Assembly (NCBI GenBank): GCA_003599415.1
Contig: QZKB01000047.1
Location: 1,832 to 65,831 of the forward strand
Direction: 5' to 3'
Origin: Ignavibacteriales bacterium
Lineage (GTDB): Bacteria; Bacteroidota; Ignavibacteria; Ignavibacteriales; SURF-24
DNA length: 64,000 bases
Shown here: in pieces, positions 1-64,000 of the stretch
How positions within the stretch are numbered: the first letter of the stretch is position 1
Layout of the letters: each line of letters starts with the position of its first letter
Made by a program: the position numbers and the translations under genes
Notes under the pieces: generated by a model
The model's database searches: none
Told to the model about the DNA's origin: nothing
The model's input: only the letters and a program-made list of their open reading frames with translations

Positions 1-1937
1 ATGTAAGCAAGATTTTAAAATATATTGAAGCTGAACAACCTGTAGAAGATTCATTATTTTCCTCCACCACCAGGATGATGGATTACAGCCAGTTTACTTT
101 ACGCGGTCATTATACTGATCCGTATTCGCCAAAGCTTGGCAAATATTTTAAAACAATGATGTGGCTTGGCAGAACCGAAATCTACCTGCTTGCGCCCAGA
201 GCGTTAGAACCCGCACCTACTAAGGAAGATATTCAACGTCAGACTATTTTGGCATTGTTGGTGCGCGAAGCGTTGCATGCGTCAAATTCTGTTCAGTTGT
301 GGAAAGAAATAGATGATATAACAAAGTTCTTTGTGGGTGAATCCGATAACGTTACACCGGAAAATCTTGATGATCTTGTTGATGCTATCGGAATAACAAA
401 TTCATCAGATTTGCTTGATACTAACATAGTTAAAACATTCCAGGATACACTGAAAACAAAATCCTATGCTTTCCAGAGAATCTTATCCCAGATAATTATG
501 ACCGGATTTAACGATCCGGATAGTATAATTCCGGCTTCGTCGTTCTTATTGCTTGGGCAGAGATTTATTGTTGATTCTTATGTTATAGGTAATGTGGTAT
601 TTGATAAAATTGTTTACCAGAATCAAAGAGTAATGCGTATGCTTCCTTCAACGCTTGATATTTTATTTGCGTTAGGAAATGATGCCTCGGCCCAGCTTCT
701 TACTTCTGAACTTGAGCAATATCATTATGCGCCCAATTTATCTGCTATGAGGTATTTAATTGATAATTACGGAGATGATTTCTGGAATGCAAGCTTATAT
801 AATCTCTGGTTGAATTCAATAAGAAAACTGAACCCACCCGAACAAAGGCAAGACTTACCTATGTTTATGCAAACTGGTGGATGGTGGCAGGAAAAGATGA
901 ATACACAGCTTGCTTCCTGGGCACAGTTAAGACATGATAATCTGCTCTATGCAAAACAATCTTACAGCGGCGGCGCTACATGTTCCTATCCATATAGCTA
1001 CGTTGAACCGATACCACAGTTTTACAATGCAGTAAAACTATTCGCATCAACAGCTAAAAACTTCTTTGAAACTAAATTGAGTCTGGAAGGCACAGTATAT
1101 TATTTTGATGACGTTATGAAAATTTGTGATACACTTGCAACCATAGCAGATAAAGAATTGAACAAACAGCAGCTTAGCGATGTGGAAACTTCATTTTTAA
1201 AAAGAATGCTTTATGAAGGAAATATGTGCGGTATACATTATAACGGATGGTACTCTGAATTGTTTTATACTCCGGAAGAAACAGGACTTCTGAAAGAAGA
1301 TAAGGTAGTTGCAGATGTTCACACAGCGCCGACTGATGAATTTGGTGGTTTAGTGGGCTGGGTAATTCACGCCGGTACTGGTCCTATTAATCTTGGCGTA
1401 TTTATAGCAGAAGCAGCTAACAATTCTCCAATTGCATATGTTGGTCCGGTATTAAGTTATTACGAACACACTACAACGAATTTTAAGAGACTGACAGATG
1501 AAGAATGGAAAGACATTTATAATGTTGCCCCTTCATTAAGACCATCATTTGTAAATTTATATCTGGCAGATAACACCGGTATTTCTAAAGGTGAAGGATT
1601 GAATTTAATGACTAATGTTGAGAAAGATGAAAGTAATAAACAGATTCCGCAGACGATGCTGCTGGTACAGAATTATCCGAATCCGTTCAACTCATCAACA
1701 ATAATTAGATTTAGTGTTCCGGCAAGTTTAACAAACCAGAATGTTACGCTGAACATTTACGATGTTAACGGACAATTGGTTAACCGGTTATTGAATGAAA
1801 ACTTACCTGCAGGTAATTATCTCACTCGTTGGGAAGGTACAGACAACAAGGGAATGACAGTTACAAGCGGAATATATTTTTATAACTTAAACATAGAAGG
1901 AAATCAGATTTCCGGAAAGATGAGTTTAATAAAATAA
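1..1937 (+). CDS. DUF3160-like secreted protein with T9SS C-terminal sorting domain (5' end cut by window edge)
   Basis: Frame 3 is open from nt 3, so the gene starts upstream of the window. The 'DYSQFTLRGHYTD' motif is one I recognise as DUF3160-type. The C-terminus 'NYPNPFNSSTIIRF...VTLNIYDVNG...GIYFYNL' is a T9SS type-A tail. Confidence 0.65.
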   Translation, partial: VSKILKYIEAEQPVEDSLFSSTTRMMDYSQFTLRGHYTDPYSPKLGKYFKTMMWLGRTEIYLLAPRALEPAPTKEDIQRQTILALLVREALHASNSVQLWKEIDDITKFFVGESDNVTPENLDDLVDAIGITNSSDLLDTNIVKTFQDTLKTKSYAFQRILSQIIMTGFNDPDSIIPASSFLLLGQRFIVDSYVIGNVVFDKIVYQNQRVMRMLPSTLDILFALGNDASAQLLTSELEQYHYAPNLSAMRYLIDNYGDDFWNASLYNLWLNSIRKLNPPEQRQDLPMFMQTGGWWQEKMNTQLASWAQLRHDNLLYAKQSYSGGATCSYPYSYVEPIPQFYNAVKLFASTAKNFFETKLSLEGTVYYFDDVMKICDTLATIADKELNKQQLSDVETSFLKRMLYEGNMCGIHYNGWYSELFYTPEETGLLKEDKVVADVHTAPTDEFGGLVGWVIHAGTGPINLGVFIAEAANNSPIAYVGPVLSYYEHTTTNFKRLTDEEWKDIYNVAPSLRPSFVNLYLADNTGISKGEGLNLMTNVEKDESNKQIPQTMLLVQNYPNPFNSSTIIRFSVPASLTNQNVTLNIYDVNGQLVNRLLNENLPAGNYLTRWEGTDNKGMTVTSGIYFYNLNIEGNQISGKMSLIK

Positions 1938-1963
1938 TAATTTAAGGTTGAGGGGATTTTGAG

Positions 1964-3262
1964 ATGAAGTATAAAATTTTTCTGCTATTCTTGCTTACTG
2001 GTGGATTAGGAATTTGTCAATGGATCGAGCAGAACAGCGGCACCACGACTGATTTGTATGAAGTTTGTTTTACAGATTCTCTAAATGGTTTTGCATTGGG
2101 AAAATCAATTTTACTTCATACTACAGATGGTGGAAATAATTGGAGTTTTCAAAATTATTCATTTCAAAGCATAACTAAAATAAATGCTTATGATAAAAAT
2201 ATCGCAATCATAACTGGTGATTCTGAAGTTGTTTACATTACAAGAAATGGTGGTAAAAACTGGATAACATCCCGCACCGGATATCCTTATCACTATCACC
2301 ATTCTTCCTTTCTTAATGATAGTACCATTTATATTACAGGAACAATTCAAAAAGAATTTTATGGAGGGGGACTTATTTTAAGATCAACTGATTATGGCAT
2401 TAGTTGGGATAAATTGTATCAGACTAAATATGGAGTTGATCCAATTCCCTACTGGATTGATGATTTGTTTTTTACAAGTATCGATACAGGATACGCAATA
2501 TTCCACATTTCATTTGATAACTTTGGTCCAAACTATTTTATGAAAACTACAAATGGAGGTTATAGTTGGCTTCAAATAAGTGAAACACCCGGAATGGTTC
2601 TTGATCTTGAAAATAAAGATAATATCATATGGGCTAAAGCTGCTGGATTCAATTTTTCTACGGATTTTGGATTAACCTGGCAAATTGCTAATATCGCTTA
2701 CTGGGCAATATTGGATATGCATATTATAAAAGATAACTATGGTCTTTTTCTTATTTATGAATATTATGAAGATGCAATGAATAATAGATCAAAGTTAAGG
2801 TTTGCAGACATAACAGATAGTCTTTTTTACACCGTTTCCCTTCCTGATAGTTTTGTCGCCTATTCTTTTTCTTATGTAAATGAAAGGAATATTTGGTTAT
2901 GTGGTAAAGATGGAAAGATATTTAAATACAATACAACACCAGTTAATGTTATAGAAATTAATTCGGTTGAGACTATCTCTCTTTCCCAAAACTTCCCTAA
3001 TCCGTTTAACCCTGTTACAAAAATAAAATATACCATCCCTACCTCACCCCAGCCCTCTCCTTACCAAGGAGAGGGAGTAAGGGTGAGGTTGAAGGTTTAT
3101 GATATCCTCGGTAACGAGGTTGCTACTCTTGTAAATAAGGAGCAACCTACCGGAGAACATGAAGTTGAGTTCAATGCGAATAATCTTTCAAGCGGAATTT
3201 ATTTTTACGTACTTAATTTTGGCAATCAAAGGTTAAGTAAAAAGATGTGTTTGATAAAATAA
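1964..3262 (+). CDS. BNR/Asp-box (Ycf48-like) beta-propeller protein, T9SS cargo
   Basis: Signal peptide. Repeated SxDxGxxW-like motifs (TTDGGNNW, TRNGGKNW, STDYGISW, TTNGGYSW, STDFGLTW). T9SS tail 'NFPNPFNPVTKIKY...GIYFYVLNF...KMCLIK'. RBS-like GAGGGG upstream. Confidence 0.7.
   Translation: MKYKIFLLFLLTGGLGICQWIEQNSGTTTDLYEVCFTDSLNGFALGKSILLHTTDGGNNWSFQNYSFQSITKINAYDKNIAIITGDSEVVYITRNGGKNWITSRTGYPYHYHHSSFLNDSTIYITGTIQKEFYGGGLILRSTDYGISWDKLYQTKYGVDPIPYWIDDLFFTSIDTGYAIFHISFDNFGPNYFMKTTNGGYSWLQISETPGMVLDLENKDNIIWAKAAGFNFSTDFGLTWQIANIAYWAILDMHIIKDNYGLFLIYEYYEDAMNNRSKLRFADITDSLFYTVSLPDSFVAYSFSYVNERNIWLCGKDGKIFKYNTTPVNVIEINSVETISLSQNFPNPFNPVTKIKYTIPTSPQPSPYQGEGVRVRLKVYDILGNEVATLVNKEQPTGEHEVEFNANNLSSGIYFYVLNFGNQRLSKKMCLIK
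3041..3089. repeat. GC-rich imperfect palindrome, family 1, in frame inside a T9SS sorting domain
   Basis: ACCTCACCC-cag-CCCTCTCC-ttaccaa-GGAGAGGG-agtaa-GGGTGAGGT. The outer and inner arms are exact reverse complements. Translated as TSPQPSPYQGEGVR. Confidence 0.85.
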
Positions 3263-3271
3263 AGGGGAAAA

Positions 3272-5200
3272 ATGCTAAGATTTATTTGGATCTGTTTAAT
3301 CGTTTTTACAAGTGTTCTTTTTGCACAGGATGAAAAGGAGCTACAGGATTTACGAGGACTTGAAGATAGCTTAAACAATACTCATCTGTTTTACAGGATA
3401 TATGAGTTAGATAGAAACAGTATGGGTTCAATTAACTATGGATTAAATCCAGTATATCATCTTGACTTAAACAGCAAAACAGATACTTTATTTTTTATAG
3501 GTGTTGACAATGAACCTGTCGGATACTTTGAATCTATTTATGATTATGACTTCTGGAATAATGATCCTTCCAAATATATTTGCTGCGGTACTTACGGTGG
3601 ATTTGACGCAAGTGCATTCATTAAAAGATTTGACGGAGAGAAGATTTCAAATTGGAATGGACACTCACCCAAGATAAACATATCAAGACAAAATGATAGT
3701 TTAGTTTATGCCAACATTTGGAATCTCGTAACAATAAAAAGTTTTGATGGCGGAAGAAACTGGATAACATTACAAAAACAATTAGATTCTTCAGCTGGTA
3801 TAATTGCACTATCTCCTTTTAATGATAACTATTTATTTGCAATCAAAAACTCTTTTAATATTTATGCTTCTTCAGACGGAGGAGCAACTTATATTGATGC
3901 CGGCATTAAGACTAATGATAAAAGTAAATTTTATTTTGATTCTGATTCCAATCATGTTTACGCGCTTATTTGTCAAAGTGATTATGGCGATTCACCTGAT
4001 ATATGGTACCTGTTGGTTTCTGATGGACAGCCTGAGTTTTATTCATTTAAGAATAAATACTTTTTCGGACCAACTTATGATAAAATCCTTTTAGCGATTG
4101 ATGATTCCAGGTCAGGCAACCTATACGCCGCCATCAGAAACAGGATTTATAAATCAGAGGACTACGGAAATACCTTTTCTTTATATAAAACAATGCAAAG
4201 AAAGGTTACCGGCATTTATAAGAAACCCAATTCCGGTTTACTATACGTAATGACGAAATATAACATCCAGGAAATTTCTGATGATACTGTTAAAGTAATA
4301 AAGCAACTACAACCTTCTTTAGAATTTTTTAAATACTATCCATTGGCTGTTGGAAATAAATGGCTTTATTATGGTGAGTACAATAATTGGATTCATCCTC
4401 GCCAGTTTAGAGTACAACGTGAAATAACAGATTTTGTAAAGAAAAATAATGGTAATACCTATTTTGAAATAACTGAAAGCAGCGATATAGAAGAATTTCA
4501 AAATATCTATTATGAAAGAGTTGACTCAGCAACCTGCAATATATTTAGATACAATGCAGATTCAGTTAACTCCAATTCTGAATATATAATTGATGATCCT
4601 ACAATTGATTTAGGTGATACAGTAAAAAGTTTTAGGTTTCCTGATAGAGACAATTATACACTTCCGGTTTTTATATCTGATAGTGATACGAATTTGTTTA
4701 ATCAGTCCAGTCATTTAATCAATTTCATATACGGTAAGATAACAACCTGGTCATACTCACTTGCTAAGAATTTCGGAATTAAGTATGTAGCAAGTGGAAA
4801 CGACACCAGGTTTTATAATTGTAGTCTGATTGGAGCTTTAATAAATGGCGTTATATACGGCGATTCATCCGTAGTTAGCGTAAATGAAGATAAAAATTCT
4901 GCTATTACTTTTTCTCTTGCCCAAAACTTCCCTAACCCGTTTAACCCAACTACAAAAATAAAATATACAATCCCCATAGGGACGAGGCATTCCGCCGCAG
5001 GCGGATCGTCTCTACAAAATGTACAATTGAAAGTTTATGATATCCTTGGTAATGAGGTAGCAACTCTTGTAAACGAAGAAAAACCTGCCGGCGAATATGA
5101 AGTTGAATTAGATGGAAGCAAACTATCAAGTGGAATTTATTTTTATGTACTTAATTTCGGCAACCAAAGGTTAAGTAAAAAGATGTGTCTGATAAAGTGA
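3272..5200 (+). CDS. Asp-box repeat secreted protein, T9SS cargo
   Basis: Signal peptide. Asp-box-like motifs SFDGGRNW, SSDGGATY, SEDYGNTF. The T9SS tail ends in the same 'GIYFYVLNFGNQRLSKKMCLIK' as the upstream gene. Confidence 0.65.
   Translation: MLRFIWICLIVFTSVLFAQDEKELQDLRGLEDSLNNTHLFYRIYELDRNSMGSINYGLNPVYHLDLNSKTDTLFFIGVDNEPVGYFESIYDYDFWNNDPSKYICCGTYGGFDASAFIKRFDGEKISNWNGHSPKINISRQNDSLVYANIWNLVTIKSFDGGRNWITLQKQLDSSAGIIALSPFNDNYLFAIKNSFNIYASSDGGATYIDAGIKTNDKSKFYFDSDSNHVYALICQSDYGDSPDIWYLLVSDGQPEFYSFKNKYFFGPTYDKILLAIDDSRSGNLYAAIRNRIYKSEDYGNTFSLYKTMQRKVTGIYKKPNSGLLYVMTKYNIQEISDDTVKVIKQLQPSLEFFKYYPLAVGNKWLYYGEYNNWIHPRQFRVQREITDFVKKNNGNTYFEITESSDIEEFQNIYYERVDSATCNIFRYNADSVNSNSEYIIDDPTIDLGDTVKSFRFPDRDNYTLPVFISDSDTNLFNQSSHLINFIYGKITTWSYSLAKNFGIKYVASGNDTRFYNCSLIGALINGVIYGDSSVVSVNEDKNSAITFSLAQNFPNPFNPTTKIKYTIPIGTRHSAAGGSSLQNVQLKVYDILGNEVATLVNEEKPAGEYEVELDGSKLSSGIYFYVLNFGNQRLSKKMCLIK
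4977..5014. repeat. GC-rich palindrome, family 2 (long form), in frame inside a T9SS sorting domain
   Basis: TAGGGACGA-ggcatt-CCGCC-gca-GGCGG-a-TCGTCTCTA, with nested stems (one G-T pair in the outer stem). Translated as IGTRHSAAGGSSLQ. Confidence 0.8.
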
Positions 5201-5209
5201 GAGGTGGGT

Positions 5210-7522
5210 ATGAAAAAGATTTTAATATTTTTATGGCTGCCATTTATATTGAACGCTCAATGGATAAAACAGGAAAGCTACACTACAGAAAATCTGACAG
5301 ATGTTGTAATGCTTGATTCTGTTACAGCAGTTGCTGTTGGCCAGGGGCGCTCAATTTTAAGAACCAGTGACGCAGGTAAGACATGGAAGAACCTTACAAT
5401 TATGCTGTCGTCAGTGGTTCCATGGAATGGAGTTGCATTTGCAGATTCTTTAAACGGTGTAGTTGTTGGTGAAAATCAAATAAGGTTTTCATCTGATGGT
5501 GGTAGATTATGGAAGGTAAATACCCCACCCTACCGCAGAAAATTTCTGTCTGCTTTATATCCATTTCCGGGATTTATTTATGTCGGTGCTGATTCAGGTT
5601 GGATTTTTCATTCAACTGATACAGGAAAAACATGGTCCGCACAACAGATTGACAGCACTTCAATACGTGCTATATTTGCCTGGTTTAATGGTCCAACTGA
5701 ATGGATTCAAATTTTTGCTTTAACTCCAATCACTTTATATACAAGCTGGATGGTTACATCTTATCCATGGGAAAAAACTAATCTTCAGGTACAAGGACTT
5801 GGCTCAGAAATTTTTGATGGAGAATTCAGCCGCGATGGTAAGATAGGATATGTGGTTGGTGTTCAGGGAGATAAATGGCTGCAACCAAGAATATCCCGGC
5901 TAAAATTATTTGATACATCATGGACATCAATTGCGAACGGAATTACAGTTTCAGGAATTTTGCATGGTGTATCTGCACCATCTGAAAAGACTGTTTACAC
6001 CTGCGGAACAAACGGATTAATATTTAATTCAACTGATGGCGGAGAGAACTGGCAGAAGTACGATACACCTACCAGCCAAAAGCTTAATTCAATATCATTC
6101 TGTAATAACTCTGTTGGAATGGCAGTTGGAGATTCAGGAGTAATATTTTATACTTCCAACGGCGGAGTAATTCCGGAAATAACTGGTACGCTGATTCCAT
6201 ACGGCTTACAGGATAAAGTAATTACTTCACTGGCAGCAGAAGAATTAGATTACGGAGACAATTTATACATTGGCACAAATTGTCTTTTTGCAGGAACGGA
6301 TAAAGACGGTATTTTCAAAACAGATCCGTTAAGTAAACTGACAGAATGGACGCCGCTTGGACTAACAGGTAAATATATTAATGCTTTAAGTGTACAGTGC
6401 TGGGGCAGAGGTCCGGCAGAAGGATTGAAATTATTTGCGGCTGTTACTCCAAAATTTGAAGATAGTGATTCAACGCTGATCTATCAGAGAGAAGGATTTT
6501 TTACATCTGATACAATTTGGGCAGCTCTTGATAGTGGAATTGTTAAAACGAATACTTTAGTTAATGCAATCAACGCTTTTTATTATTCTGGTCATACTCC
6601 ACCGGGAAATATTTTAGCTGGTGCAAATTCAGGAATCTATAATTACAAAGTTGATTTCTGGGAGCAGGTAAATAACGATGCAAGTATATCTGATATTGAT
6701 GTATATCCGCATTGGTTTGGAAATTTAGTTTGGGCAACAGGAAATTACGGACGCGGTCCGTCAGCATTTAAATCTACTAACCGGGGAGAAACATGGAACC
6801 AGATATTTATACCTCATCCTCTTGATGGAAGTTCGTCTTCCGTTTGCATTAATACGCGCTACCCTGATTCAGTTTATTTTGCTGTTAATGGTTCAATCTA
6901 TCTTTCTCCTGATAGTGGAGCTACAATTAATGAAATATTTGCAAGCGCTCAGGGAAGTATCAAAGTAGTAGGGCTTGATCCATTAAAACCTGAAAATATT
7001 TATGCAGGCGGTTCAGCAGCACAAGGCGATTATTATTTTTGCAACAGTACAGATGGCGGAAAAACCTGGACTAGAGTTGAATCCTTTTTTAGCAGACCAA
7101 TTAAAAATATTACCTCAATTTCTGTTGTCAATAATCCATCCGGCAATGCTTTAGTTTTCCTCGGTACTGAAGGGACAGGTGTATGGTGTTACACATCTCC
7201 AGTGACAACTAATATCAAACCAGTTAAAATTATTCCGGAAGAATTTCGGCTGTACCAGAATTATCCTAACCCGCTTAACCCAACCACAAAAATAAAATAT
7301 TCCATCCCCGTAGAGACGTTGCGCGCATCGTCTCTACAAAATGTTACTTTGAAAATTTATGATATTCTTGGTAATGAAGTAGCTACTCTTGTAAACGAAG
7401 AACAACCTGCCGGAGAATATGAAGTTGAGTTAGATGGAAATAAACTAACGAGCGGAATATATTTCTATCAACTGAAAGTTGGAAGTTATATTTTAACAAA
7501 AAAAATGTGCTTAATAAAGTGA
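5210..7522 (+). CDS. Multi-propeller BNR/Asp-box (Ycf48-like) protein, T9SS cargo
   Basis: Motifs TSDAGKTW, SSDGGRLW, STDTGKTW, STDGGENW, STNRGETW, STDGGKTW. T9SS tail '...KMCLIK'. I prefer the ATG at 5210 (GAGG 6 nt upstream) over the GTG at 5204 given in the ORF track. Confidence 0.7.
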   Translation: MKKILIFLWLPFILNAQWIKQESYTTENLTDVVMLDSVTAVAVGQGRSILRTSDAGKTWKNLTIMLSSVVPWNGVAFADSLNGVVVGENQIRFSSDGGRLWKVNTPPYRRKFLSALYPFPGFIYVGADSGWIFHSTDTGKTWSAQQIDSTSIRAIFAWFNGPTEWIQIFALTPITLYTSWMVTSYPWEKTNLQVQGLGSEIFDGEFSRDGKIGYVVGVQGDKWLQPRISRLKLFDTSWTSIANGITVSGILHGVSAPSEKTVYTCGTNGLIFNSTDGGENWQKYDTPTSQKLNSISFCNNSVGMAVGDSGVIFYTSNGGVIPEITGTLIPYGLQDKVITSLAAEELDYGDNLYIGTNCLFAGTDKDGIFKTDPLSKLTEWTPLGLTGKYINALSVQCWGRGPAEGLKLFAAVTPKFEDSDSTLIYQREGFFTSDTIWAALDSGIVKTNTLVNAINAFYYSGHTPPGNILAGANSGIYNYKVDFWEQVNNDASISDIDVYPHWFGNLVWATGNYGRGPSAFKSTNRGETWNQIFIPHPLDGSSSSVCINTRYPDSVYFAVNGSIYLSPDSGATINEIFASAQGSIKVVGLDPLKPENIYAGGSAAQGDYYFCNSTDGGKTWTRVESFFSRPIKNITSISVVNNPSGNALVFLGTEGTGVWCYTSPVTTNIKPVKIIPEEFRLYQNYPNPLNPTTKIKYSIPVETLRASSLQNVTLKIYDILGNEVATLVNEEQPAGEYEVELDGNKLTSGIYFYQLKVGSYILTKKMCLIK
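7310..7337. repeat. GC-rich palindrome, family 2 (short form), in frame inside a T9SS sorting domain
   Basis: GTAGAGACG-ttgcgcgcat-CGTCTCTAC, a perfect 9-bp stem. Translated as VETLRASSLQ. Confidence 0.85.
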
Positions 7523-7593
7523 TTGCATAATAGGAAGTTTTTGGAGAGAAATATTTATAAAAATAAAAACAGATTTTAAGGATAGGGGTATTA

Positions 7594-10500
7594 ATGAAAC
7601 AGTTAATGTTGCTTTGGATGTTGATAATTTTAATAGCATTTAGTGCTATTTCTTATTCTCAATCCAATATTAGAACATGGACAGAAACCACAGTCCAGGA
7701 TTTTTCCGATGATCAACTTTTGAATTTAGTGATCACTAATAATTCGGGTGGTGAAGTACAATTTGCACATCCATTAATAAAAATTACCGAAGATAATATT
7801 GATAATTCAGTTCACCGTTTTATTGAAAGAGATAGTTCTGGAAGTTTTGTAAGAGCCCGGTTTCAAAGTGGAAATGTATATTTAGATAAATATTCTGAAG
7901 ATGGAAGATCACTTCTTAATTCAGTTCAGGTAAATGAACAAGGTGAAAACCCACATAATGACTACGATATCAAGGTTGCAATACTTAAGGATGGAATTTC
8001 GATTGTAATTTGGAGATGCACTAATTTTTATTGGTATGGTCAGATTTTTTCAAAACTGCTTACTAAAGTCGGTTCAAGTTTTAGGCTAAACGAGAGTGTC
8101 TCAGAATATCAGGCTTGTGTTTTCGCAGATAATGCCAACCACTCCTTTGGAATAATATACAGCCTAAATCTTACGACTAATTATAAACTTTTCTTTCAGA
8201 AAAGAGATTCTTCGGGAAATAAAACAACTGAAAGTGTTTATCTGAATCCTGATTATATAACAAAATATGAATTCGGTCCAACAGCTGTTAGTGATGATAA
8301 AGGCTTCTGGGTTGCCTGGGATGGTGCTGATGGAAATAGTACTTATGATTCAGATTTGTACATGCGTCGGTATACTTTTAATGGTGAACCTATTGGCAAC
8401 GCTTTTATCGTCAATGATAATTTACTAATGTTGCAAGGTGGAGCAGATTTAGCAATTGATAGTAATTCAAATCTTTTTGTTGTATGGATAGACGAAAGAG
8501 ATGGTATAGAACCAATAACTTCTGGACAATTAAATATCTATGGTCAAATTTTTAATTCTGACGGAATTAAAATTGGAAGTAATTTGAAACTCAATTCATT
8601 TGGAAACAGAAAAGAAAATACTTTACCAGATGTTGATTATAATAATGGAGAATATAAAGTTTCATGGCGCTACTGGGATGAAACCTACAGACGTTATTTA
8701 ATTCTAAAAAATTCTTGGAGGTTAGAGCCGAAAGATTATGGTGAGATAAAATCATCCATTTTTATGACGGATCCCAATGGTTCAAAATTCAATAAAATTT
8801 TTTGGAAACATAATAATTCTAATCAAGCACAAATAAAATTTAAATTAAGAACAGGAAAGACTCTTGATGATTTAGAAGAATCTCCTTGGTACGGCCCAAC
8901 AGATACACTAGGATTTTATACTAATTCAGTAGGAGAAAATATTTATGATAAACATTATGGTGATAATTATATTCAGTATAAAGCGTATCTGTATAGAGAC
9001 TCTAATTCTTCTCCCCAATTAAATGAGGTCTCAATAACCTACTCAGTTACTGATACGATCAGCCCCTCAGAGCCAACAAATTTACTTGCCACATCTAATC
9101 ATTCAGCTATTAAATTAAGCTGGGATAAAAATAAAGAAAATGATCTGATGGCATATAACATTTATAGAAGAACTGAAGGTGAAAATTATAATGAAGATAA
9201 CAAATTTATAGTTCAAAGACATGAATTGAGTTTTATTGATGTAAGTGCTACAACAGGTATAGTGTACTTTTATGTCATAGTTGCAATTGATTCAGCGGGC
9301 AATAAAAGCGACTATTCTAATGAAGTTTATGCTGAATCCTTTGGTTTATGTATTTATGTTAGTGAAAATGGGCAATCAATTGGAGAAGGGACAATAGATA
9401 AACCTTTTAGAACAATAGAAGAAGGCATGAAAAATGCCTTTTATGGAGATACAATTAAAATTTTACCGGGTAGTTATAAAGATCCCTTTACAATGAAAGA
9501 AGGAATTTCTCTGATAGGCTCAAATGCAGAAGAATGTAAGATCAACGTTTTAGTTGAAGCTTCCAATGAATCTCTGATTCAAGGATTGACTTTTACAAAA
9601 TCCATAAGATGTAGTTCAGCTTCTCCAATAATAACGGAAAATATTTTTAAAGGTGCATTTGATTCATATTCCCCAGCTATTTATTTGGAATTTTCATCAA
9701 ACCCGGTAATTAGTAAGAATTTTATAACTGATTGTGATAATGGCATTATTATTTATAATAGTAAACCTGCCATTCAAAATAATATTATACTTGTAAATTC
9801 TGTTGGAATAAATTTAGAGTCATCAGCAACAATTATTAATAATACAATAATTGCAAATAGATTTGCTGCACTGAATTTAAATTCACCCGAAAAATCAGTT
9901 ATTGAGAATAATATTCTTGTTACACTTGATGAAAATGCTATTGCATATCCGCGGTCAAATCCCGATAACAATTTAACAGTCTTCAATAACTTTTGGAATA
10001 AATACAAAACAAATACTATTGTTTCTTCGTTGAATACATTTCTGGATCCACAATTTGTAAATATAGATTTACAAGATTATCATCTTTCAGAAACTTCACC
10101 TTGTAAAAATGCTGGTCACCCAAATGTAACTTATAATGATGCAGACGGCTCCAGAAACGATCTGGGAGCTTATGGAGGTCCTGATCCAATAAATGGATCA
10201 TTATCTTCATCGTTAATAAGATCAATTTATGTTTCCTCACAATCTGGTTATCCGGGAGATACCGTATCAGTTTATATTAGCTTAGATAAAATTGTTGGTT
10301 TGGCAAAGGCAGAATTTGTACTTGAATATGATAATTCAATTTTAGAATTTCAAAGAGCAGAGTTGACGCAGGCTACAAAAGACTTTGTTCTTTCATATAG
10401 CTTAAGATCTCAAAAAGAAATTTGGTTTTCTTTATCTAATTCTACCCCACTAAATGAATTAAATAAAAACGTATTACTGTTAAAATTTGTTGTTAATCCG

Positions 10501-12438
10501 AATTCAAAACCAAATGATGCCAGCTCGTTGTCACTTAAAGAAGTTTTTCTAATGGCCACTAACTTAAAGAAGATAGACTTACGTAGTATTACTGATGGAG
10601 CATTTTTAGTTAATACAATTTCCGAAAGTGAAAATATGATTTTCGTAGATTCAAAATTTACTGGTAAAGAAGATGGTCGGCGTAACACACCATTTAATAC
10701 AGTAACAGAAGGAATTAATAAAGCAAAAGAAGGTGATACAGTTTTTGTTTATGGTGGCGACTATAACGAACCAATTATAATGAAAGAAGGCATTCATCTT
10801 ATCGGAAGTGGGGCTTCAGTTACAAAACTAATTTTTTCATTTGATAATATGGCTTTGGGTTTTTATAATATCAAAAATGCTGAAGTAAGTGGATTCACAA
10901 TAAAAACTGACAATACACACTTTTTCACTCCAATGATTGAATGCATTTCTTCTTCTCCTTTAATTAAAAATAACAGATTTGAAGTTGATAAATTATCAGA
11001 TGATTTCATTTCATTATCAAAAGGTTCATCTGCGATATTAGAGAATAACTTTATTAGCAATGTTGCTATAAGTATATCAAATTCAAACCCTATAATAAAA
11101 AATAATATTGTTGAGAATATTGGTTGCGGAATAGGCTCGGAACCATTGATATTAAATAATATTTTTACAGGTTTAATTAGTGGAGAACCATTTGGTGCTT
11201 ACAGATCAAAACCTGTTTTGAGAAATAATCTGATTTATTGTTCCGGTGGTGGAATAGGTATTTCTTTAATTGAATCGGATAGCTCTAAAATTTATAATAA
11301 CCTGGTAATAGATAAAAGTCTAACAGGAACAGGTATTAAATTGATCAACACCTTTAATTCAGAAATTATTAATAATTCACTTATCACTGGTGGGAAAGGA
11401 ATAGAAGAAATCGGTTCCGTTGCCACTTATTATAATAACATTGTAGTGAATAATAATAACTTTGGTCTGTCACTCTCGCTTTCATCATCATACAATTACA
11501 ATGATGTCTGGAATAATTATACTGACTATTTAGGCATAAGTCCGGGGAGTAATGATATTTCTGCCAATCCATTATTTGTTGATACAGCAAAAGGTGATTA
11601 CAGATTATCATTCAATTCTCCGTGTAAAAATGCCGGTCATCCGGATGCAAAATATAATAATCCCGATGGATCAAGGAATGATATTGGTGCATTCGGTGGC
11701 CCGTTTGCTGATTCTACATCGTTAAATTCATCCGGAAGTTCTCTTTCTATTGATTCGTTGAACGCTTCTTCATCTGATACTATAATAGTTTCTATAAGCG
11801 GAAAGGATTTGAAGGACGTGTTGGGACTTGAATTAGCACTATCTTTTGATCCGGCAATACTCAAGTTCATTAATGCCAATGCCGGAAGCACCACTAAAAG
11901 TTTTGCTCTTCAAAAATCTAACTTAGACAACTCTTCTGTGAACCTGTCGTTAACCGGAAGTAAGAGTTTACAAGTAGATAATGGTGAACTGATTAACCTG
12001 GTTTTTAAATCAAAGTTGAACTCATCAATGAACACCACCATACACTTCGATAGTGCAAAGATCAAAGATGGGAATACATTCGTGCGGAACATATTCAACC
12101 TGAAAGACGGTAATATTAAAATTACTTCCGGGATCAATAATTCAGATGATGAATTAATTCCAAAGAACTTTGCTTTATACCAGAACTTCCCTAACCCGTT
12201 TAACCCAACTACAAAAATCAGGTTTGATATTCCTACGGAAGGTAAGGTTACACTTAAGGTTTTTGATATTTTAGGCAGAGAGGTAACTACATTAATTAAT
12301 GAGATTAAGAAACCCGGTAGTTATGAAATTGATTGGAATGCGGGTAAATTATCAGGCGGATTTTCTTCTGGTGTTTATTTCTATCAGCTTAGTACAGCTG
12401 ATTTCGTTCAAACAAGAAAAATGATTTTAATGAAATAG
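7594..12438 (+). CDS. 1614-aa surface protein: N-terminal region, FN3, two [parallel beta-helix + cohesin-like] modules, T9SS tail
   Basis: Signal peptide. FN3-like 'PSEPTNLLATSNHSAIKLSWDKN...YNIYRR'. Two beta-helix blocks each end in 'SPCKNAGHP..Y(N)..DGSRND(L/I)GA(Y/F)GGP'. Two cohesin-like beta-sandwich blocks. Tail 'NFPNPFNPTTKIRF...GVYFYQL'. Confidence 0.7.
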   Translation: MKQLMLLWMLIILIAFSAISYSQSNIRTWTETTVQDFSDDQLLNLVITNNSGGEVQFAHPLIKITEDNIDNSVHRFIERDSSGSFVRARFQSGNVYLDKYSEDGRSLLNSVQVNEQGENPHNDYDIKVAILKDGISIVIWRCTNFYWYGQIFSKLLTKVGSSFRLNESVSEYQACVFADNANHSFGIIYSLNLTTNYKLFFQKRDSSGNKTTESVYLNPDYITKYEFGPTAVSDDKGFWVAWDGADGNSTYDSDLYMRRYTFNGEPIGNAFIVNDNLLMLQGGADLAIDSNSNLFVVWIDERDGIEPITSGQLNIYGQIFNSDGIKIGSNLKLNSFGNRKENTLPDVDYNNGEYKVSWRYWDETYRRYLILKNSWRLEPKDYGEIKSSIFMTDPNGSKFNKIFWKHNNSNQAQIKFKLRTGKTLDDLEESPWYGPTDTLGFYTNSVGENIYDKHYGDNYIQYKAYLYRDSNSSPQLNEVSITYSVTDTISPSEPTNLLATSNHSAIKLSWDKNKENDLMAYNIYRRTEGENYNEDNKFIVQRHELSFIDVSATTGIVYFYVIVAIDSAGNKSDYSNEVYAESFGLCIYVSENGQSIGEGTIDKPFRTIEEGMKNAFYGDTIKILPGSYKDPFTMKEGISLIGSNAEECKINVLVEASNESLIQGLTFTKSIRCSSASPIITENIFKGAFDSYSPAIYLEFSSNPVISKNFITDCDNGIIIYNSKPAIQNNIILVNSVGINLESSATIINNTIIANRFAALNLNSPEKSVIENNILVTLDENAIAYPRSNPDNNLTVFNNFWNKYKTNTIVSSLNTFLDPQFVNIDLQDYHLSETSPCKNAGHPNVTYNDADGSRNDLGAYGGPDPINGSLSSSLIRSIYVSSQSGYPGDTVSVYISLDKIVGLAKAEFVLEYDNSILEFQRAELTQATKDFVLSYSLRSQKEIWFSLSNSTPLNELNKNVLLLKFVVNPNSKPNDASSLSLKEVFLMATNLKKIDLRSITDGAFLVNTISESENMIFVDSKFTGKEDGRRNTPFNTVTEGINKAKEGDTVFVYGGDYNEPIIMKEGIHLIGSGASVTKLIFSFDNMALGFYNIKNAEVSGFTIKTDNTHFFTPMIECISSSPLIKNNRFEVDKLSDDFISLSKGSSAILENNFISNVAISISNSNPIIKNNIVENIGCGIGSEPLILNNIFTGLISGEPFGAYRSKPVLRNNLIYCSGGGIGISLIESDSSKIYNNLVIDKSLTGTGIKLINTFNSEIINNSLITGGKGIEEIGSVATYYNNIVVNNNNFGLSLSLSSSYNYNDVWNNYTDYLGISPGSNDISANPLFVDTAKGDYRLSFNSPCKNAGHPDAKYNNPDGSRNDIGAFGGPFADSTSLNSSGSSLSIDSLNASSSDTIIVSISGKDLKDVLGLELALSFDPAILKFINANAGSTTKSFALQKSNLDNSSVNLSLTGSKSLQVDNGELINLVFKSKLNSSMNTTIHFDSAKIKDGNTFVRNIFNLKDGNIKITSGINNSDDELIPKNFALYQNFPNPFNPTTKIRFDIPTEGKVTLKVFDILGREVTTLINEIKKPGSYEIDWNAGKLSGGFSSGVYFYQLSTADFVQTRKMILMK

Positions 12439-12450
12439 GTCGAGGGGAAG

Positions 12451-14442
12451 ATGAAAACTGTTTTAACATTTGTATTGGTTTTATTATCAAGCATAATTAA
12501 TATTGCTGCGGAAGAGATTTTATACGTTCAGTTCTCTGCAGATACAGTAAAAATCTGGAATAAGACTGAACTAAATTGCTGCTCATTAATAAGGTTTGAT
12601 GTTGAAGTCAGCGAAAACAAAATTAAACTTGTTGAAGTGGATACAGCTAAAAACTGGTGTTACTGTGACTGTAAATTTAATCTCTGCGCCTCATTAACCG
12701 GATTAACACCCGGCAGTTATAAAGTTGATGTTTACAGAAACTTGCCTATAATATATCCAAAAGATTCTCTAATCTTCATTGGCTCGTTGGAGTTCATTTA
12801 TCCAAACAACTTAATAACAGGCTCGTATCAAAGTAAATGTTTAAATCTGACAAAGAGCAATAGTGATAACTTTAATACTGATTCATTGTATATAGAGTTT
12901 GCTGGAGATACTGTAAAAATCTGGGATGCAAATGCTGAAGAAAACTGTTGCGCATTATTCAAAATGGAAGCAGATGTTGATAACACAAACATATTTATAA
13001 CTGAAGTAGACACAACTGCAGATCTATGTAACTGTATTTGTAAATTTAATCTATGCACTATATTAGTTGGATTACAACCGGGACATTATCGTGCAGATAT
13101 TTACAGGTCTCATCCAAAAATTTGGAGTGATACATCCATCTTTATCGGCAGCATTGATTTTGATTATGGACTACGAACTTATTCAACAATAAAGGTGAAA
13201 TCTTACCAAAGCGAATGCTTGAATGAAACAGAAGAAGTAATTTATTCAAACTCATTTGAAACATCGCAGGATACAGTTGGCTGGCAGGGTATTATGGATT
13301 TCAGAAATGATGCTCCTGTAAACGGAGGAAGTCGCTCACTCTTTATTTCGGATGGTTGTATTATTCCTCATGCCTGGGTAAACGCAGTTACAATTGCTGA
13401 AGAAGGTTTATACAGCTTACGATGCTGGGGAAAAAATTTAATGCTTGGCGGGACAATTTATTTACAGGTTGGCAGCCGTAGTCTCGACCGTAGCTACATT
13501 CAGATCGTGGATACTTCATGGACATTTTATGTTAGTCCGGATACACTACTTTGCGTCGAAGGTGACACATTATTGTTAGCAATGTATTCCGGTGGGCTAA
13601 TTCAGAGTGCAATGCTTGTTGACAAAATTGAAATTGCCAGAATAGGAACTCCTGAAGGTCATACTGCAAAATATTGGAAAGACAAAAGTTATTCTTCTGT
13701 TGAAAGATTCTTATCCGGTGCAAAGATTCAGCATATATCTGCCGATAATGTAAATCTTAATGGTGAAGCATTGAGATGGAAGTTCAGGTTTTCAAGATTT
13801 ATAAATGAGAGTTATCCCCTGGAATATATTTACTTGCATAGTAATTATAATGATGTGGTGTACGACAGCATTTCAACTCTACCTTTAGTTGGTGGTCAGA
13901 ATATCATTGATGAATGGATAGACAGTGATGCTGCTATTGAAAAAGCTGAATTGCTTGGTGGCAGTACTTTCAGAAATGATTACCCTGATTATGTTATTAA
14001 CGCCGGGCTTTATCAGGCTTTGGTACCTGATTCATATCCTATTTGGGAGATTATTTCTAAATCACAAAGTGATCCCACTAAAAAACTATCTCTTATTATT
14101 GATGCACGGGATTTAAATACCTGGAATGATCCTGATGATAATTATCCGAAGGAATTTTCTCTTTCTCAAAACTACCCTAACCCGTTTAATCCAACCACAA
14201 AAATAAAATATTCTATTCCTACCTCACCCCAGCCCTCTCCTTACAAAGGAGAGGGAGCAAGGGTGAGGTTAAAGGTATATGATATTTTAGGTAATGAAGT
14301 TGCTACTCTTGTAAATGAAGAACAACCTGCCGGAGAATATGAGGTTGAGTTGGATGGAAGCAAATTTTCAAGCGGGATTTATTTCTATCAACTGAAAGTT
14401 GGAAATTTTATTGAGACAAAAAAATTACTGCTCCTTAAATAG
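12451..14442 (+). CDS. Secreted protein with tandem Cys-rich N-terminal repeats, T9SS cargo
   Basis: Signal peptide. Two repeats of about 100 aa share 'GDTVKIW...NCC..F......I...EVDT....C.C.CKFNLC....GL.PG.Y..D.YR'. T9SS tail 'NYPNPFNPTTKIKY...GIYFYQLKVG'. Confidence 0.6.
   Translation: MKTVLTFVLVLLSSIINIAAEEILYVQFSADTVKIWNKTELNCCSLIRFDVEVSENKIKLVEVDTAKNWCYCDCKFNLCASLTGLTPGSYKVDVYRNLPIIYPKDSLIFIGSLEFIYPNNLITGSYQSKCLNLTKSNSDNFNTDSLYIEFAGDTVKIWDANAEENCCALFKMEADVDNTNIFITEVDTTADLCNCICKFNLCTILVGLQPGHYRADIYRSHPKIWSDTSIFIGSIDFDYGLRTYSTIKVKSYQSECLNETEEVIYSNSFETSQDTVGWQGIMDFRNDAPVNGGSRSLFISDGCIIPHAWVNAVTIAEEGLYSLRCWGKNLMLGGTIYLQVGSRSLDRSYIQIVDTSWTFYVSPDTLLCVEGDTLLLAMYSGGLIQSAMLVDKIEIARIGTPEGHTAKYWKDKSYSSVERFLSGAKIQHISADNVNLNGEALRWKFRFSRFINESYPLEYIYLHSNYNDVVYDSISTLPLVGGQNIIDEWIDSDAAIEKAELLGGSTFRNDYPDYVINAGLYQALVPDSYPIWEIISKSQSDPTKKLSLIIDARDLNTWNDPDDNYPKEFSLSQNYPNPFNPTTKIKYSIPTSPQPSPYKGEGARVRLKVYDILGNEVATLVNEEQPAGEYEVELDGSKFSSGIYFYQLKVGNFIETKKLLLLK
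14221..14269. repeat. GC-rich imperfect palindrome, family 1 (second copy), in frame inside a T9SS sorting domain
   Basis: Differs from 3041-3089 at 2 of 49 nt (my hand alignment). Translated as TSPQPSPYKGEGAR. Confidence 0.85.
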
Positions 14443-14630
14443 AACTGTAACATTTTAAATTTTATGGAAAAGTACATCGCCTTTCAGTAATAAATAAATT
14501 TTCTGCGAAGGAATAATCCTTGTTGTTATTTGTATAAAGTACTCAACTTTTGCACTCCCCTTTTTTTACCTTTATCAATTATTCATAATTTCTATCTTTA
14601 AAAGTGAAAGGAAACAAAAGGAGGTTTATT

Positions 14631-15152
14631 ATGAACATCACAAGATTTCTTGCCCTACGTAATTTATTTTTGTTTTTAACAGGCGCTTTGATTATTTCTT
14701 TTACCGGTTGTACTACACTTGCACTAAAACCCGCTGACTTTGCCTGGCCGGTTGAATCTGTTCTTAAGGTTGATGCCCAGGGCAATGTAACGGAGAACAG
14801 GAATTCTCTTTCATTCAATACTAAAGAGCTTTTCCTGGAAGAGACCGAAGATTCATCCGCATTTCAAAATAAGGAAATCAGACTGATACGCGATGTAAAA
14901 GGTTACTATTACATCACTGCTGATAACTTTAAAAATGTTTATGTGTTTAAAGACGATGACGGTACCCTTTCACTTGAAGACAAAATTCTGGTTTCCGAAT
15001 CCGGCATTAATAACCCGGCTTTTAACCAGAGACAACCGTTTATTGAATTGTTAAATGGTGAAGACAAAATTTTAATAAACAATGATGGAATATCCGATGA
15101 AAAAGAATCGGTTAATAGCTTAACAAAGATGGAGGATGAAAATGAAAAATAA
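14631..15152 (+). CDS. Hypothetical lipoprotein
   Basis: AAGGAGG lies 8 nt upstream of the ATG at 14631 (the ORF track starts at the GTG at 14604). Lipobox-like 'ISFTGC' follows a hydrophobic signal sequence. Confidence 0.5.
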   Translation: MNITRFLALRNLFLFLTGALIISFTGCTTLALKPADFAWPVESVLKVDAQGNVTENRNSLSFNTKELFLEETEDSSAFQNKEIRLIRDVKGYYYITADNFKNVYVFKDDDGTLSLEDKILVSESGINNPAFNQRQPFIELLNGEDKILINNDGISDEKESVNSLTKMEDENEK

Positions 15153-16389
15153 CATCTCATTAATGTTCGTAATGTTATTTCTCTTTTTGGGAATTCAGAC
15201 ATTACAAGCTCAATCTGATTATAAAATAGTGCAGGATTTCCGTGAAAATGTACAGAAGATTCAGCAATCAATAAAGAATGCAGATTCATCAGGTGCAATT
15301 AACCAGATAAACGAAAGCATTGATAAACTTGAAAATGATTTCGCTTCTCACAGAAACCTGCTTGACAAAAGCCTGTACCCTGAAAGTTTTGACGGCACAA
15401 TTAATCTTTTAAAAAATACTACTGAAGCAAGAGAACAGGTTTTTGTACAGGTAGAAGAATTGCATACAATCGTAACGAATCTTAATACTGAGATTGATAC
15501 TTTGAATCAACAGAATGCCGACCTGGAAGCTAAATTGGTTATGCTTGAAAATGAAAACAAAGAAAACGTGGAAAGACTTGAAAAGCTGATTGCACAGTTG
15601 AGAACAGATCTTCAAAGAAGAGACCAGATAGTTATGAATATGATCGATAACATTCTCCCGTCATCTTTCCAGGAAGGTGGCGAGATGAGCACAATTGAAA
15701 AGCAAAACCTTTTATCAAAAACAGTAAAAGAGAAACTGCTTCCGCATATTAGAAAAGCAATAACTGATAACATAAGATTTCTTGAAGCAACAAAATTATA
15801 TGCCGGTGACCTTAGCAAAATTAAAGCACAGCAGGAAAAATTTATGCAGGTATGGAAAAATGTAGGCCCGCAGTTATCAAAAGTATATGCAGAAAAAGGC
15901 AGGAACGTAAAAAATGTAACCGATATTGACCAGGATTTTGCGCTTTGGGACGCGAAAATAAATAACGAAGCCTGGGAATCAATTAACAGTGACTTTGCCG
16001 AAAACAACATTGACCTGCAGCCATTTAGTAACGGCGTCGAATTTACGGCAAGCATTACTTCCTATATCGATGATGCGATAAAGAATAAAGATGAAGCCGG
16101 AAAGACAAAAAGTGAAAGTCTGTATAAGGATTTTAACACTGTTTGGGATGATAAAATTACGGCATCCTGGCTTCCATTCCTTGCCGATAACAAAATGATT
16201 ACAAGGGATCAGAAAATAACAATGGAAGCAAAAATTTCCTCATGGGAAGATGTAATTTATCCTGAAAGCTTTAACTGGATGTATATTGTTGCCGGGGTAT
16301 TACTGCTGGCAATAATAGTGCTTTTCTTTGAGCTTTTAAGTTCAAGAAAGAAAGTAAAGAATTACAACGTTCAGGGGCAGCATTTGTAA
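15136..16389 (+). CDS. Hypothetical coiled-coil protein with signal peptide and C-terminal TM anchor
   Basis: N-terminal signal sequence. Heptad-like region 'LNTEIDTLNQQNADLEAKLVMLENENKENVERLEKLIAQL'. C-terminal hydrophobic helix 'MYIVAGVLLLAIIVLFF'. Confidence 0.45.
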   Translation: MKMKNNISLMFVMLFLFLGIQTLQAQSDYKIVQDFRENVQKIQQSIKNADSSGAINQINESIDKLENDFASHRNLLDKSLYPESFDGTINLLKNTTEAREQVFVQVEELHTIVTNLNTEIDTLNQQNADLEAKLVMLENENKENVERLEKLIAQLRTDLQRRDQIVMNMIDNILPSSFQEGGEMSTIEKQNLLSKTVKEKLLPHIRKAITDNIRFLEATKLYAGDLSKIKAQQEKFMQVWKNVGPQLSKVYAEKGRNVKNVTDIDQDFALWDAKINNEAWESINSDFAENNIDLQPFSNGVEFTASITSYIDDAIKNKDEAGKTKSESLYKDFNTVWDDKITASWLPFLADNKMITRDQKITMEAKISSWEDVIYPESFNWMYIVAGVLLLAIIVLFFELLSSRKKVKNYNVQGQHL

Positions 16390-16401
16390 TTTAGCAAGCA
16401 A

Positions 16402-16421
16402 GGGTGAGAGAATTCTCACCC
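16402..16421. terminator. Bidirectional intrinsic terminator between convergent genes
   Basis: GGGTGAGA-gaat-TCTCACCC followed by TCTTTTATTT. It lies between the stop at 16389 (+) and the stop at 16439 (-). Confidence 0.6.
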
Positions 16422-16438
16422 TCTTTTATTTCTGATTA

Positions 16439-17368
16439 TTACTTCGTTTTAATTTCCGTTTCTATTTTAACCTCCTTAGGTTTCCCTCTTTTAATACACA
16501 CTGCTAAAGTACCAAACACTGCAAAAAGCAACCCGATCATTGCTTTCATATTTAATGATTCACCTAAAAATATCCAGGCAAGTAATGCAATCTGGATTAG
16601 CATAGTATTGTTGATTATACTTGATTCTGCAGCAGTTAAAAATCTTAAAGTATGATTCCAGATTGTAAAAGCAATTGCCGTATTAATTACAGCTAACCAA
16701 ATTATAATCAACCAGGAATTAATCTGAAGCTGCGGAAATCCCTGGTACCATATTCCGCTTATTAAAAGCAAAACCGAACCAACACCCATACTAAGGACAG
16801 TTATTGTCAGTGGACGAAGATTCCCCTTCTTATTAATGCTTCTGCCTAAAATTGATGATAAAGCATTGGCAAGCACTCCTATCAGTACAATTACTAATCC
16901 TATCCATTCACTTTTAGGAAATTGTACCGGGTAAAAATAAATTACTGAACCAACAGTAAATAAAGCTACACCAAGCCATTGCAGTTTCGTTAAACTCTCG
17001 TTCAAAAATAAAATACCTATTACCGCTACTATAATTGTAGTAAAGTTTAACAATAACGTAACTGTAACAGAAGGAAGATAAAATAAACCAAGGAACTGTG
17101 AACCCTGTGTTACAAAATAGAAAAGAATTCCAAGAAATATTATTTTAGTCAAGTCTTTCTTGTTGATCCTGCCTATTTCTTGTTTAAAGTTTTTGGAAAA
17201 AAGAAAAACAATGAACAGACAAATAAAAGCAATTGAATACCGTAAACCCGCAAAAGTTATTGCGGGAATATTCTTCAATCCAATCTTAATAAGCACCCAG
17301 GAAGTGGACCAAAGAAAGGTAACAAACAATGCCTGTAAAACAACTGTAAGATGGGATTTTGATTTCAT
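16439..17368 (-). CDS. EamA/DMT-family transporter
   Basis: About 10 TM helices in two similar halves, about 300 aa. This is the typical EamA-repeat profile. Confidence 0.65.
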   Translation of the reverse strand: MKSKSHLTVVLQALFVTFLWSTSWVLIKIGLKNIPAITFAGLRYSIAFICLFIVFLFSKNFKQEIGRINKKDLTKIIFLGILFYFVTQGSQFLGLFYLPSVTVTLLLNFTTIIVAVIGILFLNESLTKLQWLGVALFTVGSVIYFYPVQFPKSEWIGLVIVLIGVLANALSSILGRSINKKGNLRPLTITVLSMGVGSVLLLISGIWYQGFPQLQINSWLIIIWLAVINTAIAFTIWNHTLRFLTAAESSIINNTMLIQIALLAWIFLGESLNMKAMIGLLFAVFGTLAVCIKRGKPKEVKIETEIKTK

Positions 17369-17373
17369 ATAAT

Positions 17374-18513
17374 TTAGAACCAGTTCTTTCTTTTAAATAA
17401 ATAAAGAAGACTTAACCCGACAATAAACATTACAACAAGAATAAACGGATAACCGTAAAACCAGTTTAGCTCCGGCATATTGTACGGGCTTGCATTCGTA
17501 TTAAAGTTCATTCCGTAAATGCCCGCAATAAATGTTAACGGGATAAATATTGTCGAGATGATTGTTAACACCTTCATCACTTCATTCATCCTGTTGCTAA
17601 CGCTGGAAAGATAAATATCCATCATGCCGGCAATCATTTCCCTGTAGTTCTCCGTTGTATCAATAATTTGTATTATGTGATCATACAAATCTCTAAGGTA
17701 AATTGAAGTACCGTTTTTCATTAATTCAGATTCAATTTTCTCAAGATTATTAATTGCTTCTCTTAGCGGCCAAACAGCGCGCCGGATAAGAATCATATCA
17801 GCTTTAAGACGATAGAGTTTGTGAAGTGTCTCTCTTGCAGGTTTAGCAAGTAGTTCATCTTCAATCTCTTCTATTTTATCGCCAACAGATTCCAACACAG
17901 AGAAATAATTATCGATCACCCAGTCTAAAAGACGGTAGGTTAAATAATCAGTTTTAAACTCACGGATGTGACCTTTATTCTTTCTGATATTTTCCCTTAT
18001 GACTTCGAATTCATCTTTCTCGTCTTCCTGGAAAGACAGGACGAAATTTTTTCCCAACACAAGACTAACGTGTTCAACTTTTAACTGGTTTTCATCATAC
18101 TTAAGAAGTTTAATAACAATAAAAACATATTCACCAAGATCTTCAGTCTTTGGCCGATGGGCAGTATTAAGAATATCTTCTAATGTAAGTGGATTTATTT
18201 TGAACAATTCGCCAAGCTTACCAATTTTATCCGGGTGCTGAATGCCGTCTACATTTATCCAGATTTTCTCATCCGGTTTCAGATATTGTAAAATTTCTTC
18301 CGGCTCAGAGACTATTTTTTCCACATATTGGTCTTTATTGTATGCAATTAAATTGCATTTAAAAATACCAGGTGGTTTTTCACCTGTGTAAATTAGTGTT
18401 CCCGGCGACTGGCCGATTTTCCTGGATGTATTCTTAAGCAGCTTTTTCATAATAATTCTTTGCGGATTTATAGCAGCAGCTTTTCTATAGAAAAAATTTC
18501 TTTTAAGATTCAT
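17374..18513 (-). CDS. corA: CorA-family Mg2+/Co2+ transporter
   Basis: Signature 'YGMNF' lies between two C-terminal TM helices, after a long soluble N-domain. The alternative start at 18450 (MKKLLKN) is equally plausible. Confidence 0.8.
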   Translation of the reverse strand: MNLKRNFFYRKAAAINPQRIIMKKLLKNTSRKIGQSPGTLIYTGEKPPGIFKCNLIAYNKDQYVEKIVSEPEEILQYLKPDEKIWINVDGIQHPDKIGKLGELFKINPLTLEDILNTAHRPKTEDLGEYVFIVIKLLKYDENQLKVEHVSLVLGKNFVLSFQEDEKDEFEVIRENIRKNKGHIREFKTDYLTYRLLDWVIDNYFSVLESVGDKIEEIEDELLAKPARETLHKLYRLKADMILIRRAVWPLREAINNLEKIESELMKNGTSIYLRDLYDHIIQIIDTTENYREMIAGMMDIYLSSVSNRMNEVMKVLTIISTIFIPLTFIAGIYGMNFNTNASPYNMPELNWFYGYPFILVVMFIVGLSLLYLFKRKNWF

Positions 18514-19083
18514 GTCTATACCCGGTCATTTATTTTTTTAACAAAATTTTATTACCTGAGGATCAGGGAATCAAAATCCGGAACCATAAATCCATTAACA
18601 GACAATGTTAAATTGTATTTCATATTTTTGATTTCCGGAATTCATCAATGCTACCTAAAACAAAATCAAAAGTGGATAAAAGATTTAAAAGAATTCAGAT
18701 TTAACAGAATTATTGCGTTTTCAAAATCAATCTCTCTCTATCTGTTGAATTGAGTAAATAATAAATTTATTATGGTACTTTTCTTAGCGTAAGAAAAGTA
18801 CGAAAAGAAACATGCCCTCTAAAAGAAATTCTAAAATTATCCTTCGTTCCGTTACAGAAAAAGAACTCCTCCGGCTAACGCCGGACTCAAACAGCTTTTT
18901 CTGTTTAACACTTCACTACCGATAATTTCTTAACGAATTTCTTTTAATGTGCCTGACTTTTATAAAATTATTTTAGGCACAATTGGAATTCATAATTCTT
19001 TTATCCTTGTGGATTGCATCTTCAACTTAATAGTAACTATATTTGCCGAATATTTTTTTAATGCGAAAGGAAATTATTAAAAG

Positions 19084-20406
19084 ATGACACAAAATGAAAA
19101 TAGAACCGGTTGGAAATTTCCAAAAGCTTTCTGGACTGCTAACCTTGTTGAGTTATTCGAACGTTCCGCACATTATGCCGTTTTTATTGCCATAACACTA
19201 TACTTAACAAAGGTTGTTGGTTTTAATGATATTTGGGCTGCATGGATTGGAGGCATTTATTCTGCGGGGCTATATTTTCTGCCAACATTTACAGGCGCCT
19301 ACGCAGATAAAATTGGTTTCAGGAAAGCTATTATTCTTGCGTTTGCTCTGTTAACTATCGGCTATTTTTCACTTGGTGCATTCCCATATAAAACTTCTGT
19401 ATTACCCTCACTTATAATTCTTATGTTCGGTGGTTCATTTATTAAATCCATTATTACAGGTACGGTTGCTAAAACAACAACGCAGGAAACCAGGGCAAAA
19501 GGCTATTCAATTTTTTACGGAATGGTAAACGTAGGTTCATTCCTTGGAAAAACTTTTGCTTATCCTTTAAGAGTTGAGTGGGGAGTTGAATCAATTAACT
19601 TTTATTCTGCAGCAATGACTTTTATCGCATTGGTTGTTGTAGCGTTATTTTATAAAAATGTTGATATGCACGGTGAAGGTAAATCAATTAAAGAAGCATG
19701 GAATGGATTTATACGAGTTATTAAAAATACAAGATTATTAATTCTAATTTTGATAGTAACAGGTTTCTGGATTATTCAGCATCAGCTATATGCTACAATG
19801 CCCAAATATGTTTTGCGCACTGTTGGAGAAAACGCTTCACCTGAATGGATTGCAAATGTTAATCCGCTTGTTGTAGTTCTAACTGTTGTTCTTATTACGC
19901 ACATGATGAGGAAAGTAAAAGCAATTACCTCAATGACGGTTGGAATGTTCCTTATGCCCATCTCCGCTCTTTTAATGGCTTCGAGCTATATACTTGAATC
20001 AATGGCCGGGGAGCAGGTTTCGGTATTCGGGTTATTTTCCGCTCATCCGATTACAATTATGATGATCATCGGAATTGTTTTCCAGGGACTTGCAGAGTGT
20101 TTTATTTCTCCGCGCTATTTGGAATTCTTTTCTCTTCAGGCGCCCAAAGGTGAAGAAGGATTATACCTCGGGTTCAGTCATCTTCACTCTTTTCTTGCAT
20201 CAATATTAGGTTTTGGTATTTCAGGATATTTATTAACTGCTTACGCTCCTGATCCTGCAAACCTTACACCTGAACAAATGCTTACTGCATATGATCATTC
20301 ATATTATATCTGGTTCTACTTTGCAGCAATTGGGTTAGTTGCGGCAATCGCTTTGATTATTTATAATATTATTACTTCAAAATTAGATAAGAAGAAATTT
20401 GCTTAG
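19084..20406 (+). CDS. MFS transporter, POT/PTR2-like
   Basis: About 12 TM helices. N-terminal 'ELFERSAHYAV' resembles the POT 'ExxERFxYY' motif. Confidence 0.55.
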   Translation: MTQNENRTGWKFPKAFWTANLVELFERSAHYAVFIAITLYLTKVVGFNDIWAAWIGGIYSAGLYFLPTFTGAYADKIGFRKAIILAFALLTIGYFSLGAFPYKTSVLPSLIILMFGGSFIKSIITGTVAKTTTQETRAKGYSIFYGMVNVGSFLGKTFAYPLRVEWGVESINFYSAAMTFIALVVVALFYKNVDMHGEGKSIKEAWNGFIRVIKNTRLLILILIVTGFWIIQHQLYATMPKYVLRTVGENASPEWIANVNPLVVVLTVVLITHMMRKVKAITSMTVGMFLMPISALLMASSYILESMAGEQVSVFGLFSAHPITIMMIIGIVFQGLAECFISPRYLEFFSLQAPKGEEGLYLGFSHLHSFLASILGFGISGYLLTAYAPDPANLTPEQMLTAYDHSYYIWFYFAAIGLVAAIALIIYNIITSKLDKKKFA

Positions 20407-20604
20407 CCGAATAACATTTATTTTGAGTACAGATTAAATGTTTTGATTGTCAATTAAAGTTTTTAATTTTAGAAAAACAATTTCTCTGACAAATAAACTA
20501 ACAAGGTTACTTATTACTACTCATAAAAATGAACATTAAGTTGTTAAACTTCATTAGGAATTAGAACTGTAAACAATACATAAACTTACCGCAAGGAGGC
20601 TTTG

Positions 20605-21168
20605 ATGGAAGCCGAAAAAAATTTGATGGACATGAATTTCCTTATCGCCCAAATCAAGAAAGATCTTGAAAAGGAATTCAAGCAAAAGATGCAGCGGCGC
20701 GAATCTACGGCAAGAAATATTAATAAAATAGTCGATAGGGATATAACTTACGGAGAACGAATTGCCGATAAAGTTGCATTAATAGGAGGAAGCTGGCGTT
20801 TTATTGTTGGTTTCGCAGTCTTCCTTATTGTGTGGATGTTCATTAACACTTTTATACTTGCAGCAAATGCATACGACCCGTACCCGTATATTTTATTAAA
20901 CCTGTGTCTTTCTTGCCTTGCAGCAATACAAGCACCGATAATTATGATGTCTCAGAACCGGCAGGCAAAAAAAGACCGGCTTGAATCTGAAGAGGATTTC
21001 AGAACAAACACACGCAGTGAAGTTCAGATACAGGAAATTGTTGCCAAGCTGGATTTGTTTATGGATTTATTCATCAAAATTAATTTTGAACAAAAGGAAG
21101 ATCAGTTCAAGAAAATCCATAGAATGCTTGAAGAAATTCATGAGCATTTGCATAACAAGAAACCGTAA
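20605..21168 (+). CDS. DUF1003 membrane protein
   Basis: 'YGERIADKVALIGGSWRFIVGF...DPYPYILLNLCLSCLAAIQAPIIMMSQNRQ' matches my memory of DUF1003. The ATG at 20605 follows AAGGAGG. Confidence 0.65.
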   Translation: MEAEKNLMDMNFLIAQIKKDLEKEFKQKMQRRESTARNINKIVDRDITYGERIADKVALIGGSWRFIVGFAVFLIVWMFINTFILAANAYDPYPYILLNLCLSCLAAIQAPIIMMSQNRQAKKDRLESEEDFRTNTRSEVQIQEIVAKLDLFMDLFIKINFEQKEDQFKKIHRMLEEIHEHLHNKKP

Positions 21169-21200
21169 TAAAACGATTAAACACTTACTTGGTCTAAGAT

Positions 21201-22565
21201 ATGAAAAAGAAATTTGTAAATATCGAAGAAGCAGTACAGGTTATAAGTCAGCAGGGTTTTGAGTTTGCCGTTATTCAAAATCCTGAATACGTTTATCCGT
21301 CTTTGGAAATCCATCCGCTTGCAGAAAAAATTTTAACTCCGCCAAATACATTAACAGCTGTAGTGTGTGATCTTGACGGTACATTAGCTACAACCGAAGA
21401 ATTAAGCATTTACTCGCTGGAATTTATGGTAAGGCAAATAAGCGGGAGATACACAAGAGAAAGCTGGAAAGGCTTCGATCCATTTATTGATTACCCGAAC
21501 ATTATTGGCAACAGCACAACAAAGCACATCGAATATTTAGTCTCAAGGTATAGTAATTTTATAAATCCTGATTGCCTGAAAAAAGCTTACTTCTGTGCAG
21601 CAATTTGGACGATGACAACAGGGCACGATAAACAAAGGGCGGACCAAGTAAAATCAAATCTTAGAAATCTTGGTTGCAAGAATATTCTTCTTGATAAAAA
21701 ACTAAATGAACTTATAGCTGAACGTATTTTTGATGAGGATTTGATCCAGGATTATTTCTTGCCCAAGTATGGTAATGATTTCGAAACTAAAGACATTACC
21801 GGAACCGTTAGAGCAGCAACAGATATTTTTTATCATCGCTATCATGAAATTCTTGAAGGTATTAAAGATGATAAAGGACAGCGCCTTGCCAGTGAATTGC
21901 TGCAGGATAACTCCAGGCATTTAATTGAAATGATGCCGGGTGCCGGAATTTTTCTTGCTTTTATTAAAGGATGGCTCGCTGATGCAACTGAAAATTTTAT
22001 CCCAGTTTTGAATGAATTAATGAAGATTAAAAATCCGCAGCACTATCAACCGGTTAATTCGGAAATAATAAAAGTAAAACTTGACAGGCTCGCAAAGACA
22101 TTTGAAAAAAAACCTTTAAGAATAGCAGTTGTAACTTCTTCAATTTATTACGAAACTGATATTGTTTTAACGGCATTATTTAAAACTATCTCGGCTGAGA
22201 TTGATAACTGGCCTGTCGCTGAAGAAAAGAAATCTTTCTTAAGAGCAAAGTTTTCAGACTATACGAATTATTTTGACGCTGTAGTAACTGCAGACAATTC
22301 AAGTGAAATGAGGTTAAAGCCGCACAGGGATTTATACAGCATCGCACTTCATAAAATTGGAATTCCTAAAAATAAATTTGATGAAGTAATTGGTTTGGAA
22401 GACAGTGAAAGTGGGATCATCTCTTTACGTACTGCAGGAATCGGGAGATGTCTTGCTGTTCCATTCAGCAAAACCGGCGGGCAGGATTTAAGTCTTGCCG
22501 CACATATTTTTTACGGAGGATTACCGGAATTACTGCTTAACAACAATATGTTTCAGGATTTTTAA
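21201..22565 (+). CDS. HAD-superfamily hydrolase (large cap)
   Basis: Motif I 'VVCDLDGTLATTE'. Distal 'GLEDSESG' acidic motif. Confidence 0.55.
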   Translation: MKKKFVNIEEAVQVISQQGFEFAVIQNPEYVYPSLEIHPLAEKILTPPNTLTAVVCDLDGTLATTEELSIYSLEFMVRQISGRYTRESWKGFDPFIDYPNIIGNSTTKHIEYLVSRYSNFINPDCLKKAYFCAAIWTMTTGHDKQRADQVKSNLRNLGCKNILLDKKLNELIAERIFDEDLIQDYFLPKYGNDFETKDITGTVRAATDIFYHRYHEILEGIKDDKGQRLASELLQDNSRHLIEMMPGAGIFLAFIKGWLADATENFIPVLNELMKIKNPQHYQPVNSEIIKVKLDRLAKTFEKKPLRIAVVTSSIYYETDIVLTALFKTISAEIDNWPVAEEKKSFLRAKFSDYTNYFDAVVTADNSSEMRLKPHRDLYSIALHKIGIPKNKFDEVIGLEDSESGIISLRTAGIGRCLAVPFSKTGGQDLSLAAHIFYGGLPELLLNNNMFQDF

Positions 22566-22724
22566 ATTTTCACTTCTCGTGAAGATTCCTGCAATATTTC
22601 TCTGCGTTTTTCTTTGAATTGAATCCCCTGCAAGTTATTTTTTGTTCCCTGAATTATTTAATAAAAAATATTTTTGGATACATAATTTTTATTACTTACA
22701 ATACACAACCAAATCAGAGAGAAA

Positions 22725-23726
22725 ATGAGCAGATATTCGTTTAAAGAAAATTCTTTTGGAAAACATAAAACAATTATCCTGCAGGATAATTTTAACGATA
22801 CAAAAACAGAAGTATGCCTTCGCGGTGCAACTCTTATTAATTTCTTCGTTTCATTAAAAGGGAAAAGCATTAATATCCTGGATGGATACTTAACACCTGA
22901 AGAGCTTGAAGAACAGGCTGGTGCAAGATCATGTATTATGGCTCCATATTCAAACAGGATTAAAGACGGCAGATTTACCTGGCAGGATGAAACGCTTCAA
23001 CTTGTTAACGCGGTTAATCCTAATAAGGATGTTATTCATGGATTTGCCCGGGTCATTAATTTCGATGTAAAGAATGTTTCTGCCGATGATGAAAAAGCCG
23101 AACTTGTTTTATTTACAGATAAAATAAGAAACGGATCTTTCCCCGGTTATCCATTCAACATTAATCTTACAGTTCGTTTTACATTAATGGAAAGGAATCT
23201 TGATTGTGTAATAACCGCTGAAAATATTGATTCAGTTCCGGTTCCATTCGGATGCGGCTGGCATCCTTATTTTAAACTTGGTGAAGACGGAATTGATAGT
23301 TTATACTTAGAAGTGCCTGCAAATAAAATTATCTTATTAGACGACAAATATGTTCCGCTGAAAGGTAAAGTTGCTTATTCCGATCTTAATGAACATAAAG
23401 AAATTGATTTCCGCTCTACCGGCAAAATTGGTGAAAGAACTGTGAATGTGTGCTACACAGATTTGATACCCGATAAAGATGGAATAACCAGAACTTATTT
23501 AACGGATAAGGAAAAAGGATTATGTCTGGTAGTTTATCAGGAAGGCGGAGTAACATATGCGTTTACTGCGGACACTGTTAAATACCGGACAAGAAAATCT
23601 ATTGCATTAGAACCAGTTCAATTTATGACTGATGCATTCAATCGTTCTGAACTGCTTGATGAAATTACAGTAAAGCCGGGCGACTCTAAGTCTTTCAGGT
23701 TCGGTATTGAGATAAAAGAATTATAA
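22725..23726 (+). CDS. Aldose 1-epimerase (galactose mutarotase-like) family protein
   Basis: 'GCGWHPYF' and overall mutarotase-like beta-sandwich length and pattern. Confidence 0.6.
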   Translation: MSRYSFKENSFGKHKTIILQDNFNDTKTEVCLRGATLINFFVSLKGKSINILDGYLTPEELEEQAGARSCIMAPYSNRIKDGRFTWQDETLQLVNAVNPNKDVIHGFARVINFDVKNVSADDEKAELVLFTDKIRNGSFPGYPFNINLTVRFTLMERNLDCVITAENIDSVPVPFGCGWHPYFKLGEDGIDSLYLEVPANKIILLDDKYVPLKGKVAYSDLNEHKEIDFRSTGKIGERTVNVCYTDLIPDKDGITRTYLTDKEKGLCLVVYQEGGVTYAFTADTVKYRTRKSIALEPVQFMTDAFNRSELLDEITVKPGDSKSFRFGIEIKEL

Positions 23727-24698
23727 TCAGAACATCATATCAAACTGAATCATTGGTGTAAAAAGGAAATTATTTGATATTGAACTTACACCATTTATTA
23801 AATGCATCTTTGCACCAAGATTAATTCTGCTATTATCATTCAGGATTAATGTTAAGCCGGGATTAACAAAAAGTATCGTGGCAGAATCATCACTCTTTCC
23901 CGTTTCATAGGTCGTCATATTTCCGAAGATATAATAACCCGGATCCGGATTTTTATGTTCAAACTCAAGTAATGTCTGGCTGAAGAATCCAAGTGATAAA
24001 AAGAAATCAATAAAATTGGATTTCGAATTGGAATTAAATGTAAGTGTAGCATAATAATCAAGACAAGCTTTACTTAACTTATCACTCATGAAAGTTACGT
24101 TGGTAGTTTTATCTCCCCAGAAAGGTTCATAAGTGGTAATCAGAACACTTGAAATATCATAATAAATCTTCTGCCATAAAATACCACCTTCCAATCTTAT
24201 TCCCGAGTTTTCATCACTTTTAAAATATCCTATACCTGCATGTCCACCCACAGAACTTTTTTCATTCTGGAAATAAGTATTTGCTCCAATAGTTAATGCA
24301 AACTGGTCTGACAAAGCAAGATCTACATTTAAGCCTAAAGCCGCTTCCGGTAAATTCCAATGCATGTTATTTCCTTTATAGGAGTAAACATTCTTCCCGG
24401 ATTCCTTATACGAAATACTTCCCTCTGCTATTGTTGAATCAACCTGAAAAACATTTGAGCTGTTCACCTTTGTATGCTCCATTACAGTTCCTGAAATACT
24501 CTTCTGAGAATTAATTGAAATACTTGGAGAAACTGTAATTGAACCGGCGGTTTTATTCTTTGTAATGTTAAGCGGTGGTGAATTTAGATTTGATTCAAGG
24601 TTTGCTTCCTGGATATAAAGTTTATTTGTAACAACTCCACACCCCGAAAGAAGCAGAGTAATTAGTGTTATAATAATATAAGACTTTATATTTTTCAT
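23727..24698 (-). CDS. Outer-membrane beta-barrel lipoprotein (hypothetical)
   Basis: Lipobox 'LLLSGC'. Alternating-residue beta strands. C-terminal aromatic residue ('...QFDMMF'). Confidence 0.45.
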   Translation of the reverse strand: MKNIKSYIIITLITLLLSGCGVVTNKLYIQEANLESNLNSPPLNITKNKTAGSITVSPSISINSQKSISGTVMEHTKVNSSNVFQVDSTIAEGSISYKESGKNVYSYKGNNMHWNLPEAALGLNVDLALSDQFALTIGANTYFQNEKSSVGGHAGIGYFKSDENSGIRLEGGILWQKIYYDISSVLITTYEPFWGDKTTNVTFMSDKLSKACLDYYATLTFNSNSKSNFIDFFLSLGFFSQTLLEFEHKNPDPGYYIFGNMTTYETGKSDDSATILFVNPGLTLILNDNSRINLGAKMHLINGVSSISNNFLFTPMIQFDMMF

Positions 24699-24722
24699 TT
24701 ACCCATTCCTTTATTAAACAGA

Positions 24723-24747
24723 GGGAAGTGATTATGTATCACTTCCC
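24723..24747 (-). terminator. Hairpin downstream of the 5'-nucleotidase gene
   Basis: GGGAAGTGAT-tatgt-ATCACTTCCC, a perfect 10-bp stem 12 nt past the stop. The minus-strand tail is only moderately T-rich. Confidence 0.5.
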
Positions 24748-24758
24748 AAAGGCAATTA

Positions 24759-26894
24759 TTACTTCATTAAAATCAATTTCTTTATTTCAGAAAATTTTTC
24801 TGTTTTCATTTGATAGAAATAAATTCCACTTGTTAAACCTGTTGCATCCCAGTTTACTTTATGTTTTCCAGCTTCTTTTATTTCATCAACTAGAATAGCT
24901 ACTTCTTCCCCAACTGTATTAAATACTTTTAAAGTAACTTTTTCAGTTGCAGGTAATGAGAATGAGATATTCGTACTTGGGTTAAAAGGATTTGGATAAT
25001 TTTGAGTTAAAGCATATTTAGCCGGAGTTAAATCAACTCTTACTTCTTCAGAATATTCATATGAGCCATCATAATTTATTTGCTTTAGCCTGTAATAAAT
25101 AACGCCGTATGATTCCAGTTTTTTAGGATCATCGGAAAAGCTATATGAATTTGAAGAGGAAGTAGTTCCATTTCCATCAACGCATCCTATCTTTTTCCAT
25201 TCACTGCCCGTCTTCCTTTCAACTTCAAAACCTTTGTTGTTTGTTTCTGTTGCGGTTGACCAGCTTAGCAATACTTTATCACCAACTGAAATTGCAGCAA
25301 ATGAGCTTAATTCAACCGGCAGTGTAACACGACCTTCAACATAAGGTGAAATCATACCACCTTTTCCAGTTACTACATAATCCAATAAAACCTGGAATTC
25401 TGATGAATCCTGGTAAAGATATAGATCCGAATATGGGACCTGGAAAAGGTAATCCATTGCATAGATCAAGGATTCATTAGTAGTAACTGAATAAGTTGCC
25501 AAAGGATCTATCGGCTGGTTATTTATTGTTATCCATTGAATTCTTGAACCGACAGGATTTGTTGGATTACAATAGTATTTCATTCCGGCTACCTGCGGTA
25601 AATATTCATCATTTATCATGTTTTGTGATAACGAGACGGAGGATTCCAGTGCAGACCATATAGCTGCACCCGTCATTTTAATCTTCATTATTCTGTAGTC
25701 TAATCCATTAACTGTATTAAATCCATAACCGAAAACCCTGTATAAATCAGCAGGAACAATCGGTCCCGCATACAATGGTTGAGATGTTGAACCCCCAATT
25801 GTAATTGCAACATCAGTACCGGTTTTCCAAAGGTATGCATCAGTAACCAGGTTACCAATTGGTGTATCATGCATTCCGGATATATAAAGATCCTTTGCTA
25901 CTTCTTCAAAATAATCAGTTGCAACCCCACATTGCTGAGTATAAAGTTTCCCATATGTCGATTCAATTCCTGCAATAAGATTATCAACAACGCCTGCAAT
26001 AGTTGGCTCTTCGGGTACATTCTGATCGAGTGGAATAAGTTGATAATCAATTACATTAACTTCGCCGGCATTCATAACCGCTTTCATTTTTCCGATATGA
26101 GAATAAGCAGTATTAGCCTGAACAATCCAAACAGGTTTGCTCAAAGGATTTATTACAATAATTGGTGTTTCCGTTAATAGATGATCATGAGCGCTTATAA
26201 TCACGTTTATATATGGTGCGGAAGCAGCTATCAGCTGGTCGTAATAAATACCAAGGTGAGACATACAAACAATAAAATTACATCCTTCACCCAGAAGCGC
26301 AGTTACCATAGTTGTTACTACTCCGTTAATATCCTCATCAACAAAAGCAGGAGCAATCTGCGAAAAATAATTTGCTTCCGGTGTTAATAAGCTGAAAATT
26401 CCCACCTTCAGATTCCCGTATTCTTTAACCGTATAAGGTTTAACATATTTTTTTAATGGTTGGACCTCGGCAGCTTCTAAATTCAGATTTGACGATAATA
26501 CAGTAAAACCTCCGGCAGCAAGAGAGGAATCGAAAGCAGTAAGCAGAGTGGAAGGTGTAAGGTCGAATTCATGATTACCAACAGCCATTGCATCAAATCC
26601 AATTGCATTCATTAATTGAAACTCTGCTATTCCAAAGTATTGATTAAAGAAAAGATCACCTATAAAAGCATCTCCGCCATGTAAAGTAAGAACATTTTTT
26701 TCAGTCATTTTAGTTGATCCGATAATAGAAGCAGCGCGTGCAATTCCACCGGTTGTTCCCTTAAGGTCCGGTGTTCTGGGGCCCATTGGTGCCAGCATTG
26801 AATGAGTGTCATTAACATGAAGAATTGTCAAAGTATCCTGAGCAATAGCAAGAGCAGAAAAACTAAGAATCAGGGCTAATAGTAACTTTTTCAT
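24759..26894 (-). CDS. Bifunctional metallophosphatase/5'-nucleotidase (UshA-like), T9SS cargo
   Basis: Metallophosphoesterase motifs 'HVNDTHS', 'GGDAFIGD', 'GNHEFD'. C-terminal 'NYPNPFNPSTNISF...GIYFYQM' tail. GGAGG RBS. Confidence 0.8.
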   Translation of the reverse strand: MKKLLLALILSFSALAIAQDTLTILHVNDTHSMLAPMGPRTPDLKGTTGGIARAASIIGSTKMTEKNVLTLHGGDAFIGDLFFNQYFGIAEFQLMNAIGFDAMAVGNHEFDLTPSTLLTAFDSSLAAGGFTVLSSNLNLEAAEVQPLKKYVKPYTVKEYGNLKVGIFSLLTPEANYFSQIAPAFVDEDINGVVTTMVTALLGEGCNFIVCMSHLGIYYDQLIAASAPYINVIISAHDHLLTETPIIVINPLSKPVWIVQANTAYSHIGKMKAVMNAGEVNVIDYQLIPLDQNVPEEPTIAGVVDNLIAGIESTYGKLYTQQCGVATDYFEEVAKDLYISGMHDTPIGNLVTDAYLWKTGTDVAITIGGSTSQPLYAGPIVPADLYRVFGYGFNTVNGLDYRIMKIKMTGAAIWSALESSVSLSQNMINDEYLPQVAGMKYYCNPTNPVGSRIQWITINNQPIDPLATYSVTTNESLIYAMDYLFQVPYSDLYLYQDSSEFQVLLDYVVTGKGGMISPYVEGRVTLPVELSSFAAISVGDKVLLSWSTATETNNKGFEVERKTGSEWKKIGCVDGNGTTSSSNSYSFSDDPKKLESYGVIYYRLKQINYDGSYEYSEEVRVDLTPAKYALTQNYPNPFNPSTNISFSLPATEKVTLKVFNTVGEEVAILVDEIKEAGKHKVNWDATGLTSGIYFYQMKTEKFSEIKKLILMK

Positions 26895-26951
26895 TGCGTA
26901 CCTCCATTTGATTATTTCTATATGAAAATTAGAATTATCGCATCAATCATT

Positions 26952-26979
26952 TGTCAAAAAAATATCAAAGAGATGTAAA
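26952..26979 (-). promoter_or_regulatory. Pho-box-like array of 11-bp-phased hexamers upstream of the 5'-nucleotidase gene
   Basis: Read in gene sense: TTTACA-tctct-TTGATA-ttttt-TTGACA, 58-85 nt upstream of the start codon. Confidence 0.5.
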
Positions 26980-27029
26980 AGTTTTATTCACTTATTTCTT
27001 AGCATAAGCCTGCTGAATTCATTAATTGA

Positions 27030-29159
27030 TTAAAAAATATGTCCAAAGTTGAAATATAATCCTGCAGTTTCGTTAGAGAATCCGGCATCAAAACGGACGA
27101 TAAAATTATCCAAGTTGAAACGTAAACCTACGGAAGGATTCATCTTCCAACCTGAAAGATCAATATCACTAAATGACGGAAACACCTGCCCGGCATCTAA
27201 TCCAATGATACCAGTAAATCTATTGTAAATTGGAAATCTTAATTCACCATTAAACAGGATTGAACATTTATCTATTAACCTATCCTGGGGGAAGCCACGA
27301 AGCGTTTTATTCCCGCCCAATGAATATAAAACCTGTACCGGAAGATTATTACATGAAATATTTTGTAACCGGAACCGTAATGCCAAAACAGTTTTCGGAT
27401 AAAATAAAATTGAATACGATTGACATTCGAAGTAATACCTGCTAAAGTCAACACCATGTTCGGTATCGTCATTAATTTTACCTGAGGTTTCAACTTCGCC
27501 CTGTAAAACCATTCCGCCGGAAGGATTAATATAGCTGTTCCTGGAGTCGTAACGTGGATTTAAAAAGACTGAGACAAAATAAGCGCTGGAATCTGAAGAA
27601 GATTTTACCAATTCTTTCAGCTTGCCGGTACTTTCGAAATTATAAACAGAAGCGCCTTTGAACCTTAATCCAAATTGCCCGACAAATTTTGTCGTAAATC
27701 CGCGGCTTGCAGACAAACAAATTTCTACCGGTTCTTTAGTATAGAATTCCTGGTCAACATATTTTGAATTTTTCCCGATGCCATAAAATCCATTCTTAAT
27801 CATTTTATCGTAATCGATACTAAAATCTATAGCAACAGGATAAATTTTTCCATGGCGTTTTTCAATGTCTGGAATGGAAAAAACTAACCTGTACCAACGC
27901 TCACCTTTAGTACTGTTGAATGCAGTAAGGTCAATAGATTCATTCTGATCGAATAAATTCATGAAGAATGCTTTTGCACCATAGCCAAAACCAATATCAG
28001 TATCATACATTAAAATGGGAAATGGTTCAATCGAGGAATAATTTATGTTAGTAAAGTAATCGGTTTCCTTTTTTATTTTACCTGAAATTCCTGATAAATA
28101 AATTTCAGAATAAACTCCTAAATGATCGGATGCCTGCACATCACCATCAAGTGAGTCTAATATAATTTTGTATTCTTTACTACACTTTTCATTAAAAAGG
28201 TTACTAAGGAATAAGTAATCAATAGTTCTTGGCGAAAGATCATAATAACGGTACATCAACTTGTATGCATCTTTATCTTCATTATTTGAACCGGAATCGG
28301 ATATTGAATAACCGATGTTTATATTTTTATATGGCAGCCAGGTAAACGGGGATTCAACTGATTCTTTTTGAGTATTAAGCAAATTATTCTCTGAAATTAA
28401 TTTTACTAAATGCGGATCATCAGGCTCAATATTAAAATCGCCCCCAAGTATAAATGGAATTCCGACCGGTAAATCTTTTAGCTTTTCACTTAATGTTTCA
28501 AATTCACATGAACGATTTTTTAATTTACGTGCCCATTCTTTCAATCCGTCATCATACTCTTCTTTTGATATGATATTTTTTGATAATAAATCTTCAAGGT
28601 AATTTCTTAAAGCAGGTTTGTCAGGTGGTGTCGAATTTGTATGCACATTGACTAAATAAACAGGCAATCCGTTTACATTTATCTTTGCTACTAAAGCAAA
28701 ATTAGTCTCATTAAATTGAGTTGAAAAGTAATCTCCGTACAGGCCAAACATACCGGAAAGTTTCCAGGCATCTGTTTTTTCAAGATTATATTTTGTTCTG
28801 GCAAGAATTGTAATTCCCTCTGAAAGATTTGTAGGAAATCCTAATGACGCTATTTTAATTCCGCCATTACAAACCTGGTGAACTTCATCCATTCCAAGCA
28901 ATCGTGCTATTCTTGAGGAATATGTTTTAACAGGATTTACTTCCTGCAGGAAAATTATATCGGCATTAATATCTTTTAACTGACTAACAAGAAACTGAAA
29001 TCTTTTTTCTGCTTTTTCTTCACTTTCATATTCACCCATTTTGATTGTGCCTTTATAATCCAGTCCTGACCAGACATTAATAGTGATTACTTTTAAACTC
29101 TGGCTGTAAACATTTAGGCATAATAAAAATAAAAGAAACAGGAAATATTTCTTCAGCAT
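27030..29159 (-). CDS. Endonuclease/exonuclease/phosphatase (EEP) domain fused to an Omp85/surface-antigen-type beta-barrel
   Basis: The N-terminal half has the EEP pattern ('DIIFLQEVN', 'GGDFNIEP', 'SDHLGV'). The C-terminal half has 'SLGGNKTLRGFPQDR', 'VGLRFNL..FIVRFDAGFS' and ends in '...NFGHIF'. The start at 29159 gives a clean signal peptide (MLKKYFLFLLFLLCLNVYSQ); the ORF track starts at 29183. Confidence 0.6.
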   Translation of the reverse strand: MLKKYFLFLLFLLCLNVYSQSLKVITINVWSGLDYKGTIKMGEYESEEKAEKRFQFLVSQLKDINADIIFLQEVNPVKTYSSRIARLLGMDEVHQVCNGGIKIASLGFPTNLSEGITILARTKYNLEKTDAWKLSGMFGLYGDYFSTQFNETNFALVAKINVNGLPVYLVNVHTNSTPPDKPALRNYLEDLLSKNIISKEEYDDGLKEWARKLKNRSCEFETLSEKLKDLPVGIPFILGGDFNIEPDDPHLVKLISENNLLNTQKESVESPFTWLPYKNINIGYSISDSGSNNEDKDAYKLMYRYYDLSPRTIDYLFLSNLFNEKCSKEYKIILDSLDGDVQASDHLGVYSEIYLSGISGKIKKETDYFTNINYSSIEPFPILMYDTDIGFGYGAKAFFMNLFDQNESIDLTAFNSTKGERWYRLVFSIPDIEKRHGKIYPVAIDFSIDYDKMIKNGFYGIGKNSKYVDQEFYTKEPVEICLSASRGFTTKFVGQFGLRFKGASVYNFESTGKLKELVKSSSDSSAYFVSVFLNPRYDSRNSYINPSGGMVLQGEVETSGKINDDTEHGVDFSRYYFECQSYSILFYPKTVLALRFRLQNISCNNLPVQVLYSLGGNKTLRGFPQDRLIDKCSILFNGELRFPIYNRFTGIIGLDAGQVFPSFSDIDLSGWKMNPSVGLRFNLDNFIVRFDAGFSNETAGLYFNFGHIF

Positions 29160-29258
29160 TTTATCACCCAAGGTTGTGTACAATTGATTCTATAATAAAC
29201 ACCTTTCAGAATTCAAACTAATTCCAGTGACAAATCTAAAGTCTATCCCAACCTTTGA

Positions 29259-29297
29259 TGTCAAAAAAATGTCATAACAATGTAAATGTTCTGTAAG
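29259..29297 (-). promoter_or_regulatory. Pho-box-like array of four 11-bp-phased hexamers upstream of the EEP-Omp85 gene
   Basis: Read in gene sense: CTTACA-gaaca-TTTACA-ttgtt-ATGACA-ttttt-TTGACA. The hexamers start exactly 11 bp apart (29292, 29281, 29270, 29259 on the plus strand). Confidence 0.55.
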
Positions 29298-29317
29298 AAT
29301 TTACCTGTTACTGACTA

Positions 29318-29998
29318 TCATTTTCTGAACCTGTACCCGGCTTTTGGTGCTGTAATAATAAATCTTGGTTCGGAAGAATCATCTTCAATTTTTTTACGAA
29401 GCGAGAGTATATAGTTATCCACCGTTCTTGTTGTCGGAAAAGTGTCGTATCCCCAGATTTCATTCAGAAGTATTTCTCTTGTTACAACCTGGTCTTCATG
29501 CTCAACCATATACTTTAATACTCTGAACTCAGTAACCGAAAGGTCAACAAGCTTTTTGTTTTTAGTAACTTCCTGTTTTTTGAAATCAATATTTATTTTG
29601 CCGAAACTAAACTCACTTAATTCATTTTCCTGTTTCTCATTTCTTCGGATTACAGCTTTAATGCGAGCTAATAATTCCCTTGTACTAAATGGTTTTGTAA
29701 CATAATCATCAGCGCCTGTTTCCAGTCCAATTATCTTATCAATTTCATCCTTTTTGCTCGTAAGAATAATTATTGGTGTCTGAACTTTTTCAGCCCGCAA
29801 TAAACTGCAGACTTCCATCCCATTCTTCTTCGGCAGCATCAGATCAAGAATAATAATATCGTAGTTATTTTTTCTTGCAAGGTTAAATCCTTTTTCACCA
29901 TCTTCGGCTGTTGAAACAATAAAATGCTCATCCTTAAGGCTTAATTCCAATCCCTGAAGAATTGCAGGGTCATCTTCGATAACAAGAATTTTTTTCAT
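29318..29998 (-). CDS. OmpR/PhoB-family response regulator
   Basis: Receiver domain ('ILVIEDD', 'DIIILDLMLP', 'GLETGADDYVTKPFSTRELLARIKAVIRR', very close to E. coli PhoB in this segment). Winged-helix C-terminus ('TRTVDNYILSLRKK...GYRF'). Confidence 0.85.
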   Translation of the reverse strand: MKKILVIEDDPAILQGLELSLKDEHFIVSTAEDGEKGFNLARKNNYDIIILDLMLPKKNGMEVCSLLRAEKVQTPIIILTSKKDEIDKIIGLETGADDYVTKPFSTRELLARIKAVIRRNEKQENELSEFSFGKINIDFKKQEVTKNKKLVDLSVTEFRVLKYMVEHEDQVVTREILLNEIWGYDTFPTTRTVDNYILSLRKKIEDDSSEPRFIITAPKAGYRFRK

Positions 29999-30029
29999 TT
30001 CTTTCCGTAAAAGATTATCTAAAAAAATT

Positions 30030-32468
30030 TTATTTGTTTTTTATAACCGGGAAAAGCAGGCTAAAACTTGTGCCTTTATTTAATTCGCTTTCAATTTCAA
30101 TTCTACCGTGATGAAAATCCATTGCATGCTTTACAATAGCCAAACCTAAACCGGTGCCGGCAACTCTTCGTGCTTCTTTGTCTTCCGATCTGAAATACGG
30201 TTCAAAGATTTTTTCCTTATCGTTCTGGTTTATACCTATGCCCTTATCTTTTATTCTTACTAAAACGAAGCTGTCTGAGAAATCAGTCTCAATTGTAATT
30301 TCCTTTTCATCACGGGAATATTTCATTGCATTAGAAATAATATTCACAACACACTCTATAATACTATCTTTGTCCGCTGTTACAGGAAGTCTTTTGTCTA
30401 CTAAGTTTTTGTTAACGGTAAACTTCTGCATCTGGAGTTGGTATTCCATTATCCTGAGTGAGTCTTCAACAATAACATTAAGATCGGTTTCAGTGAACCG
30501 GTAGTTCTTTATTCCTCTTTCAATTTTTACAAGATCCAGAACATTATCAATCATTCTGCTTAGTCTGTCGCTTTCCCCTTGAATTATTTTAAGGTGGTTG
30601 GAAAACTTAGGATCTGTATTACATTCATTATTTTCGAGCCGTTCGGTAAAAATCCTGATTGATGTAAGAGGCGTCTTAAATTCATGAGAAACGCTTGAAA
30701 CAAAATAAGATTTTAACCTGTTAAGTTCTTCGAGTTTTTCTTTTTCAAGCCGGTCAAGTATTATTTTTTCCTGCAACTGAATTCTTTCAATTGCCTGTGC
30801 CGATTCGTTTGAAAGCTGATTTAACAAATCGAAGTCTTCTTTATAATACCTGTTACCGGATTTCTTCTTCCCCATCAATTCAACAGCTACTAATTCACCT
30901 AAGACATTAACCGGAAAGATGAGAGCAATATTTCTTTTATTAAGAGATTTAGCTTCAGATATCTGAACCGGAATCCCTGCTTCAACACTATTGAAAGTTG
31001 CTATGGGATTGATTCTCAATTCCTCAACACTTTTTGGAGTTAAGAATATTTTATGCCTGTCAAAACCGGGCAGGTTTATCTGTCTGATAATAGTAAGTGA
31101 ATTGTCGTGTTTATTAAAAGTGAATATTCCTATTTTTTCAGCTGGGATTAACTTGTTTACCTCAGTTATAATCCTGTCTGCCAGCTCTGAAATACTTGTT
31201 GAAGTTTGTATTGCTTTAAATGTATCATTTATTGCTTTTCTAAAATCATAATGAATCCTGAAAAACTTTTTATCTACAAAATCCTGTACATATTTTTTTA
31301 ACGGTTGAAATATCAGTGCAATCAAAACAGCAGCTAGGACAGACGAAAAAGCAGGACCAACACTTACAAGATATGTTATACCGACTATTATTGAAACATA
31401 TAATACAATCAAAAAGGAAATGACAATAACATAAACCACACCGCGATTGATAATAAGGTCAATATCGTATAAATGATATTTAACTATGGCAATTCCAAAG
31501 GTTACAGGGATAGCCGACATTAGGATTAAGATAAATTCTTCGGGAATTAAACCATTGGTTGTTATTGCCTGAGGAATTACCCACAGTACAATAAATGAAA
31601 CCGGACCCGCAATAAAACCAAGCAGCACCCATTTTAATTTCTTTTTATCAATGTCAGATCTGAGTTTTCTATAGGTTAAAATGAATATCAGTATTGCCAG
31701 AAGAACTGAAATGACTACAAAAATTCTTGTGTAGTTGAAATACCTGATATATACAAGCGAGTATGAAATATCATTTATGTTAGATAATGGAATAAAGACT
31801 ATGCTTAGAATAATTGTAAGAGCCAGGGAGAGCAAATAAAACGGAATAATGTAAATGCTCCTTAATCTGTTTGTAGGAAACACTAATGTAAAATGCAGAA
31901 AGAGAGCAGGGGCAAAGGTATAAGCCGCGTGAAAAACATATCTTGTCAAATGACCAAGCCATTCCGGTTTTACCTGGTGGTTCCCCCAAGTTGTCATTAT
32001 AATTGCCGCAGTACAGATAACCACGTTATGAAAAGTATAAGCCTGTTGAAGGTTTTCTGCTTTATATAAAACTATGACTGCAATAAGAAAAAACAAGACA
32101 CCCACAAGCAAAACAATAAGCAAATAAAAAGTTGTGTAAAATGGTATAAGGTTTACAAAGAAATCAAATTGTCTGTTATATCTTTCCACTGAGATTTTAA
32201 CCATATCACCAATATTTTTCCCATCCAAATAAATTTCAATATGTTCACGGGAGACAAACTTATAATTATCAATTGAAACTATTCTATCATCATGGTTCAA
32301 GGGAGAATTGAAGATTTGCTTGTCAATAAATAAATGACTATCTGATTCATAAATTGAAAATGGAAGATCAGCTTTCAGATAAATATGATAAATACCGGAA
32401 AGGCAAACCAGGAATAGAAAGATATCAAAAGCAAGTAATAATTTTTTTGTATTATATCTTATCTTCAT
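30030..32468 (-). CDS. Polytopic sensor histidine kinase (PDZ-like loop + multi-TM sensor + HisKA + HATPase)
   Basis: H-box 'SVSHEFKTPLTSI'. N-box 'IISNAMKYS'. G-boxes 'DKGIGI' and 'GTGLGLAIV'. The N-terminal 390 aa or so hold about 8 TM helices. Confidence 0.8.
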   Translation of the reverse strand: MKIRYNTKKLLLAFDIFLFLVCLSGIYHIYLKADLPFSIYESDSHLFIDKQIFNSPLNHDDRIVSIDNYKFVSREHIEIYLDGKNIGDMVKISVERYNRQFDFFVNLIPFYTTFYLLIVLLVGVLFFLIAVIVLYKAENLQQAYTFHNVVICTAAIIMTTWGNHQVKPEWLGHLTRYVFHAAYTFAPALFLHFTLVFPTNRLRSIYIIPFYLLSLALTIILSIVFIPLSNINDISYSLVYIRYFNYTRIFVVISVLLAILIFILTYRKLRSDIDKKKLKWVLLGFIAGPVSFIVLWVIPQAITTNGLIPEEFILILMSAIPVTFGIAIVKYHLYDIDLIINRGVVYVIVISFLIVLYVSIIVGITYLVSVGPAFSSVLAAVLIALIFQPLKKYVQDFVDKKFFRIHYDFRKAINDTFKAIQTSTSISELADRIITEVNKLIPAEKIGIFTFNKHDNSLTIIRQINLPGFDRHKIFLTPKSVEELRINPIATFNSVEAGIPVQISEAKSLNKRNIALIFPVNVLGELVAVELMGKKKSGNRYYKEDFDLLNQLSNESAQAIERIQLQEKIILDRLEKEKLEELNRLKSYFVSSVSHEFKTPLTSIRIFTERLENNECNTDPKFSNHLKIIQGESDRLSRMIDNVLDLVKIERGIKNYRFTETDLNVIVEDSLRIMEYQLQMQKFTVNKNLVDKRLPVTADKDSIIECVVNIISNAMKYSRDEKEITIETDFSDSFVLVRIKDKGIGINQNDKEKIFEPYFRSEDKEARRVAGTGLGLAIVKHAMDFHHGRIEIESELNKGTSFSLLFPVIKNK

Positions 32469-32563
32469 ATACCGCTTTATTAATATATCCGTAACCAGAA
32501 AGAAAGGAATAGAAGACCCATGAAAATTAAATTATAGCATATGAATAAGCAATAGTAAGCATG

Positions 32564-33592
32564 CTATAACTTTGTCATCATTCTTTGATATTCGTTTTTG
32601 TTATGTGTTACAGAAATAAGAAGCATGATTGGTGCTACAATTGTTGTAAACTGCATAAAGACCATACTCACAAGTTCATACCCCATCAATATTCTGGGTA
32701 TTAAACATAAAAACACATAAATAAGCGGACCAAATGTTATTCCTGATAATGCCCAGTAAATCTGCTTTTTATGTGTAACATCATTTATTGAAAGAGCAGA
32801 GTGCTCAAACTTTGCAATTGTAAGAATAATTACTATTACAAGAAAAACATCGGCAACAGTTGTATGAAAGTTCAGGTAATAAAGTTTATTAATATCGGCA
32901 TTAAAGAAAAATATTTTTACAAGTTGTATACAACTAATAACTATGAAGGTAATAGCAGCGCAGTAAACAGCAGAAAGGAAAAAAATATTCTTACTTTTTG
33001 TCTTGACCGGATAAGTGAAGCTTAAATGAAGGAATAGTGCTGGCACCATATATATACTAATTTCAAACAGTAAGAAAATTATAAAATTCAGGGACCTGCC
33101 GTAAGTAATAAGATCGCCCCAATCAAATATTATCATTATACCTGTGCACACTGAAAGCGCATGGATGATAAATGAAAAAGAATTATTCCTGTATTTAATA
33201 AGAATGAAAACACCGGTAAAAAAGAAAAACAAAGTAACAACCATCATTATTGCCAATTCATAGTTCTCGTATGTATTTACCAGAATAACTTTTGGCGTTG
33301 TAATTTCTGAATCAGCACCGATTGATTTAACATTTACCGTATCTTTGGCTTTATGACTCAACAAATAAAATTCAAGCTGCCCGTTCTTATTTATTTCCTT
33401 ACCGTCAAATTCAATTACCTGTTTTTTCCTGTAAATATTTTTAACATCAAAAGAAAAATTATTTATCATTGCCTGATATTCAGTAGGTAATGAGGCCTTT
33501 TCACTGAATAACCTAAGATTGAGAAAAGCTAGAATGAGCAGGCAAAAATCTATTGCCAAAAGAAAAACTATTATTTTCCTTTTTGAATTCAT
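32564..33592 (-). CDS. Kinase-less paralog of the sensor module of the adjacent histidine kinase
   Basis: Same layout as HK residues 1 to about 330: TM1, a soluble loop of about 90 aa, then multiple TM helices. Shared 'VPALFLHLSFTYP' versus 'APALFLHFTLVFP'. Its start overlaps the upstream stop by 4 nt. Confidence 0.55.
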   Translation of the reverse strand: MNSKRKIIVFLLAIDFCLLILAFLNLRLFSEKASLPTEYQAMINNFSFDVKNIYRKKQVIEFDGKEINKNGQLEFYLLSHKAKDTVNVKSIGADSEITTPKVILVNTYENYELAIMMVVTLFFFFTGVFILIKYRNNSFSFIIHALSVCTGIMIIFDWGDLITYGRSLNFIIFLLFEISIYMVPALFLHLSFTYPVKTKSKNIFFLSAVYCAAITFIVISCIQLVKIFFFNADINKLYYLNFHTTVADVFLVIVIILTIAKFEHSALSINDVTHKKQIYWALSGITFGPLIYVFLCLIPRILMGYELVSMVFMQFTTIVAPIMLLISVTHNKNEYQRMMTKL

Positions 33593-34563
33593 CTTTTAAC
33601 TCCATCTAAGGTTGTAAAAACTTGTAACCTATCCTTTGCTATTTCAATTGTACATGATAAGTAACCCGCCGGATCCCCGTCAAACTCAACTTCCGGATGA
33701 ATAATATTATTCCTGATTTCAATCTTTGAGGCATATTCTTTTGCAAGAAATGATGTATCAGAAAAATTTTCACCTGTATATAAAATCTTTATAAGTCTCG
33801 GAAGTTCTGATAACCTGATCTGGTTCGTTTTAAGAATATAAAACTGATCATCAGGAATTAAATCATCTTTATAAACTTTGATTCCTGAAGCAATGAATTT
33901 TGTAATTCCAACAGAAATATTAATTATATTTTTTACTTCTCTCTCTTCTGAATTTATTGAAATACTATAATCGGTTCCCCTGTAACTAAAAAGTATTTTT
34001 AAAAATGAAATGAACGTTCCAAGAAAATCTCCAAGATACCCTCTTATTCCCGAGCTTGCGCTTCTTGCTAATGAAGCGCCTAGCCCAATATTGGCGCAGC
34101 AAGCAAAGTATTTTGTCGTATCCGGATTCTTCTGAGTATTTCCATCATTCTTTTGAGGCCGGGTATTTAATCTTATCATACCAACGGGAATATTTATAAA
34201 GTGCTGAGCCATTATTACGTCTGCTGCCTGTAAAATATTGGTGGGAATATTATAGCTTTTACAAAAATCCGGACTAGTACCGGTATGAATAACTCCAAAC
34301 CTTGAAGAAGAAATTTTATTCCCGTTACCATCATAAAATCCATTAAGAACTTTATTAATTGTACCGTCACCTCCTACGGCAACAATGTTATTAATACCGT
34401 CTTTATTTGCTTGTACAGAAATGTTGTAGGCGTCATCAAAATTATTAATCTCCGTAAAATCAAAAGAGAAATTTTTATCTTGCAGGTATCTGCATACTCT
34501 CTTTGCAAGAGCACCCGACTTTCCACCCCTGGAATAAGGATTAATAATCAGAAGAGTTTTCAT
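33589..34563 (-). CDS. Diacylglycerol/lipid kinase family protein (YegS/BmrU-like)
   Basis: 'LLIINPYSRGGK' and 'VAVGGDGTINKVLNG' catalytic-domain motifs. Confidence 0.7.
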   Translation of the reverse strand: MKTLLIINPYSRGGKSGALAKRVCRYLQDKNFSFDFTEINNFDDAYNISVQANKDGINNIVAVGGDGTINKVLNGFYDGNGNKISSSRFGVIHTGTSPDFCKSYNIPTNILQAADVIMAQHFINIPVGMIRLNTRPQKNDGNTQKNPDTTKYFACCANIGLGASLARSASSGIRGYLGDFLGTFISFLKILFSYRGTDYSISINSEEREVKNIINISVGITKFIASGIKVYKDDLIPDDQFYILKTNQIRLSELPRLIKILYTGENFSDTSFLAKEYASKIEIRNNIIHPEVEFDGDPAGYLSCTIEIAKDRLQVFTTLDGVKR

Positions 34564-34565
34564 TC

Positions 34566-35738
34566 TTAGTTCCAGTGTTCAAAAAGATTTACAACTTTAT
34601 TAACCGAACTCTCTTTTATATTTGCTCCGGCAATCAATCTTATTCTGCCGTCATTTTTCCTTACCGAAGGATAAATAAACGGTGTTGAAAAAACGCCGTT
34701 ATCAAATAATTTTTTTGCAAAGTCTATTGTATCTTCCGAAGTACCAGCTATAATAGAGGTTATGGGAGCAGTACTGTCTGCTACCCGGAAACCGTTTCTT
34801 ACAAGAGCCTGCTTTAATAAATTTGAATACCTGAAAACTTTTGCTGCCCTTACATCATATTCTTCTTTGACTATATCAAGTGTTTTATTTATTCCCGCAA
34901 TAACAGACGGAGAAATGGCTGTTGAGTAAATTAGGTGCGAACTGCTGTAACTTAAATAATTAATCAACTCTTTACTTCCGCCAACTACCCCACAGTTATT
35001 CGCAAAGGCTTTTCCCAAAGAAGTTGTATAAATAACATCATCATCATCAATTCCCGAATGTGAAAGAATACCTTTCCCTTTTCTACCAATTACTCCAATT
35101 CCATGTGAATCATCCACAACAGGAATAGCATTGTATTTCCTGCACAACTCACAGATTTCCTTAAATGGAGCAATACTTCCTTCAGTTGAAAAAACAGATT
35201 CTGTTACCACAAAGATTTTTGGGCTGAGGTAATATTTTTCAAGCAGATACTCGAGCGACACAACATCATTATGACTGAAAGGTAATGATCTGCATCCGAC
35301 GCTTCTGATTCCCTGAATTAAAGAGGAATGAGCAAATCTATCGAATAAAATTAAATCTTCTTTTTTTGCAACAGCCTGGAAAATTCCATTATTAGCTTGG
35401 TAGCAGGATGGATATAAGATTACGCTCTCTACTCCGATAAAAGAAGCCAGCTTTCTTTGTGTATCTTCGAATAATTCTGTATAACCTCCTGCAATAGGAG
35501 TAGCGCACATTGAAATACCGTATTTTCTTATAGCATCAATATATACTTCCTTTATCCTGGAATCGTTGGACAACCCGAGATAATTATTTGTGGCAAGATT
35601 AACAACTTCTTTTCCGTTAACATAAACCGGATCGTTCTGTTCGCTGTTTATGGAAAGATAATAAGGATTGAATCCTTTTTTTAATACAGAATCGTCCAGC
35701 TGAAATCTATCTTTCAGACAAATACTTTCCGTTCTCAT
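34566..35738 (-). CDS. PLP-dependent alpha-oxoamine synthase (Spt/BioF/Kbl family)
   Basis: 'DDSHGIGVIGRKGKG' and PLP-lysine context 'TSLGKAF'. I prefer the ATG at 35738 (GAGGTG RBS, no overlap) over 35777. Confidence 0.75.
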   Translation of the reverse strand: MRTESICLKDRFQLDDSVLKKGFNPYYLSINSEQNDPVYVNGKEVVNLATNNYLGLSNDSRIKEVYIDAIRKYGISMCATPIAGGYTELFEDTQRKLASFIGVESVILYPSCYQANNGIFQAVAKKEDLILFDRFAHSSLIQGIRSVGCRSLPFSHNDVVSLEYLLEKYYLSPKIFVVTESVFSTEGSIAPFKEICELCRKYNAIPVVDDSHGIGVIGRKGKGILSHSGIDDDDVIYTTSLGKAFANNCGVVGGSKELINYLSYSSSHLIYSTAISPSVIAGINKTLDIVKEEYDVRAAKVFRYSNLLKQALVRNGFRVADSTAPITSIIAGTSEDTIDFAKKLFDNGVFSTPFIYPSVRKNDGRIRLIAGANIKESSVNKVVNLFEHWN

Positions 35739-35758
35739 AACGCACCTCTTAAAATTAA

Positions 35759-36967
35759 TTATCCTTTTGAATAACAAATTGTTGGTTTACCGGAATCGCA
35801 CATGAAAACACATTTATTACAATTGATGCACCTTGATTTATAATCTCCATCTGTTGCAGCAAGTTTTTCTGCAAAGTCAGGTTCACAAATAAAGGGTCTT
35901 GCCATACCTACTAAATCAGTCTGTTTATTATTTATTGCATTCTCTATTTCAAATTTAGATCTGAATCCGCCAACAGAAATAACAGGAATTGTTGTTAACT
36001 GTTTTGCCCTTTCAGCATAGCGAAGATTATAAGCAGGAGAAAAATCGATGAACCTGGAACTTATAAAGGTATTTATATAGAATTTCATCAAATATTTTTT
36101 AATGGGATTATCTGTCAGGAATATGGGATTGTGTTTAAATACTAACTCTAAATCCAGATCACCTCTGAAAATATTAATCGCATAATCCATTGTACCATAG
36201 CTTATTTCTATAGCATCAAAATGTTTTCCATCCAGGAAACTGATTAAGTGGTCGAACTGATCAGGGAAAAAATTACTGCCGAGATTATGATCTCCGCTTA
36301 TTTTAACAAGTACAGGAAACGAATTATCGCACCCGGCTTTTATACTGTCAAATATCTCTTCCAGAAGTTTTATACCGAGGTGAGTCTTTTTATCAATGCC
36401 ATATTTATTTTTTAGTACATTAGTTTCCGGGAGTAAAAACTGATGAAGCAAATAACCGTGAGCAGCATGTATCTGAACGCCGTCAAAACCGGCTTCCTTT
36501 GCCAGGTAAGCTGCGTTTGAAAACTGCATGATTACTTCTTCAATTTCCGAATCATTTATTAAGGATGGCTTCTGTCTGAAATAGACAGACGATTTCTTGG
36601 TGCTCGAAATTATTTTACTGTTTGTTACCTTTTTAATTGTTTGCCTACCCGAATGGGCAATCTGCAATATTATAGGGACATTATGTTTATGTACTTCATC
36701 TGTAATTTTTCTGTACGAAAGAATTTTTTTACTTGTATCTATTCCTGCCTGTGCCCGCTGCATTGCTCTGCCATTGCCTGAAACAAATGCAAACCCGGTT
36801 ATTATCATTCCAACTTGTTTTTCCGCGAGTGATTTATATAATGCAATGTATTTAGAATTAGGATTTCCATTTTCATCAGCAGCTCCCTCAAATGTAGCAG
36901 ACCGAACAATCCTGTTTCTAAGGGTCATTCCTCCAATTTTATAACTGTTAAATATTATTGAATCCAT
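35759..36967 (-). CDS. Old-yellow-enzyme-type NADH:flavin oxidoreductase with C-terminal Cys cluster
   Basis: 'LRNRIVRSATFEG', 'IILQIAHSGRQ', 'GFDGVQIHAAHGYLLHQFL'. C-terminal 'CINCNKCVFMCDSG'. Confidence 0.7.
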   Translation of the reverse strand: MDSIIFNSYKIGGMTLRNRIVRSATFEGAADENGNPNSKYIALYKSLAEKQVGMIITGFAFVSGNGRAMQRAQAGIDTSKKILSYRKITDEVHKHNVPIILQIAHSGRQTIKKVTNSKIISSTKKSSVYFRQKPSLINDSEIEEVIMQFSNAAYLAKEAGFDGVQIHAAHGYLLHQFLLPETNVLKNKYGIDKKTHLGIKLLEEIFDSIKAGCDNSFPVLVKISGDHNLGSNFFPDQFDHLISFLDGKHFDAIEISYGTMDYAINIFRGDLDLELVFKHNPIFLTDNPIKKYLMKFYINTFISSRFIDFSPAYNLRYAERAKQLTTIPVISVGGFRSKFEIENAINNKQTDLVGMARPFICEPDFAEKLAATDGDYKSRCINCNKCVFMCDSGKPTICYSKG

Positions 36968-36970
36968 TAC

Positions 36971-37978
36971 CTAACCCTTCACATTAACATGGAAATTAAA
37001 AAGGAATCCAATAAAGAAATAGGATAACAGAAACAGAACAACTCCAAATGCAGGATTGAAAATTGCAATTATTGCCGATTCAGTACAGGCACATGCCCTG
37101 AAATTCATGGAAAGTGAAAAATAAGTTTTACTACCAATCGGATTTTCATAGTAAAGGTAGCCTGTCCATAACTGCATTCCTGTTGCAATTAATGCCAGCT
37201 CCATAAAAATATTATTTAACTGGTATGCCCATACTTCAAAACCGAAATAAAATATCATGAAAATAAATATCGGAAGAAATGAAGCAAACAGAGCCAGTTT
37301 CTTCGAACGCTCAATACCCAACTTAACTATTAATGTATTTTTACCGGCAAGTTTATCTCCTTCATAATCCTTAAAGTAAGTATACAAGGTCATTAACCCG
37401 TTTAATAAAGAAAGGTAGAGGATCATTAAAATGTTTCCGACAGAAATTATTGAAGCGTCTGTTTTTCCTGAGGCCAAGAATCCAAACACAGCACAAATAG
37501 AAATCATAATACCAAAAATTATATTCCCCCAGATTCCGTAACCTTTGGCATATTCATAAATAAGATTAAGTATTATTCCTGCAAAAAGTGGTATTACAGC
37601 AACAGGTTCCAGATAAAACCATGTAACCAGAATTGCACAGGTCATAAGCAGCGTAGATAAAAGTATTGCATACTTAGGATTCAACTCTCCTGTAACCATT
37701 GGTCGTTCAGGGGCATTTATTCTATCTTCGTTTATCCCAAGGTAGTCGTTATAAATCTGATTAATGCCCCACGCAAAAAATAGAATTATCATTATTACAA
37801 CTAACTTTGTAAACGAGGTTGGCTGAAAAATTAGAGAATGTTTTTCGGTTGAGTATGCAAGATACTGGTAATAAGAAATACCGATCAAACCGGCTATTCC
37901 TGTAATGAAGGAATAATATAGCCTCATTGATTTTATGTACGCTCTTATAAATGTTTCAATTTTTTTTATATGAATCAT
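36971..37978 (-). CDS. UbiA-superfamily prenyltransferase (DGGGPS/ChlG-like motif)
   Basis: About 8-9 TM helices. First Asp-rich motif 'NDYLGINEDRINAPERP'. Second motif 'KDYEGDKLAG'. Confidence 0.75.
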   Translation of the reverse strand: MIHIKKIETFIRAYIKSMRLYYSFITGIAGLIGISYYQYLAYSTEKHSLIFQPTSFTKLVVIMIILFFAWGINQIYNDYLGINEDRINAPERPMVTGELNPKYAILLSTLLMTCAILVTWFYLEPVAVIPLFAGIILNLIYEYAKGYGIWGNIIFGIMISICAVFGFLASGKTDASIISVGNILMILYLSLLNGLMTLYTYFKDYEGDKLAGKNTLIVKLGIERSKKLALFASFLPIFIFMIFYFGFEVWAYQLNNIFMELALIATGMQLWTGYLYYENPIGSKTYFSLSMNFRACACTESAIIAIFNPAFGVVLFLLSYFFIGFLFNFHVNVKG

Positions 37979-37990
37979 ATTTATTCTTCT

Positions 37991-39283
37991 TTATAACTTT
38001 ATTACCCGTTTATAAAAATCTGCTTCTTCACCTCTATTCCAGCCGTTAATTACCTGTTGTGATAATTCTTTTGAAAGAGGCAGAACAGTAATATTATTTT
38101 CCTTAACAATTGCTGCTATGCGGGCAGAGCAAATCTCGCAAAGCCAGCTATCGCCGGATTTTCGGAAAGAATCCCTCATTCGAGCATAAATCAAATCAAA
38201 GTCCTCATCCTTAATATTTCCGAAAGAAATATTTAAGAATTCACAAGGCTGGACATCTCCTTTTGCATTAATGTAAAACCGATCTGTACCACCGGCAGTG
38301 CAACCGAACATATCGCTTCTTTCATCTTCAATCTGTGCATATATAAAAGGATAATTCCTGAATTCTTTCCTGTTATTGTACTGGTGTACTTTTTCTTCTA
38401 TATGAATAAGATCCTCTCTTGAAAAGTTGCCTATGTCAGCACCAAGCCATCCACCTGATGGCTTAGGTTTAATTAGCTGAATTAATGTTATCCCTAATTT
38501 TTGTGCAAGCTCAATAATTTTTTGAAAGTTACCATTATAAAAATCTTCTTTAAGAATGCAGGTATTTGCTGTAACTTCCAACCCGGCTTCATGACATAAG
38601 ATTATTCCATTAGATAAATTATCCCAGGCTTTCTCATTTTTCATGAACTGATTTATTCTTTCGGGATATGGAGAGTGAAGAGAGAACATAATACCATATA
38701 CACCGGCATTTTTAAGTTGCAGAAGCTTTTCCCTGCTCATACCGTCCCCGGTTGAATTAATCCAGATTTCACCGACCTTGATTGCATCGCACAATTTTAA
38801 AAGTTTATCAAACACAAGGAATGGTTCACCGCCTTCAATATTAAAAAATGAGACTCCCCTTTTATCAAGTCTTGCTGCAATATCGCAAAGAAGATTTATA
38901 TCCACATCTTTACCTTTATCCATCTTCTGATAACAATGTTCACAATTATAACGACAGGCAGAAGTAACTGATAGAAGAACTGAAATACATGGCATACTTT
39001 CTTCCGAAACCAAAACTTTCTTGCTGGCTTTAAAAAATGCCTTTGACGGAAACGCCGGTACATACAGATTCATTTTAATGTATTTCCCAGATTTGACATA
39101 CTTGTTCATTTTCATTTTAGAAAGGAAGAAAAGTAATCGTTTGAGAAACCGGATAAAATTTCTTGCGGGTATTTTACCTGTAAGCATTTCAAGCAGGAAA
39201 TGGAAAAAGACATATATTTTAATATAGTTATCATATATCATCTTCTCCCGACCAATTAAATATTTTATATTACCCATAACCAA
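37991..39283 (-). CDS. Radical SAM enzyme
   Basis: 'SACRYNCEHCY' CxxxCxxC motif. 'GGEPF'. The C-terminal Cys-containing region ('GCTAGG...QPCEF', 'CEICSARI') suggests an auxiliary cluster. Confidence 0.75.
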   Translation of the reverse strand: MVMGNIKYLIGREKMIYDNYIKIYVFFHFLLEMLTGKIPARNFIRFLKRLLFFLSKMKMNKYVKSGKYIKMNLYVPAFPSKAFFKASKKVLVSEESMPCISVLLSVTSACRYNCEHCYQKMDKGKDVDINLLCDIAARLDKRGVSFFNIEGGEPFLVFDKLLKLCDAIKVGEIWINSTGDGMSREKLLQLKNAGVYGIMFSLHSPYPERINQFMKNEKAWDNLSNGIILCHEAGLEVTANTCILKEDFYNGNFQKIIELAQKLGITLIQLIKPKPSGGWLGADIGNFSREDLIHIEEKVHQYNNRKEFRNYPFIYAQIEDERSDMFGCTAGGTDRFYINAKGDVQPCEFLNISFGNIKDEDFDLIYARMRDSFRKSGDSWLCEICSARIAAIVKENNITVLPLSKELSQQVINGWNRGEEADFYKRVIKL

Positions 39284-39289
39284 ATCCTC

Positions 39290-40324
39290 TTATAGATATT
39301 TATTTTCTTTGTACCAAAGGATAGTTTTTTCTATACTTTCTTCCAGAGAATAATCCGGAGTAAAATCCAGAAGAGCCTTTAGCTTTTCAGAAGAGTACTC
39401 AATATTATCATAAAATATATTTACTCTGCCTCGTGAAATTGGCGGCGCATTTTTACTTCTGGATATTGTGTACATAAGTTCCGTTAAAAATGCAGGCGGA
39501 TAAATAATTGATTTAGGAATCCGATGAGGTATTTTAATGCCTGCTTTTTCGCAAAACAGGTTGAACAAATTAAATTGATTCGGAGCCTCGGGAGCAACAG
39601 CAAGAATTTTATTTACTCCCTGTAATTCTTTTTTATATGACAGATAATAAATTTTTCCAAGATCTCTTGCATATATGGTATGAAATTTATTTTTCTTTGA
39701 ACCCGGCAGAAAATGCAAACCACCTTTTACGAGTTTAATGAAATCGTAAAATCCTGAATGAAATTCTCTTTCTCCATATACCCAGGCAGGTTCAAGTATT
39801 GTTAAATTGAATTGATTCAGCTCAGCAAACTTAATTGCCTGAACATTTGCTTCAGCCTTTGTATCCCTGTAAAAATTTAAAGCCGAAGGAAAGATCTTAT
39901 CCATAAAATATTTGTAATGGGAACTGTATGGATAGTTCTCGTCCTTTACAATTGAAGAGGATTCTTCACCGTAGCATGAAACTGATCCGGTTATGATTAA
40001 ATTATTAATACTGTTTGCATAGGCAGCTTTCAAAACATTTGATGTACCTTCAACATTCACTTTACGGAAATCTTCATACGTACCCCAGTCTCCTACTTTT
40101 GCTGCAGTATGAATAACAAAATCGATTCCCGAATTAAAAACAGAGATCAATTTTTGCAGATCGGTTACATCCCCGTAAACAATATCTGCACCCAACATTT
40201 TCAAAAAACCAGTATCACTTCTTTCTCTCACCATACAAAATGGACTTATTCCTTTTGAATGGAAATATTCGGTAATATGACTTCCTATCAATCCATTTGC
40301 TCCGGTGACTAAAATCCTTCCCAT
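39290..40324 (-). CDS. NAD-dependent epimerase/dehydratase-family (extended SDR) enzyme
   Basis: 'ILVTGANGLIGSH' Rossmann motif. 'YRDTKAEA' YxxxK. Confidence 0.75.
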   Translation of the reverse strand: MGRILVTGANGLIGSHITEYFHSKGISPFCMVRERSDTGFLKMLGADIVYGDVTDLQKLISVFNSGIDFVIHTAAKVGDWGTYEDFRKVNVEGTSNVLKAAYANSINNLIITGSVSCYGEESSSIVKDENYPYSSHYKYFMDKIFPSALNFYRDTKAEANVQAIKFAELNQFNLTILEPAWVYGEREFHSGFYDFIKLVKGGLHFLPGSKKNKFHTIYARDLGKIYYLSYKKELQGVNKILAVAPEAPNQFNLFNLFCEKAGIKIPHRIPKSIIYPPAFLTELMYTISRSKNAPPISRGRVNIFYDNIEYSSEKLKALLDFTPDYSLEESIEKTILWYKENKYL

Positions 40325-41341
40325 CTAACTAATCCTACGAGAGATTAAATATTCAGTTAAGCATTTGATATACTCATAATGATCCTTGAAATCGCGGGCA
40401 GCTATATTGAAATCATTTAAGAGAAGCTGTTTATTCTTAATTTCTAAAATTTTTGATTTTTCTTTTGTAATCTTACCGATACAGAAGAGTTTAATTCCAA
40501 TGTCTTCAGCATCTTTAATCAATATTTTTTCGTCTCTCTGATTAATTGTGAAAAGCAATTCATACTCACCGCATTCGCCAAATAGCAGACATTCTTTGGG
40601 AAGACCAATTTTGTTAATCCAATCAATGCCAGGTTTAAAATAAGGTAGATTGTTAACAACAAAACCGCACTCATTTATTTCTGAGATGATATCCAATGAT
40701 TTATACAGTCCGTCGCTTGTATCAATACATGAAGTAGCATAGCTTGAAACAAGTTCAGCCTCCCTGAAACGTAGCGGAAAAATAATCTTATGTTTTTCGA
40801 AAAGCTCATCACCCTCACCAGAATTAATTTCATATAATGAGGAAGCGGCTTCGAAATTCCCTCTGCCAATCTCCCCGGTTAAAAAAATAAGATCTCCGTC
40901 GTTTGCACCTTTTCTTGTTACAATTTTGTTTGCCTCACCTATAGCAATTCCTGTAAAATTCCAATTTTCACAATAACCAAAATCACCTCCGATAAAGGCA
41001 ATTCCGCATTTTTCCAGTACATATGCAATTCCTTTTGAAAGAGAATCGATAAAATCAATACTCCAGGAGTGTTCGCAGTTAAGACTATTACAAAAGAATA
41101 AAGGTTTTCCTCCACATGCAAAAATATCACTCAGTGTACAAGTGGCAAGGTTCATACCCAGAATATAAGGATCATTTAACCTGAAGTGATCTTCATTAGA
41201 ATATGTATCGACAGTAATCAGATAATCTTTGTTGCCCAACTTAATAATTTCCGAATCTGACTGAAAGAATTGATTTCTATGTCTATCAGACTTCCTGAAA
41301 TTTCCAAGTATGGTTTTTATTATTTCATATTCACTAATCAT
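40325..41341 (-). CDS. AIR-synthase-related / ThiL-like ATP-utilising protein (PurM superfamily)
   Basis: 'DSEIIKLG...LITVDTYSNEDHF', 'NLATCTLSDIFACGGKP', 'FIGGDFG', 'GDLIFLTGEIGRG' follow the ThiL/PurM pattern. Confidence 0.6.
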   Translation of the reverse strand: MISEYEIIKTILGNFRKSDRHRNQFFQSDSEIIKLGNKDYLITVDTYSNEDHFRLNDPYILGMNLATCTLSDIFACGGKPLFFCNSLNCEHSWSIDFIDSLSKGIAYVLEKCGIAFIGGDFGYCENWNFTGIAIGEANKIVTRKGANDGDLIFLTGEIGRGNFEAASSLYEINSGEGDELFEKHKIIFPLRFREAELVSSYATSCIDTSDGLYKSLDIISEINECGFVVNNLPYFKPGIDWINKIGLPKECLLFGECGEYELLFTINQRDEKILIKDAEDIGIKLFCIGKITKEKSKILEIKNKQLLLNDFNIAARDFKDHYEYIKCLTEYLISRRIS

Positions 41342-41395
41342 TTATCAACTCTTTAATAATCTCATTTGTAAAATGCGCATTTAATTCGATTCTGT

Positions 41396-41423
41396 TGTCA
41401 TAATAATGTCATAAAAATGTAAA
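41396..41423 (-). promoter_or_regulatory. Pho-box-like array of 11-bp-phased hexamers upstream of the biosynthetic operon
   Basis: Plus strand TGTCAT-aataa-TGTCAT-aaaaa-TGTAAA. In gene sense this reads TTTACA-ttttt-ATGACA-ttatt-ATGACA, 55-82 nt upstream of the start at 41341. Confidence 0.5.
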
Positions 41424-41507
41424 AACCTATTTGATCTATTCCCTTAGGATAAAAAAGTAAAAATTTCTGTTTGATATTTGGGAAATAAGAATTTATATTT
41501 CGTTCAA

Positions 41508-41585
41508 ATGAATAGAGATTTAAACATATTAAATAAAAGCTGGGCTTGGTGGTGGAACCTCCGCGTTTCGCTATCTGGCATGTGA
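41508..41585 (+). CDS. Trp-rich leader peptide (MNRDLNILNKSWAWWWNLRVSLSGM)
   Basis: 25-codon ORF with four TGG codons within five positions (41541-41555). It sits directly upstream of two terminator hairpins and trpB2. No obvious SD sequence. Confidence 0.75.
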   Translation: MNRDLNILNKSWAWWWNLRVSLSGM

Positions 41586-41604
41586 TAGATAAAAATTAAA
41601 TAAT

Positions 41605-41640
41605 AGCCGTGGATAGTGAAACAACTGTCCACGGCTTTTT
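41605..41640 (+). terminator. Attenuator hairpin 1
   Basis: AGCCGTGGA-(14 nt)-TCCACGGCT followed by TTTTT. Confidence 0.7.
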
Positions 41641-41646
41641 CATTTT

Positions 41647-41678
41647 AAAGCCGTGAGAATGCAAATCACGGCTTTTTT
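41647..41678 (+). terminator. Attenuator hairpin 2 (intrinsic terminator)
   Basis: AAAGCCGTGA-gaatgcaaa-TCACGGCTTTTTT. Its 5' arm is complementary to the 3' arm of hairpin 1. Confidence 0.75.
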
Positions 41679-41754
41679 GTTTGCTGGATATTACACTTAA
41701 TAAATAACAAATGATTAGAGAATCAAAAAATTAAAAAACAATTTAGGAGTTACC

Positions 41755-43119
41755 ATGCGAGACAACAAATTTCACATTCACGTAAATGATATGCCGAACA
41801 AATGGTATAATATTCTTCCGGATCTTCCTGTACCATTAGCACCACCAATTCATCCCGGGACAAAAAAACCGATTAATCCTGAAGACCTTGCAGCAATTTT
41901 TCCAATGGAATTAATCCAACAGGAAATGAGTCCTGATAGGTTTATTGAAATTCCGGATGAAGTACTGGATGTTCTTTCCTTAAGCAGGCCAACACCAGTC
42001 ATCAGAGCTTACAGGTTAGAGAAAGCGCTCGATACTCCTGCCAAAATTTATTTCAAGTATGAAGGTGCAAATTCATCCGGAAGTCACAAATTAAACACGT
42101 CAATTGCACAGGCTTACTATAATAAAAAAGCCGGCATTAAAAGGATTGCAACTGAGACAGGTGCTGGTCAATGGGGCAGTGCGTTGGCAATGGCTTGTAA
42201 TCATTTTAATATGGAATGCCAGGTATTTATGGTAAAAGTAAGTTTTCAGCAGAAACCTTACAGGAAATCATTGATGCAGTTATTTGGCGCTGAAGTAATT
42301 CCAAGTCCGTCCAATCTTACAAACTCCGGAAGGAATGTTTTGGCACAATATCCGGATTCTCCCGGTTCACTCGGCATTGCAATTAGTGAAGCAGTTGAAG
42401 TTGCTGCACAGCGTGATGACACAAACTATTCACTTGGGAGTGTGTTGAATCATGTCTTACTGCACCAGACAATTATTGGTGAAGAAGCAAGATTGCAGAT
42501 GGAGATGGCCGGAGATTACCCGGATATAGTTATTGCTTGTGTTGGTGGCGGAAGTAATTTTGGTGGAATCGCATTCCCATTCCTAAGGGACAAACTTACC
42601 GGAGATAAAAAAGAACTTGAAGTTATTGCAGTGGAACCGGCTTCCTGTCCTACATTGACCCGAGGTAAATTCACATATGATTTTGGAGACGAAGCAGGAT
42701 TTACACCTTTACTTAAAATGTACACGCTCGGGCATAATTTCATTCCGGCAAAAATTCATTCAGGCGGATTAAGGTACCATGGAATGTCACCAATTGTATC
42801 TCACTTAAAGAGTCTTGATTTAATTAAGGCTGAAGCTTATTATCAGAAGGAAGTATTTGAAGCGGCAGTTCTATTTGCCCGTGAAGAAGGAATTGTTCCT
42901 GCACCTGAAAGTTCACATGCGATTAAATCTGCTATTGAACAGGCTAATAAATGCAAAGAAAGCGGAGAATCAAAGACTATCTTATTCAACCTTTCAGGAC
43001 ATGGATTTTTAGACCTTGCTGCATATGATGCATATCTTAGTGATCACCTTGAAGATCATGAAATGACTGAAGAAGAAATTGCAGAAAATGTAAAAGATCT
43101 GCCTGAAGTATTAGTCTAA
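41755..43119 (+). CDS. trpB: TrpB2-type tryptophan synthase beta-like PLP enzyme
   Basis: 454 aa (long TrpB2 form). '[14 protein letters not shown]' PLP-lysine motif, 'VGGGSNFGG', 'GGLRYHGM'. AGGAG RBS. Confidence 0.8.
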
Positions 43120-43143
43120 AACAATTCACTATTAATTGTTCAA

Positions 43144-43175
43144 TCCCCTCTCATCATAGAGAGGGGAATATTTTT
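43144..43175 (+). terminator. Intrinsic terminator after trpB2
   Basis: TCCCCTCTC-atcata-GAGAGGGGA followed by ATATTTTT. Confidence 0.75.
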
Positions 43176-43381
43176 CCAGGAAGTTTAATGCCCGCCTTCT
43201 ACCTTGCTGTTCCTTCTATATAAATTTTAAACACTATAGTAATTCCGTAAAATAATTTTACGATTATTATTTCCTTTTATATCAAACGTTTATAAGTCTG
43301 TTGTAAAATAATTTTACAATCGCCAATTCAACATTGAAAGCTTAGCCGGACTTTATTCAGCTTAAAACTAATTTAACTTAC

Positions 43382-43396
43382 TGGCATAATGATTGT
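43382..43396 (+). promoter_or_regulatory. Possible sigma-54 promoter (-24/-12)
   Basis: TGGCAT-aatga-TTGT has the exact TGGCAC-N5-TTGC spacing, 46 nt upstream of the ATG at 43442. The -12 element is GT instead of GC. Confidence 0.3.
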
Positions 43397-43441
43397 TTAA
43401 TAAGCAGCAGTTGAAAATGAAAAACTTTCAGGGAGAATAAA

Positions 43442-44437
43442 ATGCAAAAGAGAATTTTATTAGTAGATGATGAATCAGCTTTAAGAAGATCATTGTCTCT
43501 TGGACTAAACCAGAATGGTTATGATGTAGAACCATGTGAGAATGGATTAACCGCTCTAGATAAACTTGATCTTTACAGCAAGAGTCATATGAACCTTGAT
43601 GTTGTTGTGCTTGACATTCAACTTCCGGATATAAACGGTAAAAAGCTTGGCAGAATTATAAGATCAAAATATCCTGATGCAACAATGCTTTATATAACCG
43701 GCTATGTGGATAAACTTGATCTTCTTGAAATTGAAGACTTAAAGGTGGATGGCTTACTTGAAAAACCTTTTACCGCAGATGTACTCAGTAAACAACTTGA
43801 CCAGATTTTAAATAAAAAACCATTGACTGAAGAAACAAAGGAAAAAGAAAAGGCTGAACCCGTTACGACATCAGCTTATATTTTAATTAAGATTAAACAA
43901 AACGCTGATTTCTTTTCCCTTTATAAAAAACTATACTTTATGGAAAATGTTCTTTACTGCGATGCCACACGCGGAGACATAGATATTTTTATGCTTATTC
44001 AATCAGATTCATCTGAAGCATGCAGAGACTTATTTGAAAATGGAATTAAGAACTTAGATGAAATTGAAGAAGCTACTTTCCTGCCGGTAGATGTTCCTGT
44101 CCTGAATGATAACATCAAAGACATAATAAGCAGTGTAGGCATTACAATGTTTGATGATTTGCCTGAAATGTCAAAAGTAAGAGATAGCAGAAAATCCGTT
44201 TGTTCTTATGTTCTTGTTGATGTTGACAGGGAAAGACTTCAGGAGATTTATCCTGTTCTCCGTCTTACTGAAAATGTACTTTACTGCGATTATATTTCCG
44301 GCAAGTATAATTTAGTTCTTATGGTTCACGGTCCGCAGTTCAGTGAGATTGATAAGATCATTACAAATAAAATTGTTAATCTTGGCGGTGTTCTTAAAGT
44401 AAAGGAATACCCGATAATAAATATTTTTGAAATGTAA
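43442..44437 (+). CDS. Response-regulator receiver fused to two AsnC/Lrp-type ligand-binding (RAM-like) domains
   Basis: Receiver ('ILLVDDE', 'VVVLDIQLPD', 'GLLEKPF'). Two repeats follow, each with 'ENVLYCD...G..(D/N)(I/L)..(M/L).(I/V)'. No DNA-binding domain seen. Confidence 0.6.
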   Translation: MQKRILLVDDESALRRSLSLGLNQNGYDVEPCENGLTALDKLDLYSKSHMNLDVVVLDIQLPDINGKKLGRIIRSKYPDATMLYITGYVDKLDLLEIEDLKVDGLLEKPFTADVLSKQLDQILNKKPLTEETKEKEKAEPVTTSAYILIKIKQNADFFSLYKKLYFMENVLYCDATRGDIDIFMLIQSDSSEACRDLFENGIKNLDEIEEATFLPVDVPVLNDNIKDIISSVGITMFDDLPEMSKVRDSRKSVCSYVLVDVDRERLQEIYPVLRLTENVLYCDYISGKYNLVLMVHGPQFSEIDKIITNKIVNLGGVLKVKEYPIINIFEM

Positions 44438-44452
44438 CGAGGGACGAAACTG

Positions 44453-44495
44453 AATACTGAATGCCTGGTTAATCCCTGCATTCAGTATTTGTTTT
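44453..44495 (+). terminator. Intrinsic terminator
   Basis: AATACTGAATGC-(13 nt)-GCATTCAGTATT followed by TGTTTT. Confidence 0.7.
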
Positions 44496-44636
44496 AACTT
44501 AGTTCCTTATCCGGTTAACTTTATTGCCCGTTTATGCTGAACAAAATTCTTTTAATGGAGCAGTTAATTCTTCATCGCTTTTTAAAGCGAAGGGAATTGC
44601 CTGCTCTGTTTTCATTTTAAATAAAAGGTAGCAGTT

Positions 44637-45155
44637 ATGACAGACATTTCTATCCGCGAAGACAAAAAAGAAATTCTGAATTTCAAAATTGACCTGATTA
44701 ACAAAAGGCACCAGGAAGGTTCGCTTATTACCTTGCTTCAGTCTGCACAGGATTCATACGGTTATGTACCGGAGAAAGTAATTCATTATATAAGCGAACT
44801 TGTTGGAATTCCGTCATCGGAAATTTATGGTGTGCTAACATTCTATTCGCAATTCAGGTTAAAGCCGATGGGAAAAAATATAATAAGGATTTGCGAAGGA
44901 ACAGCCTGCCACGTTAACGGCGCAAAAACGGTTCTATCTGTTCTGCAGGATGAACTTGGGATTTCCGTTGATGAAACTACTGATGATGGTTTATTTACAC
45001 TTCAGTCTGTTGCCTGCCTTGGCTGCTGCTCCCTTGCACCCGTTATGATGATTAACCAGGAAACTCACGGTAACCTTACGACAGAAAAAATTAAAAAAGT
45101 AATTAAGAGTTACAAATCCAACCAACACGCAGGAGTTACAAATGAAAAAAATTAA
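44637..45155 (+). CDS. NuoE/HydC-like [2Fe-2S] thioredoxin-fold subunit
   Basis: Cys pattern 'CEGTACHVNG...CLGCCSLAP'. Confidence 0.8.
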   Translation: MTDISIREDKKEILNFKIDLINKRHQEGSLITLLQSAQDSYGYVPEKVIHYISELVGIPSSEIYGVLTFYSQFRLKPMGKNIIRICEGTACHVNGAKTVLSVLQDELGISVDETTDDGLFTLQSVACLGCCSLAPVMMINQETHGNLTTEKIKKVIKSYKSNQHAGVTNEKN

Positions 45156-46905
45156 AGTTGGACTTGGTACCTGTGGTGTTTCTGCCGGCGGAGAATTAGT
45201 TTATAATAAACTCAAGCAGTCAATCAGTGAATTAAATCTTGATGTTGAATTAAGCGAAACCGGTTGTATGGGAATGTGTTATGAAGAAGCTCTTGTGGAA
45301 ATTGAAGACGACAATGATAAATATCTTTACTCAAAAGTTTCTGTTGATAAAGTTGGCAGAATAATTAACGAACACATAATAAACAATCAACCCATCAACG
45401 ATTGGATTATTAAAAGCAGCCAGGTTTCCAAAGAAGAATCTTTCTTAAAACACCAGACAAGAATTGTTTTAAGAAACTGCGGGGAAATTAATCCTTCTTC
45501 AATTGATGATTACATTGCAAAGAACGGCTACAATGCAATTCAAAAAGTTTTAAATGAATATTCCCAGCAGGATGTAATTGAGATTGTAACCAAATCCGGT
45601 TTACGCGGAAGAGGCGGCGCCGGCTTTGCTACAGGAATGAAATGGAAATTTGCAAATCAATCCGTGGCAGATAAAAAATATATTATCTGCAATGCAGATG
45701 AAGGCGACCCCGGCGCATTTATGGACAGAAGCGTGCTTGAAGGAGATCCTCATTCTGTATTGGAAGGAATGATGATTGCCGGCTACACTATTGGCGCCGA
45801 TGAAGGAATAATTTACGCAAGAGCAGAATATCCTCTTGCAATTAAAAGATTAAAAAACGCTTTGCAGCAATGCAGGCAAAAAGGAATTCTTGGTAAAAAT
45901 ATTTTCGGCACTTCTTTCAGTTTCGATATTAGAATTAAAGAAGGAGCCGGTGCTTTTGTATGCGGTGAAGAAACTGCACTTATGGCATCTGTAGAAGGGA
46001 GAAGAGGAATCCCCCGGATTCGTCCTCCCTTTCCTGCAGTTAGCGGTTTGTGGGGCAAACCAACCAACATTAACAATGTAGAAACTAATGCTAATGTTCC
46101 ATGGATAATCTTAAACGGCTGGCAAGCTTTTGCTTCAATGGGCACAGAGAAAAGTAAGGGCTCAAAAGTTTTTGCACTTGCAGGAAAAATTAAAAGAAGC
46201 GGTTTAATTGAAGTGCCGATGGGTATGACGATAAATCAAATTGTGTTTGATGTCGGCGGTGGAATTAAAAACGACAGAAAATTTAAAGCCGTTCAGATTG
46301 GCGGTCCTTCAGGCGGCTGCATACCTGCTTCAATGGGAGATTTAAGAATTGATTATGATGAGATCGTTAAAACAGGAGCCATCGTTGGCTCTGGTGGTTT
46401 AATTGTTCTGGATGATACAACCTGTATGGTTGATCTTGCACGATACTTCTTAAATTTCACCCAGCTTGAGTCCTGCGGCAAATGTACATTCTGCAGAATT
46501 GGAACTAAGCGAATGCTTGAAATTCTTGAAAGAATAACTGAAGGGCATGGAAAAGAATCTGATATTGATTTACTTGAGAATCTTGCAATGCAAATTAAAA
46601 GTGCAAGCTTGTGCGGATTAGGGCAATCGGCGCCAAATCCTGTTTTAACAACAATAAAATATTTCCGAGAAGAATACGAAGAACACATTCTTAATAAACG
46701 ATGCCCGACTCATTCCTGCTCATCATTAATTACTTACAACATAATTGAAGAGAAGTGTAAAGGCTGCGGCGTATGCATAAAAGCGTGCCCAACCGGTGCA
46801 ATTACAGGCAAGAAGAAAGAATTGCATTACATAAACTATGAACTGTGTATTAAGTGCGGCAAATGTTATGAATCCTGCCGGCTTGACGCAGTTGAAAAAA
46901 TATAA
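45142..46905 (+). CDS. NuoF/HydB-like FMN- and NAD(H)-binding subunit with extra Fe-S domains
   Basis: 'GRGGAGFATGMKWKF'. 'ESCGKCTFCR' N3-cluster motif. N-terminal thioredoxin-like [2Fe-2S] domain. C-terminal 2x[4Fe-4S] ('CKGCGVCIKACP', 'CIKCGKCYESC'). Confidence 0.8.
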   Translation: MKKIKVGLGTCGVSAGGELVYNKLKQSISELNLDVELSETGCMGMCYEEALVEIEDDNDKYLYSKVSVDKVGRIINEHIINNQPINDWIIKSSQVSKEESFLKHQTRIVLRNCGEINPSSIDDYIAKNGYNAIQKVLNEYSQQDVIEIVTKSGLRGRGGAGFATGMKWKFANQSVADKKYIICNADEGDPGAFMDRSVLEGDPHSVLEGMMIAGYTIGADEGIIYARAEYPLAIKRLKNALQQCRQKGILGKNIFGTSFSFDIRIKEGAGAFVCGEETALMASVEGRRGIPRIRPPFPAVSGLWGKPTNINNVETNANVPWIILNGWQAFASMGTEKSKGSKVFALAGKIKRSGLIEVPMGMTINQIVFDVGGGIKNDRKFKAVQIGGPSGGCIPASMGDLRIDYDEIVKTGAIVGSGGLIVLDDTTCMVDLARYFLNFTQLESCGKCTFCRIGTKRMLEILERITEGHGKESDIDLLENLAMQIKSASLCGLGQSAPNPVLTTIKYFREEYEEHILNKRCPTHSCSSLITYNIIEEKCKGCGVCIKACPTGAITGKKKELHYINYELCIKCGKCYESCRLDAVEKI

Positions 46906-46925
46906 TAATCATCCTGGAAAAGTTT

Positions 46926-49900
46926 ATGGAAAATATAAAAGTAACAATTAACGGCAAAGAGTTCGAAACAACCAACGACAAAACAATTCTTGAAGTTGTA
47001 AACGAAAACAAGGTTGATAACATTCCGACTTTATGCGAAGATAAAAGACTTGAGCATTACACTTCCTGCTTTTTATGCGTTGTAGAAGTTGAAGGACTGA
47101 ACAGATTAATTCCTTCCTGCTCAACTAAAGTTATCAACGGAATGAAAATAAAAACAAGAAGCGAAGCAGTGCTCAAATCAAGAAAGACTGCGCTTGAATT
47201 GCTTATGTCCAACCATTACGCGGATTGTATTGGTCCCTGCACAAACAACTGCCCTGCCGGAGTTGATGCTCAGACTTACATTGCTTTAATCTCTATGGGT
47301 AAATACAAGGAAGCGTTAAAGCTTGTTAAACAAAATAATCCTCTTCCCCTTTCTATTGGAAGAGTTTGCGTAAGAGATTGCGAAAAAGACTGCCGCAGAA
47401 ATTATGTTGATGAACCTGTTTCTGTTAATGCACTTAAAAGATTTGTTGCCGATCTTGATTCAATAAACAAATGGATTCCTGAGTTAAAGCCAAAAAGAAA
47501 TAAAAAGGTAGCAGTGATTGGAAGCGGTCCCGCCGGTTTAACCTGCGCCTATTTTTTAACTCTTGATGGTAATGATGTTACTATTTTTGAAAAGCTGCCG
47601 GAACTTGGCGGAATGTTAAGGTACGGAATTCCGGAATACAGATTACCGAAGAATATACTTGATACAGAAATCAACTGGATACTTGATCTTGGCGTCAAGG
47701 TAAAAACAAATGTTGAACTTGGAAAAGATTTTTGCCTCGATGATTTGAAAGCACAAGGATTTGAATCCGTGTTTATAGGCGTTGGAGCACACAAGGCAAC
47801 TAAACTTGGTTTGGATGGTGAAGAAAAAACCGTTGGAGTTTTCCGGGGAATTGATTTCTTAAGAGAAATAACTTTTAACCAAAATAAAACTCTTAACGGA
47901 ATTGTAATTGTTGTTGGCGGAGGAAACACTGCAATTGATGCTGCCAGAACAGCTTTAAGATGCGGTGCAGATCAGGTTAAAATTGTTTACAGGAGAAGCA
48001 TTAACGAAATGCCCGCTGCAAAAGAGGAAATTGAAGCTGCGCAACATGAAGGCGTTGAAATTTTATTCCTGACAAATCCTAAATCTCTTGTAGTTGAAAA
48101 TGAAAAGCTTAAAGGAATTGAATGCTTAAAAATGCAGCTTGAGGAAACAAAGCCAGGTGAACGCCCCCGCCCTGTTCCGGTTGCAGGCTCAGAATTTATA
48201 ATCAACTGCGACCATATCATAAGCGCAATAGGACAGGCAGTTGATACGTCATTTGTTCAGAAAGATAAGAATATTGGTTTGGAAAAATGGGGAACAATAT
48301 CTGTTAACAAAGATACGCTCGAAACATCATTCCCTGGAATATTTGCCGGTGGAGATGATGTAACCGGCCCATTAACCGCAATCAGTTCAATTGCCCAGGG
48401 CAAGAAAGCCGCATACGCAATAATGAATTACCTTGAAACCGGCGAAGCTAAAAAATCAGATTTTAAATTCTATAGCCTAAAACATAAGCTTCACAAATTA
48501 ACTGACCGGGAATTTGAGCAGTACAAAAAAATTCCGCGTGAGAAGATTGCTGAAATTCCTTTAAGCGAAAGAAATAATTTTTGTGAAGTTGAACTTGGAA
48601 TAAACGAGGACCAATCTTTACAAGAAACAGAAAGATGCCTTGAGTGCGGCTGCTCTGAATATGCAGACTGTACATTAAGAAAATACTGCGATGAATACCA
48701 GGTTGATGTTTCTGAGTTTATCGGCGAAACAAGAAAATATATGGTGGATGGCAGACATCCGTTTATTCTTCTTGATTCCAATAAATGTATAAACTGCGGT
48801 AAGTGCGTTAGAACTTGTTCAGAAATATTAAAAGTATCTGCACTTGGATTTGTTTACCGCGGATTCAAATCAATTGTAAAGCCGGCAATGGAAAAAGCTT
48901 TAAGCGAAACTAATTGCATTGCCTGCGGTAACTGTATTGATGTTTGTCCTACCGGCGCAATTGCAGAGAAGTATCCATTTAAATTGCTTGGAACCTTGCC
49001 GAAAGAAAATATTGAAACAGTCTGCAATTTCTGTTCGATTGGATGCAAAGTTAACTTTAAGAAAATTACAAACGATATTTTCTATGTTTCAAATTCAACA
49101 GAAGAAATAAAAGAAACTCACAACAAAGGATTCCTCTGTTCAAAAGGAAGATTCGGCCATCGTTATCTTCTTCAAAAAAACAGAATACTCACTCCGCAGA
49201 TTAAGCAGAATGGCTTGTACAGTAATGTTGACGAAAATGCGGCACTTAAATACACTGCTTATAAACTGAAAGAAATTATCCGTGAATACGGAAAAGAATC
49301 TGTTGCTGTTTTTGCATCTCCAAAACTCTCCAACGAAGAACTTTATCTGCTTCAGAAGTTTGCAAGAATTGGAATAGGCAATAACAATATTCACAGCTTT
49401 TCCAATATGCTTTACGGACTTGAGCTGAACAGCCTTGATGATTCAGTTGGATTTACTTCTTCAACCATTGATTCCGGAAAACTTGAAAAGGCAGATGTAA
49501 TTGTTGTGATAAACTCTAACCTGTCTGAAGAAAACCTTGTGATGGAATTAAAAATAAAAGCCGCGCAGAAAAGAGGTGCTAAAGTTATTCTGATTAATTC
49601 TTCTGAAATAAAATTAACCCGGCAGGCTGACCTGTGGATTGACAGTAAAAAAGGAACGAACACTTCCCTTCTTAATGCAATGATGAAACAGCTTCTTGAT
49701 GATGGTAAGATTGATAACAGTTTTATTTCATCCAGGACAGAAAAGTTTGAGGAATTCAGGCAAAGCATTGATGAATTAAAAATCCAAAACGCACTGGATA
49801 TTTCAGGGGTAAGCAAAGACAAATTTGCAGCATGCCTTCAGCTTCTATCAAACCCGGATTTAAACATTATATTTATTTATAACATTGATTCAACTGCGGA

Positions 49901-50681
49901 CAAATCATTAAATGATCTTCAGGCAGTTAATAATTTTCTATTGATGACTGGCAGAGTTGGTAAAGAAAATAACGGAATTATCCTTCTTAGAGAATTCAAT
50001 AATTCTGCCGGCTTAATGGATATGGGCGTTATACCTGATTATCTTCCCGGCTTTGTTAAAGCTTCCGATAAAGATGAGGTAGAGAGAATTGGAAGATTCT
50101 GGAATCATAATTTAAATGAAAACTTCGTTCCGGTTAACCTGCTAAGTAAACTTAAACGAGGTGAAATAAAAGCTGCATTAATCTTTGGTGAAGACCCGCT
50201 CTCACATAGTAGCAACAGCAGGTACTTAAACAATCTTGAACTGCTTGTTGTGAGCGATTCATTCCATACTGCTACAACTGCTGAAGCAGATGTGATTTTA
50301 CCGGCTTCTACTCATATTGAACAGACAGGGACTTATACAAACTGCGATAACATAACTCAAAGATCAAACAAAGTAGTTGACAGCTTAAACATGTTTGCAA
50401 ACTGGGAAATAATTAAAATGCTCTCTTCCCAATTCTCAGATCAGTTTAACCATAAATCAATTGAAGATGTTTTTGCTGAGATTAAATCTGTAAACAGGTT
50501 TTACAATTACTCAGAAGCTGGAAAGTTCTGGATGGATAATTTCTTTACAAACGGATTTACAAAACAAAAGTTGAATTTCCAAAATTACGATATAAATTTA
50601 TCTACGTTTGACCCGGTTAAACCAGCTATACATTACCAGGAAAATTACTATTTTAAGAACATAAAAATGCAACTTATGTAG
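46926..50681 (+). CDS. Fusion protein: NuoG-type [2Fe-2S] + GltD/NfnB-like NAD(P)H flavoenzyme + 4Fe-4S ferredoxins + molybdopterin-oxidoreductase-like domain
   Basis: N-terminus 'ITINGKEF...IPTLC...CFLCVVEV'. GltD-type 'CIGPCTNNCPAG...GRVCVRDCEKDC' plus 'VAVIGSGPAGLTCA' and 'VVGGGNTAIDAA'. 'CINCGKCVRTC', 'CIACGNCIDVCP'. MopB 'CNFCSIGC' and 'GFLCSKGRFG'. Confidence 0.7.
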   Translation: MENIKVTINGKEFETTNDKTILEVVNENKVDNIPTLCEDKRLEHYTSCFLCVVEVEGLNRLIPSCSTKVINGMKIKTRSEAVLKSRKTALELLMSNHYADCIGPCTNNCPAGVDAQTYIALISMGKYKEALKLVKQNNPLPLSIGRVCVRDCEKDCRRNYVDEPVSVNALKRFVADLDSINKWIPELKPKRNKKVAVIGSGPAGLTCAYFLTLDGNDVTIFEKLPELGGMLRYGIPEYRLPKNILDTEINWILDLGVKVKTNVELGKDFCLDDLKAQGFESVFIGVGAHKATKLGLDGEEKTVGVFRGIDFLREITFNQNKTLNGIVIVVGGGNTAIDAARTALRCGADQVKIVYRRSINEMPAAKEEIEAAQHEGVEILFLTNPKSLVVENEKLKGIECLKMQLEETKPGERPRPVPVAGSEFIINCDHIISAIGQAVDTSFVQKDKNIGLEKWGTISVNKDTLETSFPGIFAGGDDVTGPLTAISSIAQGKKAAYAIMNYLETGEAKKSDFKFYSLKHKLHKLTDREFEQYKKIPREKIAEIPLSERNNFCEVELGINEDQSLQETERCLECGCSEYADCTLRKYCDEYQVDVSEFIGETRKYMVDGRHPFILLDSNKCINCGKCVRTCSEILKVSALGFVYRGFKSIVKPAMEKALSETNCIACGNCIDVCPTGAIAEKYPFKLLGTLPKENIETVCNFCSIGCKVNFKKITNDIFYVSNSTEEIKETHNKGFLCSKGRFGHRYLLQKNRILTPQIKQNGLYSNVDENAALKYTAYKLKEIIREYGKESVAVFASPKLSNEELYLLQKFARIGIGNNNIHSFSNMLYGLELNSLDDSVGFTSSTIDSGKLEKADVIVVINSNLSEENLVMELKIKAAQKRGAKVILINSSEIKLTRQADLWIDSKKGTNTSLLNAMMKQLLDDGKIDNSFISSRTEKFEEFRQSIDELKIQNALDISGVSKDKFAACLQLLSNPDLNIIFIYNIDSTADKSLNDLQAVNNFLLMTGRVGKENNGIILLREFNNSAGLMDMGVIPDYLPGFVKASDKDEVERIGRFWNHNLNENFVPVNLLSKLKRGEIKAALIFGEDPLSHSSNSRYLNNLELLVVSDSFHTATTAEADVILPASTHIEQTGTYTNCDNITQRSNKVVDSLNMFANWEIIKMLSSQFSDQFNHKSIEDVFAEIKSVNRFYNYSEAGKFWMDNFFTNGFTKQKLNFQNYDINLSTFDPVKPAIHYQENYYFKNIKMQLM

Positions 50682-50691
50682 CCAGGCATTA

Positions 50692-52530
50692 ATGTTTAGT
50701 AGTTTCACCCTTATAAACGAATTGTTTGATAACATCGTAATCTTCAACGGTGATTATTCAATCATCTATTGCGGCAATTCTATTAGAAGTCTCCTCTTAC
50801 AAAATAAAATAGATATTAATCATTTAAATCAAATTGAAATTATCAGGGTTTCAGCAGGTAAGTTAAAAGAGAATAAATATATTACTTTCAACTTCGGAAG
50901 AATAAAAGAAGATTTTGTTTTATTCCCATATGAAAACCAGGAAAACTTTTATGCTTTTGGTTTGAAAGATAAGGTAATGCACATTGCCACGATTGAACAC
51001 GATCTGAAAGAAAGAGTTAAAGAACTGGAAAGTCTTTACCAAATAAGCAAGGACCTTGATTCGCCTGGTGAGATAAAAGATATTTTGGATGCTGCAATAA
51101 ATCATATTCAGCAGGCATTTCAATTCCCGGCAGATACAATTGTGAATATTGAGATTGGTAAAAATATTTATGGAATTACCGATTGGAATCCCAATGATAT
51201 TTACGACCTTGTCGAAAGTGAAATAAAACCAAACGGGCAGAAAAAAGGAAAGATAAAGGTTTTCTCAAAGAACAAAACCGGTTTGCATAAGGACGCAAAT
51301 AAATATATTGATGAGGTTGCCAATAAGATATCCCGGAAGATTGAACAGAACGAGAGAGAAAAAAATCTTGAGAAGCAACAGAAAATTCTAAAAGCAAAAA
51401 ATGAAATTCTTCTTAGACTTGGTGAAGAATGCAAGCAAAGCCGTGAAAAATTAAGAGCGTTCTTCAGCGCTATTACTAACACAATTATTGTGGTTGATAA
51501 GGATTTCAATATCAGCATGTCCAATAAGGATGAAATTGGTGATGCCGGGAAATGTTATAATAAATTATTCGGTTTGAATGAGAGATGCCCTGAGTGCCCT
51601 ACATTAGAATCTATACGAACCTGCAACAGTGCAGTGCAGGAAAGAATTATAGAGGATAAATATTTCCAGCTTAACACTTATCCGATTTTTGGTGAGAATG
51701 GAGTTGTCGATAGTGTGCTTGAGGTCTGTATGGATGTTACTATGCAGAAAAAAATGGAAGAACAATTACTGCAGTCTTATAAACTTGCGTCGCTTGGTAA
51801 ACTTGTTGCCGGAGTAGCACACGAGATTAATAATCCAAATACTTTTATTCTTGGCAATCTTAAAATTATCCAGGAATCCTTCACCGATATTTTTCCTTTA
51901 CTGGATTTGTATTACCAGTATCACCCTGATTTGAAGATTGCAAGACTTGATTACAAAACCTTTAAGGAAAATATTACAATTCTTGTGGAGGACATGCTTA
52001 CCGGCGCTAACCGTACTAAGAAAATTGTAACTGACCTGCGCAACTTTGCTAAAAAAGATGAAGGCGGCTTAACAGAAAATATTGACCTGAACAGCATTAT
52101 TACAAATAACCTGACATTCACGCAAAAGCACACAAAGAAATATGCTAAGCTTGAAATTGAACTTGGCAGCGATATTCCAATATTCAAAGGCAATTCAAAT
52201 AAGCTTGAACAATTGCTTGTTAATTTGATCTTAAATGCTTCTGAGGCAATTGAGTGTGAAGGCGGTCTAATAAAAATTACCACAAACTTTGATAAAGATA
52301 CTAATAACATAATCCTTACCGTGAGCGATAATGGTATTGGGATGCCTGATAACGTTAAGAAAAATATTTTCGATCCGTTCTTTACTACAAAAAGAAATAA
52401 AGGAGGAACGGGACTTGGTCTTTCAATTTCCTACGGAATTGTTAAAGACCATAACGGTGAAATTGAAGTTGATTCCAAAGTTGGGCAGGGCACTAAATTT
52501 ACAATACGAATTCCTGTAAATAAAAACTAA
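50692..52530 (+). CDS. Cytoplasmic PAS-type sensor histidine kinase with a 4-Cys motif
   Basis: H-box 'GVAHEINNPNTFI'. 'LILNASEA'. 'DNGIGM'. 'GTGLGLSISYGIV'. The Cys cluster 'CYNKLFGLNERCPECPTLESIRTC' lies in the sensor domain. Confidence 0.75.
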   Translation: MFSSFTLINELFDNIVIFNGDYSIIYCGNSIRSLLLQNKIDINHLNQIEIIRVSAGKLKENKYITFNFGRIKEDFVLFPYENQENFYAFGLKDKVMHIATIEHDLKERVKELESLYQISKDLDSPGEIKDILDAAINHIQQAFQFPADTIVNIEIGKNIYGITDWNPNDIYDLVESEIKPNGQKKGKIKVFSKNKTGLHKDANKYIDEVANKISRKIEQNEREKNLEKQQKILKAKNEILLRLGEECKQSREKLRAFFSAITNTIIVVDKDFNISMSNKDEIGDAGKCYNKLFGLNERCPECPTLESIRTCNSAVQERIIEDKYFQLNTYPIFGENGVVDSVLEVCMDVTMQKKMEEQLLQSYKLASLGKLVAGVAHEINNPNTFILGNLKIIQESFTDIFPLLDLYYQYHPDLKIARLDYKTFKENITILVEDMLTGANRTKKIVTDLRNFAKKDEGGLTENIDLNSIITNNLTFTQKHTKKYAKLEIELGSDIPIFKGNSNKLEQLLVNLILNASEAIECEGGLIKITTNFDKDTNNIILTVSDNGIGMPDNVKKNIFDPFFTTKRNKGGTGLGLSISYGIVKDHNGEIEVDSKVGQGTKFTIRIPVNKN

Positions 52531-52536
52531 ATATAT

Positions 52537-53904
52537 ATGATTAAAATTCTCCTAATCGATGATAACCAGGCGGTACTTAACTTCCTTAGGATATTTCTTC
52601 TTCAGAAAGAGAAATATGAAATAACAACATTGCAGGATTCGTCAAAAGCATTTGATCTATTAGACAAGGAAAAGTTTGATGTCCTTTTGCTTGATATGGA
52701 TATGCCGGAAGTGACCGGTTTAGATATTTTAAAACATATCAAACTGAAAAAAATTGATCTTGTGACAATTGTACTAACCGGAGTGGAAGATATTGACCTT
52801 GCAATCTCTGCGATGAAGCTTGGCACTTTCGATTATATGCTGAAACCGATTGAAGAAAATAAATTAATCGAAACAATTGAAACCGCAATCAGGCAAAAAG
52901 AAATTGTTAAAAGCGAAATTGAATCTCCCGGTAAATTTAAACTTGATGATCTGACATACAAGGACGCTTTCAAAAATATTATCACCTGCGATGAAAAGAT
53001 TATAAGAATATTTCAGTTCGTGGAAAAGTTTGCCCAGACTGATAACAGCGTTTTAATCTGGGGTGAAAGTGGTTCCGGTAAAGAACTCATCGCAGAAGCA
53101 ATTCATAAAATTAGCAGCAGACGAGATAAGAAATTTGTAGCCGTAAATGCCGGCGCATTCGCTCAGGAATTATTCTCGAGTGAATTCTTTGGTTATGAAA
53201 AAGGTGCGTTTACGGGAGCATCACACGATAAATCCGGATTCCTTGAAGAAGCAAACGGCGGCACATTATTCCTTGATGAGATAGGCGAATTATCTCTGCC
53301 AATCCAGGTAAAGCTGTTACGTGTTCTGCAGGAGGAAGAATTTTATCGTCTCGGCTCTACAAAAAATATCAAGGTAGATGTAAGGATAATCGCTGCAACA
53401 AATAAAAATCTTTTTGAAGAAATTAAGAAAGGAAGTTTCAGGAAGGATTTATTCTTCAGGCTAAATATAAATTCAATCTATGTTCCCCCGCTACGCGAAA
53501 GAAAAGGAGATATAGAATTACTTTCCGGTTATTTCCTTAAGAAATTCAGTGCAAAGTACAACAAGAGCATTGAAAAAATTTCAGAACCTGTTTTGAATTG
53601 TTTCAGGAGTTATCCTTTTCCGGGTAACGTGCGCGAGCTGATGAATATTATCAACAGCGCTATAATAGTGGAAACAACAAACGAGCTAAGGAAAAAATCC
53701 TTACCAAATTATTTCTTATCAACGAATGGTTCTTACAAAGAATTTGATGAAGGTATTATACCGCCTACTTTAAATGAAGTTGAAAAGCAGCACATTAAAA
53801 AAGTTTTGGAGTTTACAAACAACAATAAGACAAAGGCAGCTGAGATACTGGATATCTCGCGCGTTAACCTTATAGCGAAAATTAAAAAGTACGAACTCGA
53901 ATAA
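52537..53904 (+). CDS. Sigma-54-dependent (NtrC-family) response regulator
   Basis: Receiver, then AAA+ domain ('GESGSGKE', 'EKGAFTGA', 'GGTLFLDEI'), then Fis-type HTH ('NKTKAAEILDISRVNLIAKIKKY'). Confidence 0.85.
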   Translation: MIKILLIDDNQAVLNFLRIFLLQKEKYEITTLQDSSKAFDLLDKEKFDVLLLDMDMPEVTGLDILKHIKLKKIDLVTIVLTGVEDIDLAISAMKLGTFDYMLKPIEENKLIETIETAIRQKEIVKSEIESPGKFKLDDLTYKDAFKNIITCDEKIIRIFQFVEKFAQTDNSVLIWGESGSGKELIAEAIHKISSRRDKKFVAVNAGAFAQELFSSEFFGYEKGAFTGASHDKSGFLEEANGGTLFLDEIGELSLPIQVKLLRVLQEEEFYRLGSTKNIKVDVRIIAATNKNLFEEIKKGSFRKDLFFRLNINSIYVPPLRERKGDIELLSGYFLKKFSAKYNKSIEKISEPVLNCFRSYPFPGNVRELMNIINSAIIVETTNELRKKSLPNYFLSTNGSYKEFDEGIIPPTLNEVEKQHIKKVLEFTNNNKTKAAEILDISRVNLIAKIKKYELE

Positions 53905-53924
53905 AAGCGCTAAGTTGTCTTCTC

Positions 53925-55073
53925 TTAATGCGGTAGTTTAAAAGTCAGTTTAAGATGAAATCCATTATCATTCTGCATCTTTAAAAGTCCTTTTAACTGC
54001 TGAGCGGAAATTTTAATTAACAACATACCAAGAGAATCAAGTTTATCTGCGTTAAAATTCTCCGGAAGCCCAACCCCGTTATCCCTGTATTCAAATACAA
54101 TATTTCCGTTTTCTTTCTGCTCAACTGATACTTTAATTACCGGTTGCTCAACTTCTCTGAACGCATGCTTAATCGAATTTGTAATTAACTCATTCAACAA
54201 AAATCCTAATGAAACCGTAACATTCACCGGCATATTTATTTCCGGACTAAAACATTCAAAACTAATTCCGGAATGAGAAAGGCTTTTAAGCTGAAAATCT
54301 CCAACATCTTTAAGATATTTTCCGATTAAAATCTTATCAAGATTAGTTGAAAAGTAGAGTTTATCATGAATCAGGGATATTGCATTGATCTTGGATTGTA
54401 TTTCGGCAAGTACAGTTTTAATATCTTTATAACTATAATCCTTAATCGACTGAAGCGATATAGTGCTTATTAATAAATTAAAATGATTTTTAACCCGATG
54501 ATGAATTTCTCTTATCTGCATTTCTTTGCACATAAGATCATTTTTAAATTGCTCTAATAAAATTACCTGCTTCAGATCGTTTTGAATTATTTCACGGAGT
54601 GATATAATAAGTTCTTTATATTCTTCGGAGAATTGATTCTCTTTATTATCAAGCAGGCAGAAAGTACCGAATACTTCGCCATCAGGCCAGAAAATCGGCA
54701 CTCCCATATATGAAATCATGTTAAATGGAATGCTTGGATTCTCTTTCCATTTATCATCCTTATGCGCATTAGGCAACAATAATTCTTTTTTACTTCCGGC
54801 TACATTTTCGCAATACCAGCCAAGTCCGAGTTTTAAATTTAAATTCTTCTCAAAGATATTGTTCACTGTTCTGCTTGATAAAAAAACTTCTAATGTTTCC
54901 TCGTTAAGCTTGTTAATTAAACCGGAAGGTACCCCAATAATTTTCGCTGCAAGATCAATAATTTTTTGCCATTTCCTTTCAACATCTTCAGGTATTTCCG
55001 GTTTATCATCAGACGTAATTGCAACAAGTACATCTTCAGATGATCCTTCCGTTTTTAATCTTGCTATTTTCAT
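53925..55073 (-). CDS. GAF-domain sensor histidine kinase (HisKA_2 type)
   Basis: 'EIHHRVKNHFNLLISTISLQ' H-box, typical of HisKA_2/HWE-like kinases. C-terminal HATPase ('DNGVGLP'). N-terminal GAF-like region. Confidence 0.65.
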   Translation of the reverse strand: MKIARLKTEGSSEDVLVAITSDDKPEIPEDVERKWQKIIDLAAKIIGVPSGLINKLNEETLEVFLSSRTVNNIFEKNLNLKLGLGWYCENVAGSKKELLLPNAHKDDKWKENPSIPFNMISYMGVPIFWPDGEVFGTFCLLDNKENQFSEEYKELIISLREIIQNDLKQVILLEQFKNDLMCKEMQIREIHHRVKNHFNLLISTISLQSIKDYSYKDIKTVLAEIQSKINAISLIHDKLYFSTNLDKILIGKYLKDVGDFQLKSLSHSGISFECFSPEINMPVNVTVSLGFLLNELITNSIKHAFREVEQPVIKVSVEQKENGNIVFEYRDNGVGLPENFNADKLDSLGMLLIKISAQQLKGLLKMQNDNGFHLKLTFKLPH

Positions 55074-55433
55074 GAGAGGTTATGTTTATTCCTATTGTTA
55101 TTAATTTACATGAAGGATGAAGCACATCGATTTTATATTATCGGTTATTCTGACCATTAATTATATAATTATTATCGATTTTAATTTTAATTTATTTATA
55201 ACTCCATAATAAAAATATTGTTTGGGCATAATATTCACATTAAGAAAAAATAATTCATCAGGGACAGAGAGAAGTAAATTCAATAATAAATTAATACGAT
55301 TGATTACTTAATGGTTTCACTCCAGACAATTAAGCTCAGTCTTCGTTCATTCATCCATAATACTACTAACGCAGGTTGGGGCGTCTCTTTAAATCCCTAG
55401 ATAGTATTTCCCCTGATTTTGAATTAAGAATTG

Positions 55434-58400
55434 CTATTTAAGCAGAATTAATTTCCTTGTCTGAGCATAACTTCCGGCTTTTAGCTGGTAAAAGTAAATT
55501 CCGCTTGTCAGCATACTTCCTCCGCCTTCGGCGGACAGTTCTACTTCATATTCTCCTGCAGGTTGTTCTTCGTCCACGAGAGTTGCAACTTCATTACCAA
55601 GAATGTCATAGACTTTTAATGTAACAACTTGTAGAGACTGTCCGCCTGCGGTGGAATACCCTGTCTCTGCGAGTGGAATTGTATATTTTATTTTGGTAAC
55701 CGGATTAAATGGATTCGGATAATTCTGGTAAAGTTTAAATTCAGTTGGATTGGCATCTCGGTTTACGGATTCAACTTCCGTTAATGTTGAGTTTATGTAT
55801 CCTGGTGTACCATATTTGCCTGCAGCAGAAATCCAGTTACCCGGTAAATCATTATCAAGCATCGGAGCTTTCAGTTCTAATGTTGCACCGGTACCGTCAG
55901 CCTCAACGGGCCAGGAGAATTTATTATCGTAATGAACTGAATCGATAAGAAAACCATTAGAAGAATACAATCTTACAACTTCACCTTTATTATTTAGCCC
56001 GTAACCGAAATTACCTGTCTTATTCCTTACTAACGTAAAACAAGAATTGAACGAACTGGTATCTTTGCAAATAACTAAAAAATTTCTGCATCCAATCTTA
56101 GTGCCTTCAGGAAAAATAAAAGGAGACTCATCATTTTCATCTTTCAATATCCAGCCAGACAGGTTAACAAGCGTATCTTTCCTGTTGTATAACTCAATCC
56201 AATCTTCGCTATTGAATAAACCTGATGAGTTATAATTAATTTCGTTTATAATGATAAGGTTACTATCGCTGAACACTTCCTCTTCAAAGTAAGCAATTAG
56301 CAAAGAATCTTTGTCGGGTATAATTTGTAAGCACGAATTGTAAATTGTTGAATCACCATGCCTCCAGTATAAAAACCTGTAACCAAAGTAAGGCACGGCT
56401 TCAACAGTAAAAGGAATTCCTTTAAAGTATTTTCCTTTCAAACCAGGTTCGGGTATCTGCCAATTGAAAAATTTTAATTTACCAGCTTCCGTAATATTAG
56501 ATGAGATTGTAATACTAACAGTGTCACTTATTTTAAAATACTCCATCATATGTTTCCAGGAATAGTTCTGTCTTTCTCCAGCAAACTCTCTAAGTTCTTC
56601 AACATTCTCATTCCACTCCTCAACAGAATTAAATGTTGGTTCTGGAGTCCATCCAACCTCACTAAAATCGGGATCTACTTTACCGCCCCATTTGGTTATA
56701 TGTCTTGGAATTTCTTTGGCAATTATATTCTGCAGGCTATCGATATATTGAATTACATTACCAGGTTCAAAAAGCGTATTCATTAAATAAGTATAGCTCT
56801 GGATAAATTTATTTTTAAATTCTTTGTTCATTAATAATCTTCTGAACAGCAGGTTTGACCATGGTGGATTGGGCCAGCTTGGTCCGTTAGATGCTGCAGC
56901 AACAGCAATTGAATTTGTAGTTGTATAAATAAAAACCTGGTCCATATCGTAATTAATCCAGCGCCATTTTTTATAATTACCCGAGTTTGCTTTCCAGTAT
57001 CTTATGTTATTTCCAGGCCAGTCTCTTTCCGCAAGATAGATATGACCTATTTGATAGTTAATATACTGATCAACATCCATAAGTGTTTTAACATATTCAT
57101 AATGAATAGTCTGAGCCATGTCCTTGGATCTGACATAGTTCAGCATATTATTATATGCAGTGGCAGTACCGGCAATAATGTTTGCATTCCTTTCCAGCAG
57201 ATCAACTTCACTTGCCGGAACATTAAAATTCTCTTCAAAATAATGTTCATTAATTTTTTCCCTTATGTTGTGAATGCCCCAGTATTCTCCGTTTAGAAAA
57301 ACTACGGCAGGCCGAAATGCCTGGTAATCAATATCAAGTTCTTTTGACAGAATAGTGTGAGCCAACCCATCACGGAACATTGTAAAGACCTGGTCATCAG
57401 AAGAGCTTCGCAATAAAACGGATTCGAATTTATCAATATTCTTATCAGCAAAAAATTTATATTCAAATGAACCTTTACCGTAATCGCTTCGAGCAAACAG
57501 CGCCAGAGATTTTTGCGGGTATCTTGTACGCGAACAGCCGCCGAAAATTTTTATTCCAGCCAACTGATTAATTCTCTGTTCACCCGTTGATTCATAAAAC
57601 TCAAAATTAACCGGGCGTTCCCAGTCCTGGTTTACATTACGAATTTTGGGATCGCATTCGCCGTAAGTGCCGTTTGTTCCGGTAACATAAATTCCGATCT
57701 TATCATCAAAAAAGTTATCCGGGTCCGTTACAATAGAAACGACAGGAAGATTAATCTCTTCATTAATAAAATAAGTTTGCGTTACAACTTCGCTTGGAAC
57801 CATTCCTTCTGAAAATGCTTTTGCTCTTATTGCAGTAGTTGAATCCAGTTCTATTGGTTTAGTATAAAGTTCGGATGAATCATCAGGCGGAGTACCGTCT
57901 GTGGTAAACCTGATTCCCGCAGACGAATCGTTTGAGGATAAAGTTAATTGCTGATGTCCTTTATAAAATCCTCCTTTCAATGAAAAATCCGGTTCTTTAG
58001 TGAATCCATTAATATATTCTGCACTATTTATTTTTAACGGCGTTGGATGAGAGAAATATCCCCAGGAATTAATATCACCCTGAAGCCTGCCAAAAGACAT
58101 ATCATTTTTCTGCAGCCCGAATGTTATTGAATCAACCACATTACCGGAAGGATCGTACAATCCAATATATTCTCCATCCTTATCAAGTTTGAAATTTGTA
58201 TGTAGAAGAGTATCTCTGCCGTCAGCCCAGAATATTTTAGCATTTACTGAACCAATGAGTGAATGATCCGGGATTTTCCATTTGTAAGGATTTGCCGCAT
58301 CATCGGTTAAATAATACCCGGAAATATCAATTACTACCTGATTGAAATTTACTATTTCAATCCAGTCACTATACTCGGAAAAATCAAAGCTGACATTTGT

Positions 58401-58508
58401 AGAAGTGTTGGAAGCAAGAATCTCGTTGATATAAACTTTTGAAACCTGTGCGGTGCAGGTTTCCATAAGAATCCAAATACAATACAATAAAACAGATTTC
58501 GGTTTCAT
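55434..58508 (-). CDS. CotH-family protein flanked by lamin-tail (LTD) domains, T9SS cargo
   Basis: LTD-like 'VYINEILASN...DWIEIVNF...ISGYYLTDD' and 'IINEINYNS...DWIELYNR...LSGWILKDE'. CotH-like core ('GGCSRTRYPQKSL', 'FLNGEYWGIHNIREK'). T9SS tail. Confidence 0.65.
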   Translation of the reverse strand: MKPKSVLLYCIWILMETCTAQVSKVYINEILASNTSTNVSFDFSEYSDWIEIVNFNQVVIDISGYYLTDDAANPYKWKIPDHSLIGSVNAKIFWADGRDTLLHTNFKLDKDGEYIGLYDPSGNVVDSITFGLQKNDMSFGRLQGDINSWGYFSHPTPLKINSAEYINGFTKEPDFSLKGGFYKGHQQLTLSSNDSSAGIRFTTDGTPPDDSSELYTKPIELDSTTAIRAKAFSEGMVPSEVVTQTYFINEEINLPVVSIVTDPDNFFDDKIGIYVTGTNGTYGECDPKIRNVNQDWERPVNFEFYESTGEQRINQLAGIKIFGGCSRTRYPQKSLALFARSDYGKGSFEYKFFADKNIDKFESVLLRSSSDDQVFTMFRDGLAHTILSKELDIDYQAFRPAVVFLNGEYWGIHNIREKINEHYFEENFNVPASEVDLLERNANIIAGTATAYNNMLNYVRSKDMAQTIHYEYVKTLMDVDQYINYQIGHIYLAERDWPGNNIRYWKANSGNYKKWRWINYDMDQVFIYTTTNSIAVAAASNGPSWPNPPWSNLLFRRLLMNKEFKNKFIQSYTYLMNTLFEPGNVIQYIDSLQNIIAKEIPRHITKWGGKVDPDFSEVGWTPEPTFNSVEEWNENVEELREFAGERQNYSWKHMMEYFKISDTVSITISSNITEAGKLKFFNWQIPEPGLKGKYFKGIPFTVEAVPYFGYRFLYWRHGDSTIYNSCLQIIPDKDSLLIAYFEEEVFSDSNLIIINEINYNSSGLFNSEDWIELYNRKDTLVNLSGWILKDENDESPFIFPEGTKIGCRNFLVICKDTSSFNSCFTLVRNKTGNFGYGLNNKGEVVRLYSSNGFLIDSVHYDNKFSWPVEADGTGATLELKAPMLDNDLPGNWISAAGKYGTPGYINSTLTEVESVNRDANPTEFKLYQNYPNPFNPVTKIKYTIPLAETGYSTAGGQSLQVVTLKVYDILGNEVATLVDEEQPAGEYEVELSAEGGGSMLTSGIYFYQLKAGSYAQTRKLILLK
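55631..55670. repeat. GC-rich palindrome, family 2 (long form), in frame inside the CotH gene's T9SS sorting domain
   Basis: Coding-strand sequence GCAGAGACAGGGTATTCCACCGCAGGCGGACAGTCTCTAC matches the 4975-5014 segment (the 4977-5014 copy plus flanking bases) at 31 of 40 positions (hand alignment). Translated as AETGYSTAGGQSLQ. Confidence 0.8.
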
Positions 58509-58519
58509 AAATCTGTTTT

Positions 58520-60748
58520 CTATTTAATCAGGATCATCTTTCTTGAGCTAACAAATGACCCTGTCTTCAGTCTGTACAAATAAATTCCTGATGATAAATT
58601 ACCGGCATCAAATTTATAGTTATGTTTCCCCGGATTTAATTCTTTATCGGCAAGAACTCTAACTTCTTTTCCAAGCATATCATAAATCTTCAGTTCAACT
58701 TTACTTTTTTCTTTTAGTGAAAATGAAATGATTGTTTCCGGATTAAACGGATTCGGATAGTTTGTAAATAAAATTGTTTCAACAGGAACAGACAGGTTAG
58801 TAACATCAGTCGTTTTGTCTGTAAGCTGATCTTCAGGAGTATTGCCCGAATCGTAATAAGACCAGTCTGAACCAAGCTTGAAATAAATTTTGTTTGTGTT
58901 ATCAAACAGCTGAGAATCAAACAATAAACCGGGAGTTGCAGCATTACTCACGTGAATTTCCACAGCCACCACATTTTCACCATTATGAAGTTTGTCCAAT
59001 CCTTTAGCTGAATTTATAACCACCATTTTGGTCATATTCTGCGGTTCTATTGCAAGAGTATTATAAAAAACTTCTTCGTCCGTAAACATATTAATTCTTT
59101 CTACTTCATGGCCATTAAGATAAACTACAGCACCATCATTTCCCTTTATCATCAAACCAAAACCAATAAGGGATTCATAATTCTGAATTTCAAATTTCTT
59201 CCTGAAGTAAGCAGTAGTAACAGTAGCCAGTGTAGTCTTTATACCTGTTTTTCCAACTGTGCCCATAGGTGTTAAACCTGTTTTCCATGCTGATGCATCA
59301 TAACCTTGAGCCTGCCAGCTTAAAAGTATTTTTGTTGTATCAACATCAAACTGAACAACGACCGATGAGTTCATTGAGTTTCCATTCATATCTTTTGCCC
59401 TGATATAAATTGTGTACTGTTGGTTATGTTCACAGGAAATTTTAACTGAATGTTCACGTTTGCCTGTTATAGTAAAATTATTTTCCATTTCATTAAAAGG
59501 CTTATCGGCAGTGCTGTATCTTAAAGTTGAATAGGAATCTGTCATCACCTCTAAAGTATAGGTTGTATCGTAAACAGTGAAAGGTGATGCCGGCAGTTTT
59601 ACAATTTCAGGAGGAACATTATCAACATAAGGCTCCCATGCATTTATTGTATCAATTGCAGCAATTAATCTCTCGGCAATTTTATGATGAGACTCCACAT
59701 TCGGGTGACCGTTATTTACATAGCCTCCGTTATAGTAAGGAAAGTAAGTATAAAATACATCCTTGTTACCACTTTCGTTTTCTTCCTGCACAACTTGCTG
59801 TACAGTGTTCTGAATCCATTCAACGTGCGCAGCTACTGCAAGTATTTTAATTCCGGGATAAACATCTCTTATCTGCGCAATAAATTCGTGATATCTCGTT
59901 TTATATAAATCGGTTTTATCCTGGGGAACGGCTGACGAGTAACCTCCGAAACCTGAATAATCATTTAAGCCAAGACAAACAACTACTAAATTTGGAATCC
60001 ACCCTTCAAAATCCCATTTCGGATTTTCTGCAATCAATACCGTCCTGTCAAAAACATCCGGCAGGTTGCCTTGGTAATTGCCTGTATAATCAAGTACTAA
60101 TCCATAGCCAGAACGACCTGACAAAACATACTGCGCATCAAAATGTCTTGCGGTTATCGAACCAAAACCCTCATAAATATTTGTGTACTTCTCAACATTG
60201 GAAGGAGCAGAATTATCTGTCCATTCATTACCGGAAGCACAGGTAAACGAATCACCGATAAACTCAATCTTTCTGACCGGTTTTTCTTTTGGAGGAAGAA
60301 GAGTCTTGCCATCATCAAGTATAAAACCATTGAATGAAAATTTAGTCCAGCTGGTTTCACTACGCTTTACGAATAAAATTGAATGTTGTCCTTCCGGTAA
60401 ACCGGAAGCTAATGTATAAGATGATATTCCCGAATTTGTACCATGAAATACAGTCAGTATTGTATCATCGATTATAACATTGTAGTAGTCAAAATTATCA
60501 TTCAACTTAACACCTATGCTTGTACCTTCAAACTCAGCATAGATATAAACGCCGGGCCAGGAGTGAGTTGGAGCTAAAGGATCTGTAAAATCCCATCTGC
60601 CGAAATATTGTATATTGGGATCGTCAGCCGGAATTGTTGTTTGACAATAAATACTGAATGGTGAAATGAAGGAGGAAGAGAGTAAGATTAAGAATAAGAG
60701 TAAGAATGGATTTTTACATGAAGTTTGATTCTTTAGATTAGTATTCAT
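58520..60748 (-). CDS. SGNH/GDSL-type esterase with N-terminal beta-sandwich (CE2-like) and extra beta-sandwich domains, T9SS cargo
   Basis: 'IEFIGDSFTCASG' block I. 'VVVCLGLNDY' block III-like. T9SS tail 'NYPNPFNPETIISF...GIYLYRLK'. Confidence 0.55.
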   Translation of the reverse strand: MNTNLKNQTSCKNPFLLLFLILLSSSFISPFSIYCQTTIPADDPNIQYFGRWDFTDPLAPTHSWPGVYIYAEFEGTSIGVKLNDNFDYYNVIIDDTILTVFHGTNSGISSYTLASGLPEGQHSILFVKRSETSWTKFSFNGFILDDGKTLLPPKEKPVRKIEFIGDSFTCASGNEWTDNSAPSNVEKYTNIYEGFGSITARHFDAQYVLSGRSGYGLVLDYTGNYQGNLPDVFDRTVLIAENPKWDFEGWIPNLVVVCLGLNDYSGFGGYSSAVPQDKTDLYKTRYHEFIAQIRDVYPGIKILAVAAHVEWIQNTVQQVVQEENESGNKDVFYTYFPYYNGGYVNNGHPNVESHHKIAERLIAAIDTINAWEPYVDNVPPEIVKLPASPFTVYDTTYTLEVMTDSYSTLRYSTADKPFNEMENNFTITGKREHSVKISCEHNQQYTIYIRAKDMNGNSMNSSVVVQFDVDTTKILLSWQAQGYDASAWKTGLTPMGTVGKTGIKTTLATVTTAYFRKKFEIQNYESLIGFGLMIKGNDGAVVYLNGHEVERINMFTDEEVFYNTLAIEPQNMTKMVVINSAKGLDKLHNGENVVAVEIHVSNAATPGLLFDSQLFDNTNKIYFKLGSDWSYYDSGNTPEDQLTDKTTDVTNLSVPVETILFTNYPNPFNPETIISFSLKEKSKVELKIYDMLGKEVRVLADKELNPGKHNYKFDAGNLSSGIYLYRLKTGSFVSSRKMILIK

Positions 60749-60927
60749 TTTTATGTTGAAAGTTTATTGCACAGGTTTAATTTGATTAATTAAGTAATTC
60801 TTTCAAAAGTTATGCCCTTTGCAGAAGCAGTTTTCAAACCTTAAAACTGAATTAACTTAATGATCCCGCTCATCATTCATTATTGAATTGATAAGATATT
60901 ATTGTTTCGATAAACAGTGATTGAAAA

Positions 60928-61407
60928 TTATTTAAACTTCTTAGCCAAAGCTTCCTGCACGCATGGCGGAACAAAATCGCTTACATCACTTTTAAGGTTG
61001 GCAAGGTTTCTAATTAAAGATGAATTAAGGTAAGTATATTTTTCATGAGGCATTAAAAAAATTGTTGCAATATCGCCTGCAAGTTTCCTGTTCATCAGTG
61101 CCATCTGAAACTCGAATTCAAAATCACTTACAGCCCGTAAGCCACGGATAATACCAACGGCACCAACTTCACGTGCATGGTCAACAGTTAAGCCTGTAAA
61201 ATAATCCACGTAAACATTATCAAATTCTTTTAGACTTTCCTTTAACAGAAAAATTCTTTCATCAGCGGTGAATAACGTAACTGCTTTGTTTGGATTGACT
61301 GCAATAGTTACATTAACTTCATCAAAAAGATCTATTGCCCTTCTTACAATATCAATGTGTCCGTATGTAACCGGATCGAAAGTACCGGGATAAATTACTT
61401 TTCTCAT
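60928..61407 (-). CDS. coaD: Phosphopantetheine adenylyltransferase
   Basis: 'YPGTFDPVTYGHIDIVRRA', 159 aa. Confidence 0.9.
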   Translation of the reverse strand: MRKVIYPGTFDPVTYGHIDIVRRAIDLFDEVNVTIAVNPNKAVTLFTADERIFLLKESLKEFDNVYVDYFTGLTVDHAREVGAVGIIRGLRAVSDFEFEFQMALMNRKLAGDIATIFLMPHEKYTYLNSSLIRNLANLKSDVSDFVPPCVQEALAKKFK

Positions 61408-61485
61408 ATAGCACTCTTCGTAATTTCAACTGATAGAAAAATATAGAGCAGATACGAATTAAACAACATGTCTTCAGAAGTTAAT

Positions 61486-62037
61486 TCATGTAGTCTTTTC
61501 AAACTTGTAAAGAAGTGTGTCACCTATTCGTTTAAAAGGTTCTGTTCCGAATTGCTGAATGTCTTTTTCTTTTGTCTGGATTGATCTTTCAACTATAATA
61601 ATTCCTTCATCGTATAGGAAAGAATTAGCTAAAAGATTTTTCACCACATCATGAATATCATCTTTGAAGAAAGGCGGATCCGCAAGTATAAGGTGGTATT
61701 GTTTGTGGTTAGCTAATCTGGTTACCCCGATTGCTTCCATTTTATAAATGTAACACTGTTCATCAACTTTCAGATGCGAGATATTTTCACCAAGGATTTT
61801 ATAAACAGGAAAATTCTTTTCAACAAAATCAACTTTCCCTGCTCCCCTGCTCAATGCTTCAAGTCCAAGTGAACCTGACCCGGCATAAATATCGAGCACT
61901 TCAATACCATCAAAGTCAATCGTGTTATTTAAAATATTAAAAAGTGATTCGCGGACTTTATCGGTTGTTGGTCTTGTAAATTTTGAACCTGGTACCTTTA
62001 TGGTTCGGCCTTTATGTAAACCGGAGATTATTCGCAT
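61486..62037 (-). CDS. rsmD: 16S rRNA (guanine966-N2)-methyltransferase
   Basis: 'RPTTDKVRESLFNIL', 'LDIYAGSGSLGLEALSRGA', 'ILADPPF'. Confidence 0.8.
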   Translation of the reverse strand: MRIISGLHKGRTIKVPGSKFTRPTTDKVRESLFNILNNTIDFDGIEVLDIYAGSGSLGLEALSRGAGKVDFVEKNFPVYKILGENISHLKVDEQCYIYKMEAIGVTRLANHKQYHLILADPPFFKDDIHDVVKNLLANSFLYDEGIIIVERSIQTKEKDIQQFGTEPFKRIGDTLLYKFEKTT

Positions 62038-62052
62038 TATTATCTTTTATGG

Positions 62053-62967
62053 CTAAACAATTCTGAATGCAATTCCCGCAGCAGATATAAAGGAATATTG
62101 TTTACTGAACTGCATATTGCTTTCAAGTAACGATGAGTCAATTTTAATCTTGTCAAAAGGATTATGCCGTTCAATCTCTATCCTGATGTTCTTCTTTAAA
62201 TTCTCCATAAATATTTCAGTTATATCATCACCGGCAACATAAAGTTTGGAAATTGAACCAATATCTCCGCCCACGGCTATGCTGTCTTTTATAACTTCAA
62301 TTAATTTCGGAATAATCTCGCCTGCATTTTTGGGAAACAGTTTATGAAATTCAATATACTTCTCATCCTGGTAGACATTTAAGGTCACACTTCCATCACT
62401 TACGAAAAGGCTGATAATTTTTTTACCAGAACTAAAATCGGTATCTGTTTTAAGAATATTATCCGAGGCAAAATGAGGCGTATCAATATACATTAATGTC
62501 AGCTCATTTCTTGAACAGAAATCAGATGAAATTTTCATAAATTTCTTATGCAATCCGCCTACGACAACTCTGCCGGGCGTAACAGAATCAATCCTGTGAA
62601 ATTGAAAATGGAAATCCTTTATATCGTTGTATGGAAACAGGAGAGAAAATTCCCACTGAAGGTGCTCCATCAAATCGGCATCCAATAGTGTGTTTTCAAG
62701 CGGAAGTTCTGCGATGAAAAATAAATTCTGCGGGAGTGTAAAAGATACGTGTTTACCAGTCAAAGGCTTCCTGATTAAAATATCATTAAAAGCGTTCTGA
62801 AGTAAAGAACTTATCTTTGTTTCCTTTTCATTAAAATCGAGCGACTCATTAAAATAAGCTTCATCAATATTTGAGACAATAAAATCTTCACCTGCAAACG
62901 CAACTTCTACAAGCTGCATCCTGGAATTTGTAAGATTGATTCCGATATGATTATGAAAGACATTCAT
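62053..62967 (-). CDS. Hypothetical protein, possibly PilM/FtsA-like actin-fold
   Basis: Only weak resemblance: N-terminal 'IGINLTNSRMQLVEV' versus PilM 'GLDIGSSSIKLVEL'. Confidence 0.3.
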   Translation of the reverse strand: MNVFHNHIGINLTNSRMQLVEVAFAGEDFIVSNIDEAYFNESLDFNEKETKISSLLQNAFNDILIRKPLTGKHVSFTLPQNLFFIAELPLENTLLDADLMEHLQWEFSLLFPYNDIKDFHFQFHRIDSVTPGRVVVGGLHKKFMKISSDFCSRNELTLMYIDTPHFASDNILKTDTDFSSGKKIISLFVSDGSVTLNVYQDEKYIEFHKLFPKNAGEIIPKLIEVIKDSIAVGGDIGSISKLYVAGDDITEIFMENLKKNIRIEIERHNPFDKIKIDSSLLESNMQFSKQYSFISAAGIAFRIV

Positions 62968-62994
62968 AGTTTACTTCTTTTAATGATAAGATTT

Positions 62995-63486
62995 TTATTT
63001 AACGTAAATATATTTCTCAATCTTCCTGAACTTTGTCTGCTGAATTCCTTTTACGTTCATCAGTTCATCAATACTTTTATACCTGCCGTTTATTCTTCTG
63101 AACTCAATAATATTCTCTGCTGTCTTTTCACCAATACCCGGTAAATTCATCAAATCTTCTTTTACGGCAGTATTCAGGTTCAAGCTTTTTTCTTTAAGAA
63201 CAGTTTTCTTTTTTGCTTCCGGGAATTTATTTTCACTTAATCCCAGCACTTTCACTTTAACGCTGTCTTCAGTAGTAACTACATTAATTTCTTCAGGTTC
63301 TGTTGCAGATTTACCCTGGTAAAAAAGACTGTCCTCCGCTTTATAATCATATTGTTTGTAAACTGCTTTTTCAATGCTAAAGAATTTTATTATAAGTCCT
63401 GCCAGTAGAGCAATTACCACGAAGCCGGTAACTTTAAATTCAGTTTCGGTAAAACCAATAAGGTCAGAAATCTTCTTAAGTTTCAT
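62995..63486 (-). CDS. comEA: ComEA-family helix-hairpin-helix DNA-binding protein
   Basis: N-terminal TM helix. C-terminal 'LNTAVKEDLMNLPGIGEKTAENIIEFRRINGRYKSIDELMNVKGI'. Confidence 0.75.
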   Translation of the reverse strand: MKLKKISDLIGFTETEFKVTGFVVIALLAGLIIKFFSIEKAVYKQYDYKAEDSLFYQGKSATEPEEINVVTTEDSVKVKVLGLSENKFPEAKKKTVLKEKSLNLNTAVKEDLMNLPGIGEKTAENIIEFRRINGRYKSIDELMNVKGIQQTKFRKIEKYIYVK

Positions 63487-63581
63487 AAAAATATTTTTAT
63501 TGAATTTATCTTAAAGAAATATTTCCAACACTAACGGCCTAAGCATTCATTTCAGGCAGGAATGCCTGTTCAATTATTTTT

Positions 63582-64000
63582 TTAAGAAGGCACTTTAATA
63601 TTAGGCAATTCACCAAGTTCTTTCAATAAATCTTTTTCCTTTGAAGATATTTTCTTCGGAACGTGGATATTTATTTTAACAAGCTGATCGCCCGCACCAT
63701 GACGATTCAAATGCTGAATGCCCTTCTCCCGCATCTTAAGATATTTACCTGCTTCAGTGCCCGGATCAATTTTTAATTTGGCTTTTCCATTTAAAGTCGG
63801 CACTTCAACTTCACATCCAAGAACAGCTTCGGGATAACTCAAGAATAACTCGTAGATTATATTATCACCATCTCTAAGAAACAAGTTATGTGGAATCTCT
63901 TCAAACACTACAATAATGTTACCGGCATAGCCGCCTCTTTTTCCGGCATTCCCTTCTCCTCGTAAAGTCATATAGCTGCCATCCGTAACTCCGGCAGGTG
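63582..64000 (-). CDS. dnaJ: Molecular chaperone DnaJ, C-terminal part (5' end beyond window)
   Basis: 'GEGNAGKRGGYAGNIIVVFEEIPH..F.RDGDNI', 'P.L.G...L.I..GT..G', 'GAGDQLVKINIHVPKK...EKDLLKEL'. The frame stays open to the window end. Confidence 0.85.
   Translation of the reverse strand, partial: PAGVTDGSYMTLRGEGNAGKRGGYAGNIIVVFEEIPHNLFLRDGDNIIYELFLSYPEAVLGCEVEVPTLNGKAKLKIDPGTEAGKYLKMREKGIQHLNRHGAGDQLVKINIHVPKKISSKEKDLLKELGELPNIKVPS

Follow-up and report, generated by a model that had tools for sequence, protein, structure and literature searches.

Short palindromes lie in frame in one loop of type IX secretion sorting domains of Ignavibacteriales

[quoted passage not shown] As judged from the sequences compared, this one Ignavibacteriales loop is home to many different palindrome families, and the turnover of inserts, by gain, loss, or replacement, outpaces the divergence of the tail around them. 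We find it reasonably probable that F1 is a nonautonomous, REP-like palindrome of the Box C/TMECO class, a selfish element that is accommodated by a permissive β1-β2 loop and moved between paralogues by gene conversion. F1-type palindromes inside T9SS tail loops are presumably translated. In the literature that we searched, we found no description of in-frame palindromes in T9SS tails, of REPs in Ignavibacteria, or of the sequence of F2, a second palindrome of the same loop.

Results

F1 is a stable palindrome present twice in the window

Matching the exact 49-mer ACCTCACCCCAGCCCTCTCCTTACCAAGGAGAGGGAGTAAGGGTGAGGT against the window returned F1a and, at 47 of 49 positions, a second copy, F1b (Table 1); shuffled windows gave no match, and the chance expectation is nil. 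The 9-nt outer arms and the 8-nt inner arms are exact complements in both copies, as the preliminary description of this DNA had reported, and the two mismatches both fall in unpaired spacers (TTACCAA/TTACAAA and AGTAA/AGCAA). Folded as RNA, F1 reaches a minimum free energy (MFE) of -37.9 kcal/mol (z = -5.5), which none of 200 shuffled sequences equaled; folded as DNA, it reaches -19.6 kcal/mol (z = -5.3). The element has a GC content of about 60%, against about 35% for the window, and when 56-nt hairpins are compared across 201 kb of DNA from Ignavibacteriales, F1a ranks among the most stable.

The palindrome had been expected to encode nearly the same peptide in either orientation, which turned out to be wrong: only three of the six reading frames are open, and the reverse orientation would read TSPLLPLLGKERAGVR. 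Among the three open combinations of frame and orientation, one is common and the other two are not. This fits copying by descent or conversion, and it could also reflect a constraint on the peptide.

We rejected F1 as an intrinsic terminator, since it is a GC-rich hairpin without a T-run (the downstream sequence is TGAAGGTTTATG) and neither copy was reported in a terminator scan of positions 1 to 20000. The hairpins were not flagged by a promoter consensus scan either, and a search of the whole window against Rfam gave zero matches at gathering score, with nothing but chance-level, miRNA-like hits around F1a at permissive E values. An assembly artifact was also rejected, because the same elements occur in independent assemblies and in isolate genomes. 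No direct repeats flank F1. The entire element is a single palindrome, and neither a clean pair of empty and filled alleles nor a target-site duplication was recovered.

Table 1. Palindromes, their host genes, and insert-free loops in the window
Feature	Position	Strand	Description
Host gene A	1964..3262	+	BNR/Ycf48-like (Pfam PF14870); T9SS type A sorting domain PF18962, tail 2999-3262
F1a	3041..3089	+	Four-block GC-rich palindrome ACCTCACCC-cag-CCCTCTCC-ttaccaa-GGAGAGGG-agtaa-GGGTGAGGT; predicted peptide TSPQPSPYQGEGVRVR
F2a	4976..5015	+	Different palindrome, same loop of ORF 3272..5200 (IGTRHSAAGGSSLQN)
F2b	7310..7337	+	28-nt palindrome GTAGAGACGTTGCGCGCATCGTCTCTAC, same loop of ORF 5204..7522 (VETLRASSLQ)
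Reference empty loop TEGK	12235..12246	+	Sorting domain of ORF 7594..12438
Host gene B	12451..14442	+	663 aa, unrelated to host gene A; same kind of sorting domain PF18962, tail 14179-14442
F1b	14221..14269	+	47/49 identical to F1a; predicted peptide TSPQPSPYKGEGARVR
Further empty loops	24939-24950 and 58700-58711	-	Four residues, no insert
Stand-alone mini-hairpin TCCGCCGAAGGCGGA	55521..55535	-	Later loop of the same sorting domain as F2c (ELSAEGGGSM)
F2c	55631..55670	-	F2-type palindrome, same loop of ORF 55434..58508 (LAETGYSTAGGQSLQV)

Both copies occupy the β1-β2 loop of a T9SS sorting domain

F1a and F1b lie in frame between the sequences KIKY(T/S)IP and LKVYDILG of host genes A and B, and both products match the Pfam model PF18962 (Por_Secre_tail) with 38.7 and 37.4 bits, respectively (cutoff, 27). 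The shared position within the two sorting domains, noticed previously, is thus borne out. In a homology search, the product of host gene A was 100% identical to P0121, annotated as [quoted passage not shown] Tails without an insert were said to have about four residues at this place, and this is what we found (TEGK, ATEK, and EKSK).

An AF2 model of the host gene A tail (pLDDT 87, pTM 0.77) is a 7-strand β-sandwich that Foldseek matched to the C-terminal domains (CTDs) of the T9SS substrates 8glk_D and 8qb1_A. In this model, the insert forms a coil of low confidence (pLDDT of about 66) at residues 21 to 33, between two strands, placing F1 in a predicted β1-β2 surface loop. The expectation that the insert is a loop was only partly upheld: the coil agrees with it, whereas the 3' outer arm of F1a (GTA AGG GTG AGG, read as VRVR) is modeled as the start of strand β2.

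In Bacteroidota, the T9SS CTD is cleaved off after export. The CTD face that touches the translocon is poorly conserved, in keeping with a permissive loop, and about 40% of the CTD surface is buried in the SprA/PorV pore during export (PMC10994853). Because of this burial, a loop that is longer by 10 to 24 residues is not obviously harmless.

F1 resembles the Box C/TMECO class

The published TMECO/Box C pattern is CCCTCNCCC-N3-6-GGGNGAGGG-N3-GGGNGAGGG, with 9-nt stems and at most one mismatched triplet (PMC4666352). The three right-hand blocks of F1 (CCCTCTCC-loop-GGAGAGGG-spacer-GGGTGAGG) fit this architecture, and when GGGTGAGG is laid antiparallel on GGAGAGGG, eight of eight purine-motif triads are allowed (G·G-C, A·A-T, and T·A-T), giving a predicted intrastrand triplex. 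With 8-nt blocks, a 7-nt loop, and spacers of 3 and 5 nt, F1 does not fit the strict pattern on either strand; each 9-nt TMECO stem is one terminal base short. F1 is best classed as a low-GC, four-block variant of the Box C/TMECO class that lies outside the strict published pattern.

The three-block core matched more than 120 viral_contigs loci, with GC contents of 33 to 73% among the matches listed, and the four-block form matched at least 119 genome loci, in Anaerolineae, Enterobacter, Pseudomonas, Nostoc, Verrucomicrobiota, Nitrospirae, Omnitrophica, and others. The F1 core is present in almost every bacterial phylum, and the class is multicopy and widely conserved. Of 99 copies of the family, 59 have spacers that pair completely (expected, 7.7), which indicates selection for palindromes, or a process that generates them, throughout the family. 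An exact 34-mer follows stop codons at loci L240 and L242/L245, and it lies in frame in a gene for a DegT aminotransferase (E value of 3.9e-51) and, in three copies, in one for an FGE-sulfatase-like protein; LeuRS-like, CheA-like, and further open reading frames (ORFs) also contain it. Most copies of the core across phyla look intergenic, with some in frame in unrelated genes.

Other palindromes occupy the same loop

Three further window tails carry a different palindrome in this loop (F2a, F2b, and F2c). F2a has outer arms TAGGGACGA and TCGTCTCTA and a mini-hairpin, TCCGCCGCAGGCGGA, nested at its center (positions 4991 to 5005), and F2c likewise encloses the mini-hairpin TCCACCGCAGGCGGA (55641 to 55655). 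The F2b family, GTAGAGACG-N10-CGTCTCTAC, matched more than 120 viral_contigs loci with GC contents of 35 to 69%. The module TCCGCCGAAGGCGGA, which stands alone in a later loop of the F2c domain, is also present in the L253 orthologue of host gene B and missing from the window gene. All five window tails of the KVYDILGNEVATLVNEE subfamily contain an insert.

Several hundred Ignavibacteriales tails were sampled. About half have the plain four-residue loop, and the rest carry an insert at β1-β2. The inserts fall into at least 13 recurrent peptide families, which we defined by motif counts because single-linkage clustering merged the peptides into one chain. Inserts were also found in two other CTD loops. 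When local hairpins of the 201 kb are ranked by stability, nine of the top 10 sit in the β1-β2 loop. Weak folding (MFE z of about 0) is nevertheless seen in several insert families and speaks against a stable hairpin being generally required.

Inserts are replaced faster than the tails diverge

The syntenic sister genome contains four further F1 copies, and its orthologue of host gene A retains F1. F1b is 100% identical to three copies at the sister-genome locus L253, and the 49-mer is invariant at all 49 positions in four paralogous copies, with adjacent 45-nt flanks only 82 to 93% identical. Other Ignavibacteriales have both CTD-embedded and intergenic copies; a related one lies at positions 11675 to 11723 of L249, 5 nt past the stop codon of a CTD gene. 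The surrounding DNA, roughly 200 kb, yielded just two related copies between genes.

F1a and F1b are 96% identical, compared to 72 to 73% for their coding flanks. Over the tails, F1a has its nearest neighbor in F2a (82% identity) and F1b in F2b (81%), with 72% for F1a and F1b, and the tail phylogeny is discordant with the insert family. A recent duplication of a whole tail cassette, which had been named as one outcome that would undo the idea of a mobile element if no further copies existed, was rejected on these grounds. The other such outcome, an ordinary conserved segment of a CTD subfamily, was rejected as well, in view of the common plain loops, the number of insert families, and orthologues that carry different palindromes. 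Host gene B is the clearest case. Its three orthologous forms have three different palindromes in the same loop: F1 in the window, a poly-C/poly-G four-block palindrome in L253 and P0241, and an F2-type palindrome with a nested mini-hairpin in L374. At this loop, the window and L253 are 89% identical upstream and 85% downstream of the insert.

Discussion

What we observed agrees with the earlier proposal of a REP/MITE-like element colonizing one loop, given the further copies and the swaps of palindromes at one place. If F1 is a selfish palindrome, the loop would tolerate it because it is surface exposed and because the tail is a transient export signal, probably cleaved after secretion by analogy with Bacteroidota; insertions elsewhere or out of frame would be purged, and the host would need neither the peptide nor the hairpin. 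Spread and replacement would probably proceed mainly by short-tract gene conversion among the paralogous tails, which are numerous and 80 to 93% identical right next to the insert. Hairpin-targeted insertion may contribute, as suggested by the palindromes nested inside palindromes. Two observations weigh on this reading. The ORFs scanned in the 64-kb window include no Y1/RAYT, IS200-type, or other transposase domain, which counts against it, and selection alone may not explain the extreme enrichment in a single loop of four codons.

We consider it unlikely that the palindrome is instead kept because its structure serves T9SS cargo genes. One candidate structure is a hairpin in the mRNA, about 60 codons ahead of the stop codon, that would slow ribosomes or stabilize the message; another is a hairpin, triplex, or G-rich structure in the DNA that would favor recombination of tails and thereby tail exchange and the gain or loss of cargo genes. 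The concentration of the most stable hairpins in this loop, where unrelated palindrome families converge, is what one would expect from a structural function, and the 49/49 invariance of F1 among paralogues with differing flanks, third codon positions included, would fit strong sequence-specific selection equally well. Furthermore, the L247 variant (CCCTCCCC/GGGGAGGG) has a two-sided change of the inner stem that keeps the pairing, TMECO motifs are associated with genomic instability in E. coli (PMC4666352), and the window and the sister genome show two gene-content differences with junctions inside CTD tails. However, around half of the related tails do without an insert, several common families have little or no hairpin potential, and the families that replace one another in orthologues differ greatly in sequence and stability. 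Elsewhere, the same element also lies between genes or inside unrelated ones. F1 is not terminator-like and has no Rfam match, and earlier studies, as cited in PMC4666352, found Box C to have neither promoter nor terminator activity. The alternative of a selected mRNA hairpin is weakened by this.

It seems rather improbable that the loop palindromes are a dedicated device within the T9SS cargo genes of Ignavibacteriota, with structured DNA or RNA modules at a set place in the sorting-domain sequence that act as recombination or exchange sites and/or time the translation of the export signal. A device of this kind would drive tail swapping and the gain or loss of whole cargo genes, which is consistent with the deletion junctions inside tails. 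If true, it would be the first defined cellular role for pan-bacterial palindromes of the Box C and GTAGAGACG types.

We give little credence to a hairpin-specific, single-stranded DNA transposase of the RAYT/TnpA-REP or IS200/IS605 kind, with its gene elsewhere in the genome, that actively inserts palindromes and has the conserved DNA of the CTD loop as its target, so that the shared position would reflect target choice rather than tolerance. E. coli REPs begin with GTAG and end with CTAC. F2 and a related GTAGGGG..CCCCTAC family start and end in the same way, GTTAC directly follows the loop in most tails, mini-hairpins are nested in the F2 centers, and the element edges are sharp, with flank differences beginning within 2 to 10 nt; all of this would suit such an enzyme. 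Against it stand the lack of such a gene among the window ORFs scanned and of any target-site duplication, the inserts in two further loops of the CTD and in proteins of other kinds whose flanking DNA is not shared, and the need for more than 13 unrelated families to have one target.

A single ancient insertion into an ancestral sorting domain, inherited vertically and through whole-tail duplication with the peptide as a conserved (and possibly adaptive, loop-extending) part of a subfamily, would account for the one orientation and frame of all tail copies of F1, the inserts in all five KVYDILGNEVATLVNEE-subfamily tails, and the F1 kept by the sister orthologue of host gene A, but it is highly improbable and already contradicted by orthologues with different families, given also that similarity within the element far exceeds that of its flanks, that tail phylogeny and insert family disagree, that many tails of the same subfamily have plain loops, that the insert is modeled as a low-confidence coil, and that identical DNA occurs in non-CTD contexts of other phyla.

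Short palindromes rich in GC, REP and Box C among them, belong to the most abundant bacterial repeats and are treated as extragenic. In the lineage studied here, about half of the several hundred tails sampled carry an in-frame insert at the same loop, drawn from many palindrome families. Orthologues show replacement of one insert by another, and, across phyla, other proteins also hold copies in frame. This offers a natural, densely sampled system in which to measure how palindromic repeats are gained, lost, and converted and, after the Rickettsia palindromic elements (RPEs), a second and broader example of selfish DNA that is predicted to be translated. It also provides a map of positions in T9SS export signals that tolerate 10 to 24 extra residues, of use for the engineering of secretion tags and for understanding how the SprA/PorV pore takes in its substrates. 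For annotation, loop inserts lower domain-model scores, and P0122, a 72%-identical orthologue with a different insert, has no precomputed PF18962 match; the inserts also yield recurrent odd peptides, such as PSPYQGEG and VETRHASSLQ, in protein databases.

Comparison with known systems

The closest relatives of F1 are Box C/PIT/TMECO elements (Holder et al. 2015, PMC4666352; Kaplan et al. 2016, PMC5100583). Both are multicopy and have compatible purine-motif triads, and F1 shares the blocks CCCTCTCC, GGAGAGGG, and GGGTGAGG, which follow one another as they do there, with a C-block and a loop ahead of two G-blocks. F1 differs in its 8-nt rather than 9-nt blocks, its AT-rich 7-nt loop, its 5-nt spacer, and a fourth block that makes it a full palindrome; paired inverted TMECO arrangements do exist in E. 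coli (PMC4666352, PMC5100583). Moreover, TMECO is reported to be always intergenic in E. coli (PMC4666352, PMC5100583), whereas F1 is coding, in frame, and hosted by an Ignavibacteriales genome of 35% GC.

RPEs, as summarized in PMC10969869 after Ogata et al. (2000), are likewise in-frame palindromic repeats of coding genes that are read through as peptide, in several families per genome and at insertion sites apparently compatible with fold and function. In the same summary, they are about 100 to 150 bp long, confined to Rickettsia, and scattered over unrelated genes and sites. The loop elements described here measure 15 to 50 nt, belong to families spread over many phyla, and are concentrated, with rapid replacement, in one loop of one domain family. 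F1 is an in-frame palindrome in a coding gene, as are its counterparts in the DegT, FGE-like, and LeuRS-like genes; its length of 49 nt and its Ignavibacteriales host place it outside the described limits of RPEs.

F1 and F2 are short, imperfect, GC-rich palindromes in many copies, some of them just past stop codons, as in REP/BIME sequences, and F2 and the GTAGGGG families have the REP-typical GTAG...CTAC ends. REPs are extragenic by definition and species specific. Unlike them, both window copies of F1 lie inside ORFs and in frame (the related L249 and L240 copies are extragenic), F1 and F2 are conserved in sequence across phyla, and the window ORFs scanned include no RAYT.

MITEs carry terminal inverted repeats and target-site duplications and are 100 to 400 bp long; neither feature was evident at F1, where the whole element is one palindrome. 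The likeness to intragenic ERIC, Correia, and other MITEs lies in their being small nonautonomous repeats that sometimes form in-frame fusions (PMC10969869).

The host tails themselves are regular T9SS type A domains (PF18962/TIGR04183), above the Pfam threshold and with a 7-strand model that matches 8glk_D and 8qb1_A. Canonical domains of this type have a short β1-β2 turn, whereas here the loop is extended by 10 to 24 residues from repeat DNA.

An in-frame palindrome in the sorting domains of unrelated genes

The preliminary description had reported a 49-nt GC-rich palindrome with a second copy, differing at 2 of 49 nt, in a gene with an unrelated N terminus, both copies keeping the frame at the same place in the sorting domain. 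All of this held. The palindrome, here called F1, was recovered as an exact match (F1a) and as a copy on the same strand (F1b), whose two substitutions both fall in unpaired spacers; dinucleotide-preserving shuffles of the window contained no match to the 49-mer. F1 is predicted to fold into a two-stem hairpin, both as RNA (MFE of -37.9 kcal/mol, z = -5.5) and as DNA (-19.6 kcal/mol, z = -5.3), and in neither case did any shuffle fold as well. Because the mean GC content of the window is about 35%, the element is also conspicuous in composition. Each copy keeps the frame of its host ORF, 1964..3262 (gene A) or 12451..14442 (gene B); the two genes share no related N-terminal part and both score above threshold for PF18962 (Por_Secre_tail). 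The copies would be translated as TSPQPSPYQGEGVRVR and TSPQPSPYKGEGARVR, flanked by KIKY(T/S)IP and LKVYDILG. The gene A product is 100% identical to a deposited T9SS C-terminal target domain protein from an Ignavibacteriales MAG.

The window encodes nine T9SS type A sorting domains (CTDs). Four have a short β1-β2 loop, and five carry a GC-rich insert at that position, namely the two F1 copies and three palindromes of another type, F2 (GTAGAGACG...CGTCTCTAC), which lie in three genes and encode VETLRASSLQ, IGTRHSAAGGSSLQ, and LAETGYSTAGGQSLQ. Insert-free tails had been described as having about four residues here, which is right for TEGK, ATEK, and EKSK, but ASLTNQN is slightly longer. F2a and F2c each hold at their center a 15-nt mini-hairpin, TCC(R)CCGCAGGCGGA, so that palindromes nest inside palindromes. 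The mini-hairpin found in a later loop of the gene B orthologue of the sister genome (L253) is absent from gene B in the window, and it therefore behaves as an independent module. The arms of the 28-nt form of F2 contain inverted CGTCTC sites. No intergenic copy of F1 or F2 was found in the window. Among the ordinary intergenic hairpins, one between convergent genes is terminator-like, with AGGGTGAGAGAATTCTCACCCT preceding a T-run; others are found 5' of a PALP-domain gene (ORF 41755..43119) and between response-regulator and 2Fe-2S ferredoxin genes.

Palindromes and hairpins in the window and in loci fetched for comparison (L numbers)
Feature	Position	Strand	Description
F1a	3041-3089	+	ACCTCACCC-cag-CCCTCTCC-ttaccaa-GGAGAGGG-agtaa-GGGTGAGGT; exact match
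F1b	14221-14269	+	2 substitutions relative to F1a; sequence match
F2a	4976-5015	+	Relative of F2b, same CTD loop, another gene
F2b	7310-7337	+	GTAGAGACGTTGCGCGCATCGTCTCTAC; peptide VETLRASSLQ; palindrome in β1-β2 loop
F2c	55631-55670	-	Relative of F2b, same CTD loop, another gene
Mini-hairpin	4991-5005	+	TCC(R)CCG(M)AGGCGGA, 15 nt, nested in F2
Mini-hairpin	55641-55655	-	Same, nested in F2
Mini-hairpin	55521-55535	-	Stand-alone, later CTD loop of ORF 55434..58508
Mini-hairpin	L253 about 4960-4975		Other locus
Mini-hairpin	L374 2255-2299		Other locus
CTD insert	L253 4833-4880		Other blocks
CTD inserts	L251 10067-10099; 11838-11870		Other blocks
Intergenic hairpins	16401-16422; 41605-41673; 43144-43167; 44437-44611		Ordinary, unrelated to F1/F2

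The β1-β2 loop is a lineage-wide hot spot

Three protein searches yielded 235 parsable tails, nearly all of them, where the source was named, from Ignavibacteriales/Ignavibacteria MAGs. In the least query-biased set, picked via an N-terminal BNR domain, 50 tails had a 4-residue loop and about 56 had inserts of 8 to 28 residues. Comparing tails with and without the insert, as had been proposed, gave roughly one half with 4-residue loops, the rest falling into at least 13 recurrent insert families by motif counts. The commonest was SPYQGEG (F1); others were VET..SLQ (F2), poly-C/poly-G (PPL..GG..GG), VTLSGVEGS, VTLRQAQSD, VIASEAKQS, PPNLP.GEA, and VG.SLMKF. In the DNA of six further loci, F1 variants formed strong hairpins, one of them (L247) changed on both sides of the inner stem (CCCTCCCC/GGGGAGGG), and several other families formed weak ones or none. 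When all 56-nt windows of 201 kb of Ignavibacteriales DNA were folded (mean MFE of -6.5, sd of 3.5), 9 of the 10 at or below -28 kcal/mol lay in this loop; some of these loci had been fetched for holding such a tail, and 4 of the 9 were neighboring tails of L253 rather than its target tail. Other CTD loops also accept small inserts.

Many CTD genes in four long ENA contigs (L248, L249, L250, and L252) were broken into adjacent short ORFs of 70 to 300 aa. This suggests frameshift errors of long-read assemblies, or pseudogenes, and may be why the first protein search recovered only short proteins. In P0122, a 72% orthologue of the gene A product, the insert is another one, TSFLSPRERKSEGQVR, and PF18962 is missing from the precomputed Pfam domains. 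Insertion of repeats may thus bring sorting domains under the threshold for detection.

With 98 aligned sequences, AlphaFold2 modeled the F1a tail as a seven-strand β-sandwich (pLDDT of 87, pTM of 0.77), whose Foldseek matches included 8glk_D (T9SS substrate CTD in the translocon) and 8qb1_A (mirolase CTD). The proposed loop was largely recovered: residues 21 to 33 (PTSPQPSPYQGEG) are modeled as lower-confidence coil between strands 13-20 and 34-42, but VRVR, the product of the 3' outer arm, is placed at the start of β2. Published structures show a poorly conserved CTD face toward SprA/PorV and, during export, burial of about 40% of the CTD surface (PMC10994853).

Inserts turn over among paralogous and orthologous tails

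F1a and F1b are 47/49 identical, whereas the coding sequence on either side (80 nt upstream, 173 nt downstream) is 72 to 73% identical, with the first differences 2 to 10 nt from the element edge. In the part 3' of the loop, the F1a tail is nearest to its neighbor, the F2a tail (82%), and the F1b tail to the F2b tail (81%), compared with 72% between the two F1 tails. Since each F1 tail is nearer to an F2-bearing tail, insert family and tail phylogeny are discordant.

L253, from the sister genome GCA_037975375.1, shares synteny with the window, with nucleotide identities of 82 to 93%. It has four F1 copies, three of them identical to F1b though their 45-nt flanks are only 82 to 93% identical, plus a three-block derivative. 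Its gene A orthologue kept F1. Its gene B orthologue (85% identical gene-wide; flanks 89% upstream and 85% downstream) carries another four-block palindrome in the same loop, TCCCCCC-tcgt-TCCCCCC-tttatcaaa-GGGGGGA-caaat-GGGGGGT (SPLVPPFIKGGTNGGF). In a third orthologue of gene B (L374, 71% identical in protein) the palindrome is of the F2 type and encloses a nested mini-hairpin, and a more distant relative (P0244, 62% identical across 61% of the query) carries SNIKLQPSN. L253 lacks genes 3272..5200 and 7594..12438, and both junctions fall inside CTD tails (window 3263-5200 and 7290-12156 versus L253 1-3050). The tails therefore recombine, serving as homologous recombination substrates that add or remove whole cargo genes. 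The gene A tail of L253 resembles a product of recombination between the F1a and F2a tails.

F1 also occurs outside sorting domains

The comparison of CTD-embedded with intergenic copies, likewise proposed, revealed both intergenic and in-frame copies. An exact 34-mer common to F1a and F1b was found in seven metagenome contigs (37 to 55% GC), none of them at a T9SS tail. It lies directly 3' of a stop codon in L240 and L242/L245, in frame in a DegT/DnrJ/EryC1 aminotransferase in L241/L246 (PF01041, E 3.9e-51; ORF L246 8827-10221, minus strand), and in an FGE-sulfatase-like protein with three such inserts in L243/L244 (ORF L244 11201-12535, minus strand). At genome loci, four-block copies were in frame within long ORFs, among them LeuRS-like and CheA-like ones (L135, L127, L226, and L213), and P(S/H)PxPSP..GEG.GEG was the reading of six of the seven checked. 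In other Ignavibacteriales MAGs, stop codons of CTD genes are followed by a complete F1 copy at a distance of 5 nt (L249 11675-11723) and by a GTAGGGG..CCCCTAC palindrome at about 25 nt (L252 12779-12807); extragenic copies therefore exist in this lineage too. F1 is thus promiscuous, being intergenic or read through.

Origin of the inserts

We consider it fairly probable that the palindromes are selfish REP-like repeats that persist as in-frame inserts of a permissive surface loop within a transient export signal, and that they were spread and replaced among paralogous tails. They would be tolerated because the tail is cleaved and would have no host function. Spread and replacement would most simply proceed by short-tract gene conversion via the highly conserved flanks, and hairpin-targeted insertion may contribute, given the nesting of palindromes. 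The idea that a REP/MITE-like element colonizes one loop was hence supported, with membership of the Box C/TMECO class, promiscuous placement, a hot spot across the lineage, discordance between insert family and tail phylogeny, replacement among orthologues, and modeling of the insert as coil all shown.

The main rival, selection of an RNA or DNA structure for translation timing, mRNA stability, or recombination, would fit the extreme enrichment of hairpins in the loop and their base-perfect conservation, but many loops are empty and some insert families form weak hairpins, and we regard it as unlikely. A dedicated hairpin transposase aiming at the loop seems quite improbable, no such gene being present in the 64-kb window. 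One ancient, vertically inherited insertion is contradicted by the discordance with tail phylogeny and by orthologues holding different palindromes, and recent duplication of a whole tail was rejected on the same discordance and on the divergence of the flanks relative to the element.

Relation to known palindromic repeats

F1 has the same blocks in the same order as the E. coli intrastrand triplex motif known as Box C, PIT, or TMECO (CCCTCNCCC-N3-6-GGGNGAGGG-N3-GGGNGAGGG), of which 3610 were counted in 262 proteobacterial genomes (PMC4666352) and which is also discussed as a G-quadruplex/hairpin switch (PMC5100583). It falls outside the strict pattern because of its 8-nt blocks, 7-nt AT-rich loop, and 5-nt spacer; by sequence check, it retains 8/8 purine-motif triads. 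Beyond the three blocks of TMECO, a fourth makes it a full palindrome. The three-block core occurred at more than 120 loci among the viral-contig matches listed (33 to 73% GC) and the four-block form at at least 119 loci in GTDB genomes, including, among the matches listed, Anaerolineae, Enterobacter, Klebsiella, Pseudomonas, Nostoc, Verrucomicrobiota, Nitrospirae, Omnitrophica, Armatimonadota, Acetothermia, Rhizobium, and others. Among the listed four-block copies with 3-nt spacers, the spacers were fully complementary in 59 of 99, versus 7.7 expected, so the family as a whole maintains palindromy as such. The 28-nt form of F2, GTAGAGACG-N10-CGTCTCTAC, occurred at more than 120 loci among the viral-contig matches listed (35 to 69% GC), its centers varying between copies and remaining palindromic. 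Other CTD inserts have a C-block, C-block, loop, and G-block, with or without a second G-block, and differ in the blocks themselves (TCCCCCC/GGGGGGA; CCCCTCC/CCTCCCC/GGGAGG), which suggests, from sequence, a superfamily of triplex-motif-like palindromes.

In open-access papers and preprints, we found no description of F2 and no report that Box C/REP-like palindromes are concentrated in one T9SS sorting-domain loop, that families quickly replace one another at that site, or that Box C-type copies occur in frame in different phyla. Already known are Box C/TMECO, REPs, and the in-frame Rickettsia palindromic elements. The Box C-type motif is intergenic in published accounts, always so in E. coli K-12 (PMC4666352), whereas here it also lies in frame in unrelated proteins of other phyla. 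The copies behind the CTD-gene stop codons occupy 3' gene ends, as REPs do, and the promiscuity and readthrough of F1 resemble those of Rickettsia palindromic elements (PMC10969869).

Follow-up and report, generated by a model that had tools for sequence, protein, structure and literature searches.

The window, which is the whole 64-kb stretch of Ignavibacteriales DNA that was analysed, includes three genes ending in a T9SS type A CTD, the secretion signal that is removed by cleavage after export. These are ORF 3272-5200 (forward strand; CTD at 4898..5200, based on Por_Secre_tail at 40.3 bits and the tail alignment), ORF 5204-7522 (forward strand; CTD at 7232..7522, 39.3 bits), and the CotH-family ORF 55434-58508 (reverse strand; CTD at 55434..55751, CotH 158 bits, Por_Secre_tail 29.9 bits). 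All three tails score above the Pfam gathering cut-off of 27 bits for Por_Secre_tail (PF18962). The CotH protein is 100% identical to P0121 (JGI). An earlier note on this DNA had described a palindrome in each tail, and the three palindromes are present as written there, in frame with the quoted peptides and in one T9SS-tail loop, according to the sequence, the tail alignment and the Por_Secre_tail scores. In the alignment, all three inserts share a single site between '...IKY.IP' and 'V.LKVYD'; the host ORFs are continuous and the inserts in frame, with reading frame and CTD preserved. The three palindromes represent one nearly intact and two decayed copies of a REP element.

The nearly intact copy, at 7310..7337 on the forward strand, is a 28-nt double-foot GTAG REP (GTAGAGACG-TTGCGCGCAT-CGTCTCTAC), which lies within the tail of ORF 5204-7522 and is read in frame as VETLRASSLQ. 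It has GTAG as its left foot and CTAC as its right foot, and its arms are identical to those of subclass-2.4 REPs (Quentin 2018 Table S1). The perfect 9-bp stem previously attributed to it holds for the outer stem, while a single T.T mismatch is located deeper in, giving 13 symmetric pairs out of 14 over the 28 nt. Its RNA fold is -15.4 kcal/mol (z -4.63 versus shuffles). The orthologous copy in L121 is a perfect palindrome, GTAGAGACGTTGCGCGCAACGTCTCTAC, and differs at one of the 28 positions, compared with 12-13% in the flanks; the short form is thus more conserved than its surroundings, by a difference that is not significant.

The two other copies are decaying REP derivatives with a nested CCGCC hairpin. 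At 40 nt these long forms fall outside the length range of REPs unless a nested insertion is assumed. The copy at 4976..5015 (forward strand) reads ATAGGGACG-AGGCATT-CCGCCGCAGGCGG-AT-CGTCTCTAC, is translated as IGTRHSAAGGSSLQ within the tail of ORF 3272-5200, and folds at -20.9 kcal/mol (z -4.85 versus shuffles). The AGGCATT in its left half matches the inner sequence of the 29-mer REP variant AGGCATTGCCT, and its apex is formed by a nested mini-hairpin, TCCGCC-GCA-GGCGGA (4991..5005, forward strand, from the fold); nested hairpins are also found in other 40-49-nt REPs of T9SS tails. Its right foot CTAC is intact and its left foot degenerate (ATAG), with GTAG present in the L121 orthologue, from which this copy differs at 13 of 40 positions; of the changes in the stem, one is compensatory, one restoring and two are stem-breaking. 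The copy in the CotH gene tail (55631..55670, reverse strand; coding sense GCAGAGACAGGGTATTCCACCGCAGGCGGACAGTCTCTAC, peptide AETGYSTAGGQSLQ) is more degraded, with a left foot GCAG, the CTAC foot kept, and a fold no better than that of shuffles (z only -1.16). Its reported match to the first copy at 31 of 40 positions, a count made by eye, stands in the register 4976-5015 and fails in the register 4975-5014, which is one base off and gives 8 of 40. Of the left 16 nt of this copy, 14 agree with GTAGAGACAGGGCATT from a REP listed in Table S1, and the syntenic orthologue L242 has an insert of the same length that decayed differently (15/40 differences). The stem preservation among orthologues envisaged in the earlier note was not observed for the long copies: their divergence exceeds that of the flanks (32% versus 10-17% for 4976-5015, and 38% versus 25-28% for the CotH copy) and base pairing is lost.

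Since homologous tails mostly have a turn of 3-4 residues at this site, the palindromes are insertions. Such a turn was found in 82 of the 99 parsable homologue tails of ORF 5204-7522, and in 46 of the 51 CotH homologue tails. Full-length orthologues at 43-54% identity are among the tails with the short turn, while closer ones (79-89%) have inserts: the site is empty in P0002, P0003 and P0005 (4-aa turns) and in P0123-P0128 (3-4-aa turns), and occupied in the close orthologues P0001, L121 and P0122. Compared with the canonical PF18962 domain, in which the beta1-beta2 turn has 3-4 residues, the DNA element expands this turn to 11-16 residues in the tails of the window. In the AlphaFold2 model of ORF 5204-7522, whose low-confidence N-terminal part was left out of the analysis, the CTD is predicted as a beta-sandwich with pLDDT 85-97. 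Residues 271-280, the insert, form the beta1-beta2 connection from strand 262-269 to strand 280-288 at lowered pLDDT, the CTD fold being kept.

Double-foot GTAG REPs (5' GTAG...CTAC 3') are typically 28-29 nt long within a range of 27-29 nt, fully dyad-symmetric with a stem of some 12 bp and a loop of 3-4 nt, and associated with single-strand DNA transposases of RAYT/TnpA_REP subclass 2.4 (PMC6006769). Table S1 of Quentin et al. 2018 (PMC6006769) marks GTAGAGACGCACGGCCGTGCGTCTCTAC and GTAGAGACGTTGCATGCAACGTCTCTAC as double-foot REPs, and the outer 9+9 nt of the element are identical to these entries; two inner variants found here are present in the same table. The palindromes of the window are therefore of a known REP type in a new home, and not a new kind of system. 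The genome scan for GTAGAGACG-N0-30-CGTCTCTAC, all figures of which refer to the matches listed, showed that 123 of 133 copies are 28 or 29 nt long and that 65 of 90 28-mers show perfect palindromy through the inner 5 bp. The listed copies are mostly located in short intergenic gaps, and belong to Cyanobacteria, Chloroflexota, Bacteroidota, Ignavibacteriales and other phyla, including phyla without T9SS. The motif was sought in other T9SS tails and in intergenic DNA, and was found in both, in many genomes. As the earlier note proposed, it is a DNA element of hairpin type rather than the usual coding sequence of a loop.

RAYT/IS200-like genes were found within a few kb of the REP in 8 of 120 listed loci; tnpA_REP-type genes lie beside or around the REP in 7 genome-scan loci, which belong to other organisms, and in four of the listed loci the REP lies in frame inside the RAYT-like gene, after the HuH motif. 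When full-length ORFs were compared with NCBIfam, the best match of these genes was 'REP-associated tyrosine transposase' (E 1e-13 to 1e-18); Pfam searches with HuH protein fragments gave nothing or a borderline Y1_Tnp. Intergenic copies of the REP are present in another Ignavibacteriales genome (L077), and none were found in the 64-kb window or in L121, L242 and L243. A motif scan (HuH NH[IFV]H, WQ, YIxNNP) combined with tblastn revealed no RAYT-like gene in the window or its syntenic relatives, and the 646 kb of REP-tail loci contained REPs only within T9SS tails. These absences count against the preferred explanation given below, and an active REP family in this organism is hypothetical. 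The sole RAYT-like gene near a REP-bearing tail, located 4.5 kb away in L165, carries a different internal palindrome, and hence gives no sign of a cognate enzyme. Four other assignments were rejected: an intrinsic terminator (the site is inside the ORF, approximately 190 nt before the stop codon, with no T-run after it), a CRISPR repeat (the copies are solitary and form no array), an IS200/IS605 end (no tnpA or tnpB nearby), and the CGTC-tagged REPs of Di Nocera, in which the CGTC tag is terminal and unpaired and goes with a CCA tail, while here CGTC lies within the stem.

The window element and the subclass 2.4 REPs (PMC6006769; group 4 of Bertels) have identical outer arms (GTAGAGACG / CGTCTCTAC), a length of 28-29 nt, a GTAG foot with its CTAC complement and a variable symmetric inner stem, share a taxonomic spread over Cyanobacteria, Bacteroidetes and scattered phyla, and can lie in frame within genes, the tnpA_REP genes themselves being a reported case. 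They differ in that the copies of the window are inside T9SS CTD-coding sequence, with neither a tnpA_REP gene nor an extragenic copy in the window, and in that two of the three have degenerate feet and a nested hairpin. The texts of PMC6006769 and PMC3733652 do not mention the T9SS CTD as a REP host; a literature search combining T9SS with palindromic or REP insertions returned nothing relevant, and one with the raw 9-mers returned primers and cloning sites only. REPINs, and REP/BIME with their RAYTs (Nunvar 2010, PMC2817692; Bertels & Rainey 2011, PMC3116915), are likewise GTAG-headed hairpin repeats, presumed to be mobilised on single-stranded DNA by a domesticated HuH Y1 transposase, and tend to have genome-specific variants. 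However, REPINs are inverted REP pairs with a spacer, extragenic and mostly from Proteobacteria, whereas the window element is a single symmetric 28-mer in coding sequence. In behaviour, the inserts resemble intragenic REPs and the Rickettsia palindromic elements (Ogata et al. 2002; Claverie & Ogata 2003), which, in so far as PMC3733652 relays those studies, are in-frame inserts in genes that stay functional, are thought to occupy loops or linkers, vary in presence among orthologues, and can be nested or multiple. RPE-4 and RPE-6 are CGTC-type REPs with unpaired tails and RPE-1 is longer (PMC3733652), so that compared with the GTAG foot found here the likeness is one of behaviour, and the published description sets these elements apart. 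Furthermore, in that same second-hand account the Rickettsia elements occupy many genes unrelated to one another, DNA repair genes in particular, whereas inserts of the window type cluster in a single turn of a multi-copy domain, with which they appear to spread.

More than 120 further metagenomic T9SS tails with a REP at the beta1-beta2 turn were found among the matches listed, which bears out the view that recurrence at this loop is beyond coincidence. Of the two open frames of the REP, the tails use a single one (114:0), compared with 9:5 in other ORFs. The common outer stem and variable inner part previously noted are real, with strong covariation of the inner pairs (score 0.312 versus 0.088, reached by 0 of 500 shuffles), but the proposal of a hairpin diversifying in place is not upheld, as the same variants occur in intergenic copies and in Quentin 2018 Table S1 and this variability is shared by the whole of a known REP class. 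Perfect dyads (82 of 114 tails) are as frequent as among the listed, mostly intergenic, scan copies. The inner-stem variant is almost independent of the relatedness of the flanks: inner stems are unrelated in 63% of pairs with 85-90% identical flanks, and identical 28-mers are found in tails with flanks just 65-75% identical. Linkage of the inner stem with proximal flanks is weak, as are proximal-versus-distal differences, which fit gene conversion and cassette exchange alike. The window tails are mosaic. In L178, genes with unrelated cargo have a common CTD module of approximately 320 nt (about 92% identity), in which the loop block differs at 24 of 36 positions, with divergence reaching into the neighbouring 36 nt and loop length constant at 36 nt. 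The same variant was found in two tails of one contig in L197 and, for a rare variant, in L220, and contigs of one metagenome sample tend toward a common variant.

Based on these observations, we consider it probable that a REP insertion was tolerated in a disposable signal domain and was spread and exchanged by recombination of multi-copy CTD modules, the hairpin itself being most likely without host function. A REP copy would have entered the DNA for the beta1-beta2 turn of a T9SS type A CTD, where the insertion itself is seen from the empty sites, and would have survived because the frame is open (GTA GAG ACG ... TCT CTA C, giving VET...SLQ), the turn faces the solvent and the CTD is cleaved after export. 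Module duplication and short-tract gene conversion may then have carried the insert among tails, for which L178 and the mosaic tails provide partial evidence; many near-identical CTD modules per genome, recombining between genes, would allow such spread and exchange. Point mutations would subsequently decay the copies, and gain of small nested hairpins would give the two long forms, the short form presumably being a young or recently converted copy. The 114:0 frame use, the mosaic tails and the swapped loop of L178 point to few insertions spread by CTD-module recombination, and the same three observations mean that targeting, which the earlier note had put forward alongside selection at this site, is not required. 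Gene conversion accounts for the independence of inner stem and flanks only with very short tracts.

An origin of the palindromes by chance, or by codon usage within ordinary coding sequence, is effectively refuted. The 9-mer alone does occur in the window at a chance-level count, and another strong hairpin of the window (45994-46056) is a by-product of conserved coding sequence. What sets the palindromes apart from chance is not the 9-mer count but their base pairing, their GC contrast, their shared position and the number of copies elsewhere: the inserts have 57-63% GC compared with 34-37% in the flanks and 34.9% in the whole window, they lie at one and the same position of three genes, for two of the copies none of 200 shuffles reached an equally good fold, a 28-mer class of fixed length exists in hundreds of loci, and orthologues have empty sites. 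A stem-loop selected at the RNA or DNA level, acting in ribosome pausing before the CTD, mRNA stabilisation or T9SS cargo regulation, is very unlikely. Strong folding of two copies (z about -4.7), the very strong inner-pair covariation, the conserved short form with its perfect L121 counterpart and the recurrence in more than 120 tails speak for it, and the dyad frequency in tails together with short-form conservation could reflect maintenance rather than neutrality. However, the symmetry includes two central positions that are unable to pair in a hairpin, which indicates a DNA dyad symmetry stemming from the origin of the element; the element is mostly intergenic and also found in phyla without T9SS, most homologous tails have no insert, unrelated palindromes stand in for one another, and the Rfam 15 covariance-model search of the whole window gave 0 matches at gathering score. 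Selection for a working hairpin is unsupported, because the long copies, which lose pairing, change more quickly than the sequence around them. Selection at the protein level, in which the loop VET....SLQ would help the CTD to be recognised or processed and the palindromic DNA would be incidental, is harder still to credit. The exclusive use of frame A by the tails may stem from selection for the peptide instead of descent, and in CTDs of the 'IYDITG' class the REP-encoded residues (...TSLQ/H-IYD) replace the native strand at equal length. On the other side, the middle four residues are free to vary with the inner stem (HRDA, RHAS, LHAT and others), other palindromes encode unrelated peptides in the same turn, most tails have a 3-4-residue turn, the insert is modelled at low confidence, and conservation is at the DNA level, as seen in the identical 28-mers between dissimilar flanks.

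Site-specific targeting, in which the turn is a preferred integration or cassette-exchange site where a RAYT-type single-strand transposase or another hairpin-processing activity cuts palindromes out and puts others in their place, is quite unlikely. This explanation draws on tails such as those of L126 and L157, which have identical immediate flanks and completely different yet perfectly symmetric inner stems, on the independence of inner and flank identity, on the presence of at least three unrelated palindrome families in this one turn, on REP-less tails being as close to REP-bearing tails as these are to one another, and on a loop that stays at 36 nt across the L178 swap. It is weakened by element flanks in which a weak T(-1)/A(+1) preference is the only trace of a target motif, by an insert position ranging over five codons among CTD subfamilies, by the single frame, which fits descent better than repeated hits, by the absence of a RAYT gene near tails except the one in L165 with its non-cognate palindrome, and by the flank divergence of L178 and the mosaic window tails, which are expected of conversion tracts and not of precise excision and insertion. 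A wider proposal, which we regard as unlikely, is that the double-foot REP and at least two other GC-rich palindrome families moved from an extragenic to a coding habitat in Ignavibacteria-like genomes, almost only into the beta1-beta2 turn, as length-preserving cassettes whose exchange is hairpin-specific, through a single-strand transposase of RAYT type or a related activity, and not merely a matter of homologous gene conversion; if true, the secretion tail would be a dedicated landing pad and vehicle for palindromes. L178 and the window's own tails are clean natural experiments for gene conversion versus transposase-mediated exchange.

With insertion into a disposable domain and spread by module recombination as the preferred explanation, the odd, GC-rich and hypervariable stretches in many T9SS sorting domains would be explained by REP inserts. 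The expansion by a DNA element lowers the Pfam score, the 29.9 bits of the CotH tail being only just above 27, so that some T9SS cargo may be missed. For REP biology, the tails represent a large, apparently unreported coding niche (more than 120 tails among the matches listed), and they show concerted evolution of the CTD-coding modules of unrelated genes. The inserts also provide a natural map of CTD tolerance, with 7-25 extra residues accommodated in the beta1-beta2 turn, in the second loop before SGIYFY and in the cargo-CTD linker, which is useful for the design of tagged secretion signals. The mini-hairpin of 4991-5005 was also found alone in second CTD loops and in intergenic DNA of other loci. 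The CotH tail has a separate mini-hairpin in its second CTD loop, at 55521..55535 (reverse strand; coding sense TCCGCCGAAGGCGGA, within LSAEGGGS), where the orthologue L242 has a 12-nt gap. ORF 3272-5200 has none, and its L121 orthologue carries a mini-hairpin-like insert in the second loop.

Nine T9SS-type tails are encoded in the window, and alignment of their DNA confines the extra GC-rich segments to one place, between '...IKY.IP' and 'V.LKVYD', at the turn between the first two strands of the type A C-terminal domain (CTD). Four tails have a short turn, two carry a 49-nt family-1 palindrome and three carry family-2 palindromes: a long form that spans, feet included, 4976-5015 (plus strand, ORF 3272-5200), a short form at 7310-7337 (plus strand, ORF 5204-7522), and a degraded long form at 55631-55670 (minus strand) in the CotH-family gene 55434-58508. 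All three host proteins pass the Pfam threshold for Por_Secre_tail. The claim of the earlier note that GC-rich palindromes share one T9SS-tail loop is borne out by alignment position, reading frame, GC contrast (57-63% in the family-2 inserts vs 34-37% in the flanks) and two folds of far greater strength than those of shuffled sequences (z -4.85 and -4.63), with no such excess for the CotH copy (z -1.16). The three family-2 sequences it gave are present in the window DNA, each in frame, and the identity of 31/40 that it reported between the first palindrome and the CotH copy was recovered by eye in register 4976-5015, not in register 4975-5014. The strongest hairpin of the window, 45994-46056 (-33 kcal/mol), lies inside ORF 45142-46905, whose syntenic homologue has Complex1_51K and NADH_4Fe-4S domains; we attribute it to conserved coding sequence, of which it would be a by-product, and it serves as a negative control.

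The family-2 element was identified as a known REP class. Scanning one genome per species with the pattern GTAGAGACG-N0-30-CGTCTCTAC returned at least 133 copies at no fewer than 120 loci; among the 133 copies listed, the length is 28 nt for 91 and 29 nt for 32. Since chance, by our own estimate, would yield roughly 270 matches in the whole collection, spread evenly over 31 spacer lengths, the concentration at 28/29 nt shows a real family. Hosts among the matches listed include Nostoc, Calothrix, Chloroflexota, Bacteroidales, Flavobacterium, Hymenobacter, Rhodothermales, Geobacter, Acidobacteria, Spirochaetales, Ignavibacteriales and Melioribacteraceae, many of these groups being without T9SS. 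Most listed copies lie within short stop-free stretches, and those in loci L003 and L077 lie between genes. The inner 10 nt vary between copies, yet are palindromic in themselves (among the 28-mers listed, perfectly so in 65/90 and with one mismatch in 19/90). TnpA_REP subclass 2.4, as published, is characterized by the HuH motif NH[IFV]H plus WQ and YIxNNP, ranges over Cyanobacteria, Bacteroidetes and assorted other phyla, and has 'double foot' REPs with 5' GT[AG]G and 3' C[TC]AC, which in Table S1 include GTAGAGACGCACGGCCGTGCGTCTCTAC, GTAGAGACGTTGCATGCAACGTCTCTAC and GTAGAGACAGGGCATTGCCCTGTCTCTAC (Quentin et al. 2018, PMC6006769). The element and the nearby RAYT-like genes found here agree with that description, and the CotH copy matches the left 16 nt of the entry GTAGAGACAGGGCATTGCCCTGTCTCTAC at 14/16 positions. 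Cyanobacterial copies of 43-46 nt (L045 1733, L066 1419, L090 882, L112 1472) have one arm tandemly repeated and contain peptide ghosts such as RVSTINRVSTINRVST, which suggests replication slippage within the REP.

A RAYT/IS200-like gene is found near the palindrome in 8 of the 120 genome-scan loci listed, and the full-length RAYT-like proteins have 'REP-associated tyrosine transposase' as top NCBIfam match, under the equivalog cut-off. At L001 2951, L020 1893, L083 1250 and L114 5209 the RAYT-like gene, of subclass 2.4 type, contains the palindrome in frame immediately past its HuH motif, which agrees with the account of Quentin et al. 2018 (PMC6006769). The RAYT-like gene L106 5611-6447 has 'NPNCVSTT' at the spot where others hold the REP, possibly a remnant of half a REP. 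Neither a RAYT-like gene nor an extragenic REP copy was found within the 64-kb window; among the loci listed, the only RAYT-like gene near a REP-bearing T9SS tail is that of L165, inside which an in-frame double-foot palindrome of different stem (GTAGTGGATACA...TGTATCCACTAC) occupies 5101-5132.

Judged from homologous tails, the palindrome is an insertion in the CTD turn. Homologues of ORF 5204-7522 have a 3-4-residue turn in 82/99 parsable tails, with KESN, KESE or KEAN in full-length orthologues at 43-49% identity, and an 89% orthologue carries VETLRATSLQ; CotH homologues have such a turn in 46/51 tails, among which the 16-residue insert is common to the window CotH and its 79% orthologue only. 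In the AlphaFold2 model, VETLRASSLQ (residues 271-280) connects strands 262-269 and 280-288, with lower confidence (block mean 66) than the surrounding CTD at pLDDT 85-97. Type A CTDs of T9SS cargo are removed after export, and an insert there would need to spare only signal recognition. Neutrality of the insert would fit its modelled surface-turn position, and is also consistent with unrelated palindromes in the same turn and with other inserts in the second CTD loop and the cargo-CTD linker. The same REP was also seen at the cargo-CTD linker, shortly before the CTD begins, and as a one-mismatch copy directly before SGIYFY in the second loop (L040 6096, L085 5862, L223 1396), which marks additional sites of T9SS proteins as permissive. 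In an '...IYDITG' CTD subfamily (L124, L128, L143, L184, L198, L240 and similar loci), the REP peptide takes the place of the native residues from the last part of strand 1 through the turn into the first part of strand 2, with length unchanged and no residues added (TTTISFS-VETLHATSLH-IYDITG vs native TTTISFSLPSKSYVSLKVFD).

A metagenome scan for REPs 20-45 nt downstream of the NPFNP-coding motif gave at least 122 pattern matches at 120 or more loci. Of the 122 listed, 114 lie in tails of 60 residues or more and read in frame A, and the other 8 are short or not tails; the NPFNP-REP gap is 22, 25, 28, 31 (79 cases), 34 or 37 nt, always in frame, and the commonest inner variants are CATCGCGATG (29 cases) and AGGCATGCCT (21 cases). 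The REPs listed comprise 108 28-mers, and inner symmetry is perfect in 82/114. Across 40 distinct copies, double-sided changes occur at all five inner pairs (76 cells vs 23.6 in shuffles), with a covariation score of 0.312 vs 0.088 (0/500 shuffles) and at most 0.064 in slid controls. The symmetry extends to two central pairs that are unable to form in a hairpin, which points to a dyad of DNA-level origin rather than to an RNA stem kept by selection. In-frame intragenic REPs in unrelated genes have been described (PMC3733652), so the kind of insertion, intragenic REP or RPE-like, is already known; its recurrent in-frame occurrence at this turn of T9SS CTDs does not appear to have been reported. 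The literature searched, which was limited in range and included PMC6006769 and PMC3733652 with supplements, nowhere names T9SS tails as hosts of REPs.

The distribution of the REP was compared across the tails listed. Which inner-stem variant a tail carries depends hardly at all on how closely its CTD is related to others: inner stems are unrelated in 63% of tail pairs with 85-90% identical flanks, and identical in 14-38% of pairs at 65-75% flank identity; the variants are weakly linked to the proximal flanks. REP-less and REP-bearing tails are up to 88% identical, as close as REP-bearing tails are among themselves (median 86%). At L178, two neighbouring genes of unrelated cargo have in common a CTD module of ~320 nt, about 92% identical, in which the 36-nt loop blocks (7618-7653 and 8788-8823) differ at 24 positions with length preserved, one being a perfect REP and the other a different palindrome, GTCACTCT...AGAGTGAC; divergence is raised in the 36 nt next to the loop (22% vs 9-10%). 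The window tail at 4934 is a mosaic, its 5' and 3' parts resembling the family-1 tail at 2999 (83-84%) and its loop-adjacent part the family-2 tail at 7268 (88%). The frame VET...SLQ is used 114:0 in the tails listed, vs 9:5 between two open frames in other ORFs, and no REP copies outside T9SS tails were found in the 646 kb of REP-tail loci listed. Taken together, these observations favour a small number of insertions, after which recombination of a multi-copy CTD module that evolves in concert would have spread and exchanged the palindromes. Less probably, a dedicated hairpin-processing activity, instead of ordinary gene conversion, may exchange the loop palindromes.

The forms differ in their divergence from orthologues. 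Against L121, the short form 7310-7337 differs at 1/28 positions (4%; flanks 12-13%) and the L121 palindrome is perfect, while the long form 4976-5015 differs at 13/40 (32%; flanks 10-17%), its outer stem having one compensatory, one restoring and two breaking changes; the CotH copy differs from L242 at 15/40 (38%; flanks 25-28%), with pairing eroded differently per lineage. Thus the long forms, diverging more than their flanks and with eroded pairing, behave as decaying relics. Nested inner hairpins are also seen in long REPs (40-49 nt) of other T9SS tails (e.g. L134, L179, L209), and the inner hairpin TCCGCC-N3-4-GGCGGA is also free-standing in second CTD loops and intergenic DNA; on these grounds the long form is read as a probable REP with a nested second element. 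This 15-nt mini-hairpin was seen at window 55521-55535 (minus-strand gene), L121 262-276, L142 3490, 3505, 8537 and 14231, L227, L231 and L192; in the second CTD loop it is an insert of its own (SAEGG or SAKGG), and L142 also has intergenic copies. It is present in the window CotH tail and absent from its orthologue L242, and absent from the tail of ORF 3272-5200 and present in its orthologue L121.

In two window genes (3041-3089 and 14221-14269), the turn between the first two CTD strands holds the family-1 palindrome ACCTCACCCC...GGGTGAGGT, read as TSPQPSPY[KQ]GEG. Its core CCTCTCCTTACCAAGGAGAGG was also found at four metagenome loci (L125 2669, L157 1428, L178 8501, L237 2587), where it lies in frame within another protein domain that is not a CTD (...RTSPLPSPYQGEGGEAGRGWE...). 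Family 1, too, is therefore a dispersed element and not CTD-specific. Two intergenic GC-rich hairpins of the window, 16400-16425 (AGGGTGAGA...TCTCACCCT) and 43144-43167 (TCCCCTCTC...GAGAGGGGA), have short motifs in common with the family-1 arms and resemble terminators placed between convergent genes or where a gene ends.

Follow-up and report, generated by a model that had tools for sequence, protein, structure and literature searches.

Ignavibacteria occur widely, in sediments, hot springs, and wastewater, but their genetics is, to our knowledge, virtually undeveloped, and none of their regulons has been described. In the 64-kb stretch of Ignavibacteriales DNA analyzed here (referred to as the window; genome ~35% G+C), three transcription units on the minus strand are preceded by short arrays of phased hexamers, which an earlier note on the sequence had read as Pho-box-like. 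Are these arrays regulatory sites, which protein would bind them, and to what signal would they respond? As argued below, the arrays are probably the operators of the two-component system whose genes lie among them, defining an OmpR/PhoB-type regulon, a reading that draws on sequence comparison throughout.

Architecture of the Arrays

The three arrays read exactly as had been claimed, on the minus strand and with exact 11-bp phasing (Table 1). A search pattern derived from the three sites themselves, WTKACA-N5-WTKACA-N5-WTKACA with at most one mismatch, has four matches in the window, all at the three array places, and none in 100 dinucleotide shuffles. A matrix of 28 nt whose training sites came mostly from other genomes scores nothing else above 6 bits on either strand of the 64 kb, in agreement with the earlier statement that the pattern is absent from the other intergenic regions of the window. 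In the same matrix scan, eight other proteins with a type IX secretion (T9SS) tail have no array upstream, and the motif is therefore not generic to secreted-cargo promoters. With corrected gene starts, the distance from array end to start codon is 57 nt for the 5'-nucleotidase, 99 nt for the EEP-Omp85 gene, and 54 nt for the eight-gene string. A TTG at 29183 was rejected as the EEP-Omp85 start; the ATG at 29159 is likelier and gives a signal peptide.

Table 1. Coordinates of arrays, promoter-like elements, and genes in the window.
Feature	Position	Strand	Remarks
Operator array (putative), 4 phased hexamers CTTACA-gaaca-TTTACA-ttgtt-ATGACA-ttttt-TTGACA	29259-29297	(-)	before EEP-Omp85 gene; matrix 34.3 bits
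Operator array (putative), 3 phased hexamers TTTACA-tctct-TTGATA-ttttt-TTGACA	26952-26979	(-)	before 5'-nucleotidase gene; matrix 31.1 bits
Operator array (putative), 3 phased hexamers TTTACA-ttttt-ATGACA-ttatt-ATGACA	41396-41423	(-)	before first gene of 8-gene biosynthetic string; matrix 33.8 bits
-10/-7-like element CATTTTAC	41368-41375	(-)	+21 to +28 after 41396-41423 array; A at +22, TT at +25/+26
-10/-7-like element TAGATTTG	29231-29238	(-)	+21 to +28 after 29259-29297 array
-10/-7-like element TAATTTTC	26924-26931	(-)	+21 to +28 after 26952-26979 array
OmpR/PhoB-family response regulator (receiver + winged-helix Trans_reg_C)	29318-29998	(-)	presumed array binder; Pfam
Sensor histidine kinase, 812 aa	30030-32468	(-)	TM1, periplasmic PDZ-like segment, ~7 more TM helices, cytoplasmic linker, HisKA, HATPase
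Regulated unit 1 (predicted), 8 tightly packed ORFs	32564-41341	(-)	behind 41396-41423 array
Regulated unit 2 (predicted): signal peptide, EEP (endonuclease/exonuclease/phosphatase) domain, Omp85-type outer-membrane barrel	27030-29159	(-)	Pfam
Regulated unit 3 (predicted): secreted 5'-nucleotidase (metallophosphoesterase, 5'-nucleotidase C-terminal domain, T9SS sorting tail)	24759-26894	(-)	Pfam

Conservation and Genomic Linkage

The comparative set consisted of 80 loci of ±10 kb, each centered on an orthologue of the histidine kinase encoded next to the arrays. The strict pattern matches 49 times in these loci, and a matrix built from the arrays finds 122 positions at ≥14 bits, versus three in an equally large Markov null. 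The 122 positions merge into 99 arrays, where ~3 are expected. By both searches, the arrays are real, non-random, and conserved across many Ignavibacteria genomes. An 84%-identical relative (L203) keeps all three, and an inserted gene there is preceded by a fourth: the array upstream of the eight-gene string is identical, that of the EEP-Omp85 gene is conserved, and that of the 5'-nucleotidase has TTTACA instead of the weak TTGATA.

The arrays are tightly linked to the OmpR/PhoB-family regulator gene, an association that had been drawn from the window and that the related loci bear out. At least one array is present in 54 of the 68 loci carrying both kinase and regulator, most of the other 14 being short contigs, and array density peaks at 0.38 per kb within the first kilobase downstream of the regulator gene, compared to 0–0.03 per kb at 8–10 kb. 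Arrays are absent from Acidobacterial loci in which the kinase has only distant homologues. In sum, these are direct, not inverted, repeats spaced about one helical turn apart, conserved before orthologous genes and linked to a regulator gene. A different regulator encoded elsewhere, for instance a canonical PhoB, might nonetheless bind the arrays, making the local two-component system a mere member of the regulon. The kinase gene itself lies behind an array in five loci, the local regulator does not qualify as a PhoB equivalog (see below), and Ignavibacteria have many OmpR-family regulators, with 103 tblastn matches to an E. coli PhoB query in the loci. However, the decay of density with distance from the local regulator gene, the co-occurrence of arrays with the kinase–regulator pair, and their absence from the Acidobacterial loci are what is usually seen when a cognate regulator has a local regulon, and we consider binding by a distant regulator improbable.

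Promoter Geometry

Nearly all arrays in the kinase-centered loci are oriented in gene sense, with the start codon typically ~50–70 nt further on. Each is built of two to four contiguous units that follow a gradient, TTTACA at the distal end and (A/T)TGACA at the proximal end; G occupies position 3 in 56% of hexamers overall and in most proximal hexamers. The positional consensus of 98 arrays places a −10-like element, TAnnTT, exactly 20 nt past the last hexamer, with A at +22 in 87% and T at +25/+26 in 82–86%, followed by a tGaAA motif at +32 to +36. For the three arrays of the window, transcription starts are predicted at ~41361-41363, ~29224-29226, and ~26917-26919, i.e., ~33–35 nt past each array. 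Upstream regions of genes in general show only a weak enrichment of TAnnTTTG, which leaves the type of promoter uncertain.

No array hexamer was found paired with a −10 hexamer at the canonical spacing of 16–18 nt. Since the proximal repeat ends exactly 20 nt before the −10-like element, it occupies the −35 region, a placement that supports a role for the arrays as sites at which an activator would stand in for a −35 element. In a genome of this base composition, and with TTGACA being the sigma-70 −35 consensus, one could instead imagine chance AT-rich periodicity or repeated −35-like hexamers that have no regulatory role. The shuffles and the Markov null speak against this, as does the conservation of phasing, of orientation, and of the distance from array to downstream element, and a spacing of 20 nt does not allow a canonical −35/−10 pair. 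This explanation is refuted by the comparative data, and the probability we leave it is negligible.

In the operator mechanism that we favor, the phosphorylated regulator would bind head-to-tail to two to four direct repeats of (T/A)T(T/G)ACA with a period of 11 bp, one helical turn. The promoter-proximal repeat, 20 nt before TAnnTT, would fill the −35 region of a promoter without a properly spaced −35, and the bound regulator would recruit RNA polymerase in a class-II-type manner, as PhoB and PhoP do at Pho boxes. Activation rather than repression is what we infer.

Relationship to Known Operators

Are the arrays Pho boxes? Their sequence is Pho-box-like, as first suggested: a two-hexamer matrix run on 25 kb of E. 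coli DNA ranks the boxes of pstS (20.1 bits), phoA (16.7), and phoB (9.5) first, second, and third, and in the null the maximum reached 16.7 in 6 of 200 simulations and 20.1 in 0 of 200. The E. coli Pho box, CTGTCATA(A/T)A(A/T)CTGTCA(C/T), is bound by PhoB in place of a −35 element, and has in common with the arrays a TGTCA/TGACA core, an A/T-rich 4–5-bp spacer, an 11-bp period, and the −35 location. The arrays thus display the marks of a Pho-type operator, namely 11-bp tandem direct repeats with a TGTCA-type core that replace the −35, in an orientation inverted with respect to E. coli, where TGTCA is read in gene sense, whereas TGACA is read in gene sense in the arrays.

In Bacillus subtilis, promoters activated by PhoP carry boxes of four tandem TT(A/T/C)ACA hexamers on their coding strand, with spacers of 5±2 bp. 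The arrays likewise consist of 11-bp hexamer direct repeats in gene sense, with three to four units over the −35 region. The resemblance proposed earlier holds for the gene-sense TTnACA, the 5-bp spacing, the strand, and the distal TTTACA, but not for the proximal (A/T)TGACA, with G at position 3. PhoP is an OmpR/PhoB-family activator, as the Ignavibacteria regulator would be; unlike in B. subtilis, the kinase has a different sensor, the arrays have two to four units, and phosphate control is only a candidate. The Pho boxes of cyanobacterial SphR and Streptomyces PhoP are made of three or more 11-bp direct-repeat units. The arrays resemble them in having at least three units at this period, compared to the single dimer site of many OmpR-family regulators, and differ from them in unit sequence (CTTAACCT and GTTCACC types). 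Hexamer direct repeats with a 5-bp spacer also make up the box of WalR (YycF), TGTWAH-N5-TGTWAH, recognized in the essential cell-wall system of Firmicutes, WalRK. Assignment to WalR was rejected, given that its box, as the reverse complement, requires W at hexamer position 3, where the arrays have G in over half of the hexamers, and that the YycF model scores below its cut-off.

A precedent for the genomic arrangement exists in the same FCB superphylum (Fibrobacterota-Chlorobiota-Bacteroidota). In Flavobacterium johnsoniae, phoBR lies within a phosphate-responsive cluster of outer-membrane proteins, lipoproteins, and a lipid-remodeling gene, and extracellular nucleases are induced (PMC8115612). 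As here, a two-component system sits among its own targets of these three kinds, and the Pho regulon includes induced secreted nucleases and T9SS cargo; unlike here, the system is a canonical PhoBR that is experimentally phosphate-responsive (PMC8115612).

The Two-Component System

Pfam confirms the OmpR-family regulator called in the earlier note, with matches to Response_reg (1e-31) and Trans_reg_C (1.3e-24), the domain composition of the OmpR/PhoB family. Full-length matches include MtrA, RegX3, PhoP, and PrrA, and the closest solved relatives are MtrA and RegX3. The protein is 36% identical to E. coli PhoB and is not a PhoB equivalog, scoring 217.4 bits against a cut-off of 296.2 for TIGR02154, 147 against 471 for the E. 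coli-type PhoB model PRK10161, and 183 against 270 for the Bacteroidetes PhoB model NF053854. The best-scoring NCBIfam model is YycF (230 bits, below the cut-off of 340), and the YycF, MtrA, and RpaB models give scores similar to those of the PhoB models. The recognition helix, RTVDNYILSLRKK, differs at several positions from that of PhoB, RTVDVHIRRLRKA, presumably including base-contacting positions of PhoB. The local regulator is the presumed binder of the arrays, on the strength of a linkage that leaves some room for a paralogue.

The kinase also departs from the E. coli Pho system. PhoR-like kinases have two N-terminal TM helices, a cytoplasmic PAS domain, HisKA, and HATPase. Here, the TIGR02966 score is 185.5 against a cut-off of 334, with an alignment restricted to residues 575-806, the catalytic core, and the Bacteroidetes PhoR model likewise matches in the catalytic core only. 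The sensor portion is instead PDZ-like with ~8 TM helices in total. The window protein matches PDZ weakly, at 22 bits versus a cut-off of 27, and no PAS domain was detected in the kinase.

Predicted Target Genes and the Candidate Signal

The biosynthetic operon, previously counted as seven genes, has eight ORFs, which encode, in order, a ThiL/AIR-synthase-like protein, an NAD-dependent epimerase/reductase, a radical SAM-SPASM protein, a UbiA prenyltransferase, an OYE flavoreductase, an alpha-oxoamine synthase, a DAGK-like lipid kinase, and a kinase-less paralogue of the kinase's membrane sensor. A 95-nt gap separates this string from the kinase gene, with a further 31 nt to the regulator gene. 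Two of its products, the ThiL-like and DAGK-like proteins, are kinases, and the operon is not obviously phosphorus-sparing, an observation that runs against phosphate. The identities given earlier to the other two targets, an EEP-Omp85 protein and a 5'-nucleotidase with a T9SS tail, are both confirmed by Pfam.

Among the 99 arrays of the 80 loci, orthologues of the T9SS 5'-nucleotidase are the most conserved target (28 arrays), followed by EEP-Omp85 or Omp85-like proteins (6), alpha-oxoamine synthase (5), UbiA (3), and EEP lipoproteins (3); small outer-membrane barrels and lipoproteins also recur. The regulon would then be mostly local, comprising the T9SS-secreted 5'-nucleotidase, the surface EEP phosphoesterase, Omp85-like proteins, small outer-membrane barrels, lipoproteins, the unusual operon for lipid biosynthesis and, in some genomes, the kinase–regulator operon too.

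Phosphate scarcity is the leading candidate for the signal, with scavenging of nucleotides and extracellular DNA coupled to membrane-lipid remodeling, and we put it close to an even call. The 5'-nucleotidase had been described as a phosphate-scavenging type, consistent with ushA-type 5'-nucleotidases being recognized members of the Pho regulon elsewhere (PMC9306846). Assignment to a Pho regulon stands as far as the Pho-box-like operators go and falters on the proteins, since the regulator falls short of the PhoB cut-offs and the kinase of those for PhoR, and on gene content, since homologues of pstSCAB, phoU, and phoA are absent from the window and from within 10 kb of the system in the 80 related loci; none was found in loci from motif-first scans either. 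A pst-phoU operon is present in Melioribacter (PMC5492636). A search of the literature on how Ignavibacteria respond to phosphate limitation turned up no expression data.

With the operator mechanism unchanged, the PDZ-like, multi-TM kinase might instead report an envelope or outer-membrane condition, such as unassembled outer-membrane proteins (as sensed by the PDZ domain of DegS) or the state of membrane lipids, and the regulon would remodel the cell surface. The sensor architecture without a detected PAS domain fits this alternative, as do the many targets that are envelope parts (Omp85-like barrels, small beta-barrels, lipoproteins, and lipid-synthesis genes), the kinase-less sensor paralogue in the regulated operon, and the lack of pst/phoU linkage in the 80 loci. 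Yet the secreted 5'-nucleotidase is by far the most conserved target and EEP phosphoesterases recur, which suits nutrient scavenging more than repair of the envelope; the motif also matches E. coli Pho boxes, and the PDZ match of the window kinase is below its cut-off. We regard an envelope signal as possible, if rather unlikely.

Returning to phosphate, a more specific and tentative proposal is that the PDZ-like/multi-TM kinase and its regulator may be the phosphate-starvation system of Ignavibacteria. Such a system would have a sensor unrelated to PhoR, maybe no PstSCAB-PhoU relay, and inverted Pho-box-like operators, and would couple nucleotide and extracellular-DNA scavenging (5'-nucleotidase and surface EEP) to an undescribed membrane-remodeling pathway of UbiA, radical-SAM, alpha-oxoamine-synthase, and lipid-kinase enzymes.

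Implications

An operator of an OmpR/PhoB-type regulon is new in Ignavibacteria and is well supported by the comparative data. The analysis supplies a high-information operator model, a predicted promoter architecture, a presumed cognate two-component system, and a target set conserved in dozens of genomes. If phosphate is the signal, a kinase whose sensor is entirely different could drive a Pho-type operator, and an uncharacterized lipid-biosynthesis operon would gain a physiological role. If the signal is not phosphate, these arrays would become a cautionary example that resemblance to a Pho box alone does not identify a Pho regulon.

Phased Hexamer Arrays in the Window

The earlier note had claimed arrays of TTnACA hexamers, repeated with an 11-bp period, before three minus-strand units. 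These arrays are present exactly at the positions it gave, on the minus strand, and constitute a real and biologically meaningful finding. The window (G+C ~35%) derives from an Ignavibacteriales metagenome-assembled genome, and its histidine kinase matches an NCBI protein (locus tag C4539_05525) at 100% identity. With at most one mismatch, the pattern WTKACA-N5-WTKACA-N5-WTKACA matches only the three array places in the 64-kb window and is found 0 times in 100 dinucleotide-preserving shuffles, while at three mismatches the same pattern is at chance level (10 found, 6.7 expected). A scan of both strands with a 28-nt matrix, whose training sites came mostly from other genomes, gives no further position above 6 bits, in line with the note's failure to see the pattern in the window's other intergenic regions. 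All eight other T9SS-tail (secretion sorting tail) proteins lack an upstream array. No phosphate-related genes were found elsewhere in the window, and Rfam and tRNA scans of it returned no matches. The gene table coordinates revise one point: the biosynthetic operon, previously counted as seven genes, comprises eight ORFs, followed by the kinase and the regulator.

Arrays, genes, and neighboring features of the window, with array hexamers read from the sequence in gene sense (EEP, endonuclease/exonuclease/phosphatase domain)
Feature	Position	Strand	Remarks
Eight other T9SS-tail proteins	75-14442; 55434-60748	+; -	Include DUF3160, BNR/sortilin-like repeats, 1614-aa beta-helix/cohesin, CotH kinase with lamin-tail domains, CE2/GDSL esterase
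323-aa lipoprotein	23727-24698	-	Just downstream of the 5'-nucleotidase; aromatic C-terminal residue
Terminator-like hairpin	24723-24747		Between the 5'-nucleotidase and the 323-aa lipoprotein
5'-nucleotidase with T9SS sorting tail	24759-26894	-	
Array, three hexamers	26952-26979	-	TTTACA-5-TTGATA-5-TTGACA
Signal peptide, EEP domain, Omp85 barrel	27030-29159	-	
Array, four hexamers	29259-29297	-	CTTACA-5-TTTACA-5-ATGACA-5-TTGACA
OmpR-family regulator	29318-29998	-	31-nt gap before it
Histidine kinase	30030-32468	-	95-nt gap before it
Membrane protein	32564-33592	-	Kinase-less paralogue of the kinase's sensor; last operon ORF
DAGK-like lipid kinase	33589-34563	-	
Alpha-oxoamine synthase	34566-35777	-	BioF/Kbl/Spt-like; under every equivalog cut-off
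OYE flavoreductase	35759-36967	-	
UbiA prenyltransferase	36971-37978	-	
Radical SAM-SPASM protein	37991-39283	-	
NAD-dependent epimerase/reductase	39290-40324	-	HpnA/OleD-like
ThiL/AIR-synthase-like protein	40325-41341	-	First in transcription order of the minus-strand string
Array, three hexamers	41396-41423	-	TTTACA-5-ATGACA-5-ATGACA
Two overlapping GC-rich hairpins	41605-41656		Terminator-like on both strands; in the 413 nt that separate the operon from the divergent TrpB-like gene; kept in L203; no Rfam match
TrpB-like PLP enzyme	41755-43119		Divergent from the operon
Receiver domain fused to AsnC/Lrp-type ligand-binding domain	43442-44437	+	Unusual architecture; no recognizable DNA-binding domain in Pfam
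NuoE-like and NuoF-like subunits, then a 1251-aa fusion protein	44637-50681	+	Fusion of 2Fe-2S, GltD-like pyridine-nucleotide-disulphide oxidoreductase, NuoG-like ferredoxin, and molybdopterin oxidoreductase domains
Sigma-54-type two-component pair	50692-53904		After the NuoE/NuoF/fusion genes

Conservation and Targets of the Arrays

The aligned sensor regions of 13 kinase homologues served as the query for 80 kinase-centered loci, each with 10 kb on either side, taken from species-representative genomes (1.25 Mb in total), almost all from Ignavibacteria, with a few from Calditrichia, Kapaibacteria, and distant Acidobacteria. These loci contain 49 matches to the strict pattern. A matrix built from those matches finds 122 positions at or above 14 bits, whereas a first-order Markov null of the same size gives 3; merging the 122 positions yields 99 arrays. 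At least one array is present in 54 of the 68 loci that have both kinase and regulator, most of the other 14 being short contigs, and none was found in the loci of the distant acidobacterial homologues. Arrays number 0.38 per kb over the first kb past the regulator gene in the downstream direction, and thin out to 0-0.03 per kb 8-10 kb away. Binding of the arrays by some other regulator is kept as a rival reading of small probability, the remainder once the two readings of the signal have been weighed.

L203 (GCA_037975375.1), a relative whose kinase is 84% identical, is syntenic with the window and keeps all three arrays, with a fourth before an inserted 257-aa gene; the weak TTGATA of the window's 5'-nucleotidase array is TTTACA in this relative. 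Between its kinase and OmpR-family regulator, L203 also carries an inserted 307-aa receiver-guanylate/adenylate-cyclase protein (12432-13355 of that locus), which may provide that kinase with a second output branch; its gene and the end of the kinase gene overlap.

Counting the first gene downstream of each of the 99 arrays, the most frequent target is the 5'-nucleotidase orthologue (28 arrays), followed by a small outer-membrane beta-barrel family of about 205 aa (10), the EEP-Omp85 or Omp85-like barrel (6), the alpha-oxoamine synthase and the kinase gene itself, i.e., autoregulation (5 each), a second barrel-like family of about 196 aa and an unknown lipoprotein family (4 each), and an EEP lipoprotein and the UbiA prenyltransferase (3 each). 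Single cases include a DAGK-like kinase, a ketoacyl synthase, an acyl-carrier-like protein, a short-chain dehydrogenase, a B12-type radical SAM protein, and an Orn/DAP-type decarboxylase. Given this recurrence, the window's three targets form the core of a conserved, predicted regulon. In PDB sequence searches, the EEP-Omp85 protein had no matches and an EEP lipoprotein target only marginal ones to nocturnin and TDP2. The 323-aa lipoprotein beside the 5'-nucleotidase, with no Pfam or NCBIfam match, is probably an outer-membrane barrel; its orthologue in the fetched locus L014 has its own array.

Promoter Geometry

The arrays consist of two to four contiguous units in gene sense, most ending ~50-70 nt before the start codon, and follow a hexamer gradient: the commonest hexamer is TTTACA at the distal position, either TTTACA or TTGACA at middle positions, and either ATGACA or TTGACA at the proximal one. 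Among 98 arrays aligned at the last hexamer, 87% have A at +22, 82% have T at +25, and 86% have T at +26, which defines a TAnnTT element exactly 20 nt past the last hexamer, with a tGaAA motif then at +32 to +36. All three window sites follow the pattern (TAATTTTC, TAGATTTG, CATTTTAC), and their transcription starts are predicted at about 26917-26919, 29224-29226, and 41361-41363 on the minus strand.

Canonical sigma-70 promoters were considered and rejected: none with 16-18-nt spacing lies at the arrays, the region's promoter-like sites occur at chance frequency, and a consensus scan for a canonical promoter using the array hexamers found none. A 20-nt spacing exceeds the range of a sigma-70 -35/-10 pair. 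The downstream element was also rejected as proof of a Bacteroidetes-type TAnnTTTG promoter, only TAnnTT being kept; because the full TAnnTTTG shows scarcely any general enrichment before genes, the element is labelled only '-10/-7-like', and could be a TAnnnT-type -10 or a Bacteroidetes-type -7. The anatomy is that of a putative activator site array in the -35 region, a class-II-type arrangement as at Pho (phosphate-starvation) boxes.

Scanning metagenome contigs motif-first with TTTTKACAWTTYYWTGACA returned at least 120 loci; among the matches listed, most belong to unrelated organisms, and a few are Ignavibacteria-like contigs with sites before a 5'-nucleotidase, a B12-radical-SAM gene, or lipoprotein genes. 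The same pattern has 67 matches in viral contigs, near which no homologues of regulon or Pho proteins were found. Several IMG/VR phage contigs (L208, L246, L262, L220) contain long tandem TTGACA runs with T-rich 5-bp spacers. These iteron-like repeats also have an 11-bp period, but they lack the TAnnTT element and related genes, and are unrelated to the arrays.

Likeness to Pho Boxes and Possible Membership of the Pho Regulon

The two-hexamer half of the matrix was used to scan 25 kb of E. coli K-12 around pst-phoU and phoA-phoBR. The best three matches are exactly the known Pho boxes of pstS (20.1 bits; ATGACAGTTTTATGACA), phoA (16.7 bits), and phoB (9.5 bits), in that order, which bears out the Pho-box likeness first proposed; the maximum of 200 null simulations reached 16.7 in 6 and 20.1 in 0. 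All three E. coli boxes match on the strand opposite the gene, whereas the window arrays are in gene sense; with respect to transcription, the two thus have inverted orientations. B. subtilis PhoP boxes have a gene-sense TTnACA-type consensus, which the gene-sense reading of the window (TTnACA/TGACA) resembles. The operator combines a precise promoter architecture with a strong Pho-box resemblance, and, as a putative operator, would work like a Pho box.

The proteins argue against membership of the Pho regulon. The regulator scores 230 with the YycF model (cut-off 340), 217 with PhoB TIGR02154 (296), 211 with MtrA, and 183 with Bacteroidetes PhoB (270); its nearest solved structures are MtrA and RegX3, and it shares 36% identity with E. 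coli PhoB, from which its recognition helix differs. It is a generic member of the PhoB/WalR/MtrA/RegX3 group. Matches of the kinase to the PnpS, WalK, and PhoR models are confined to the catalytic core. Its N-terminal 560 residues comprise TM1, a periplasmic PDZ-like segment, ~7 more TM helices, and a cytoplasmic linker, with no PAS domain detected. At the protein level, then, neither regulator nor kinase would place the system in the Pho regulon. No PstS, PstC, PstA, PstB, PhoU, or PhoA homologues were found in the window or the 80 loci; tblastn with the E. coli proteins against all loci returned only generic ABC ATPases (27-33% identity). Melioribacter roseus has a pst-phoU operon, with phoU (MROS_2635), pstB (MROS_2636), and pstS (MROS_2640) listed (PMC5492636). 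That the signal is an envelope, outer-membrane, or other cue instead of phosphate is a tentative alternative, given roughly a third of our confidence.

The Biosynthetic Operon

None of the members of the operon (32564-41341) reached an equivalog cut-off, and a literature search for this gene combination found no papers. Related genes also occur in seven fetched loci (L003, L016, L028, L036, L049, L055, L067), and other genomes add ACP, ketoacyl synthase, SDR, B12-type radical SAM, and PLP decarboxylase proteins to the regulon. The operon is probably an undescribed lipid pathway. The divergent PLP enzyme was ruled out as a cysteate synthase, an identity that would have implied a phosphorus-free sulfonolipid pathway; it is TrpB-like (739 bits to PRK12391).

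The last operon ORF encodes a 342-aa protein with TM1, a periplasmic segment, and multiple TM helices, 23% identical to the kinase's N-terminal sensor over 206 residues (E = 2e-14). This paralogue, also present in L203 (335 aa), could be a co-sensor or feedback inhibitor of the kinase.

Signal and Significance

Phosphate limitation is the signal that we favor for the candidate regulon, with confidence that is evenly balanced. In Vibrio cholerae, both UshA and Xds, a nuclease with an EEP domain, depend on PhoB. The target set fits a phosphate role. UshA-type 5'-nucleotidases are under Pho control in other bacteria (PMC9306846). Flavobacterium johnsoniae phoBR lies within a phosphate-responsive cluster of outer-membrane proteins, lipoproteins, and a lipid-remodelling gene, and nucleases and T9SS cargo are likewise induced (PMC8115612).

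Taken together, the arrays and their targets represent a previously undescribed, putative OmpR/PhoB-type operator and a predicted regulon, broadly conserved in Ignavibacteria. The system would gain in interest if its PDZ-like/multi-TM kinase turned out to sense phosphate without being related to PhoR, or if a new lipid proved to be the product of the regulated operon.
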